A stretch of DNA of 39,303 nucleotides, from contig JAYTGR010000124.1 of NCBI GenBank assembly GCA_043733205.1, positions 1 to 39,303 of the forward strand, read 5' to 3'. The translations under genes were made by a program, and so were the position numbers. This DNA is from Chthonomonadaceae bacterium (GTDB lineage: Bacteria; Armatimonadota; Chthonomonadetes; Chthonomonadales; Chthonomonadaceae). A model generated the notes under the pieces. It saw only the letters and a program-made list of their open reading frames with translations. It ran no database searches and was not told the DNA's origin. Of the stretch, positions 1 through 39,303 are shown piece by piece (within the stretch, counting starts at the first letter, position 1; each line of letters opens with the position of its first letter).

Positions 1-847
1 GTTTGCCTTGCAGCGCCTGCTCCGCCTCTGCGGCCCGCCAGGGCTTGGTGCCAACGCCGCCCAGCGCCAGTCTGGCGCTTACGATGTTTCCATCCTGGAC
101 ATCGAGCGCCACGGCTGCGGAGACGAGCGCGAAAGCGTAGGAAGCTCGGTCGCGCACTTTGAGGTAGTGCGACCGCCTTGCGAACGGCAGAGCCGGCAGG
201 GTTACGCCGGTGATCAGTTCTCCATGCTCCAGCGCCGTCTCTCTCTCCGGATGGTCGGCGGGAAGCAGATGGAAATCGGTAAACGGGAGGGTGCGCTCGC
301 CCTGTGGTCCCTGCAGATGCACGACTGCATCGAGAGCCGTAAGAGCGACACACATGTCGGACGGATGTGCGGCGATGCACTTGCTGCTGCCGCCAAGCAC
401 GGCGTGGATGCGGTTGATGCCCTCCATTGCGGAGCACCCGGAGCCGGGCTCCCGCTTGTTGCACGGCATGGCCGTATCGCGAAAATAGAAACACCGTGTC
501 CGCTGCATCATGTTGCCGCCGAGGGTCGCCACGTTGCGCAGCTGCGCCGACGCGCCCGCCAGGACCGCCTCGGAAAGGAGGGGATAGCGCGTACGGATCG
601 TCTCATCGTAAGCCATATCGCTGTTACGCACCATCGCGCCGATACGCACCGAGCCATCGGCAAGGGTTTCGATTTTCGTGAGCGGCAGTCTGTTGATGTC
701 GATCAGCCGTGCCGGCTGCAGGACGTCCAGTTTCATAAGATCGATCAGCGAAGAACCACCCGCAACGAACGCCGCCTCCGGCAGGGCGGCCGCTTCGCCT
801 ATCGCCGTATGCGCGTCTTCGACTCGAATATAGCTAAATGGATGCAT
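1..847 (-). CDS. FAD-binding subunit of a xanthine-dehydrogenase-family molybdoenzyme (PaoB/CoxM-like). Partial: the C-terminus runs off the left edge.
   Basis: Not in the ORF track because there is no stop in the window. My minus-strand translation from ATG 847-845 reads MHPFSYIRVEDAHTAIGEAAALPEAAFVAGGSSLIDLMKLDVLQPARLIDINRL...GAMVRNSDMAY...QLRNVATLGGNMMQRTRCFYFRDTAMPCNKREPGSGCSAMEG...KCIAAHPSDM... and stays open to base 1. The GGSSLIDLMK motif is the FAD-binding PCMH fold, and the Cys-rich insert resembles the Fe-S insert of PaoB. The start overlaps the stop of the upstream Fe-S subunit gene by 14 nt. Confidence 0.8.
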   Translation of the reverse strand, partial: MHPFSYIRVEDAHTAIGEAAALPEAAFVAGGSSLIDLMKLDVLQPARLIDINRLPLTKIETLADGSVRIGAMVRNSDMAYDETIRTRYPLLSEAVLAGASAQLRNVATLGGNMMQRTRCFYFRDTAMPCNKREPGSGCSAMEGINRIHAVLGGSSKCIAAHPSDMCVALTALDAVVHLQGPQGERTLPFTDFHLLPADHPERETALEHGELITGVTLPALPFARRSHYLKVRDRASYAFALVSAAVALDVQDGNIVSARLALGGVGTKPWRAAEAEQALQGK

Positions 848-1562
848 CGATCTTCCCCTCCATTGCGCCACGGATCGCCGCCAGAATATTGGGGTAAGCG
901 CCGCACCGGCAGATATTCCCGCTCATCGCTTCACGGATCTCGTCATCGCCATGAGCATGACCTTCCTGCACCATTCCAACGGCCGACATGATCTGACCGG
1001 GAGTACAGAAGCCGCACTGAAAACCGTCGTGGGAGAGGAAGGCAGCCTGCATTGGATGCAGCTTGTCACCCTCCGCCAGCCCTTCGATGGTAGTGATCTG
1101 CTGCCCTTCGTGCATAAGCGCCAGCGTCAGGCAGGAGAGCGTCCGGCGTCCATCGATATGCACCGTACAGGCCCCGCACTGCCCGTGGTCGCAGCCTTTT
1201 TTCGTGCCGGTCAGCTGTGCGCGCTCCCGGATCGCATCCAGAAGAGACACGCGGGATTCTACGTTCATCGGGTAGGCTCTGCCGTTGATCTGAAGCGTGA
1301 CGGCGGCCTCTCCTGCCAGCGCAGCGGGTGTCTGAACGGCAGGCGGAAGCGTGCCGGCCATTGCTTCCTCATCCGCAGCGGACGCCGTTCCCAGCGCGAC
1401 GCCCACTCCGATCGCCGTCGTTTCCGCAAGGAATTCACGCCGTGATTTCCGCACCGACGGCATTTCACTTAGCGCCTGCTCTAAACTGGGGGAGGTTTCT
1501 GTGTCCGTGCAGGAACTGGGCGGCACCGGATCGGAATGAAGTGGATCGTTCGAATTTTGCAT
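834..1562 (-). CDS. (2Fe-2S)-binding small subunit of a xanthine-dehydrogenase-family molybdoenzyme with a Tat signal (PaoA-like periplasmic aldehyde oxidoreductase subunit).
   Basis: Lies in ORF 834..1853(-). I chose the internal start MQNSND at 1562, which is preceded by GAGGGAAGG. Twin-arginine signal SRREFLAETTAIGVGVALGTASA. Two ferredoxin motifs: CDHGQCGACTV and GFQCGFCTPGQIMS...CRCGAY. The gene order Fe-S then FAD matches paoA-paoB. Confidence 0.85.
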   Translation of the reverse strand: MQNSNDPLHSDPVPPSSCTDTETSPSLEQALSEMPSVRKSRREFLAETTAIGVGVALGTASAADEEAMAGTLPPAVQTPAALAGEAAVTLQINGRAYPMNVESRVSLLDAIRERAQLTGTKKGCDHGQCGACTVHIDGRRTLSCLTLALMHEGQQITTIEGLAEGDKLHPMQAAFLSHDGFQCGFCTPGQIMSAVGMVQEGHAHGDDEIREAMSGNICRCGAYPNILAAIRGAMEGKIDASI

Positions 1563-1869
1563 CAAGCCTTCCCTCAGGCTCAGCCGACGGCGAACGCTTC
1601 TGCTGCGCTGTGTCGGGCGGCCTCTCTCTGCATGAAATGATGGACAGAATCTGTCCGGTACGTTAAAGACCGTTCTGCCGCAGATAGGAGGCACGCCGAC
1701 GGAGTTGGCGTGACAGGCAGTTCCGTCCCTAGAACCGGTCGAATGGGAAATGGGCAGTGAAGCAGACACCTGAGAGGCGGCAGCATCGATTTCAATAGGG
1801 CGTAGACGGGGAGGAAGGGCTGTCTGTTCCCAAAATGCGAGAGGGATCGACACAGGAGAATGCAGGGGG

Positions 1870-2410
1870 TTAGCGCGGCGGTATGGGAGCGCGATCCGTC
1901 GTTTGCACCGTGACGCTTGCGGGCGCGAATCCGGCTGCAGTCGCGGTAAGGAGGATCAGTCCTGCCGGAGCGTTGGCGCGTAAAATGGCGATGCACTGGC
2001 CCGCATTTTTACCGACGGCGCGGAGCGTTCCCGGCTCGAACGGAACCTTCCAGAGGCGCGGTGCGGCGTCGGCAGGGCGGGACTGACTTCCGAGCGACGT
2101 GCCGTTCAGAAACAGCTCTACCTGTTCGCAGTTGCTGTAGACCTCCACGCTCTCCCTGTGCGGCTCGGCATCGCGCGGGGACCAGTCCGAGAAAAGGGTC
2201 GGAAGGGAGGAGGGGATCGCCTTGACACCGGGCTCTGCGCCAGCTGGAGTCGTCGAAGGTCGGCTGCATCGCACTCTGCGCATCTCCCATCATGAAACGC
2301 CAAGGCGCGTCCAGCGATTCGACGCGCCTGCCCTGGCCGCCCGCATGCGAACAAGTCATCACCACGAACAGCAGACCGATCTATAACGCCGCCGACATCC
2401 TCCTGCGCAT
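1870..2410 (-). pseudogene. Glycoside hydrolase family 2 (beta-galactosidase-like) remnant with a premature stop and a large internal deletion or frameshift.
   Basis: ATG 2410 is preceded by AAGGAG and gives MRRRMSAAL, then an in-frame TAG (2381-2383), then IGLLFVVMTCSHAGGQGRRVESLDAPWRFMMGDAQSAMQPTFDDSSW. That is a signal peptide plus a typical GH2 N-terminus. After about 45 residues the homology jumps frame into ORF 1870..2283, which reads SVEVYSNCEQVELFLNGTSLG...LWKVPFEPGTLRAVG. That is typical of the GH2 C-terminal domain. The catalytic core of about 600-800 aa is absent. Confidence 0.45.
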
Positions 2411-2430
2411 ACCGACACTCCTTCTAAATA

Positions 2431-2905
2431 TCACGGCGCCTGCCATGGGGTGGGGGCGAGTTCGAGCCGCAGATAGTCGTACTCGACGCCGCTCATCGCC
2501 CCGCCTGCGGGAACCGTGAGTTTGAGCACATTGTCCCCCGCCTGCATCGAGCCGGCATCGAAAAGAACGTCGCGCTCGTACCAGTAACCGCGTATCCCGT
2601 CCCGGCGACACTGCCGCCGGGGCCCTGCCCGAGCGCGGCTCCCTCATAAAAACCCTTAACGGAGACTTCTGCGCGTTCCCCCGCATTTCGAGCGGGATCG
2701 ATGGTGACCGAGGAAACGGTGCGCGGCCCGCGCGTCGGCGTGTGCGACCAGTAGCCGGCCGGATGCCCCGACCCCGAACCGAGCAGCTCCTGATCCTGGT
2801 ATTTCAGGGAGACCAGATCCCCGGACTGTCTGTCCACACGCGCCGTGACGAAACGGTTCGCCAGTATAAAACTCTCTGCTGCCTGCGTCAGTGTCACCGG
2901 ATCCG
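2431..2905 (-). pseudogene. Rhamnogalacturonan lyase (PL4-like) remnant, 5'-truncated and internally deleted or frameshifted.
   Basis: ORF 2493..3056(-) contains LTQAAESFILANRFVTARVDRQSGDLVSLKYQDQELLG...GYWSH, which is PL4 N-domain-like, but no start or signal peptide. It abuts the dusC stop. Around 2590-2620 the similarity switches frame to GYWYERDVLFDAGSMQAGDNVLKLTVPAGGAMSGVEYDYLRLELAP, followed by a stop at 2431-2433. That is a PL4 C-terminal-like end. The middle of the enzyme is missing. Confidence 0.4.
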
Positions 2906-2910
2906 CCCTG

Positions 2911-3960
2911 TCAGGGCAGCTCGCAGGAGGCGGAAACCATTTCGGGAGCAGCATTGGTGTCGATCCTGTACGACAGGGGAAGCTCGTCGGCGGATGCGAG
3001 GGCGGTGAACAGCTCTTCGACGGACTGGGTGCGTTTGATGAGATCGAAGGCGGCAAAACTGCCGTAATTGCTGGCGAGCCGCAGCCACTGCTTCAGGCGC
3101 AGGAGAGTTCCCTTGCGGGCATCGTCTATATAGAAGTCGGTCCAGTACACCAGGCGCTGGAGGTGGGGGATCCAGTCGCAGAGGGTTTCGATTCGCGGCA
3201 GAGATCTGTCGGAACCGATCCCGAGTTCGGCTGCGACCTGAGACGCCAGCAGAGGATTCGCCAGTGCACTTCGGCCGAGCATAAAATGCAGACACCCTGT
3301 CTCTGCGCGGCACTGCTGAAAGTCGGTAAGCGTCCAGATGTCGCCGTTGGCGACGACCGGCAGGCCGAGTCGTTCGCGTACAGTCCCGATCGGTTTCCAG
3401 TAGACCGGCGGTTTGTAGCCCTGCGCGCGTGTGCGGGCATGGATGGTCAGCCAGTCCGCGCCTCCCTCCGCCGCCATGTCGGCGTTGGCATGGATGTCGT
3501 CGATGGACTCCCAGCCGAGGCGCAGCTTCGCGGAGACAGAGATCTCTTTTGGAACCGCCGAACGCACGGCTGCGACGATCTCCCGGATTCGGTTCGGGTG
3601 TTTCAGCAGCGTTGCGCCGCCGTCATGGCGATTTACGGTCGGGGCCGGACAGCCGAAGTTGATATCGATGGCGGTCGCCCCCGCTTCGCAGGCGACGGCC
3701 GCCGCTGCTGCCATGCGCCCCGAATCGCCCCCGAGGAGCTGCACCTGCACCGGCAGGCCCGTCGGCGTCCTGCCCTGGTGCATCAGTTCGGGGATATGGC
3801 GCAAAAAGACGCGGCGCGGCGGCACCTCGCTGCTGACGCGCAGAAACTCGGAAACGGCGAACGTAAAAGCGCCGGTCTCTCCCTGCAGTGCGCGCATCGG
3901 AGCGTCGGTGATGCCATCCATCGGAGCCAGAATCAGCGCCGGGATGTTCGAAACCAGCAT
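2911..3960 (-). CDS. dusC: tRNA-dihydrouridine synthase, DusC-like.
   Basis: 349 aa. Motifs: LAPMDGITDAPMR, SEFLRV...VFLRHIPEL, DINFGCPAPTVNRHDGGATLLK (catalytic Cys), SAKLRLGW, IHARTRAQGY, VVANGDIW and MLGRSAL. The overall pattern resembles E. coli DusC more than DusA or DusB. Confidence 0.8.
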   Translation of the reverse strand: MLVSNIPALILAPMDGITDAPMRALQGETGAFTFAVSEFLRVSSEVPPRRVFLRHIPELMHQGRTPTGLPVQVQLLGGDSGRMAAAAAVACEAGATAIDINFGCPAPTVNRHDGGATLLKHPNRIREIVAAVRSAVPKEISVSAKLRLGWESIDDIHANADMAAEGGADWLTIHARTRAQGYKPPVYWKPIGTVRERLGLPVVANGDIWTLTDFQQCRAETGCLHFMLGRSALANPLLASQVAAELGIGSDRSLPRIETLCDWIPHLQRLVYWTDFYIDDARKGTLLRLKQWLRLASNYGSFAAFDLIKRTQSVEELFTALASADELPLSYRIDTNAAPEMVSASCELP

Positions 3961-4127
3961 GACATCCCTCCCATTAAAATTTTGTGCGTGATGAAACTAT
4001 CCATCGTAACCTTATTATAGCAAGCTGGGAACGGTGTTGTCCATGAATCGCGGGATTGCAGCCCTCATGACATGGCAGGCGACCGCAGTGAAACGAAGGA
4101 ACAATCGGGGATTCTCCTCCGTTTTCT

Positions 4128-7100
4128 ATGCAGAAGATCTCAATCGTCGATCCGGAAAGAACCCTTCAGAAAATGGATCCTGCACAGCTGACCGACCACA
4201 ATCGAGACGGTTTCTTTCCCGGCACCGGCGAAATGGCTGCCCTGATGCGCGCTAAAGACTGGTCTCAAACCCCGTTAGGAGCGGTCGAGACATGGCCGCA
4301 GAGTCTGAGGACCGTTGTGCGCATTATGCTCACCTCACGCTACGCGATGTGGATGGGGTGGGGCAGCCGACTGACCTTTTTCTACAACGACGCCTATCGT
4401 CCTACTCTGGGTGTCAAGCATCCCTGGGCGCTCGGTCAGCCTGCGCAGCAGGTCTGGGCCGAGATATGGCCGGTGGTCGGGCCGCGGATCGAAGCCGTTC
4501 TGCAGAACGACGAAGCCACCTGGGACGAGGCTCTTCGGCTCTTCCTGGAACGCAGCGGCTATTCGGAAGAGACGTACCACACGTTCTCTTACAGTCCGCT
4601 TGCGAACGACGCAGAAAAAACCGATGGGATGCTGTGCGTCGTTACCGAAGTCACCGCGCGCGTACTTGGGGAGAGGCGGCTGACGCTGCTGCGCGATTTA
4701 GCGGCGGCGCTCGCGGTGACGCAGACTTCCACCGAGGTTTTTGCTGCGCTGCGAGCCTGCCTCGAAGCCGAAGCGCACGATGTGCCGTTCACGCTGACCT
4801 ATCTCTTCGATGGGGACGACGGCGGGGCTCATCTGGCCTGCACAACCGGTATTTCGGAAGAACACGCCGCGGCAGTTTCCATGCCGCCTTCGGAAGACAT
4901 CTCTTTCCCCTGGCCGGTTCACCAGCTGCTGTCCGCATCGGAGCCAGTGCTCGTCGAAAACCTCTCCGCGCATTTTGAAAACCTGCCCAGCGGACCCTGG
5001 GACAAACCGCCGGACCAGGCGCTTCTCGTGCTGCTGGCGCAGCAGGGCCAGGAGCGGCCAGCGGGATTCCTGGTCGTCGCTCTGAACCCTTTCTGTCGGC
5101 CGGATGCAGACTATCTCGGATTTGTCACCCTGCTGACAGGTCAGATCGCTGCGGGGCTTGCCAACGCGCGGGCCTACGAAGAAGAGCGCAAACGTGCCGA
5201 TGCGCTTGCGGAACTCGACCGCGCCAAAACGACGTTCTTCAGCAATGTAAGCCATGAGTTCCGCACCCCGCTTACCCTGATGCTCGGGCCGATGGAGGAT
5301 GCGCTCAACAGCGAAGCAAGACTCCTTGACGGTCAGAACCTGGAGGTCGTTCACCGCAACGGGCTGCGTCTGCTCAAACTCGTCAACGCTCTGCTCGACT
5401 TCTCGCGCCTGGAAGCCGGCCGTGTACAGGCGCGCTGCGAATTGACGGACCTCGGAGCGTTCACGACAGAACTGGCGAGTGTCTTCCGGTCGGCGGTCGA
5501 GAGAGCCGGTATGCGGCTGATCGTTAGCTGTCCGACCCCGGCGCTGCCTGTCTGCGTCGACCGTGAGATGTGGGAAAAGATCGTTCTCAATCTGCTTTCC
5601 AACGCCTTTAAGTTCACGGCGGAGGGAGAGATCGAAGTCTCTCTGGCGGCGCACGGCGAGGCCGTCGAACTCAGAGTGCGCGACACCGGATCGGGTATCC
5701 CCGAACAGCAGCTGCCGCAGATCTTCGAACGCTTTCACCGCGTGGAAGGCGCGCGCTCCCGAACCCACGAAGGCACAGGAATCGGGCTGGCGCTGGTCCG
5801 GGAACTGGTAAAGCTGCATGGCGGAGAGATTGCGGTGAGCAGTCAGGCAGGGGAGGGCACTCAGTTTACGGTGTCGATACCCTCGGGAACTGCCCATCTC
5901 TCTCCAGAGCACGTTCAGAAGTCCCGCAGCGTGTCCTCCTCTCCCTCCACAGGCAGTCTGTATCTTGAAGAGGCGCTTCGATGGCTTCCGGAACTGGAGC
6001 CTGCGACTTTGGAAGCGGATGCGGAACAGCGGAATGCCCCTGGCTTTTCCCGAAGGAATATGAGGCGCACCGCTGCTGGGGAGATGCTCCCGATCGTTCT
6101 GCTGGCTGACGACAATGCCGATATGCGAGAGTACGTACAGCGGCTGCTCAGCGCCGAATATAACGTGATTGCGGTCGCAGATGGCGATGCCCTGCTGACT
6201 GCTGCCTGCGAAGTGAAGCCCGACCTGGTGCTCAGCGACGTGATGATGCCGGGACGCGATGGTTTCAGTGCGCTGCAGATTCTGCGGACAGACCCGAAGA
6301 CCCGTACGATCCCGGTCATTCTGCTGTCGGCGCGGGCCGGAACAGAGGCGCGCATCGAGGGGCTCTCCGCCGGCGCAGACGACTATATCGCCAAACCTTT
6401 TAGCGCCAAGGAACTGCTCGCCCGAGTTGCGGCGCTTCTGGAACTTTCGAAAGTGCGGATCGCCGCCAGCCAGGCCGTCCGGGACAGCATGGAACGGCTT
6501 GGCGCGGCCCTGGAAGCGGCGGATACAGGAACCTTCCAGTGGGACATCCGCACCAACGAACTGCAATGGGACGAAAACCTCGACCGGCTCTTTGGGCTTG
6601 CACCGGGTGTCACGGTGCGTACCCTCGAAAATTTTCTCGCCCAGGTCCATCCGGCAGACCGTCCGGAGGTCATGGCACGCAGCGAACGGTGCCGGGACGA
6701 AGGCGCGGATTTCGAGATGGAGATGCGCGTACTGACCCCGTCAGGAGAACGCTGGATCTTAGATAAAGGCAAGACCGTCTGCGACGAAGAAGGCCGCCCT
6801 CTCTATATGACCGGGGCCTGTCTGGACCTCACCGAGCGCAAACGCGCCGAGGCTGCGCTGCAGGAACGCACCCGACTCGCCGAGCTTGGGGTCGAGATCG
6901 GAAAGGCTATCACCGCCAAACAGCCGCTGCCGATCATTCTGCAGGAGTGTGCGGAGATTCTGGTGCGCCATCTCGATGGAGCGTTCGCGCGCGTCTGGAC
7001 CCTGAACGAAACTGCCAATATTCTGGAGCTGCAGTCCAGCGCCGGCCTCTATACCCATCTGGACGGTCCCCACAGCAGAGTGCCTGTCGGAAAGTTCAAA

Positions 7101-7979
7101 ATCGGCTTGATAGCAGAGGGGCGCAAGCCTCATCTCACCAATGAAGTCGTGGGAGATCCACAGGTCGGAGATCAGGAGTGGGCCAGACGGGAAGGTATGG
7201 TCTCCTTTGCCGGCTATCCGCTGGTGGTCGAAGATCGACTGGTGGGTGTGATGGCCCTGTTTGCCGGACACTCTCTGTCGGAAGACACTTTGGACGCGAT
7301 GGCCGCCGTTTCCAGCCAGTTGGCGCTTGGCATCGAGCGCAAGTGGGCAGAGATGCAGGTGCAGCTGCTGAACGTCCGCCTGCAGCGGGCGATGACGGAG
7401 ACGCATCATAGAGTTAAGAACAATCTCCAGCTGATGTCGGCGCTGATCGATATGCAGCGAGGCGACGGAAGGGAGATGGTGCCGGTAGAGGAGTTTGCCC
7501 GGCTCAGCGCCAATGTGCGGGCGCTCGGCGTCATTCACGACATTCTGACCCAGGAGGCGAAGGAAGGCAGTGAACAGGAGACTCTCTCTGCCAAAGCTGT
7601 TCTGGACAAACTTCTCGACATGCTTCAGCAGACCGCCGGCAGCCATCTGCTGCGTTTCTCAATCGACGAGGTGAGGCTCCTTGGGCGGCAGGCGACCTCC
7701 CTCGCGCTCATCACGAACGAACTGGTTTCCAATGCCCAGAAACACGGCAAAAGCGAAACCTTGGTGACGTTCAGGGCCGATGCGGGAACGGCGGTGCTTC
7801 AGGTCGAGGACGACGGCCCTGGATTTCCCGACGGCTTCGACCCGATCGTCTCCGCCAATACCGGCCTCGATCTGATCGAGAATATGGCCCGCTGGGATCT
7901 GCAGGGCGAGACAATCTACGACCGCCGCCCGGAAGGCGGCGGACGGGCCCGAGTGATATTTTCGGCAGGGCAGCCGTAG
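4128..7979 (+). CDS. Multidomain sensor with two histidine-kinase modules. Domain order: N-terminal sensor/GAF-like region, HisKA-HATPase_c, REC, PAS, GAF, HisKA_2 (HWE-type)-HATPase_c.
   Basis: 1283 aa. First H-box FFSNVSHEFRTPL (His about aa 376), followed by N/G boxes (LLSNAFKFT, DTGSGI, GTGIGLALV). Receiver IVLLADDNADMREYV...DLVLSDVMMPGRDGF...KPF (Asp about aa 704). PAS segment FQWDIRTNELQWDENLDRLFG. A GAF-like segment comes next. Second H-box ETHHRVKNNLQLMSALI (His about aa 1094), with NELVSNAQKHG and DDGPGFP. The start could instead be Met16 at 4173. Confidence 0.9.
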   Translation: MQKISIVDPERTLQKMDPAQLTDHNRDGFFPGTGEMAALMRAKDWSQTPLGAVETWPQSLRTVVRIMLTSRYAMWMGWGSRLTFFYNDAYRPTLGVKHPWALGQPAQQVWAEIWPVVGPRIEAVLQNDEATWDEALRLFLERSGYSEETYHTFSYSPLANDAEKTDGMLCVVTEVTARVLGERRLTLLRDLAAALAVTQTSTEVFAALRACLEAEAHDVPFTLTYLFDGDDGGAHLACTTGISEEHAAAVSMPPSEDISFPWPVHQLLSASEPVLVENLSAHFENLPSGPWDKPPDQALLVLLAQQGQERPAGFLVVALNPFCRPDADYLGFVTLLTGQIAAGLANARAYEEERKRADALAELDRAKTTFFSNVSHEFRTPLTLMLGPMEDALNSEARLLDGQNLEVVHRNGLRLLKLVNALLDFSRLEAGRVQARCELTDLGAFTTELASVFRSAVERAGMRLIVSCPTPALPVCVDREMWEKIVLNLLSNAFKFTAEGEIEVSLAAHGEAVELRVRDTGSGIPEQQLPQIFERFHRVEGARSRTHEGTGIGLALVRELVKLHGGEIAVSSQAGEGTQFTVSIPSGTAHLSPEHVQKSRSVSSSPSTGSLYLEEALRWLPELEPATLEADAEQRNAPGFSRRNMRRTAAGEMLPIVLLADDNADMREYVQRLLSAEYNVIAVADGDALLTAACEVKPDLVLSDVMMPGRDGFSALQILRTDPKTRTIPVILLSARAGTEARIEGLSAGADDYIAKPFSAKELLARVAALLELSKVRIAASQAVRDSMERLGAALEAADTGTFQWDIRTNELQWDENLDRLFGLAPGVTVRTLENFLAQVHPADRPEVMARSERCRDEGADFEMEMRVLTPSGERWILDKGKTVCDEEGRPLYMTGACLDLTERKRAEAALQERTRLAELGVEIGKAITAKQPLPIILQECAEILVRHLDGAFARVWTLNETANILELQSSAGLYTHLDGPHSRVPVGKFKIGLIAEGRKPHLTNEVVGDPQVGDQEWARREGMVSFAGYPLVVEDRLVGVMALFAGHSLSEDTLDAMAAVSSQLALGIERKWAEMQVQLLNVRLQRAMTETHHRVKNNLQLMSALIDMQRGDGREMVPVEEFARLSANVRALGVIHDILTQEAKEGSEQETLSAKAVLDKLLDMLQQTAGSHLLRFSIDEVRLLGRQATSLALITNELVSNAQKHGKSETLVTFRADAGTAVLQVEDDGPGFPDGFDPIVSANTGLDLIENMARWDLQGETIYDRRPEGGGRARVIFSAGQP

Positions 7980-8006
7980 GGGAAGGGACAGCGTCCCAGA
8001 GCCATT

Positions 8007-8837
8007 CTACTGGAGTGATGCGAGCACAAGATCGCGCTCGATCTCGATACCTTTCCATTCGTCCGGTCCAGCGGCGTCGTAGATCAGGGTGTAGGGACCG
8101 GAAAAGCCGCTCTGCCCCGCCATATCGAGACACATTCGGAAATCCTCGGCGTCCGGTTCATACTCGGCCACAAAAGCGCACTTGGCGTGGCAGGTCTCTG
8201 CATAGGGAAAAACGGTCGCCAGATCGGCGTATTTAGACGGCCCTTCCCAGTTGCCGAAGTCCAGATTGAAGCCAACCTGGCCCTCCAGGCTGTCCAGCAG
8301 ACTGCAGACGGCCTGGGGAGTGGCGAGGAGGTCGAACCAGTTCTCCGTCGTCACACGAACTCCGTGTTCGCGGCCATGCTGGGCCAGGGTGTGCAGCGCT
8401 TCCGAACTGCGCCGCAGAGTCTCGTCGGTATAGGGCGCCTGTCCGGCGATAAGGCGGGCGCGCTGTGCCCCCAGCAGTCCGGCAGTCTCGATCCAGTCCG
8501 CCATCCACGCCTGATCGCGGGCGCCATGCACGGGATCCGTGAGATCGCCCGCTTCCACCAGGATCGACAGGAGGGTAACGCCCGCCTGTGCGATCGCCGC
8601 CCGCAGCTCCTTCAGATAGGCCGGTTCCCGGCTTGGCAGATGCGGATGCGAAATCTCCAGCATAGGGAAGCCGTGGGCGGCCAGACTGGCCGGAAGATCC
8701 AGCAGGGACAGCGCGCTCTGGGGCCGCTGGCAGGGGCGCGTGCCGTCGTCGCCGGGCATGTCCCGGTACATCGAGCCGAGCGTGCGATGCAGGCTGTAAG
8801 ACGAGACAGCAAAACGGTTCAGGTTATCCGTGGACAT
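8007..8837 (-). CDS. Sugar phosphate isomerase/epimerase (xylose-isomerase-like TIM barrel).
   Basis: 276 aa. Typical family pattern: FAVSSYSL, GFPMLEISHPHL, ENW..., NLDFGNW. It lies 30 nt downstream of the GxGYxYP gene on the same strand, so the two are probably an operon. Confidence 0.75.
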   Translation of the reverse strand: MSTDNLNRFAVSSYSLHRTLGSMYRDMPGDDGTRPCQRPQSALSLLDLPASLAAHGFPMLEISHPHLPSREPAYLKELRAAIAQAGVTLLSILVEAGDLTDPVHGARDQAWMADWIETAGLLGAQRARLIAGQAPYTDETLRRSSEALHTLAQHGREHGVRVTTENWFDLLATPQAVCSLLDSLEGQVGFNLDFGNWEGPSKYADLATVFPYAETCHAKCAFVAEYEPDAEDFRMCLDMAGQSGFSGPYTLIYDAAGPDEWKGIEIERDLVLASLQ

Positions 8838-8867
8838 AGTGCATCGATCTTTCTCGGGTCGCGAATG

Positions 8868-11297
8868 TTATTCTTTGCCAGCGTTCTGCGCCTGTTTGTA
8901 GAGAATATGGAGCTGCGAGGGCGTCACGGCCACGTATTCCGGCCCCAGCAGTTCCTGAATGCGCTTCAGATCGGAGAGTTTGGATCCCCAGTTCCAGATA
9001 AAGACGTTGGTGAAGGCGGGGCGCGCCGATCCGATGCGTTCCTTGATCTGAGCGGTAAGTTTCTCCGGTCCCGCATCCGCTCCAGTGATCGCGCGGAAGA
9101 CCGTCTGGTCACCCGGCAGATCGTAGGTCAGCTGACGGTAGGATTTGCCGCCGGAACTGCCGTAGTCGGGCGTCAGAAAGCGCACTCCCGGCATGAGGCG
9201 GGCGGCCTGCGCGATATCGGGCGCTTCGACATTCATAAGACGGATCGTGTGCATATCCAGGCGGCGCATATACAGGGCTGTCCACCGGTAAAACTCTGCG
9301 AATGCGCCTTCCCGATCCTTCAAAGAGGCTGCCCAGTCAGGGCCATAGATGTAGCCAATGCCTGAGACATCACACAGAAACTCGTCGTTGGGTGTCGCGT
9401 GATCGTAGTACCAGCGCGCCCAGACTGGCGCGTTGTCGATCAGCGACGGACCCATGCCCCAGCCGATGGGAATGGTTCCATGCAACGGGTCTTCGAAATA
9501 GGTCCGGAAGTAGTCCCTCCAGGTGCAGAGGTTGTCGCCATCCGACATCGTGAAGCAGAAGTAGACCTTGCTGCGATCGAGGGCAGGAGGCGGGGCCTGC
9601 GGCTTCTGCTGGAGAGTGGGCTGCGGCGCGCCGCTGAATACCGAGAAGTTCGCCACGTAGTCGCTGACAATGGTCACTTTGCCGAAGCGACTGCCCAGGG
9701 AGACACCGGGGCCTTCGTTGATCCCGATATCCTCTCCGTGCCACCAGAATCCACGCACGACCGCTCCCAGTGGCATCGCCGCCAGAATCGCCTTCACTTC
9801 AGAGATCTCCTCGGGGCCTCTCGCGCCCGGCAGGTTCTGCGCCTTCGTTCCGGTAATCCAGAAAACAAGCCCCTTGGCGGCGATGATCTGATCCAGCGCA
9901 CCCGCATCGAAGATGGCTGGGTCGAGCGAGCAGGCCAGATAGGGGTTGAGGCGCGGCTGAAGGCTGGTGCGCACGTAGCGCAAAGCCTCGATGTCAGATT
10001 TGAATTTGCCGCGCAGGTCGGCTTTGATCGGCAGTTTGAGCCGATGTGCGAGCGCTGGCGTGGCCATGAGGAGATCATCCAGTCCGGCGATGCAGGCTGC
10101 TACACAGGGGGTGAGATAGACCTTGGGGTCGGAGACGACGGCTCCGCGCGCACTGCTTCGGAACTGCTCCACCAAACTCAGGGGGTCCGCCACCGGAATC
10201 GGCGCATCCGTCACTCCCTGGCGGCGCATCTCGTCCAGCCAGAACGTGTCCCCATCCCTCAGAATCAGGTAGATGCGCGGCTGCATACGGTTGACCAGCC
10301 CCTGCAATGAGAGCAGGAGAACTCGCTCGTCTGGGGTCAGATGCCGCAGGTCCGCAACATACAGATGCCGTGCGGGCGGCGGCATCTTCGGCTGAAAAGT
10401 GGGGTAGGGACGGGGCATGCTGGGCAGAACGACATCGTTGTACACAGGCGGCTTCGGAATACGCGTGAGGCGGGCGTAACCGGCCTGACGCTGTGGGACG
10501 GAGAGCAGCCCTTTCTGCTGCAGTGCGAACAGCGTGCCGCGCAGAAGCAGCTGATCGGTGAACCAGGATTCCAGATCTCCGTTCGGGCCGTGCTGCGTCC
10601 AGACATCGACTGCGCCTTTGTAAGGCGCAGTATGATGCAGTACGATAGCGACAGCAGGCCGCCGCGCGTCTCCAATCACCGGGATCACGACATCCCCGGC
10701 CGGCAGCGAGCCAGGGTCGAGGCGCTGGGCATGAGCATAAGCATTTGGATTGGAAAGGAGCGGGCCGATGCCGAGCGGATCGCTGGGAGATACAGTCGGC
10801 ATCGTATCCTTTTCCGAGTCGGTAAAGCCGCTGACGCCGATGCCGTGCGGGCCGAACAGCGCCGCTTCCTGGCGATGTCCCAGATCCCGCCACTCTCCCG
10901 AAGCCGTGCGCGCGACCGGATGCGTGAAGGGAATACCGGAAAGGATCAGCGCACCCCCCGCCTGATGAAAAGCCCGCATCGCAGCGAAAGCCTTATCCGG
11001 ATAGGTATTGCCGTAAGGAAGCACCAGCGCGGCGAATGCCGCAGCGTTGAAGCGCTTTGTATCGGCCAGGGCGTCCTCCCCCAGCAGTTCCGCCTGCACT
11101 CCGGTCTCCCGCAGATGACGCACGAGTTCAGGAGGCGATGTCTGCGAATTCACGCCGAAGTAGGGAAACCCTGGCTCATAGAATACTGCGACCCGAGGCT
11201 GCTTTGAAACCCCTTGCGCGGATACGTCTGCCCTGGAAAGAATCAGAGAGATGGAGAGCAGTACCGAGGCGAGAAAAACAAAACTCTTGTTATGCAT
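8868..11297 (-). CDS. Secreted GxGYxYP-family putative glycoside hydrolase.
   Basis: Lies in ORF 8868..11327(-). I chose the start MHNKSFVFLASVLLSISLILSRADVSAQG (signal peptide) at 11297. The C-terminal half has FCFTMSDGDNLCTW and VSGIGYIYGP, which is the GxGYxY motif. The N-terminal part is GATase1-like or beta-galactosidase-trimerisation-like (VAVFYEPGFPYFG, LVLPYGNTYP). Confidence 0.7.
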   Translation of the reverse strand: MHNKSFVFLASVLLSISLILSRADVSAQGVSKQPRVAVFYEPGFPYFGVNSQTSPPELVRHLRETGVQAELLGEDALADTKRFNAAAFAALVLPYGNTYPDKAFAAMRAFHQAGGALILSGIPFTHPVARTASGEWRDLGHRQEAALFGPHGIGVSGFTDSEKDTMPTVSPSDPLGIGPLLSNPNAYAHAQRLDPGSLPAGDVVIPVIGDARRPAVAIVLHHTAPYKGAVDVWTQHGPNGDLESWFTDQLLLRGTLFALQQKGLLSVPQRQAGYARLTRIPKPPVYNDVVLPSMPRPYPTFQPKMPPPARHLYVADLRHLTPDERVLLLSLQGLVNRMQPRIYLILRDGDTFWLDEMRRQGVTDAPIPVADPLSLVEQFRSSARGAVVSDPKVYLTPCVAACIAGLDDLLMATPALAHRLKLPIKADLRGKFKSDIEALRYVRTSLQPRLNPYLACSLDPAIFDAGALDQIIAAKGLVFWITGTKAQNLPGARGPEEISEVKAILAAMPLGAVVRGFWWHGEDIGINEGPGVSLGSRFGKVTIVSDYVANFSVFSGAPQPTLQQKPQAPPPALDRSKVYFCFTMSDGDNLCTWRDYFRTYFEDPLHGTIPIGWGMGPSLIDNAPVWARWYYDHATPNDEFLCDVSGIGYIYGPDWAASLKDREGAFAEFYRWTALYMRRLDMHTIRLMNVEAPDIAQAARLMPGVRFLTPDYGSSGGKSYRQLTYDLPGDQTVFRAITGADAGPEKLTAQIKERIGSARPAFTNVFIWNWGSKLSDLKRIQELLGPEYVAVTPSQLHILYKQAQNAGKE

Positions 11298-11421
11298 AAT
11301 GCGCCCATTATACCCTTGTAACATCATTCTGCAAATGAGGAAGCGAAAGAGCTGTCACTTTAGAGACGAAGCTTCGTATAAAGGGGAGACATCATCTTCT
11401 GCCGTTGATAAGGGGATTGCC

Positions 11422-12396
11422 ATGCAGCGTATCTATCCGCTTTCGGCTCTGGTTCTTCTGGGGCCTGTTCTCGCCGCAGGATGCAGTGGGAACGATTCCT
11501 GCTGCTCCTCGTCCTCCAAGGCGACTGCCAGACAGCGCGCCGTCGCCACGATGCGAATCACCCGCGCGACGCTCTCCGTAGCGGGCTTCGCGCGTCGGGA
11601 AACCCGGGCCGCCGCAGTCCCTATGGGAAATCGAGTCGGGCTCTGGCTGAACGCGATTCGGCACGGCCGCACCGCCTCCCCGACCCCCGCACCCACCACT
11701 CCGGCTCTCGACGCCGATACGGGCCTCTACTACACGATTACTGTTAATACGGATGGTTCCGGCCAGCAGGATCTCTTTGTAGACAGCGCTCTGCAGAAAA
11801 CGGCGGGCGCTTTCACCTGGACTGCACCGCAGTGGACCGCCGATCAGCCGGGAAACTATCCGGCGACCTTCCAGACGGTCTTTCAGATTACCGCCGGGGC
11901 GTTCGCCGGCGAACACGGCACGATCGCGGTCACGGCGGACGATGTGACCGGCAGTAACGGCACGCTGACCATCGACCTGACCGACTCCGAAAAAGAACAC
12001 TGCGTCTCCGACTTCACCATTACCAACGGCGTTCTCAAGGCGAAAGCCCACTGCACCTTCGCGGATAACACCAGCTGCGATGAGATCTATGCCGGGGTCG
12101 CGGATGTTATCAGCTGCACCACGACCTATCCCGACGGCGGCACCCAGGACATCAGCGTGAATCCCGACGGCAGTGCGACCGAAACGGTCAACAGCCCTGC
12201 CGGACAGCCGGAAGCGACCGGCACGGTCGATCCCAGCGGCAGCGATACGATTCAGTACGACGACGGCTCCTCGGAAACCGTCAATGTCGACCCAAATACC
12301 AGCGGCACCGATACATCGACTGCCTCCTCCGTCAAACGGGCCGCGAAACGCGTTTTCTCGTTTCCACCGCTCAACGGCCCCCGAAAAAACAGATAG
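11422..12396 (+). CDS. Lipoprotein of unknown function.
   Basis: Internal start of ORF 11251..12396, reading MQRIYPLSALVLLGPVLAAGCSGN (lipobox LAAGC), preceded by AAGGGG. The T/D/G-rich C-terminal region has no recognisable domain. Confidence 0.6.
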   Translation: MQRIYPLSALVLLGPVLAAGCSGNDSCCSSSSKATARQRAVATMRITRATLSVAGFARRETRAAAVPMGNRVGLWLNAIRHGRTASPTPAPTTPALDADTGLYYTITVNTDGSGQQDLFVDSALQKTAGAFTWTAPQWTADQPGNYPATFQTVFQITAGAFAGEHGTIAVTADDVTGSNGTLTIDLTDSEKEHCVSDFTITNGVLKAKAHCTFADNTSCDEIYAGVADVISCTTTYPDGGTQDISVNPDGSATETVNSPAGQPEATGTVDPSGSDTIQYDDGSSETVNVDPNTSGTDTSTASSVKRAAKRVFSFPPLNGPRKNR

Positions 12397-12522
12397 CCGA
12401 TTCCGGCAGCCCTCCCGCTTCGGCTACAGACCGCGCCCTCGAACCCGATCGACTTTACGCCGCTGTCCATCAGGAGTTCCCATCCTGCAAATCTAGTAAA
12501 TCCTGTCATGAAAGCGCTTTTT

Positions 12523-13809
12523 TCAGTTTCGGCTGGCCTCAGTCAGTCCTGCGTCCAGGGCGGCGATCAGTTCGTCCACATGGTTCCGGTCGGCGATCAG
12601 CGGCATTCCTGTACGGATGACGCTGGCATGCATCCCGCCTTTTCCGATCAGGACGCCGCGCCGCTTGGTCTCCTCGAAAACCGCGAGAACCGCCTGCGGA
12701 TGAGGTTCTTTGGTCGCGCGGTCCTTCACCAGCTCCAGACCCTGCATCAGACCCATCCCGCGCACATCGCCGACGATAGAATGCTTCTCCTTCAGACCCT
12801 CCAGCCCTGCCCTGAGATAGCTCCCGACTTCCGCCGAGTTCCGGCGCAGGTCGTCCTCCTCGATGACCTTGATGACCGCAAGGGCTGCCGCTGTCGAGAC
12901 AGGATTGCCGCCGAAGGTCGCGAAAGTATTGCCCGTATAGCTGTCTGCGACCTCAGGGGTCGCGATGGTGAGGCCGATGGGCGTGCCGTTCCCCATGCCC
13001 TTCGCCGAAGTGAGGATGTCCGGCTCCACGTCCCAGTGCTCGATACCGAACCATTTGTCTCCCGTACGGCCCCAGCCTGTCTGCACCTCGTCGCTGATAA
13101 ACAGCCCGCCGTGCCTCCGGGCGATCTCTACGGCGCGCTCGAAGTAGCCGGGCGGCGGGACGATGAACCCGCCGACGCCAAGCACGGTTTCGGACATAAA
13201 GGCGGCGATCTCCCCGGTAGTCGTCGTCTGTATCAGCTCTTCGATGTCGTCCGCGCAGGCGAGGCCGCAGGTGGGATAGGTCATCTTGAAGGGGCAGCGG
13301 TAGCAGTAGGGCGCGTGGGCGTGAACCATCCCGGTAACTTCTGCAGCCAGCGGCCGCCAGGTATGATTGCCCGTGGCGGCAAGCGCCGTGGCGGACCGGC
13401 CGCTGTAGCCGTGGCGCAGGACGACGATCTCCTGCCGGCCCGTAAACCTTTTGGCCGCCATGATCGCGGTGTCGTTCGCCTCGGTGCCGGTGCTGGTGAA
13501 AAACGACTTCTTCAGCCGTCCGGGAGTGATCTCTGCGAGCTTTGCCGCGAGATCGGACTGATTCGGATGGGCGTAGAGGGCGGAGGTATGCGAGAGCCGC
13601 TGCGTCTGTTCTACGACGGCCTTCACGACTGTCGGATTCGCATGGCCTACACTGACAGTGAGCACCCCGCCGAAGCAGTCGAGATAGCGATCCCCCTCTT
13701 CGTCCCAGACATACATTCCCTCGCCCCGCACGAGCGCCAGCGGCTCCCGGTAGAAGGTCGCAACTGCCGGAAAGAGGAACTCACGATGTTTGCGGACGGT
13801 TTCGGACAT
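12523..13809 (-). CDS. Class-III PLP-dependent aminotransferase (aspartate aminotransferase superfamily).
   Basis: 428 aa. Motifs: GEGMYVWDEEGDRYLDCFGG, TGTEANDTA, FISDEVQTGWGRTG and TSAKGMGNG (PLP Lys). Confidence 0.9.
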   Translation of the reverse strand: MSETVRKHREFLFPAVATFYREPLALVRGEGMYVWDEEGDRYLDCFGGVLTVSVGHANPTVVKAVVEQTQRLSHTSALYAHPNQSDLAAKLAEITPGRLKKSFFTSTGTEANDTAIMAAKRFTGRQEIVVLRHGYSGRSATALAATGNHTWRPLAAEVTGMVHAHAPYCYRCPFKMTYPTCGLACADDIEELIQTTTTGEIAAFMSETVLGVGGFIVPPPGYFERAVEIARRHGGLFISDEVQTGWGRTGDKWFGIEHWDVEPDILTSAKGMGNGTPIGLTIATPEVADSYTGNTFATFGGNPVSTAAALAVIKVIEEDDLRRNSAEVGSYLRAGLEGLKEKHSIVGDVRGMGLMQGLELVKDRATKEPHPQAVLAVFEETKRRGVLIGKGGMHASVIRTGMPLIADRNHVDELIAALDAGLTEASRN

Positions 13810-13947
13810 GCTTCTCGATCCTTTTGTAAAAAATTTGTGGCTGGCGGCCGGTATAGGCTCACGATACGGTTATTCTGTGGGGGGATAGGCGGTCGGCAGA
13901 ACTGTAGGCAGAGAGCTGCGCAGGCGCAAATTCTCTCTGCATTACGG

Positions 13948-13993
13948 AAAAACCTCTCTCGTTTTCCTCAGAAAAGAAAACAGGAGAGGTTTT
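13948..13993 (-). terminator. Probable rho-independent terminator of the 14083..14673 gene.
   Basis: Imperfect hairpin AAAACCTCTCTCGTTTTC ... GAAAACAGGAGAGGTTTT. On the minus strand it is followed by a TTTTTCC tract. It lies about 90 nt downstream of the stop at 14083. Confidence 0.45.
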
Positions 13994-14082
13994 CAGAAAT
14001 TTCTCAGCCGATACTCTGCGCCGTTAAGGGGAGAAGCGCTCCGTATTTCGGGCGGCAAGCAAACAGCGATGCGGGAAGAGAG

Positions 14083-14673
14083 CTACCGTCGCGCGCCCGT
14101 CTTGCCGGCGACGAACTGCAGACCCGTGTTTGCCGCCTGCATCGCCATATTGCCGAATTCGGCGGCGTCATTCATATGGCCGCCCGAATCCTTGCCGAGC
14201 GACTGGAGCTGCTGCATACCTTGTTGGAGCAGCTGCATACCCTGCTGCATCTGCGCATTGCTCGCCGCGATCTGGGACGACGAGTATTTCGACAGCGCCA
14301 TATTGCGGCCCTTCGGAATCTGGGCGGCGCGTACTGAGGCCGTCTGGCGCTGCCCCATGCCTCCATTGACCGAATTTGTGGTGCCGGTCGCGGCCTCGCG
14401 GATCTCTTTGGCCGACAGCTTTGCCAGCTCGATGGCGCGATGCCGATGCCCGTCGTAGATAGGAAGCGCGCTTTCCATGATCTTGGCGGCGTTCTCGAAC
14501 GTCGTGTAAACGCCGACAAGCTGAGAATTGGCCTGTCGCCCACCAGCGCCGTGATGGGGACCGGGGTGTGGCCTGACCACACGCTGGGACTCGGACTGGA
14601 TACCAATGAAAGATATTGCGGCGACGGCTGCTGCCGTCAGATACCAGGATTTGCAGAGGCGTTTCGGACCCAT
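14083..14673 (-). CDS. Small secreted Q/M-rich protein of unknown function.
   Basis: Start at 14673 (MGPKRLCKSWYLTAAAVAAISFIG, signal-like) preceded by AAGGAGAG. The C-terminal part has low complexity (NAQMQQGMQLLQQGMQQLQSLG). It is divergent from the operon at 14843. Confidence 0.55.
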   Translation of the reverse strand: MGPKRLCKSWYLTAAAVAAISFIGIQSESQRVVRPHPGPHHGAGGRQANSQLVGVYTTFENAAKIMESALPIYDGHRHRAIELAKLSAKEIREAATGTTNSVNGGMGQRQTASVRAAQIPKGRNMALSKYSSSQIAASNAQMQQGMQLLQQGMQQLQSLGKDSGGHMNDAAEFGNMAMQAANTGLQFVAGKTGARR

Positions 14674-14842
14674 AGTAAAAATCTCTCCTTCGCTAAAACG
14701 AAATTTACATCGGCACATGACCGATCCACTTCACTGGAATCCGAGACGATCCGATTTGGAGAATGTTCAATAGCTGCAAAGGACGCAGGAGAAAATTTCT
14801 GCTGTGGCGAAATAAGGGAGAAATAGTTAAGGAGGCAGGGTA

Positions 14843-15598
14843 TTGAATCTGGATAGGGCGCTGCAGGAACATGAGGAGCAGGTAGATGCTCTGCTGAAGA
14901 GTGCGAACAAGTATGTCGGGGCATTGAAGGCCTGGAAAAAGGCCTGTCAGATAGGGCATATCGGGAACCTGCAAAAAGCGGCGATGCAGGCCGGAGACTT
15001 GAGCGCTCTGCTGCCCGAAACGACCTCTGAAACGAAGAGCGCCTGGGATTTCGACATACGGGACTATCTCGAAACGGATGCCTGGCTGAAGGAGCTGCAG
15101 GCGGCTGCGGCGGAGCACTTCAGCCTGCGTACGCTCGAAGACGATGAGACGCTGATCTCCTCTCCGATCACAGTCCGCGCCCAGCCGGCGCGGAGCACTC
15201 TGGCGCTCGGCAAAGTCAACTGGCCTGCGATCCGTCCGAAAGTAGTTGCTGCCGAACTCAAGCGCCTGAGAGACCGCACTGCCGGCGCCAACTCGCAGGA
15301 GTTTGCCGAAAGCCTCTACGGTGCGTGCGTGCATCTGAGCAGTCAGAACGATCCCCATGCGCGCTTCCGCGACATCTATGACGTGTTCTGCCTGACACCC
15401 GGATACAAGAAAGAGAACCCGCCTGCCGCGTTCGGACAGCAGCTCTATGCCCTGCATCGGTCCGAAATCAAACGGACACGCGCGGGGCGCAGATTCGAGA
15501 TCGAGTATGCCACCGGCAGCTACAAAGAGAAAGACGTCTTTACCGTTCTCTCCGAAGACGGCCGCCCCATCCGCTACTTCAACATCTTCTTCAAATAG
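14843..15598 (+). CDS. Hypothetical protein, first gene of the BrxD-like/SNF2 operon.
   Basis: 251 aa. TTG start 7 nt after a perfect AAGGAGG (14829-14835). The N-terminal ~95 aa look helical or coiled-coil (LDRALQEHEEQVDALLKSANKYVGALKAWKKA...). The C-terminal half has basic patches (KRLRDR, IKRTRAGRRFEIEY). I recognise no domain. The next gene starts 17 nt after its stop. Confidence 0.7.
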   Translation: MNLDRALQEHEEQVDALLKSANKYVGALKAWKKACQIGHIGNLQKAAMQAGDLSALLPETTSETKSAWDFDIRDYLETDAWLKELQAAAAEHFSLRTLEDDETLISSPITVRAQPARSTLALGKVNWPAIRPKVVAAELKRLRDRTAGANSQEFAESLYGACVHLSSQNDPHARFRDIYDVFCLTPGYKKENPPAAFGQQLYALHRSEIKRTRAGRRFEIEYATGSYKEKDVFTVLSEDGRPIRYFNIFFK

Positions 15599-15615
15599 AC
15601 AAGGAACCTCATCAG

Positions 15616-16728
15616 ATGGCAGATACGCTTCCCGCCTTGTCGCTGGAGGACTGGCTGGCGACGATAGAGTACGAGTATTTGGCGGACTATATCCGGTCGG
15701 GCGGTTCGGCGGTCAAAGTCATTTCGGGATCGGATGCGCAGCTGCAGCGAGTCACCGCCCGTGTGCAGGAGATGGCCGCTTCCGCGGACTATTTTACGGC
15801 CCATCTCGACCCAGCGGTGCCGGATAAGATGGGCAAACGCCCTGATCTCCACCGCATTGATCGCTTCTTCTTTCAGGTCACGCAGGAGGTCGATTGGAAA
15901 GCCTGGGCCGCCATGCAGGCGCAGCAGTATCTGGAAAGCCGGGGTATCCATCTGGCCGCAGGCCGCGCGCTCGGCGACCTGGAACAGATCGCGCTCGACA
16001 ACGGTCGGGATCCACTGGACCTGCTCAACCAGTATCAGCGGGAACTGGCAACGCTGCAGATACGCGATCCTCGGCTTTCAATCGAGTTCCGTACCGCCGT
16101 CACCGCACTGGGGCGCGCACTGCTCATTCCCGATGCCGTCACACCGACGTCTGAAGAGGTGCTGCTGGGCTGGTTCGCCGGGCAGGCGCTGCCCGGTGCC
16201 TCCTCCGCACTGAAAAAGGTGCAGATCTACGAACGGATCAATCTCGCGAACGCACGCCCTATGCTGGTATCGTTCTGTCACTGGCTGCCGCAGACCGGTC
16301 ATGCCGGCCTGGTCGTCACTCTCGATTTTCGCCCCTATGAGTTCAAGAAGATCGCCAAGGGCAAGCGGCAGGCCGAGCAGCTGCAGAAGGTGCGGGACGC
16401 CCTCGTGCGCGGCGCCTCCTCGGAGGAGCTGACACTGTTGGCCCAGGAGCACGAAAGCGCGGAGCCGGAACTCTTCTACAGCGACGCCGCCTATATGCAG
16501 ATGCTGACGCTGATCCGGCGGTTCATCGACGAGATAGACCGGTTCGACCGGTTTCTCCTGGTGATCCTGACCAGTCCCAATTTCTACAAAGACAAGACGC
16601 TCGACCCGACCGTGAAGCGCTGTTATTTTGATTACGACGCACTGCAGACCCGCATCGGGCAGGAGGTGCATGACGCCCGTTATGCGAATCCCGCCGCATC
16701 GCTCGTGCAGCTGGGAGGCGCCGAATGA
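15616..16728 (+). CDS. BrxD/DUF2791-like protein with a degenerate (non-canonical) P-loop.
   Basis: 370 aa, with AAGGAA upstream. The N-terminal layout (DWLATIEYEYLADYIRSGGSAVKVISGSDAQL) resembles the region where DUF2791 ATPases carry GxxGxGKS/T, but the Lys-Ser/Thr is missing. The Walker-B-like strand GLVVTLDFRPYE lacks the DE pair. Its stop overlaps the next start (ATGA at 16725-16728). The family assignment is from memory of the DUF2791 pattern and has not been searched. Confidence 0.6.
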   Translation: MADTLPALSLEDWLATIEYEYLADYIRSGGSAVKVISGSDAQLQRVTARVQEMAASADYFTAHLDPAVPDKMGKRPDLHRIDRFFFQVTQEVDWKAWAAMQAQQYLESRGIHLAAGRALGDLEQIALDNGRDPLDLLNQYQRELATLQIRDPRLSIEFRTAVTALGRALLIPDAVTPTSEEVLLGWFAGQALPGASSALKKVQIYERINLANARPMLVSFCHWLPQTGHAGLVVTLDFRPYEFKKIAKGKRQAEQLQKVRDALVRGASSEELTLLAQEHESAEPELFYSDAAYMQMLTLIRRFIDEIDRFDRFLLVILTSPNFYKDKTLDPTVKRCYFDYDALQTRIGQEVHDARYANPAASLVQLGGAE

Positions 16729-17951
16729 ACCCGGAAATGGTTGAGGCGCGAAGCGCCATCGAATCGCTGCGTTCCGGGGTGCCAAGCCGAGACGTCGTCG
16801 CGCAGCTGGGAACGACGCAGCACGATGTGCGTGAGCGTTTCGAGGAGTCGCTGGATGCACTCGCGGCAGGCAAGGGCGTGAGCCCGATCCTCATTTCGGC
16901 GACCTTCGGCGCGGGCAAGACGCATCTGCTCAACTATCTGCAGACGATTGCAGAGCGGGAGGGGTTCGTCACCAGTTATGTCGTGATCAGCCCGGAGATG
17001 CCGTTGGGCAATGGGCATCTGGTCGTGAAAGCCCTCTCCGAAGCCGCCGCTGCACCGGGACAGACTGGGAAGGCGATACGCGCTCTGGCGGCAGGACTCC
17101 GTACCGATTCGGATGCCTACAAAGAGCTGCAGACCTGGGCGCGGAACGCGACGATAGACGACCGGTTCCGCGCACTGCTCCATCTCTACGAGGCCTTCCG
17201 CGCCGACGAAGAGTTTCGGGTGCAGATTCTCAACGACTTCGAGGGCCGCGCGATCCTGAAGACCATCCTCAAAAACCGTCTGAAGCAGATCAGTCAGGCC
17301 GCCGCCTACGATCTGAGCGGCCCGCGCAGCGCCTTTCTGGCCCATGACCGAGTCCGTCTGCTGGCACAGTTCTTCCGGGCAAGCGGCTGCAAGGGGTGGG
17401 TGGTGCTGTTCGATGAAATGGAGCGTGTCGCGAAGTTCTCGCTCAATCAGCGGCTGGCGGCCTACGCGGAACTGGGCTGGTGGCGCGAAGCAGCAGAAAT
17501 GGCCGGCAGTGCGCTCCTTCCGATCTTCACGACGGCCAGTGGCTTCATCACCGAGTCGGTCACGGGCGGCACACACGATGAGCAGCGGCTGAGTTCCGGC
17601 GGGTTCGGGCAGGACGAATACGATCGGCAGGCGCGGTATGGGATCGACCTGCTCAAAGCGCCCTATCGACTGGAATCGCCGACACAGGAGCAGGAAAAGG
17701 AGATCGAATACCGGGTCAAAGCGATCTACGAAGCGGCGTACGGCGTGACAGTCCCTCTGCTGCGGGAAGCGCGCGCGGATGTCCGCACCTCGATCCGCTC
17801 GGAGATGCGCCGCTGGATCACCCTGTGGGATCTGCACCGTTACTACCCGTCTTATCAGGCGGAAGTGAGCGTAGAGACGATGCATTTCGACCCGACTGCC
17901 ATCGCCGACACGGACATCGTGCCGGACGAAGAAGACGAAACGCGGGAGTAG
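16725..17951 (+). CDS. BrxD/DUF2791-family P-loop ATPase.
   Basis: 408 aa. Family-typical N-terminus AIESLRSGVPSRDVVAQLGTTQHDVRERF. Walker A SATFGAGKTHLLNYL (about 16908-16925). Walker B GWVVLFDEMERV (about 17400-17423). GGGAGG lies 7 nt upstream of the ATG. Confidence 0.8.
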   Translation: MNPEMVEARSAIESLRSGVPSRDVVAQLGTTQHDVRERFEESLDALAAGKGVSPILISATFGAGKTHLLNYLQTIAEREGFVTSYVVISPEMPLGNGHLVVKALSEAAAAPGQTGKAIRALAAGLRTDSDAYKELQTWARNATIDDRFRALLHLYEAFRADEEFRVQILNDFEGRAILKTILKNRLKQISQAAAYDLSGPRSAFLAHDRVRLLAQFFRASGCKGWVVLFDEMERVAKFSLNQRLAAYAELGWWREAAEMAGSALLPIFTTASGFITESVTGGTHDEQRLSSGGFGQDEYDRQARYGIDLLKAPYRLESPTQEQEKEIEYRVKAIYEAAYGVTVPLLREARADVRTSIRSEMRRWITLWDLHRYYPSYQAEVSVETMHFDPTAIADTDIVPDEEDETRE

Positions 17952-17954
17952 CCT

Positions 17955-18491
17955 GTGCCGGTCCCTTATCGCAAAACCCCCCGCGCCGCCGAGGTCGGTC
18001 AGGCCGCCTTTCTGGACATCCTCTATCTGCCCGCAGAGCATGTCTTCTACGGCGGCCTGCTGATCCTCGACGGCAAAGGACAGCCGCAGGAGTTCGTACA
18101 CAACACGCTGGCTGCGCCTTCCGGCCTGCTCTGGCCGGAGGACAAGGTGCGCTCTCTGGGCACCGTCATGCTGGCGCACTCCCTGTTCGATGCCTGCCGA
18201 CGCGAACCCGATTTGCTTGTCAGCCTGCCCACGCTCGGCTCGCCGGAAACGTGCCGCACCGAACTCGCTCCTTCTATTCCGTTCGTTCAGGTCGCCCCTG
18301 CCGAGGCGGGCATTCCTGCGGAATGGAACTGGATCAACGAGCCGCCCACTTCCGGGATGCGTGCGGCCATCCTGGCGCAGGAGCTGGCGCGGCGGGGCTT
18401 TATCGTCGAGCCATTCGAGCGGCTGCGGTATGCGCTCCGAATAGTCTATCCGCAAGCCTCGTGGCACGAGGTCGAGAAGGATGGAGTTTAG
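17955..18491 (+). CDS. Hypothetical protein, fourth gene of the operon.
   Basis: 178 aa. GTG start 3 nt after the preceding TAG, with GGGAG upstream. I recognise no motif (FLDILYLPAEHVFYGGLLILDGKGQPQEFVH...). Its 3' end overlaps the SNF2 start by 11 nt. Confidence 0.6.
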   Translation: MPVPYRKTPRAAEVGQAAFLDILYLPAEHVFYGGLLILDGKGQPQEFVHNTLAAPSGLLWPEDKVRSLGTVMLAHSLFDACRREPDLLVSLPTLGSPETCRTELAPSIPFVQVAPAEAGIPAEWNWINEPPTSGMRAAILAQELARRGFIVEPFERLRYALRIVYPQASWHEVEKDGV

Positions 18492-20145
18492 CCTGGGGGT
18501 CGTGAAGCGCGAGAAGGTCGGCGCGTTCCGGCAGGGTGTTTCCGGCTGTCTTGAAGTCGGGGCCTGGGATCTTGGCCGCGCCATTCGGCATACTGTCGGC
18601 TGGTTCGACTACGACACCCTGGACGATCCCACACTGGCCGGAGGGGAGACGGCGGAGGGCGACGGCACGCAGGCGCCTCTCTCCGATGCGGCCGACCTCA
18701 TGCGGCTGCTGGCTGCTGCCCTGCAGCCTCCTCTCACCGCCCTGGTGACGCCGGACGGGGTGCTGGAGTGGCCTGCTCCCCTGCTGCCCTATCAGCGGGA
18801 AGGGGTGCTGGCGCTGCTCTCCCGCCGCGCGCTGCTGCTCGCCGACAGCATGGGACTTGGCAAAACGATTCAAGCCATCGCTGCGCTGCGCATTCTGATC
18901 CATCAGGGCCAGACCGAGGCGGCGCTGATCGTCTGCCCGGCCTCCCTGCTGACGCAGTGGCGGCGGGAACTGGCCCGCTGGGCGCCAGAACTGAAAGTCG
19001 TGCCCGTGGCCGGCAGCCCGGTGGAACGCGGCCGTCTCTGGCAGATTCCGGCCCACATCAAGCTGATCGGTTACGAGACACTGCGTGCGGATGTGATGGA
19101 TCTGCGGGACAGCCCGGCGCTGCAGAAACCGTGGGGCGTCGTGATTCTGGACGAAGCCTCGCGCATCAAGAACCGCCGCTCGACCGTCTCCATCGCCTGC
19201 AAGCGTGTTCCGCGTGAACGGCGCTGGGCGCTGACCGGCACCCCGCTCGAAAACAGCCTCGAAGATGTCGCCTCGCTCCTCGACTTCCTGCTCCTGGAAC
19301 CGAATTCGCCTCCTCCGCAGCCGCTCGCGCAGGCCGAACTCAAAGCGCAGCTTTTCGCCAATCAGCTGCGGCGTCGGAAAGAGGATGTGCTGCCCGAACT
19401 CCCGCCAAAACGGATCAACGATGTCACGATCGAACTGCCGGCTCGACAGCGCGAAGCCTACGACCGCGCCGAACAGGAGGGCATCGTGCAGCTGACCCAG
19501 GCGGCAGGCTCCGTCACGATCGTCCATGTTCTGGAGCTGATCTCGCGGCTCAAGCAGCTGTGCAACTACGACCCCGTCAGCGGCGAGTCGGGCAAACTGT
19601 CGGACATTCTGGAGCGGATGCGCACCCTGGTCGCCGAAGGCCAGCGCGCCCTCGTTTTCTCCCAGTTCACGGACGAGATGTTCGGTGTCCGGCGGCTGGC
19701 CGAAGTCCTGCGCGAGTTTCAGCCGCTGTCGTTCACCGGCAGCATGAGCCTCCGTCAGCGGGCCGAGATCGTCGATCGATTTCTCTCGCACCCGCAGCAC
19801 AAAGCGCTGCTGCTCTCCTTGCGCGCCGGAGCGCAGGGGCTTAACCTCCAGACCGCCTCCTACGTTTTTCACTTCGACCGCTGGTGGAACCCCGCCATCG
19901 AGGAGCAGGCGGACGCCCGCGTGCATCGCATGGGCCAGACCTATCCGGTCACGATCTATCGGTATATCTGCGCCAACACCATCGAAGACCGCATCGACGC
20001 CAAACTCCGCGAGAAACGCCAGATGTTCCAGGATGTGGTGGAGGATGTCAGCCTGGAACTGACCACAGCTCTCTCCGAACGAGAGATCTTCGGTCTGCTG
20101 GGCATCGCCTCTCTCCGCAGCGCACTCAGAGAAGCGACGCGTTAG
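18481..20145 (+). CDS. SNF2/Swi2-family helicase-like ATPase (compact bacterial type).
   Basis: 554 aa. Motif I LLADSMGLGKTIQAIA; Ia LIVCPASLLTQW; II VILDEASRIKN; III ALTGTPLENSLEDVASLLDFL; IV QRALVFSQF; V LLLSLRAGAQGLNLQTASYVFHFDRWWNP; VI EEQADARVHRMGQ. Confidence 0.92.
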   Translation: MEFSLGVVKREKVGAFRQGVSGCLEVGAWDLGRAIRHTVGWFDYDTLDDPTLAGGETAEGDGTQAPLSDAADLMRLLAAALQPPLTALVTPDGVLEWPAPLLPYQREGVLALLSRRALLLADSMGLGKTIQAIAALRILIHQGQTEAALIVCPASLLTQWRRELARWAPELKVVPVAGSPVERGRLWQIPAHIKLIGYETLRADVMDLRDSPALQKPWGVVILDEASRIKNRRSTVSIACKRVPRERRWALTGTPLENSLEDVASLLDFLLLEPNSPPPQPLAQAELKAQLFANQLRRRKEDVLPELPPKRINDVTIELPARQREAYDRAEQEGIVQLTQAAGSVTIVHVLELISRLKQLCNYDPVSGESGKLSDILERMRTLVAEGQRALVFSQFTDEMFGVRRLAEVLREFQPLSFTGSMSLRQRAEIVDRFLSHPQHKALLLSLRAGAQGLNLQTASYVFHFDRWWNPAIEEQADARVHRMGQTYPVTIYRYICANTIEDRIDAKLREKRQMFQDVVEDVSLELTTALSEREIFGLLGIASLRSALREATR

Positions 20146-20303
20146 CAGGAAAGAGTTCGGATAGATCGAAGCCACACTGCAGCGGGTACTAAATGAAAAA
20201 AACGGTCTCTGCTCCGACACAGGGCTGACGATTTGTCGGGCGGCGCGTATATTCCAATGGATTTTCGTGGAGTTCCGTTAGAACAGACAGGAGGACGGCA
20301 GCA

Positions 20304-20584
20304 ATGGCAAAATTGGGATCTGAAAAAATCCGATCATCGTTCGTGTCGCGAACGATGCACAGGGCAAGTATGTGGCACAGCAGTGCACGGAGCACGGATG
20401 GCATTATATTATCGGCATCGAGCCGGACGAACCGGAGGACATCTCCGACCTGGACAAAGCCCTCAATCCGCCGGAACCGTTTCATACCATCAAAATCGGG
20501 CGTAATGAGCCGTGTCCTTGCGGAAGCGGCCGGAAATACAAGCAGTGTTGTGGGAAGGTGGCGAGTACAGAGATGTCCGTCTGA
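20304..20584 (+). CDS. Small SEC-C-motif (CPCGSGxKYKxCC) metal-binding protein, with the reading frame interrupted at an A6 run.
   Basis: The track ORF 20372..20584 starts at a GTG with no SD and ends [21 protein letters not shown]. The same frame is open back to 20324 and already looks protein-like ([16 protein letters not shown]...). A strong AGGAGGA + ATG at 20304 (MAKLGSEK) sits in the neighbouring frame. The two frames join if the run A(20323-20328) had one more A. Confidence 0.55.
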
Positions 20585-20664
20585 TCCGTCAGTGGTCTGC
20601 GTCTTTTGAAGCGGCGTAACATCGCTGTGGCGTGTCGCGTCTAACCAGGCAGGAGGAACCTGCA

Positions 20665-21372
20665 ATGACCCGACATGAGGCACTAATATTTCTGGGATCT
20701 GCTGCTCTGACGGTAGCAGTCGTTGGGTGTTCTGTGACAGCAATGTCGCAAACGCCCTCGGACGACGCTCAGAAGCAGAGGGCGCTGGACAAGGCGCTGA
20801 TAAAGGCGATCCGCGGCCGCAATGCGAAAGCAGTCCGGGATTTGCTCGGCAGGGGAGCGGATGCCAATGCCCAGGATCTCGATGCCAAGCCCGACCGGCG
20901 CGGCACCGTACAGCCGCCCTTAAACATAGAGAAACCCACGGCGCTTCTGATCGTGTTCGACGATGCACAGATCTGGGCCGCCAAAGGACAGCATCACGCG
21001 CGGCCCTATACGCTCCGTCCCGACCCCTCCGAGATTGTCAAAGCCCTTCTCGACAAGGGAGCCGATCCCAACGTCAGCGATTACGACCGTACTTTTCCTC
21101 TGCTCGAAGCGGTCCGGTACCAGTATGCGGCCTCGGTTCGCCTGCTCCTGCAGCACCATGCCAACCCTAATCAGACCTGGGTACATGGCATAACGCCCCT
21201 GCATACCGCCGTCAGCAGCAAGGATGTTCCGATGGTCAAAGCCCTGCTTGCGGCGGGAGCGGATCCGAAGTCACAATCTGCATTCGACAACCCCGCGCAC
21301 CCGCTCGCCGCTGAAGTCGCAGATCTGCTCAAAACGGCCCACAATCCGCCGGCTAACGGCGCCGCACACTAA
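20665..21372 (+). CDS. Ankyrin-repeat lipoprotein.
   Basis: ATG 20665 lies 7 nt after AGGAGGA. MTRHEALIFLGSAALTVAVVGCS (lipobox VVGC). Ankyrin repeats are visible in LIKAIRGRNAKAVRDLLGRGADANAQD, VKALLDKGADPNVSD, LLEAVRYQYAASVRLLLQHHANPN and TPLHTAVSSKDVPMVKALLAAGADP. Confidence 0.8.
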   Translation: MTRHEALIFLGSAALTVAVVGCSVTAMSQTPSDDAQKQRALDKALIKAIRGRNAKAVRDLLGRGADANAQDLDAKPDRRGTVQPPLNIEKPTALLIVFDDAQIWAAKGQHHARPYTLRPDPSEIVKALLDKGADPNVSDYDRTFPLLEAVRYQYAASVRLLLQHHANPNQTWVHGITPLHTAVSSKDVPMVKALLAAGADPKSQSAFDNPAHPLAAEVADLLKTAHNPPANGAAH

Positions 21373-21479
21373 ACTCTCGGAAGATTGAGACTGTGCGGCT
21401 CTTATTACCGCTCCCAGCAGCGGCCCGACAGCCCGAGCATCGGCCACGGGCGCAAGACAGGTATGGACATGAACAGAGG

Positions 21480-23111
21480 TCACTGTTCGGAAGGGGTGGG
21501 GAGCTGAGACTGCCACATCGTCCAGTTGCCGTTGAACAGGCGGGGCGGTCCGTCCGGCTCGAACAGAAGCAGCTGCGTGGTGACCTTATCCAAAAAGAAA
21601 CGGTCGTGACTGACTACGACAACGGCTCCCGGAAAGTGGATCAGCGCCTGCTCCATCACCTGGGTGCTGGCCAGATCCAGGTGATTGGTGGGCTCGTCCA
21701 GGATCAAGACCTGTGCGCCGGAGAGCAGACACTGCGCCAGGGCGACCCGCGCTTTCTGTCCGCCGGAGAGGGTGCCGATTCGCTGCTGCAGATCCATCTC
21801 GGAAAACTGCAGGAGGGAGAGAAAGCGGTTCACCTGTTTGCGCTGCGCCTGTCCGGCCATGCTGAACTGCCCCCCAGCTGTGTTGACGGCGTGGGAGACG
21901 GTATCCTTCAGGTCGAGATCTCTTGCAGCGGCGTTGAAATCGGAGAAGGTGACGCCGCGTTCCCACACGACTTTGCCGGATGTGGGGGGCTCCTCGCCCG
22001 TCAGCAGGCGCAGCAGCGTAGACTTGCCGCTCCCATTGGGGCCGATCACTCCCAGCCGCTCACCCTTCGCGATCTCCAGAGTGACGTCTGCAAAGAGGCT
22101 GTTTTCGCCGTAACCGTGGGCGACCTCTTCCACACGGCACAGCCGGTCGGGGATGCGCAGGCCCTGGTAGATACTGGTGATGATGGTGTCCACCGGTCGC
22201 GGGATGCGGCGCTTCCGAATGTCCGCCAGTTTCCGATGCAGGTTATCGCTGGGATTACGGGCCAGCTCTTCGCGGTCGGACGCGGCTTCGCCTTCGAGCG
22301 TCAGCAGCTCTTCCTCATGTTCGAACTGCCGCTCCAGGCTCTTGATCCGGAAGGGTTTGGTGCGCACATAGTGGGTGTAGTTGCCGGGATAGTCGTGCAG
22401 GTGATAGTTTTCCACTTCGACGACACGGGTTACGACTTTGTCCAGGAACTGCCTGTCGTGCGAGACCAGGAGCAGTCCGCCCCGGTAGTCGCGCAGCCAC
22501 GCTTCCAGCCAGGCCAGACCGGCCACGTCCAGAAAGTTGGTCGGCTCATCCAGGAGCAGCACATCGGGCTGTTCCAGCAGAATCCGCGCCAGCGACGCGC
22601 GAATACGCCATCCGCCCGAAAGCTCGTCGATCGGCTGGCTGCGGCGTGCTGCACTGAACCCCAGCTTGGTCAGTACGGTATCGATCTGGCGCGGATAGTC
22701 CCACCCGCCCCGCCGCTCCATCTCCTCCAGCAGGTGCGCCTGCCGGTCGATCATCACGGTCATCTCGTCCATGTCCGTGACGGTCTGCAGCGCCAGGCCG
22801 ATCTGGTCCAGTTCGGATTCGACGGCCCGCAGATCGGCGAACAGCGCCTCCAGCACCTGCTGAATGGAGGCAGCGCCTTTGAGATCGGAGAACTGGGAAA
22901 AGTAGCCCAGTCGGACGCCCTGGGTGACGTCCACGTCGCCTTCATCCGGATCCTCCTGACCCAGAATCAGGCGGAGGAGGGTCGTCTTGCCCGCACCGTT
23001 TCTGCCGAGCAGGCCGACCCGCTCCCCTGCGCGAAGGCGGAACGAGACATCGCGTAAGACCAGACGTTCGTCGTAACGCTTGGTGACACGGCTGATACGT
23101 ACAAGGCTCAT
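21480..23111 (-). CDS. ABC-F family ATPase (two ABC cassettes, no transmembrane domain).
   Basis: 543 aa. Walker A GRNGAGKTTLL and GPNGSGKSTLL. Signatures LSGGWRIR and LSGGQKAR. Walker B LLLDEPTNFLD and LILDEPTNHLD. Confidence 0.9.
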   Translation of the reverse strand: MSLVRISRVTKRYDERLVLRDVSFRLRAGERVGLLGRNGAGKTTLLRLILGQEDPDEGDVDVTQGVRLGYFSQFSDLKGAASIQQVLEALFADLRAVESELDQIGLALQTVTDMDEMTVMIDRQAHLLEEMERRGGWDYPRQIDTVLTKLGFSAARRSQPIDELSGGWRIRASLARILLEQPDVLLLDEPTNFLDVAGLAWLEAWLRDYRGGLLLVSHDRQFLDKVVTRVVEVENYHLHDYPGNYTHYVRTKPFRIKSLERQFEHEEELLTLEGEAASDREELARNPSDNLHRKLADIRKRRIPRPVDTIITSIYQGLRIPDRLCRVEEVAHGYGENSLFADVTLEIAKGERLGVIGPNGSGKSTLLRLLTGEEPPTSGKVVWERGVTFSDFNAAARDLDLKDTVSHAVNTAGGQFSMAGQAQRKQVNRFLSLLQFSEMDLQQRIGTLSGGQKARVALAQCLLSGAQVLILDEPTNHLDLASTQVMEQALIHFPGAVVVVSHDRFFLDKVTTQLLLFEPDGPPRLFNGNWTMWQSQLPTPSEQ

Positions 23112-23192
23112 GACGGCACCGCGAACATATTTTTAGACATAGACAGAGTATACCAGTCCCGAGGATCGGATTCGACTGACTCGTTTAGCAGG

Positions 23193-26100
23193 TCACTTCC
23201 CTAATTTCAGGCTGTTCTTCGCGAGCAGCGCTTTGAAGGCGGCGAGATCGGCGCTCTTGAGCAGTTCCCAGCTCTTTGTGGTCTTCTGGAGATCGGACGC
23301 GGTGGCGGCGCAGGACTTGCGGATGGCGTCGCTGGGCGTCATATCTCCGGAGTCGAGCGTGTTGATCTGGCGGTCGGCGGCGCTGTTGATCGCATTGAAC
23401 GAGCGCAGCGCGGGCGGTGCGCCCGCAGCGCCGGGACTGCCTCCTCCTCCTGGGCGTCGGCCGAACCCAGCTGTGCCACCGAGTGCCGCGAGTTTGGTGT
23501 CGAGCGCCTTCGCGACTGTGACAACGTCTGCCGGCGGACTGGCTGCGAGGAGCGCCGTGAGGGACGCCCGGATGTCCGCGATCTGATGATAGCAGTCCCA
23601 GGACTCCTGTGCGCAGCGGCAGAGAATCATCTGGAGATCGTGCTGCTCCCGCAGGTCACCGGCAGAGGCGGGTGAACGGGGATCGTTCTTCACCGTCACG
23701 GTCTGTGTGGAGGTTTTGCCGTTTGCGGTGAGCGTCAGCGTGTAGACACCGGGCAGTGCGAGCGGACCCTCCGGCGAAGGGGGCGTCTGTCCAGGGTTCG
23801 CATTGATCTCGTATGTGTGGCTGAAGGCAGGCGGGCTGTCGCAGCGCAGGTTCCAGTTCGTCCGGTTGAGTCCGACGGCAGTCGGCAGAGGCGAGGGCTT
23901 CTCCACCCAGAAATCCGGCACAGGCGGCGGCCCTTCGGCGAGGGCGGGAACTGCCGCACTGGAGAGATGACGCACGATGTGCCCGTGCGCATCCCGAACG
24001 TCCAGGGTGATGTCTCCTGCAGGAGGGGAGCCAAGATAGTAGTAGAGGATAGCTCCCATCGGCGCGTTTTCGGCGTGGGGAATCTCCGGTGGGAAGGGCG
24101 TGCCGCCGTTCACGTTGCGGCGGACGCGGGTCGCAGCGGCGGCTTTGAACAGATGCACCGGTTCCGAGGCGACCGACGATGTGACCTGGCGCAGCGGCGA
24201 GATGTCGTCGAGGATCCAGAAGCCGCGCCCGTAGGTTCCGACCACGAGGTCGTTGTCTTTGACGATCATATCGCGATACGAGGTGTCCGGCAGGTTCAGC
24301 ATGAGGCTCTGCCAGTGGTCGCCGTCGTCGAAGGAGACGCAGACGGAGCTTTCGGTGCCGGCAAAGAGCAGGCCCGCCCGCTTCGTGTCTGCCCGAATGA
24401 CACGCGCAAAGCTGCCTCCCGCCTGATCTTCCGGCAGACCGGCAACGATCTGCGTCCAGGTTTTGCCGAAGTCGTGTGTGCGGTAGAAATAGGGCTTGTA
24501 GTCGCCCGCACCGTGGCAGTCCACGGCGGCATAGGCTGTGCCGGTGTCCAGGTGCGACGCGTCGAGGGCAGAAATGTCCGCGCGGGTGGGGCTGGGAAGA
24601 TCGGGAATGGTGACGTCGTCCCACGTAAGCCCATGGTCGCGCGAGAGTTTGATCAGGCCGTTGCTGGTGCCCACCCAGATCACGTTCCCATTGACACTGG
24701 AGGCCGAGATCGATTCGATGGCGCCGCCGCCCAGCGCCCGCTGGTTTTCGCGCTCCTCCTCATTCCCTCCTGTGGCGTCGTCATTGTCATCGGCGGCGTC
24801 TTCGTCCAGCGGCGACTGGCTGCCGGGCGGGACGGCCGCTGCCGGGCGGGCGGGAGCCGTGCGTGCGGGCGTTGGCAGGGCGGGCACTTCGCCGGGTTTC
24901 AGGGTCAGATCGGGGCTGATTTTGCGCCAGCGCCTGCCTCCGTCGGTGGTCGCCATCAGGTACTGGAATCCGGCATAAAGCTCGTGCGGATCGGTGCGCG
25001 AGAAGAGAAGCGGCTGGTTGCCGACCTTGCGGAGCGCGAGGCTGGAATCCAGGTTGGGGCTGACATCGATCCACTGACCGCTGGGGTAGGTCGTCTTGAC
25101 GATGCCTCCGCCGGGGCCTCCCGCATAGCTCACCTTCGGGTTCAGGGGATCGGCGACGATGGAGCCGAACTCGTAGCCGGGGTGCGGCAGCCAATCGAGG
25201 GGGGTGATGGCGCCCAGGTTGCCCCGACTGCTGGTGGCGATCGACCCGCTGTCCTGCTGCGTGCCGTAGACCCAGTAGGGGAACTGGTTGTCCACCGAGA
25301 TATGATAGACCTGCACGGTGGACTGGTTGTACCAGGAGCTCCAGTTCAGGCCGCCGTCGAGCGAGATGGTCGCGCCCTGGTCGGTTCCGAAACAGAGGCG
25401 CCTGCCGTCGGCCGGGTCGATCCACAGCTGCTGCGGATCGTCGCCGCCCGGAGCGCCCTTAAAGCCGGTGAAGGTTTTGCCGCCATCGGTGGACCGGTAG
25501 CAGCAGGTGTTGACGACGTAGACGATGTCGGGGTTCTGCGGATCCACGTAGACGCCGCAGTTGTAGCCGCCCTGTCCGTTGCCGACTCGGCGGTCGGCGG
25601 CGTCCATGTGCCTCCAGCTGCTGCCGCCGTCGTCCGAGCGGTACAGGCCGAAATTCCCCACGATATACATGCGTTTGGAGTTGGTGTTCATGGCGATCGC
25701 GACGGAGGTTCGGCCGGTGATCTCCGGCAGCGTGTCGCTCTCCATCAGCTTCCAGGTCAGGCCCTCATCGCTGGATTTGTAGAGTCCGCCGGTCTGTGCC
25801 GCGCGCTGTCCGGGCGCGCCTCCTCCTGCACCTGCACCTCCGCCGCCGCGGGGCTGTCCGGGCGCGTTGTAGTAGTGCATCGTGGTGGCGAGCATCACGT
25901 TCGGGTGATCGTAGTCCCAGGTGATCTTCTGAACGCCGGTCTCATCGTCGATACGCAGGGTTCTTACCCACGTTTTCCCCCCATCCGTACTGCGGTAGAG
26001 GCCCCGCGCATCGGATTTGGCGCCGATCGGCCCCTGTGCGGCCACCATGACGAGATTGGGGTCGTGCGGGTCCACGAGAATCGAAGGGATATGCTCGGTC

Positions 26101-26528
26101 TTGTTCAGTCCGATATGCTGCCAGGTTGCGCCCGCATCCGTGGACTTATAGACGCCGTTGCCCCGGTTGATTCCTCCGCCGGTCAGCATGTCGCCCATCC
26201 CGACGTAGATCACCTTCGGATCGGAGGGGGCGACCTGGACTGCGCCCACCGACGAGACCTCCTTGACGGAGTCGAACACGGGATACCAGGTCGCACCCGC
26301 GCTGGTGGTTTTCCAGACGCCGCCCAATGGCAGGCCCATGTAGTAGACGCCCGGCTGCCCGACCACACCGCTCACGGCGGAGACACGCCCGCCTCGGAAC
26401 GGACCGATATTGCGCCAGACTAGTCCAGAATAGAGGTTCTCCGGGAGAGTCTGCGCCCCTGTCGATGTACAGAGCGCGGCGAGAGTCAAAAAGAGTGCAG
26501 AAAAACGAAGCCGGGTAAAACAGTTCAT
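23193..26528 (-). CDS. Secreted sortilin/VPS10-type BNR (Asp-box) repeat protein.
   Basis: Start MNCFTRLRFSALFLTLAALCTSTGAQT at 26528, with AAGGA upstream. Repeated Asp-boxes: STDAGATW, STDGGKTW, SSDEGLTW, SDDGGSSW, STDGGKTF, SLDGGLNW, TTDGGRRW, SRDHGLTW, THDFGKTW and SFDDGDHW. The size and layout are typical of the ~1100-aa two-propeller family. Confidence 0.85.
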   Translation of the reverse strand: MNCFTRLRFSALFLTLAALCTSTGAQTLPENLYSGLVWRNIGPFRGGRVSAVSGVVGQPGVYYMGLPLGGVWKTTSAGATWYPVFDSVKEVSSVGAVQVAPSDPKVIYVGMGDMLTGGGINRGNGVYKSTDAGATWQHIGLNKTEHIPSILVDPHDPNLVMVAAQGPIGAKSDARGLYRSTDGGKTWVRTLRIDDETGVQKITWDYDHPNVMLATTMHYYNAPGQPRGGGGAGAGGGAPGQRAAQTGGLYKSSDEGLTWKLMESDTLPEITGRTSVAIAMNTNSKRMYIVGNFGLYRSDDGGSSWRHMDAADRRVGNGQGGYNCGVYVDPQNPDIVYVVNTCCYRSTDGGKTFTGFKGAPGGDDPQQLWIDPADGRRLCFGTDQGATISLDGGLNWSSWYNQSTVQVYHISVDNQFPYWVYGTQQDSGSIATSSRGNLGAITPLDWLPHPGYEFGSIVADPLNPKVSYAGGPGGGIVKTTYPSGQWIDVSPNLDSSLALRKVGNQPLLFSRTDPHELYAGFQYLMATTDGGRRWRKISPDLTLKPGEVPALPTPARTAPARPAAAVPPGSQSPLDEDAADDNDDATGGNEEERENQRALGGGAIESISASSVNGNVIWVGTSNGLIKLSRDHGLTWDDVTIPDLPSPTRADISALDASHLDTGTAYAAVDCHGAGDYKPYFYRTHDFGKTWTQIVAGLPEDQAGGSFARVIRADTKRAGLLFAGTESSVCVSFDDGDHWQSLMLNLPDTSYRDMIVKDNDLVVGTYGRGFWILDDISPLRQVTSSVASEPVHLFKAAAATRVRRNVNGGTPFPPEIPHAENAPMGAILYYYLGSPPAGDITLDVRDAHGHIVRHLSSAAVPALAEGPPPVPDFWVEKPSPLPTAVGLNRTNWNLRCDSPPAFSHTYEINANPGQTPPSPEGPLALPGVYTLTLTANGKTSTQTVTVKNDPRSPASAGDLREQHDLQMILCRCAQESWDCYHQIADIRASLTALLAASPPADVVTVAKALDTKLAALGGTAGFGRRPGGGGSPGAAGAPPALRSFNAINSAADRQINTLDSGDMTPSDAIRKSCAATASDLQKTTKSWELLKSADLAAFKALLAKNSLKLGK

Positions 26529-27003
26529 ACGGGTTGTCCTTGGGGCGGGAGATGAATGGGAACAGCAGCAACCCTGTATCAGGATGTCGTGCCGAACGAT
26601 AAGTCTTTCACTCATCGATAAGGCGATGAGGGGAGCTGCCTTTGAGCGAAGGACTTCAATGTCGCGCGCTGGGATATGGACCGCTTTGCGGTTCAGTTAT
26701 GAAAAATTATACCCCCATCACCGCATTCTAAGGAACAATTTGGTCTTTCGCACGAGATTTCTTCCTCTGTCCAATCAAGCGATTTCGCCGGCTTGTTCCC
26801 GCGAAAAAATCGGACTTTCAACCTGGGGTATCATAGAGTATTGCGGTGAGAGGGAAGGGACGTGATGACAGCGGCCACACCGTGTATAAATAAAGAGACA
26901 TCGGGCCAGGTAAAATTTATCGCCGTATCAAGGCGCGCCTGGGGGCGCTGACAGCTTCCTTTTGGCGGCGAGGCAGGCTACGGTGGGAGCGAACGAGGAA
27001 ATT

Positions 27004-28740
27004 ATGGCTCAAGCACACGAAACAGACGGAAACACGACGCCTTCGGACCCGAAGACGGAGCGGCGTGAAATGCAGACAGACTATCTCCGCGAAGCGATCA
27101 AGGAGGATCTGCGTATCGGCAGATTCGACCACGTCCACACGCGGTTCCCGCCGGAGCCGAATGCGTACCTCCACATCGGGCATGCAAAAGCCCTGTGGAT
27201 CAACTACGGCATTGCGCTCGATTTCGGCGGCAAATTCAACCTGCGATTCGACGATACAAACCCCCTGCGCGAAGAGCAGGAGTTCGTAGACGGAATTATC
27301 GAAGATGTTTGCTGGCTCGGCGTCGACTGGGAAGACCGGCTCTGTTTTGCCTCAGACTATTTCGAGCAGATGTACGACTGGGCGGTCGACCTGATCCGCA
27401 AGGGCAAGGCATACGTATGCGATCTCACTGCAGAAGAGGTGAGCGCCACCCGAGGCACACTCACCAGTCCCGGTACGGACAGCCCCTACCGGAATCGCAG
27501 TGCGGAAGACAATCTTGACCTCTTCGCGCGCATGCGGGCCGGCGAGTTTCCCGATGGCACGAGGACGCTGCGCGCGAAAATCGACATGACTGCGCCGAAC
27601 ATGATCCTGCGCGACCCGGTCATGTACCGCATCCTGCATGCCAAACATCACCGTCAGGGAGATAAGTGGAGCCTCTATCCGATGTATGACTGGGCGCACG
27701 GCCTCGAGGACTCTATCGAGGGAGTCACACACTCGCTCTGCTCACAGGAGTACGAGATCCACCGCCCGCTCTACGACTGGTTTCTGGATGAACTCGGCAT
27801 CTATCATCCCCGCCAGATCGAGTTTGCCCGTTTGAATCTCTACTACACGGTGATGAGTAAGCGCAGATTCATCGAGCTGGTGAATGGCGGCTGCGTGGAG
27901 GGATACGACGATCCCAGGCTTCCGACGCTGGCAGGACTGCGCCGCCGGGGCTATACGCCCGAAGCTATTCGGGATTTTTGCCGCCGAATTGGAGTCTCGA
28001 AGACGGACAGCCTCGTGGATGTCGCGATGCTGGAGGACTGTGTCCGGGAGGATCTCAACAGACACTCTCTGCGGGCGATGGCGGTGCTGGATCCGGTGAA
28101 AGTGGTGCTGGTGAACTACCCGGAGGGGCAGACGGAGGAGTTGGATGTGATCAACAACCCGGAGGATCCCGATGCCGGAACGCGCAAAGTGCCCTTTTCG
28201 CGCGAACTGTACATCGAGCGCGATGACTTTCGCGAAGATCCGCCGCCCAAGTTCTTTCGACTGGCCCCCGGCCGCGAGGTGCGACTGCGGAACGCCTACT
28301 TCATCCGCTGTGAAGAGGTTGTGAAGGACGCGAACGGAACCGTGACGGAACTGCGCTGCACTTACGATCCTCAGACGCGGGGCGGCGACGCGCCGGACGG
28401 CCGGAAAGTGAAGTCCACCCTGCACTGGGTCGCCGCGCCGACCGCGGTATCGGCGGAGATTCGCCTCTACGAGCATCTGTTCGTGAAACCCAGCCCGGAC
28501 GATGTGGAACCCGGACAGAACTACATCGCAAACCTCAATCCCAACTCACTGCGTGTGGTGTCGGGCGTGGTCGAACCCAGCCTAGCGGCGGCTGCGGCGG
28601 GAGCGCGTTATCAGTTCGAGCGGCTGGGGTACTTCTGCGCAGACGCGTCCTCGACGCCTGCAGCCCCAGTCTTCCATCGAACCGTTACCCTGCGGGATAC
28701 CTGGGCCAAGATCGATAAGGCGTCGCGACCGGGGCAGTAA
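27004..28740 (+). CDS. glnS: Glutamine--tRNA ligase.
   Basis: Start ATG 27004 after GAGGAA (internal Met of ORF 26962..28740). Class-I motifs: [19 protein letters not shown] (HIGH) and VMSKRR (KMSKS). Also NLRFDDTNP, and a C-terminal anticodon-binding region ending YQFERLGYF. Confidence 0.95.
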
Positions 28741-28747
28741 AACCGCT

Positions 28748-28788
28748 CCTGTCAGCCTGGAAAGTTTGTAATTTTCCAGGCTGACAGG
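28748..28788 (+). terminator. Stem-loop downstream of glnS, a putative terminator.
   Basis: Perfect 16-bp stem CCTGTCAGCCTGGAAA / TTTCCAGGCTGACAGG with a 9-nt loop, starting 8 nt after the glnS stop. It is followed by the T-rich sequence TATTGACTTTTG rather than a clean U-tract. Confidence 0.45.
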
Positions 28789-28790
28789 TA

Positions 28791-28819
28791 TTGACTTTTG
28801 CACCCAGATCGGGTAAACT
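28791..28819 (+). promoter_or_regulatory. Sigma-70-like promoter for tRNA-Gln.
   Basis: TTGACT (28791-28796), a 17-nt spacer, then TAAACT (28814-28819). The tRNA 5' end is 10 nt downstream. Confidence 0.5.
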
Positions 28820-28829
28820 GTCTATATGT

Positions 28830-28902
28830 TGCCGGATAGCTCAGTTGGTAGAGCGACTGTCTCTGGATCAGTAGGTCCAAGGTTCGAATCCTTGTCTGGC
28901 AG
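28830..28902 (+). tRNA. tRNA-Gln (anticodon CTG).
   Basis: Manual cloverleaf. Acceptor TGCCGGA/TCTGGCA with a U1:A72 pair and G73, both hallmarks of bacterial tRNA-Gln. D arm GCTC-AGTTGGTA-GAGC. Anticodon arm ACTGT-CTCTGGA-TCAGT (loop C-T-CTG-G-A). T arm CAAGG-TTCGAAT-CCTTG. No encoded CCA. Confidence 0.92.
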
Positions 28903-28920
28903 TTCTTCCCGAAAATAGAT

Positions 28921-28955
28921 CCCTTGATCTCGAAATGAGATCAAGGGTTTCTTTC
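28921..28955 (+). terminator. Rho-independent terminator after tRNA-Gln.
   Basis: Perfect 11-bp stem CCCTTGATCTC / GAGATCAAGGG with a 5-nt loop, followed by TTTCTTTC. Confidence 0.7.
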
Positions 28956-29116
28956 ATTTCACGATGGGACTAAATTGCAAATAGGTGTGAAGGCGCTCCC
29001 TCGTAGGCGAACGACACCATGCTATAATGTGGAGGCATCGAATGGCCTTTTCCAGATACGGTAACATTCGGTGCTCTCTCAACGGACTGTCCGCACTCCG
29101 AAAGGAATCGAACCCT

Positions 29117-31027
29117 ATGCAAAAACTTCTCCTCTGCATCTTGCTGGCGCTCATTACCGTCTCCTCAGGCGCGGAGAGCGGTCCCTTCTATGCGCCGATC
29201 CGCAGCAACGATCTTCCGACGCTGCGCAAACTCGTCCGCACACACGGCACGAAAGCGCGCGACTCGGAGGGCAACTCCCCTCTCATGCTCTCCGCCGCTT
29301 TCGGGAGTCTGGAAAGTATGCGCCTGCTTCTCGATTCCGGCGCCAATCCCAACACGACGAACAGCGTCGGCGCAGCGCCGCTCCACTGGTGCGCGAACGA
29401 TCCTGCGAAAGTCCGGCTGCTGCTTGCAAAGGGCGCAAACGTCAATGCCCGATCCAAGTTGGGGCGCACGCCTCTCGAAATCGCTGTCTACCACGATGGC
29501 AACATAGAGACGGCGCGTCTTCTCATCGCCAAAGGCGCGGATGTGAAGGCTGTCGATAAAGGCGGCGCGAGCGTTCTGGAGATCGCATGCGGCAGCAATG
29601 TGGATGTCGATGTCGCCCGACTGTTGCTGGAGAAAGGCGCTATCGCGAATACGAAGGACGGCGGCGGTTTTTCACCGATCCTAGTGGCCAGCGCAGTCCA
29701 TCAAGGCAACGGCGATACGATCAAATTGCTGCTCGCCCACGGGGCTATGGCCACGGAGAAGTGCATCGATTTTCTCGGACATGTCAAGAACGGCAACATA
29801 GAACTGGGGGCATTCACTGCACTGCATGAGGCCGCCAGCGTCGGGAATTTTGAAGGTGCGGAGGCATTGATCGAGGCGGGCGCGGACGTAGAGGCTCAGG
29901 ACATTCGCCACTTCACTCCGCTCGTCTGGGCGGTTGCGACCGACCACCCGAATCTGAAGATCGTCCATCTGCTGCTTGCGAAAGGCGCGAAGCCCGCGCC
30001 GGCGATCGCATGGGCGAAGCGGTATCGGAACCCGGCGATCCTGCGTCTGTTCGGCCTGGATCCCGTGGCTTCCGCTCCTGTGACTGCGGAGGCAGCCATT
30101 GGCCCTGTCACGCGTGTGCATGTGAGGGAAGCCCTCTCGAAAGCGTTTACAGGACTGCAGGGGCCTGCATCGAATTTTTTCAAAAACGGGGGATGCGTCT
30201 CCTGTCACGCTCAGAATATGAGCGGGTTCGCCGTGTCGCTCGCTCGCCCTCTCGGTTTCCGCACCAACACGGCACGGGAAGTGAAGGAAGCAGCAACGAC
30301 GGATCGATTCTTGTCTGTGCTTGAACAAGACTTGCTGCAGAGGAACGATCCGCCAGGGGGCGCGGATACCATAGTTCATGCACTGCTTCAGACGCGCGAA
30401 GCGGGACTGACTCCTACGATCTCCTCAGACGCCCTTGCCGTCTATGTGGCGGCGAATCAGACGAAGGCGGGGGGCTGGTCAGGCGGCGGTCAGCAGAGGG
30501 CGCCTGCCGAGGACGGCGTTATCAACATTACGGCAAAAGCCGTTCGCGTGCTGCATGAGTATCCGCTCCCCGGTCGCAAAGCCGAGTTTACCGAGCGTAT
30601 CGTCCGTGCCGCCGGATGGCTTACGAAAGTCGAACCGCTGACCACGGAGGATCGCACCTACCAGATCCTGGGGTTGGTATGGGCGGGCCGTAAAGCGCCT
30701 GCAAACCGTATGCAGGAACTCATCGCTCTCCAGCGCGCCGAAGGCGGATGGGGCCAGACCGTCGATCTGCCTGCGGATGCCTATGCGACGGCGGAGGCGT
30801 TGTGGGCGCTGCACGAGGCGGGTATGGCCTCTTCCAACCCTGTCTGCCAACGCGGCGTCGCGTACCTGCTGCGCACGCAAGCGAAGGATGGTACGTGGCA
30901 CGTGGTATCGCGCTCTATGCCGTTTCAGCCCTACTTCGAGAGCGGTTTCCCTTACGGCCACGACCAGTGGATCTCCCAAACCAGCACCGCCTACGCGGCA
31001 ATCGCTCTCGCGTTTGCCGGAAAGTAG
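29117..31027 (+). CDS. Exported ankyrin-repeat protein with a CXXCH heme-binding motif and a prenyltransferase/terpene-cyclase-like (alpha/alpha toroid) C-terminal region.
   Basis: Start MQKLLLCILLALITVSSGAES at 29117, with AAGGA upstream. There are about 8-9 ankyrin repeats (GNSPLMLSAAFGSLESMRLLLDSGANPN, APLHWCA..., RTPLEIAVYHDGNIETARLLIAKGADV, and others). FFKNGGCVSCHAQNM carries CVSCH at 30194-30208. The C-terminus has QxxxGGW-type repeats (NQTKAGGWSG, LQRAEGGWGQ, TQAKDGTWH). Confidence 0.8.
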   Translation: MQKLLLCILLALITVSSGAESGPFYAPIRSNDLPTLRKLVRTHGTKARDSEGNSPLMLSAAFGSLESMRLLLDSGANPNTTNSVGAAPLHWCANDPAKVRLLLAKGANVNARSKLGRTPLEIAVYHDGNIETARLLIAKGADVKAVDKGGASVLEIACGSNVDVDVARLLLEKGAIANTKDGGGFSPILVASAVHQGNGDTIKLLLAHGAMATEKCIDFLGHVKNGNIELGAFTALHEAASVGNFEGAEALIEAGADVEAQDIRHFTPLVWAVATDHPNLKIVHLLLAKGAKPAPAIAWAKRYRNPAILRLFGLDPVASAPVTAEAAIGPVTRVHVREALSKAFTGLQGPASNFFKNGGCVSCHAQNMSGFAVSLARPLGFRTNTAREVKEAATTDRFLSVLEQDLLQRNDPPGGADTIVHALLQTREAGLTPTISSDALAVYVAANQTKAGGWSGGGQQRAPAEDGVINITAKAVRVLHEYPLPGRKAEFTERIVRAAGWLTKVEPLTTEDRTYQILGLVWAGRKAPANRMQELIALQRAEGGWGQTVDLPADAYATAEALWALHEAGMASSNPVCQRGVAYLLRTQAKDGTWHVVSRSMPFQPYFESGFPYGHDQWISQTSTAYAAIALAFAGK

Positions 31028-31210
31028 ACCGCTGACAACCAGCCCGATAGAATAGAAGCACGAAGGCGAGAATTCGTGAGAACCTCGCCTTTTGGCCGCC
31101 TGAAATCAGACCAGGTAGCGCTGCCATATCCAGTGAAAAATTTTAGAGGGACTTGAAAAAAGCGGGTTCACGATTCACAATGTTGGTTACCACACCACAA
31201 AGGAGTTGCC

Positions 31211-31640
31211 ATGAACCCGCAACCCCTATTTTGTCGCAATAACGACTGTCTGTCAAGAGGACTGCAAACAAAGGCAATATTCGTGTCCACGACAGCCTAA
31301 AACAACGCTGCCGATGCTTCACGTGCAAGCAGACCTTCCGAATGACCGACGGAACGCTCTTTTAGGGCAAAAAGTATCCGCCCGAGACCATCGTCTGGTC
31401 CGACGTGGTCGCGGTCTTGCCCGGCAAACGAGCACTCTTGAGAGCGGCATGTATCTGGTGGGCTGTTTGTACAACTTCTGCACGCCGCATCAGAGTTTAC
31501 GACGAGAGGACGGCGAATACACTCCTGCGATGGCGGCGGGTTTGCCCCCTCACCTCTGGAGCGTGAGAGAACTCCTTTCGTATCGGTGCGTTCCGCCGTC
31601 TTTTGTGGCGAAGAAAAACGGGGGCGCAAGCCCAAATCAG
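31211..31640 (+). mobile_element. Degraded IS transposase remnant: a Zn-ribbon N-terminus fused to a C-terminal tail, with the DDE core deleted, plus frameshifts and stops.
   Basis: From ATG 31211: MNPQPLFCRNNDCLSRGLQTK.., then a frame slip to GNIRVHDSLKQRCRCFTCKQTFRMTDGTLF, then a stop. This is the Cys-rich N-terminus seen in IS1-like and ISKra4-like transposases. ORF 31314..32069 then carries only the typical transposase C-terminal tail LESGMYLVGCLYNFCTPHQSLRREDGEYTPAMAAGLPPHLWSVRELLSYR. No inverted repeats were identified. The family assignment is uncertain. Confidence 0.5.
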
Positions 31641-31797
31641 AAGCTCAGTCACAAGAAGGAGGCAATCGAGTTGTCACCGGATAATGTGGCCCTGCCGTGC
31701 CAACGGTACTTGTGGATCGATCGGCGACACTGCAAAAGCAGGAAGAGTACGCTTGTTTGCGGAATGGATTACGTCAAATCGGCAATGGGGCCTCTTT

Positions 31798-33483
31798 ATG
31801 ATCTACATCCAAAACTATCACCCTCTCACGTCTTCTTTATTCTCAATTCTCTTTGCGGCGCTGCCCGTCATTGTGCTCTTCGTGCTTTTGGTCGTCAGGC
31901 GTGCCCCTGTTCCCTACGCAGCGGCGGGTGGGGCAGTCACAGCTTTTCTGGTGGCGACAATCATCTACCGGATGCCCGTCCCAATGGCAGGCCTTGCGTT
32001 TCTCAACGGAGCCTTATTTGCCCTGCTCCCGATCTGCTGGGTTCTAGTCGGAGCGATGCTGCTCTATAACATTACGGTCGAAACCGGCTGTTTTGAACGC
32101 ATTAAGTCGTCTGTTGCAGGGCTTTCGCCGGACCACCGGCTGCAGGCGATCCTCATTGCGTTCTGCTTCGGCGCGTTCCTAGAAGGAGCGGCAGGGGCAG
32201 GAACCCCAGTCGCGATCTGCGCGGCTATGATGGTGGGACTGGGCTTCAATCCGTTTCAGGCGGCCTGCCTCTGTCTCATCGCGAACACTTCTCCAGTCGC
32301 CTTTGGGGGATTTGGAACACCGCTCCTGACACTTCAAAGTGTTACGGGGATAGATATTCGTGCCTTGAGTCACATGGCGGGGAATCAGCTTCCTATTATT
32401 TCCTGCCTGGTTCCGCTGTGGCTGGTGCGGAGCATGTGCGGCTGGAAAGAGACCCGAGAGGTGCTGCCTGCTATCGTTGTAGGCGGCGGAACCTTTGCAC
32501 TGTGCCAGTTCTGTTTTGCTCACTCCAGCGCATTTCCCCTGACAGACCTTGCGGGCGGACTGATCTCCCTGGTAGTGATGGGAATGTTTCTCCGCTTCTG
32601 GCAGCCACGGCGTATCTGGCGCTATGAGACCCGGCACCTCCACACTGCCCCAGACAGAGCAGAGGCGGATGCGCTCATTCAGAAACATGTGGTTCCGCGC
32701 ATGCCGCTGCATCGGGCGATCTCCGCATGGATGCCGTTTATTCTGCTGTGTGGACTGATGGTTCTCGTCGGGACCAACAAAAAAACGCTGGATTCCCTGA
32801 GCGTTGGTCCTGTACGTGGAGTGTATGAGTTTCCTATCCCTGGCCTGGATAATCGAGTAGAGCGCACACCGCCTGTGGTGGAGACTCGAACGCGGGAGAC
32901 TGCGGTCTTCAAACTCAACTGGATCACGACTCCCGGAACTCCGGTGGCATTGACGGTGCTGATGGTGATGCTGCTCCTGAAGGTAACGCGCGGGCAGATG
33001 CGGATCGTGGTCAAACGCACCGTGAAACAGATGCGCGTCCCGGTACCGACTATCGTATTCATGCTGGGGCTTGGCTCGATCACGCGCCTGGGAGGGCTGG
33101 ACGCGACTCTGGGGATGGCGTTCAAAAACACAGGGGCGGCTTATCCATTTTTTGCCGCCATGCTCGGTTGGCTCGGCGTATTCCTGACAGGAACCGACTC
33201 CGGAAGCAACGCTCTATTTGGCAGTCTGCAGAAGATCACGGCGCTTCAGCTTGGTCTCAGCCCGGTGCTGATCTGTGTGGCGAACTCTTCTGGGGGCGTG
33301 ATGGGCAAGATGATCGACGCACAGTCCATCTGTGTGGCAACAGCGGCGACGGAGAAGATCGGGACCGAAGCGGATATCTTCAAGGCTGTCCTGCGGCACA
33401 GTGTCGTCCTCGCCGCCCTGATCGGCCTCCTGGTGCTGCTTCAGGCCTACGTCTACCCCTTCACTCTGATGGTTCCGCATTAG
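31798..33483 (+). CDS. lctP: L-lactate/glycolate permease (LctP family).
   Basis: Internal start MIYIQNYHPLTSSLFSILFAALPVIVLF at 31798 gives 561 aa, the family-typical length. The protein is polytopic. Hallmark segments are AFCFGAFLEGAAGAGTPVAICAAMMVGLGF and GVFLTGTDSGSNALFGSLQ. Confidence 0.88.
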   Translation: MIYIQNYHPLTSSLFSILFAALPVIVLFVLLVVRRAPVPYAAAGGAVTAFLVATIIYRMPVPMAGLAFLNGALFALLPICWVLVGAMLLYNITVETGCFERIKSSVAGLSPDHRLQAILIAFCFGAFLEGAAGAGTPVAICAAMMVGLGFNPFQAACLCLIANTSPVAFGGFGTPLLTLQSVTGIDIRALSHMAGNQLPIISCLVPLWLVRSMCGWKETREVLPAIVVGGGTFALCQFCFAHSSAFPLTDLAGGLISLVVMGMFLRFWQPRRIWRYETRHLHTAPDRAEADALIQKHVVPRMPLHRAISAWMPFILLCGLMVLVGTNKKTLDSLSVGPVRGVYEFPIPGLDNRVERTPPVVETRTRETAVFKLNWITTPGTPVALTVLMVMLLLKVTRGQMRIVVKRTVKQMRVPVPTIVFMLGLGSITRLGGLDATLGMAFKNTGAAYPFFAAMLGWLGVFLTGTDSGSNALFGSLQKITALQLGLSPVLICVANSSGGVMGKMIDAQSICVATAATEKIGTEADIFKAVLRHSVVLAALIGLLVLLQAYVYPFTLMVPH

Positions 33484-33490
33484 CGAAAAC

Positions 33491-33533
33491 GCCATCTAAA
33501 CGAGATACCGAAACGGTATCTCGTTTAGATGGC
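33491..33533. terminator. Perfect 20-bp stem / 3-nt loop hairpin between convergent genes, a candidate bidirectional terminator.
   Basis: GCCATCTAAACGAGATACCG-AAA-CGGTATCTCGTTTAGATGGC, starting 8 nt after the lctP stop. There is no U-tract on the plus strand. On the minus strand it is followed by GTTTTCG. Confidence 0.45.
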
Positions 33534-33720
33534 GACATAGTTCAGTTGGCCCATACGATGTATCACCTCAAAAAGACGGGGAACTTGCCGCAAATCGCGA
33601 TATTCTGATCTCAGAGCATAGCGATATCAAGACATTTACCCCAACTTACTGAGGTGATACCAGCCTGATCTGCCAGAAACGTTCGTCTGTTATTCCGTCA
33701 GCACGGTGAGAGCCGATGCG

Positions 33721-34626
33721 TCAGTCTGTGCGATACAGACGGTGGACGGCATCGGCTCCTGTCCACGTCTGCTTCTTCATTTTTCGATAGTTGGCCAGGC
33801 ATTTCGCAGCGGTCTCGATCGACGGGAAGCGGCTGCCCTCCTGCTCGATCAAAAGATACTCTGCGCCGCCCCTGGCCTGTGCTGCCTCCAGGAGAGGTTT
33901 CCAGGGAGCATCCCCTTCGCCGAACAGGACACGGTAACCGCGATCTGCTCCCGCACCCCAGTCCTTCAGATGCAGGGACCGAATCCGGCCGGGGTTCGCC
34001 TGGATCCATGCGACCGGATCGTAACCCATTTCGACGCATGTGCCCACATCGAACTGCAGCGTGACCTCTTTCGGCGTGTTCGCTGCGAGAAATGGCATCG
34101 GGCGGAATCCGCTGTGCTCGGTAAATTCTAACTGATGGTTGTGATAGCCTGCCCGCATTTTTAGAGGCTTCAGGACGTCTGCGGCCTGCGTCAGTGTCTC
34201 CGCGACGCGTTTCCAATCGTCCTGATTTTCGGTTCTGCCTGCACTTGCCATCACAATAGTCTTGGAGCCCAGGATTCGGTTGAGTTCGATGGCTCGTTTG
34301 AGACCGTCACCTTCCAGCCCGCTGCGATTGTTGTGCGTGGAAAGGCATTTGATATTCAGGTCGTTCAGCAGTTTCCGGACATCGGCGGCGTATGCGGTGG
34401 TCCATCCGGAATAGGGGGAGTAGAACTCTACGACTTCGTAGCCGAGTTTCGCGACGGCGGTTACCGTGCCAGTCAGGTCTTTCTCGAGTTCATCGCGTAC
34501 GGAATAGAGTTCCAGACCGATTGGCAGTTTCCTGTGTGTCGCTGCTGCTGCGACATCAGCCCCTCCCGCCACGATCGCACAGGCCGCCGTCACAAAAGAT
34601 CGCCGTGATATAGGCTTCATGTTCAT
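33721..34626 (-). CDS. Tat-exported sugar phosphate isomerase/epimerase (xylose-isomerase-like TIM barrel).
   Basis: Start MNMKPISRRSFVTAACAIVAGGADVAAAA at 34626, 7 nt after AAGGAG. Family pattern: LELYSVRDE, GYEVVEFYSPY, YHNH, QFDVGT and LHLKDW. Confidence 0.85.
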   Translation of the reverse strand: MNMKPISRRSFVTAACAIVAGGADVAAAATHRKLPIGLELYSVRDELEKDLTGTVTAVAKLGYEVVEFYSPYSGWTTAYAADVRKLLNDLNIKCLSTHNNRSGLEGDGLKRAIELNRILGSKTIVMASAGRTENQDDWKRVAETLTQAADVLKPLKMRAGYHNHQLEFTEHSGFRPMPFLAANTPKEVTLQFDVGTCVEMGYDPVAWIQANPGRIRSLHLKDWGAGADRGYRVLFGEGDAPWKPLLEAAQARGGAEYLLIEQEGSRFPSIETAAKCLANYRKMKKQTWTGADAVHRLYRTD

Positions 34627-34745
34627 CTTTTTTCTCCTTTGCCGACCCAGCATACTCCGCTGCACACCTCAGCCGGATGCAGTGCCGACCCAGTTCCTCG
34701 AAACTGAAACGCACAGGCGGCTCATGAAAGGCATACTGCAGTCTG

Positions 34746-35855
34746 TCAGCGCTGAATTCGCGCGGAACCGCCATGCGCATAGGCCCGTACCTGCTCCAGG
34801 GTTGCCATCGTCGTATCGCCGGGGAACGTCGTGAGCAGGGCCCCATGAGCCCATCCTAGATTGATCGCTTCCTGCGGGGTCTCCCCTGTGAGCAGTCCGT
34901 AGAAGAAGCCTGAGGCAAACCCGTCTCCGCCGCCGACGCGGTCGTGAACGTCCAGTTCGCAAGTCGGGGCCACGTAGGTCTGGCCATCCACCCAGGCCAC
35001 TGCGCTCCACTGGTGCCGATTGGTGGAGTGTACGTCCCGCAGAGTCGTCGCGACGATCTTCACCTGGGGGTGCTGTTCCACGACCTGGTCGATCATTCCG
35101 AAGAAGGTGCTCGGATCGAGTTTAGACGTCGAAGAGACCTCTGGACCACGGATGCCGAGCCCCTTCTGAAGGTCTTCTTCGTTTCCGACAAGTACGTCCA
35201 CATAGGCCATGATACGCCCGATGACCTCCTGGGCGCGCGCGGCGCCTCCCCATCTCCGCCAGAGTTTCTCGCGGAAATTAAGATCGAAGGAGATGACTGC
35301 GCCAGCCGCCTTGGCCGCCTGCATGGCCTCGATCATCACATCGGAGGTGGTTTCGGAAAGCGCCGCGAAGATCCCACCGCTGTGAAACCACCGCACACCG
35401 CCTGCGAAGATCGCGTCCCAGTCGAAGTCCCCGGGCTTCAGCAGCGCTGCTGCCTCGTTCGAGCGGTTATAAAAGACCACGGGTGAGCGCACCCCTGTGC
35501 CACGGTCGCTGTAGACAGCGGCAATATTAGGGCCGCAGACGCCATCGTGCGGATAAAGTTTATAGAAAGGCTCGACGCCCATCGCGCGGACCCGATCGGC
35601 GACCAGATCCCCGATGGGGTAGTCCACCATCGCCGTGACAATCCCCGTCTTCATACGGAAGCAGTCCGACATGTTGGCGGCGACATTAAACTCCCCGCCG
35701 CTGACGTGAATCTGACACTGAGTCGCCTTGCGGAAGGGGATAATCCCCGGATCGAGGCGGTGGACAAGAGCGCCCAGCGACAGGACGTCAAGCCGGCCTG
35801 TCGGGTTCATATTCAAACCATACTGCATTCTGCTCTCCCTGAGATAATCTTCCAT
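34746..35855 (-). CDS. PfkB/ribokinase-family sugar kinase.
   Basis: 369 aa, with GAGGAG upstream of ATG 35855. Motifs: LSLGALVHRLDP, GGEFNVAANM, and the C-terminal DRVGGGDGFASGFFYG (PfkB signature 2). Confidence 0.85.
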   Translation of the reverse strand: MEDYLRESRMQYGLNMNPTGRLDVLSLGALVHRLDPGIIPFRKATQCQIHVSGGEFNVAANMSDCFRMKTGIVTAMVDYPIGDLVADRVRAMGVEPFYKLYPHDGVCGPNIAAVYSDRGTGVRSPVVFYNRSNEAAALLKPGDFDWDAIFAGGVRWFHSGGIFAALSETTSDVMIEAMQAAKAAGAVISFDLNFREKLWRRWGGAARAQEVIGRIMAYVDVLVGNEEDLQKGLGIRGPEVSSTSKLDPSTFFGMIDQVVEQHPQVKIVATTLRDVHSTNRHQWSAVAWVDGQTYVAPTCELDVHDRVGGGDGFASGFFYGLLTGETPQEAINLGWAHGALLTTFPGDTTMATLEQVRAYAHGGSARIQR

Positions 35856-36168
35856 CTATCCAATCTCCTCTGCTGCCCCTTGCTCAGGAGCGGAAGAGAT
35901 CGCCAGCATTATGATTCGACAGCGAAAGTCGGAATCCTGCAAAGTGCTTTCGGCGGCAGGGTTATTCCGTTTTCCCTCTGTGAGCGTTCGCGTGGCACGA
36001 TGGACTAAAGTCCTTCGCTTGGGGCCTGCGGCCGAAGGTCCGCCTGCGCGGACTCGGATACGGCTCTTTGGCGAAAACTGAATGACCCTGCTTCTGCGGA
36101 CTGAACTTGTGCCGCAGGAACGCGTCTATTTTCCTATCATGGTACGCGCGGAAAGAGAGAGAACAGAC

Positions 36169-37584
36169 ATGAACGGACAGAACAAGGAAATGCGAAATCC
36201 GGATGCGGCCTGCGGACGCGTTCAAACCGCTGTTTCACGCAGAGATTTTCTCTCTCGCACCGGGATGGGCCTCGGTGTGCTGGCGCTGGAGGCGATCCTA
36301 CAGGAGACAGCGCCGGTTCGGGCGAGCGCGGCAGGCGTCAATCCGCTGGCGGCGCATTCTGCACCCTTGCCCTCGAAGGCAAAAGCGGTCATCCATATTT
36401 TTGCAGGCGGTGCGCCCAGCCATGTCGATACCTTCGATCCCAAACCCATGCTGGAGAAATATCGCGATCAGAGCCTGCCGGGCTCCTCGGGCGTCGCCTT
36501 CCCTTCGCCCTTCAAGTTCGAAAAGCACGGCAGGAGCGGCCTGGAGATCAGCGAGCTCTTCCCGAACCTGGGCGGCGTGGCGGACGAGATGTGCGTGATC
36601 CGGTCTCTGTTCACCGATGTCCCCGCGCATGGCCCCGCCTCCAAGATGATGAATACCGGCTCCCTCGTGCTCAGTAAGCCCAGTCTGGGCTCCTGGGTGC
36701 TCTACGGACTGGGGACCGAGAACCTGAACCTGCCTGGATTCGTGGCTCTCGGAGGCAGTGCGGACTATCGTCAGGCGGCCTTCCTGCCCAGCCTTTTCCA
36801 GGGCTCCCGCGCCGATTTCGCGCGGAACAAGCCGGTCAACAAGGTGCTCCTCAACCTCAACAACGAATTCAAGAACAGTCAGGACGCACAGCAGCTCCAG
36901 CTCGCGCTGGCCCATAAGATGGACGAGAGGCAGATGCAGGGCGTCCAGCGCGACGAGCAGCTCGAAGCCCGAATCCAGTCGTTCGAACTGGCCTTCCATA
37001 TGCAGGCCGCCGCGACCGACGCCTTCGATATTACCAAAGAGCCCGCAGCGGTCCAGGAGCGTTACGGCAAAACCGATCTCGGCGCGAAACTGCTCTGCGC
37101 CCGCCGGTTGGTGGAGCGCGGCGTCCGCTTCGTGCAGATCGATGCGGGCGGCTGGGATCACCATACGAACCTGCACCAGTCCATCCAGCGCACCTCCACC
37201 GCAATCGACCAGCCGGCGGGAGCGCTGATCGCGGACCTGAAAGAGCGGGGACTGCTCGACTCGACCCTGATCATTTGGGGCGGCGAATTCGGACGCACCC
37301 CCACCACGGCTGGTCGGGTGGACGAGAACTCCGGACGCGACCATCATGCCGGCTGCTTCAGCGTCTGGATGGCGGGCGGCGGCACCAGGGGAGGGCTGGC
37401 TTACGGCGCGACCGATGAGATCGGCATGACGGTCGCCGAGAACGGCGTCCATGTCCACGACCTGCACGCCACGATCCTGCGCCTGCTGGGCTTCGACCAT
37501 ACCAAACTTACGTACCGTTACAACGGCCGGGACTTTCGCCTGACCGATAACTACGGCAAGATCGTCGATGGAGTAATCGCGTGA
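36169..37584 (+). CDS. DUF1501 domain protein (sulfatase-fold), Tat-exported.
   Basis: Start MNGQNKEM at 36169 (or Met 36190). SRRDFLSRTGMGLGVLAL is the twin-arginine signal. Conserved DUF1501 blocks: HIFAGGAPSHVDTFDPKP, DAGGWDHH, WGGEFGRTP and GRDHH. Confidence 0.88.
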   Translation: MNGQNKEMRNPDAACGRVQTAVSRRDFLSRTGMGLGVLALEAILQETAPVRASAAGVNPLAAHSAPLPSKAKAVIHIFAGGAPSHVDTFDPKPMLEKYRDQSLPGSSGVAFPSPFKFEKHGRSGLEISELFPNLGGVADEMCVIRSLFTDVPAHGPASKMMNTGSLVLSKPSLGSWVLYGLGTENLNLPGFVALGGSADYRQAAFLPSLFQGSRADFARNKPVNKVLLNLNNEFKNSQDAQQLQLALAHKMDERQMQGVQRDEQLEARIQSFELAFHMQAAATDAFDITKEPAAVQERYGKTDLGAKLLCARRLVERGVRFVQIDAGGWDHHTNLHQSIQRTSTAIDQPAGALIADLKERGLLDSTLIIWGGEFGRTPTTAGRVDENSGRDHHAGCFSVWMAGGGTRGGLAYGATDEIGMTVAENGVHVHDLHATILRLLGFDHTKLTYRYNGRDFRLTDNYGKIVDGVIA

Positions 37585-37592
37585 GGACCGCC

Positions 37593-39303
37593 ATGAACTT
37601 TCCACTCGTGACAATGAAAAATCGCGCCGTCCGTCGCCGTTCGATCCGGACGGCGACCCTGCAGCGAACGCTGCTCTGCGCGCTCCTGCTCGCGCCTTTC
37701 GGCACGCGGGTGGGGGCACAGCAGACGGCAGATAAGACCGGGACCGATTTCTTCGAGAAGAGTATCCGGCCCCTGTTGGCGCAGCGCTGCTACTCCTGCC
37801 ACAACGCCTCGGCCGGAGTCACACGCGGCGGTCTCGCTCTCGATACGAAAGAGGGCTGGACCATCGGCGGCAGCCACGGCGCGGCCATCGTGCCGGGCAA
37901 GCCCGAGAAGAGTCTGCTCCTCAAAGCGGTAAGTTATACCGACTCCAATCTGCAGATGCCGCCGGGCAAACAGCTCTCTGCCGATCAGATCGCCCTGCTG
38001 AAGACGTGGATTCAGAACGGTGCGGACGATCCCCGCCTGCCGACCGGCCCCGGCGGCAAGCCCAAACTCTCCGGCCTTACCCAGAAAGCGCGCGACCACT
38101 GGGCCTTCCAGCCGATCAAAAAGGTGGCGATTCCTGCGGTCAAAAACAAGGCATGGGTGAAGAACCCTATCGATGCCTTCGTGCTGGCGAAGCTGGAATC
38201 GAAGAGTATGACGCCCGCTCCGCCCGCAGCGCGGGAGGCTCTGATTCGGCGTGCCTATTATGACCTCATCGGCCTGCCGCCCACCGTGGAGCAGGTCCGT
38301 GCCTTCCTGTCCGACCACTCTCCCAGCGCGTGGGAGAAGGTGGTGGACGGCCTGCTGGCCTCTCCTCATTACGGTGAGCGCTGGGGACGCCACTGGCTCG
38401 ACACCGCCCGCTACGCCGATACCCGCGGCTATACCAACAACAACGGCAGGGAACGGTTCGAGGGTTACAAATTCCCCTACGCCTGGACCTACCGGGACTA
38501 TGTGATCCAGAGCCTGAACGCCGACAAACCCTACAATCGGTTCCTGCTGGAGCAGATCGCGGCGGACAAACTGCCTGACATTCAGACGAACGATCCCCGG
38601 CTGGCGGCCCTCGGATTCCTGACGGTCGGCAAACGGTTCCAGAACCCCGACGATACGCTCGATGAGCGGATCGATACCGTCACCAAAGCGACCCTTGGCC
38701 TGACCGTGTCCTGCGCCCGCTGCCACGACCATAAGTTCGATCCCATTCCCACTGCCGACTACTACTCGCTGCATGGGATCTTCGCCTCCACCACCGAGCC
38801 GCTGAGCCGCCCTGTGGTCGAGACGCTGGGCGACTCCACCCAGAAAGCCGATTACGAGCAGAAGCTGGCCGAGATGGCTTCGAAAAACCGTGAGACGATC
38901 TACGGTATCCTGAAGTCCGATGTGATGCAGTTCCAGGATCATGCCGAAGGCTATCTGATGCTCAGCTCCATCAAGGGGCGCGGCACGGATCGCTACGATC
39001 TGGCGAAGAAGTACGGCCTCTGGCCGGAGGATCGCGACATCGTCAACAATCTGCGCCCGCTCCCTCTCGACCCGGTCCTGGGTCCATTCGCCGCACTCTC
39101 CCGCCTGCCGAAAGAGGGCTTCGCAGAGCAGGCCGCCGCGCTGCTGCCGAAACTGCTGAACAACCCCAGGCGTCCGGTCAACCCGCTGGTCGCGGAAGCC
39201 CTGAAGAGCGCGAAGATCCAGACGCTGGAGGATGTCGCCCGTGCCTATGGCGATCTTTACACCCGCCTGAAGCCGGTGCGGGAGCCCTTCCTGCTGGCGC
39301 GCA
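37593..39303 (+). CDS. PSCyt1 (planctomycete cytochrome c) + DUF1549 + DUF1553 protein. Partial: it runs off the right edge.
   Basis: Not in the ORF track because there is no stop in the window. My translation from ATG 37593 reads MNFPLVTMKNRAVRRRSIRTATLQRTLLCALLLAPF...FFEKSIRPLLAQRCYSCH (heme motif). Further on come WAFQPIKK...NPIDAFVLAKLES...YYDLIGLPPT...SPHYGERWGRHWLDTARYAD (DUF1549) and CARCHDHKFDPIPTADYYSLHGIF (DUF1553). It starts 8 nt after the DUF1501 stop. Confidence 0.85.
   Translation, partial: MNFPLVTMKNRAVRRRSIRTATLQRTLLCALLLAPFGTRVGAQQTADKTGTDFFEKSIRPLLAQRCYSCHNASAGVTRGGLALDTKEGWTIGGSHGAAIVPGKPEKSLLLKAVSYTDSNLQMPPGKQLSADQIALLKTWIQNGADDPRLPTGPGGKPKLSGLTQKARDHWAFQPIKKVAIPAVKNKAWVKNPIDAFVLAKLESKSMTPAPPAAREALIRRAYYDLIGLPPTVEQVRAFLSDHSPSAWEKVVDGLLASPHYGERWGRHWLDTARYADTRGYTNNNGRERFEGYKFPYAWTYRDYVIQSLNADKPYNRFLLEQIAADKLPDIQTNDPRLAALGFLTVGKRFQNPDDTLDERIDTVTKATLGLTVSCARCHDHKFDPIPTADYYSLHGIFASTTEPLSRPVVETLGDSTQKADYEQKLAEMASKNRETIYGILKSDVMQFQDHAEGYLMLSSIKGRGTDRYDLAKKYGLWPEDRDIVNNLRPLPLDPVLGPFAALSRLPKEGFAEQAAALLPKLLNNPRRPVNPLVAEALKSAKIQTLEDVARAYGDLYTRLKPVREPFLLAR

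Follow-up and report, generated by a model that had tools for sequence, protein, structure and literature searches.

What is the function of an operon that places two ATPases related to BrxD beside an SNF2-family motor and two proteins left as orphans by the initial annotation? The question is raised by a locus in the window, a stretch of 39,303 nucleotides from a Chthonomonadaceae bacterium (Table 1). On re-reading of the sequence, the ORFs, gaps and overlaps of the initial annotation were recovered with the same values: g1 and g2 are separated by 17 nt, g2 and g3 overlap by 4 nt (ATGA), g3 and g4 are separated by 3 nt, and g4 and g5 overlap by 11 nt. The start signals read as previously described, with AAGGAGG before the TTG codon of g1, AAGGAA before g2, GGGAGG before g3 and GGGAG before g4, while the start of g5 has only a weak element, an abutting GAGAAGG. 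A sigma-70 scan of the leader found no site, and its inverted repeats are weak only. Because each of the five ORFs has many conserved homologues, they are genes and not spurious frames of G+C-rich DNA. The five-gene operon is a genuine module.

Table 1. Features of the operon and its upstream region (positions in the window).
Feature	Position	Strand	Description
Divergent gene beside leader	14083-14718	-	Read from the sequence
Intergenic leader	14719-14842	+	5' of g1, adjoins divergent gene; carries AAGGAGG Shine-Dalgarno
g1	14843-15598	+	251 aa, TTG start; uncharacterised family
g2	15616-16728	+	370 aa; BrxD-family (ORC/Cdc6-type AAA+), lacks Walker A lysine
g3	16725-17951	+	408 aa; BrxD-family ATPase, Walker A and Walker B intact
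g4	17955-18491	+	178 aa, GTG start; predicted RNase H-like fold
g5	18481-20145	+	554 aa; SNF2-family dsDNA translocase

BrxD has been described as an AAA+ ATPase of the ORC-Cdc6 type, linked in a dyad to a helicase for which it is the proposed loader (PMC12839542). Protein g3 matches PF10923 (5.6e-20) and the PADLOC models of BrxD (2e-14) and, at its N-terminus, SngB (2e-7). Its Walker A (FGAGKTH) and Walker B (VVLFDE) motifs are intact, as the initial annotation had noted, and the patterns FGxGK[ST]HL and hhFDE are invariant across 28 homologues and in distant orthologues. Based on its sequence, g3 is predicted to be an active BrxD/ORC-Cdc6-type ATPase. Protein g2 also matches BrxD models (PF10923, 1.5e-7; PADLOC BrxD, 3e-7, residues 27-237; NCBIfam BrxD, 2.4e-7). 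At the position of the P-loop, however, it reads GGSxVKxxSG, as do all 33 homologues and distant g2 orthologues, and GK[ST] occurs in none of the 33. The Walker A lysine is thus missing throughout, confirming that the P-loop is dead, and g2 is presumed to be a non-catalytic partner of g3. The two were previously regarded as paralogues. This relationship rests on their shared matches to BrxD models, because direct profile comparison of g2 with g3 aligns the Walker B strand alone.

In type 2 (Pgl) and type 6 BREX, the BrxD-BrxHI pair resembles the module in that a stand-alone PF10923 ORC/Cdc6-type AAA+ ATPase lies beside an SF2 helicase and is its proposed loader or activator. The operon could accordingly be a free-standing BrxD and helicase auxiliary, non-autonomous and in need of a BREX-type or other modification system elsewhere in the genome. 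Both g2 and g3 fall within the BrxC_BrxD family, BrxD and its helicase are a linked dyad in type 2 BREX (PMC12839542), and in one distant relative (L081) a four-gene form of the module lies approximately 5 kb from PglY and PglZ. However, L081 is the exception: PglX, PglZ and BrxC were found neither in the scanned genes of the window nor beside the other loci examined, and the module itself is without PglX, PglZ, BrxC/PglY and PglW. The score of g3 against the NCBIfam BrxD equivalog is 53.9 bits, far under the cut-off of 350, and the helicase is of the SNF2 rather than the Lhr/Ski2-like type. Moreover, the ATPase is a dead and live pair, the g1 family and g4 with its RNase H-like fold are additional to the BREX set, and no BREX counterpart of g1 or of the dead ATPase was detected. 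Dependence on such a system is therefore quite unlikely. The Shango system (SngABC) is likewise compact, its operon combining a helicase with a BrxD-like ATPase and lacking a methyltransferase, and it is SngB that matches the N-terminus of g3. The defining component of Shango is SngA, a TerB-domain protein (10.1101/2022.05.11.491447). In contrast, neither g1 nor g4 has a TerB or SngA match in Pfam or PADLOC, no SngC model is among the 25 listed PADLOC matches of g5 (46 in total), and Shango is without a second, inactive ATPase.

The SNF2 motor is complete, as had been claimed, with g5 covering positions 1-287 of 290 of SNF2-rel_dom (6e-48) and 10-110 of 110 of Helicase_C (4e-18). Among solved relatives, the Rad54-like core from Sulfolobus matches g5 best (1z63, 2e-60). 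The N-terminal ~100 aa of g5 are variable, and the copy in the window has no nuclease domain, whereas four orthologues (L004, L017, L024 and L037) carry Mrr_cat at the C-terminus (E 1e-22 to 1e-24). An Mrr-type nuclease domain is also found in ZorD of type I Zorya, which together with DpdE and DrmD of DISARM possesses an SNF2 translocase core like that of g5 (PADLOC, 1.5e-66, 3e-66 and 3e-40, respectively). However, the match is confined to the helicase core, which forms the C-terminal portion of far longer models, and ZorA/B/C, DrmA/B/C/M and the Dpd partner genes were not found. Overall, the matches in PADLOC were generic only, namely BrxD and SngB for g2 and g3 and ZorD, DpdE and DrmD for the SNF2 core, with none for g1 and g4, and all scores in NCBIfam (June 2026) were far under the curated cut-offs. 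In agreement with the initial annotation, no named system with such a composition was found in PADLOC, NCBIfam or the searchable literature.

Homologue clusters number about 180-190 for each of the two former orphans (191 for g1), at 57-88% identity, and neither protein has a family match in Pfam, PADLOC or NCBIfam. At the level of sequence families, the view that they contain no placeable motif is upheld, but for g4 it fails at the level of the fold. The structure model of g4 (pLDDT 87.5, pTM 0.84) matches 3hd0, 2nrt, 4xpu and 3goc in Foldseek with probability 1.0, E-values of 2e-6 to 1e-3 and TM-scores of 0.4-0.56. The modelled fold is RNase H-like and nearest to endonuclease V, the C-terminal half of UvrC and PIWI, so the earlier statement that the block has no recognisable nuclease does not hold at the fold level. 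Conserved residues of g4 are D21, D39, E46, H49, N50, H75, D79, E84, D86 and E103, with the acidic ones on beta-1 and around alpha-1 and beta-4. While the fold is common to this branch of the superfamily and the g4 model, sequence-level similarity is absent, the TM-scores are low, and the putative catalytic residues could not be mapped. In addition, the divergent g4 homologue that occupies the same slot in L080 has both the beta-1 aspartate (D21) and D39 substituted. Based on the model, g4 may be a nuclease or an adaptor that binds nucleic acids. The g1 profile matches 518 clusters (50% identity level) at E<=1e-3. The g1 structure model (pLDDT 77) shows a bundle of helices in the N-terminal part and then an alpha/beta C-terminal half, with no fold match in PDB or BFVD. 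Because g1 is always the first gene in the near and distant loci examined, and from its secondary-structure pattern, it may be guessed to be a DNA-binding or sensor subunit; only these two features underlie the guess.

The distribution of the block is that of an accessory element. The initial annotation had allowed for a universal block syntenic with housekeeping genes; instead, the block was found in 32 of 185,579 species genomes, mostly from Armatimonadota but also from Planctomycetota, a Deltaproteobacteria MAG, UBP9 and a Janthinobacterium MAG, representing at least four phyla. The order g1-g2-g3-g4-g5 and the gene sizes are kept in every long-enough locus of these genomes, and the g1-g2 and g2-g3 start/stop overlaps recur in several relatives, including distant ones. 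Similarity cuts across taxonomy, with the window's g1 sharing 55-57% identity with Planctomycetota but only 42-46% with some Chthonomonadales. The flanks are unrelated, and no Pfam family occurs in more than three of 124 flanking ORFs at 17 loci. The module thus behaves like one spread horizontally between bacterial phyla. Nevertheless, the block sits amid ordinary chromosomal genes and appears to be vertically inherited both in the window and in the relatives nearest to it, L006 and L039. This setting, the mostly metabolic genes in the near-clade flanks, the absence of copies from the viral contigs and plasmids searched and the lack of a nuclease domain in the window's own SNF2 protein count against a role in defence. 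A single Cas3 and a single type II methyltransferase among the near-clade flanks speak for it. Some copies are decayed or frameshifted (L038, L010, L028 and L035), and others are interrupted by a MazF toxin-antitoxin pair (L015) or Uma2 genes (L004 and L019).

The evident horizontal transfer, the embedded or adjacent toxin-antitoxin and Uma2 genes, and a tyrosine integrase directly upstream of the module in L080 would also be compatible with a module that serves a mobile element and not the host, through maintenance, segregation, competitor exclusion or counter-defence. This is very unlikely given that no copy or relative was found in the viral contigs and plasmid collection searched, that the block in the window has neither an integrase nor a transposase nor repeat boundaries nearby, the sole tRNA gene being 8.7 kb downstream, and that the site is stable among close relatives.

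The distant relatives of g1 share a core of g1, dead ATPase, live ATPase and SNF2. In these loci, the slot before SNF2 is either empty or filled by g4 or by an unrelated protein of 342 aa, and g4 is missing from L076-L079 and L081. The proposed five-gene unit therefore stands for the full-length near loci, where the order is fixed, but the conserved core has four genes and g4 is facultative. Several of these relatives have defence genes as neighbours: Cas4-Cas1, Cas2 and type I cas genes in L074; GmrSD, an AAA_15/21-DUF3696 protein, HEPN and a DUF4011 helicase in L078; DNA methyltransferases beside the integrase in L080; and SIR2 and an SMC-like giant protein along with PglY and PglZ in L081. 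In L001, the neighbours are PIN-MazE, a nucleotidyltransferase and an AAA_15/21 protein.

These surroundings bear on the alternative of an accessory chromosomal system for DNA repair or transcription-coupled remodelling, in which SNF2 would clear stalled complexes or expose lesions, g4 would incise damage and the ATPase pair would act as damage sensor or loader. The nearest folds of g4 belong to the repair nucleases EndoV and UvrC (C-terminal half), and SCO1167-family and pilus-regulating Snf2 helicases give the best partial matches in NCBIfam. Transcription factors of the RapA type are among the bacterial SNF2 proteins, and the neighbourhood in the window is housekeeping and stable among close relatives. 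Nonetheless, a repair role is unlikely for a module that is rare, patchy and cross-phylum, has decayed or interrupted copies, dispenses with g4 in many relatives, is fused in places to Mrr-type restriction nucleases, and in distant relatives adjoins CRISPR-Cas, GmrSD, BREX and restriction-modification genes.

The reading favoured here is a so far undescribed module for DNA-targeting defence that lacks a methyltransferase. With moderate confidence, the operon is considered an uncharacterised, horizontally moving anti-phage or anti-plasmid immunity module that acts on DNA. The Mrr_cat fusions, the nuclease-type fold of g4, the decayed and interrupted copies and the relatives in defence islands support the initial prediction of an undescribed NTP-driven DNA-tracking module, possibly for defence, whose effector may be one of the orphan proteins. 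Across the family, the slot before SNF2, or the C-terminus of SNF2, bears exchangeable nuclease-type parts: g4 in the window and, in other loci, a fused Mrr_cat domain, an embedded Uma2 gene or an unrelated protein, with some loci having no such part. On the model of ORC/Cdc6-type loaders and of the tightly linked BrxD-BrxHI pair in type 2 BREX, g2 and g3 may combine into a hetero-oligomeric AAA+ assembly. With the help of g1, it would recognise some feature of incoming DNA and then spend ATP on loading or activating the SNF2 motor, which would move along the DNA and deliver g4, or Mrr where present, to cut or otherwise disable the invader. Because the module contains no methyltransferase, discrimination between self and non-self would not rely on host methylation; candidate cues are modified bases in phage DNA, much as for type IV restriction enzymes, and unusual DNA structures or ends.

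The five genes g1 to g5 are packed closely on one strand, with gaps of 17 nt between g1 and g2 and 3 nt between g3 and g4, an ATGA overlap between g2 and g3 and an 11-nt overlap between g4 and g5. When the sequence was read again, the ORF coordinates and spacings of the initial annotation were reproduced. Shine-Dalgarno-like elements were found for g1 (AAGGAGG), g2 (AAGGAA), g3 (GGGAGG) and g4 (GGGAG), and the start of g5 has just an abutting GAGAAGG. Because the upstream gene (14083-14718) is on the opposite strand, g1 is the first gene of the transcription unit. This divergent 211-aa ORF on the minus strand has no Pfam family; a GGAGAG motif precedes an ATG at 14673 that may be its true start. 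Scans tied no sigma-70-like promoter, terminator or Rfam element to the operon. Antisense to the block run long ORFs (for example 16680-18584, minus strand), which a G+C content of about 62% leads one to expect; they were not taken as genes. Elsewhere in the window, a tRNA-Gln (CTG) gene at 28829-28903 lies directly 3' of the glutaminyl-tRNA synthetase gene (26962-28740). There are also two ankyrin-repeat proteins, a type uncommon in bacteria, at 20632-21372 and 29027-31027, and the C-terminus of the larger shows weak squalene-hopene-cyclase-like repeats.

Genes of the operon and their coordinates in the window
Gene	Coordinates	Strand	Start codon	Product length
g1	14843-15598	+	TTG	251 aa
g2	15616-16728	+		370 aa
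g3	16725-17951	+		408 aa
g4	17955-18491	+	GTG	178 aa
g5	18481-20145	+		554 aa

Between g1 and the SNF2 translocase, the operon encodes a pair of ATPases of the BrxD/ORC-Cdc6 type, one dead and one live. The two are always co-encoded, and stop and start codons often overlap. Both are members of the Pfam family BrxC_BrxD (PF10923; gathering threshold 22.2 bits), g3 at 5.6e-20 (72.1 bits) and g2 at 1.5e-7 (31.1 bits). Among the PADLOC models, g3 matches BrxD at 2e-14 and has a weaker match to SngB, the ATPase of Shango (2e-7, residues 8-94 only). The ATPase core of g2 (residues 27-237) matches the PADLOC BrxD at 3e-7, and the NCBIfam BrxD is matched at 2.4e-7. The initial annotation had described an intact Walker A and B in g3 and a dead P-loop in g2, and comparison of homologues bears this out. 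Walker A (FGAGKTH) and Walker B (VVLFDE) of g3 are invariant in 28 homologues. In g2, Walker A is absent and the P-loop position reads GGSxVKxxSG in all 33 homologues, while the Walker B strand (LVVTLDFRPYE) is retained. A direct alignment of the g2 and g3 profiles with hhalign covered 20 columns around Walker B alone, at 4% probability, so the case for their paralogy is based on their common matches to BrxD models. No match for g3 was found among solved structures.

The fifth protein, g5, is by its domain content a complete SNF2 motor, belonging to the SNF2 family of SF2 translocases, as had been proposed. It covers positions 1-287 of the 290 in SNF2-rel_dom (PF00176, 6e-48), matches Helicase_C (PF00271) at 4e-18, and contains readable GLGKT, DEAS, TGTPLEN and QADARVHRMGQ motifs. 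Among solved structures, the archaeal Rad54-like core 1z63 is the best match (2e-60). The N-terminal 90-100 or so residues differ between relatives. In addition, four g5 orthologues from other genomes (loci L004, L017, L024 and L037) carry an Mrr_cat restriction-nuclease domain at the C-terminus (E 1e-22 to 1e-24).

Neither g1 nor g4 belongs to a Pfam, PADLOC or NCBIfam family. The earlier statement that the two lack a placeable motif holds for the sequence databases, but not for the predicted fold of g4. Both proteins are strongly conserved, with 191 clusters of homologues for g1 and 180 for g4, the best 120 of each being 54-100% identical. The AlphaFold model of g1 is of moderate quality (pLDDT 77, pTM 0.58), and its fold matched nothing in either PDB or BFVD. 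The protein begins with a helical bundle at the N-terminus, for which profile searches against PDB sequences returned generic helical-bundle noise only. Beyond residue 130 or so, the succession of helices and strands in the secondary structure would fit a winged-helix-like unit. The g1 profile retrieves 518 clusters at 50% identity with E ≤ 1e-3 and 315 with E ≤ 1e-10, and none of ten distant members sampled from these could be placed significantly in a Pfam or PADLOC family. One distant relative has a marginal match to BrxA (E 0.0097), which was judged to be noise.

The model of g4 is confident (pLDDT 87.5, pTM 0.84) and places the protein, by its predicted fold, in the RNase H-like superfamily. 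The nearest Foldseek matches are endonuclease V, the C-terminal half of UvrC and the PIWI domain of Argonaute (probability 1.0, E down to 2e-6, TM-scores 0.4-0.56), and the 21 PDB matches at E ≤ 1e-3 are headed by EndoV and UvrC C-terminal structures. Conserved polar residues are D21 on strand 1, D39, E46, H49, N50, H75, D79, E84, D86 and E103. A DED-type site is recognized by carboxylates on beta-1, alpha-1 and beta-4, and D21, D79, E84, D86 and E103 are kept within the g4 clade; in the homologue from the distant locus L080, D21 and D39 are replaced. On the strength of the model, g4 is a candidate nuclease or nucleic-acid-binding adaptor.

The initial annotation could match the gene set to no named system, and PADLOC, Pfam and NCBIfam scans of the five proteins likewise assigned it to none. 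Membership of BREX, Shango, Zorya, DISARM or Dpd was rejected in each case for lack of partner genes or for scores below the cut-offs; every NCBIfam equivalog score is far under its own. The pairing of a BrxD-like ATPase with a helicase also occurs in the dyad of BREX types 2 and 6. However, BREX is defined by PglZ and a BrxC/PglY ATPase, with the PglX methyltransferase in most types, and none of these was detected by Pfam in the five proteins and some 30 other ORFs that take in most of the 39-kb window. The scores of g3 (53.9 bits) and g2 (30.2 bits) are also below the 350-bit cut-off of the NCBIfam BrxD equivalog NF033438. Shango shares the BrxD-like ATPase and helicase with the module, but it is defined by the TerB-domain protein SngA together with the ATPase SngB and the helicase SngC, and neither g1 nor g4 matched TerB or SngA at E ≤ 0.1 in Pfam or PADLOC. 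ZorD and DrmD are SNF2-nuclease motors, and the module would work in a similar manner. Zorya, however, is defined by the MotAB-like membrane pair ZorA/ZorB, with ZorC and ZorD added in type I, and DISARM by DrmA and DrmB (DUF1998) with DrmC or the methyltransferase DrmM, alongside DrmD. The likeness of g5 to ZorD (154.7 bits in NCBIfam, cut-off 1500) and to DrmD (89 bits, cut-off 610) is confined to the SNF2 core, and the scanned window genes include no ZorA/B/C family and no DISARM (DrmA/B) or Dpd partner. No description of the gene set was found in the literature on DUF2791, PF10923, BrxD with SNF2, or Shango.

When one genome from each of 185,579 species was scanned, 32 loci were detected, which is a lower bound since peptide patterns served as the first filter. 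Most are from the Armatimonadota (Chthonomonadales, Capsulimonadaceae and Fimbriimonadales), the others being from three Planctomycetota, one Deltaproteobacteria MAG, two UBP9 and one MAG labelled Janthinobacterium. The order g1-g2-g3-g4-g5, with near-identical lengths, is found on every contig that is long enough. Similarity to the g1 of the window cuts across taxonomy, with 55-57% in the Planctomycetota and just 42-46% in some Chthonomonadales. The 124 ORFs flanking 17 of these near-clade loci other than L001 hit 194 Pfam families, none of which matches more than three ORFs. Therefore, the block travels as a unit without a tie to particular housekeeping genes. Homologous blocks that were universal and syntenic with housekeeping genes had been named as a sign of core chromosome maintenance; given the few species and the unrelated flanks, this pattern is not seen. 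Among the same ORFs, PADLOC recognized one Cas3 and one type II methyltransferase, and the flanks otherwise contain mostly metabolic genes. An accessory system for repair or transcription remodelling is a less likely rival explanation, suggested by the resemblance of g4 to repair nucleases and by the housekeeping context in the window. Service to a mobile element is another; no relative was found in viral contigs and a plasmid collection.

Within the lineage of the window, the site of the module is stable. On the upstream side, locus L039 shares Dus, the hybrid kinase, AP_endonuc_2 and GxGYxYP with the window, and on the downstream side it shares the ABC-F gene; L006 shares the aminotransferase upstream and ABC-F and the BNR protein downstream. 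The edges of the block vary, however, and genes seem to be gained and lost at both of them. The stretch from g5 to ABC-F (20189-21372 in the window) contains the ankyrin gene in the window, a Uma2 gene in L039 (15416-16015) and nothing in L006 (15303-15338, only 47 bp). Extra upstream genes, including a class III aminotransferase, are present in the window and L006 and missing from L039. In the close relatives L041 and L042, no block lies beside ABC-F; these contigs are short, and that of L042 is rearranged. At 4360-8161 of L042, the order of ABC-F (92% identical) and BNR/sortilin is reversed relative to 21512-26682 of the window, with the module not adjacent; either a rearrangement at this place or an error of assembly could account for this.

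Distant relatives, reached through the g1 profile (among them L074 and L076-L081), reveal a core of four genes. One encodes a g1-like protein, two encode BrxD-like proteins, the first lacking Walker A and the second having both Walker A and B, and one encodes SNF2, which is the best conserved. In L080, the slot before SNF2 is taken by a divergent g4 homologue (hhalign probability 98.3%, E 2e-14), in L074 by an unrelated 342-aa protein, and in L076-L079 and L081 it is empty. The proteins of variable slots (342 aa in L074, 182 aa in L077, and others) have no Pfam match and no likeness to g1 or g4. In L082 (5437-12989) and L083 (1237-8789), the g1-like and two BrxD-like genes occur without SNF2; upstream are a divergently transcribed DEAD/ResIII (DEAD-box) helicase gene, a DprA-like gene (DNA_processg_A/LDcluster4) and a metallophosphatase gene. 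The motor may have been exchanged for a different one in these loci.

Nuclease-type parts are joined to the module in several ways. Genes for Uma2 (PF05685), a putative restriction-endonuclease-like family, lie between g2 and g3 in L004 (11991-12593) and L019 (11849-12451) and just downstream of the block in L039. Further copies inside or beside the module were observed in unrelated lineages (L076, 2574-3170 and 13227-13868; L001, 1-274). Uma2 could be a facultative nuclease partner or simply abundant in these phyla. In L015 (14284-14906), a PemK/MazF toxin gene separates the g3 and g4 orthologues, and a small ORF just upstream may encode the antitoxin; a fragment weakly similar to an OLD-like TOPRIM domain adjoins the toxin gene. 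A decayed copy in L038 (10001-16862) has g2 split, g3 cut to 161 aa and DUF433 and DUF2335 inserted, with g1, g4 and g5 still present. Module genes are frameshifted in L010, L028 and L035, which are MAGs with possible assembly errors. Together with the Mrr fusions, these features hint at a module that is accessory and of the conflict type.

Several of these loci have defence-related or mobile neighbours. The distant locus L074 has type I cas genes, Cas4-Cas1 and Cas2 nearby. L078 has GmrSD, an AAA_15/21-DUF3696 protein, HEPN, a 1381-aa SNF2 protein and a DUF4011/MTES_1575 helicase, and L080 has a tyrosine integrase, Dam-type and N6 methyltransferases and an EcoEI_R_C fragment. In the near clade, L001 is accompanied by PIN-MazE, a nucleotidyltransferase and an AAA_15/21-DUF3696 protein. 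In L081 (1-14598), the four-gene form is about 5 kb from PglY and PglZ and adjoins SIR2_2, with an SMC-like giant protein also present. This adjacency and the family membership of g2 and g3 suggest a further, less likely rival, in which the module would be an auxiliary dependent on BREX. L081, alone among the related loci examined in having PglY and PglZ near the module, may be a composite island or reflect a functional link to BREX.

The module is rated here as being of the kind of the multi-gene ATPase-helicase-nuclease defence systems, and we lean slightly towards a defence role. The initial reading, in which the operon tracks DNA in defence against phages or plasmids, holds up with the amendment that the core consists of four genes and g4 is a facultative RNase H-fold part. 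Any specific order of mechanistic events is held less likely than the defence role. As proposed, g2 and g3 would form a hetero-oligomer, which with g1 would recognize incoming DNA. This assembly would then load or activate the SNF2 motor, an idea derived from the proposal that BrxD is the loader in the BrxD-BrxHI dyad of type 2 BREX (PMC12839542). The motor would track along the DNA and deliver or license cutting by g4, or by Mrr where present. Because the module has no methyltransferase, it would need a cue other than methylation to tell self from non-self. Candidate cues are unusual DNA structures or ends and modified phage bases, and this latter, type IV-like cue would be in line with the Mrr fusions. 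Tentatively, and with less than even confidence, the module may represent a new methyltransferase-free class of immunity. In such a class, an ORC-like heteromer of live and dead AAA+ proteins, guided by the novel-fold g1, would load an SNF2 motor of the chromatin-remodeller type on foreign DNA, with the motor coupled to interchangeable nucleases (the RNase H-fold g4, Mrr and Uma2). Bacteria would thereby use for defence the same combination of loader and motor that serves replication and chromatin remodelling in eukaryotes.

If confirmed, this would be a defence system with core parts outside PADLOC 2.0, NCBIfam 20.0 and Pfam, namely the g1 family, the obligatory pair of dead and live BrxD-type ATPases and the SNF2 motor with swappable nucleases. 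It would also provide a simpler setting for the action of BrxD-type ATPases on helicases, which is still a question in type 2 BREX, and would show how a methyltransferase-free system distinguishes foreign DNA from its own. Moreover, the g1 family, with its 518 clusters and no Pfam domain, and the unannotated g4 family are ready for new family definitions, which would improve the annotation of the Armatimonadota, Planctomycetota and other poorly studied phyla.
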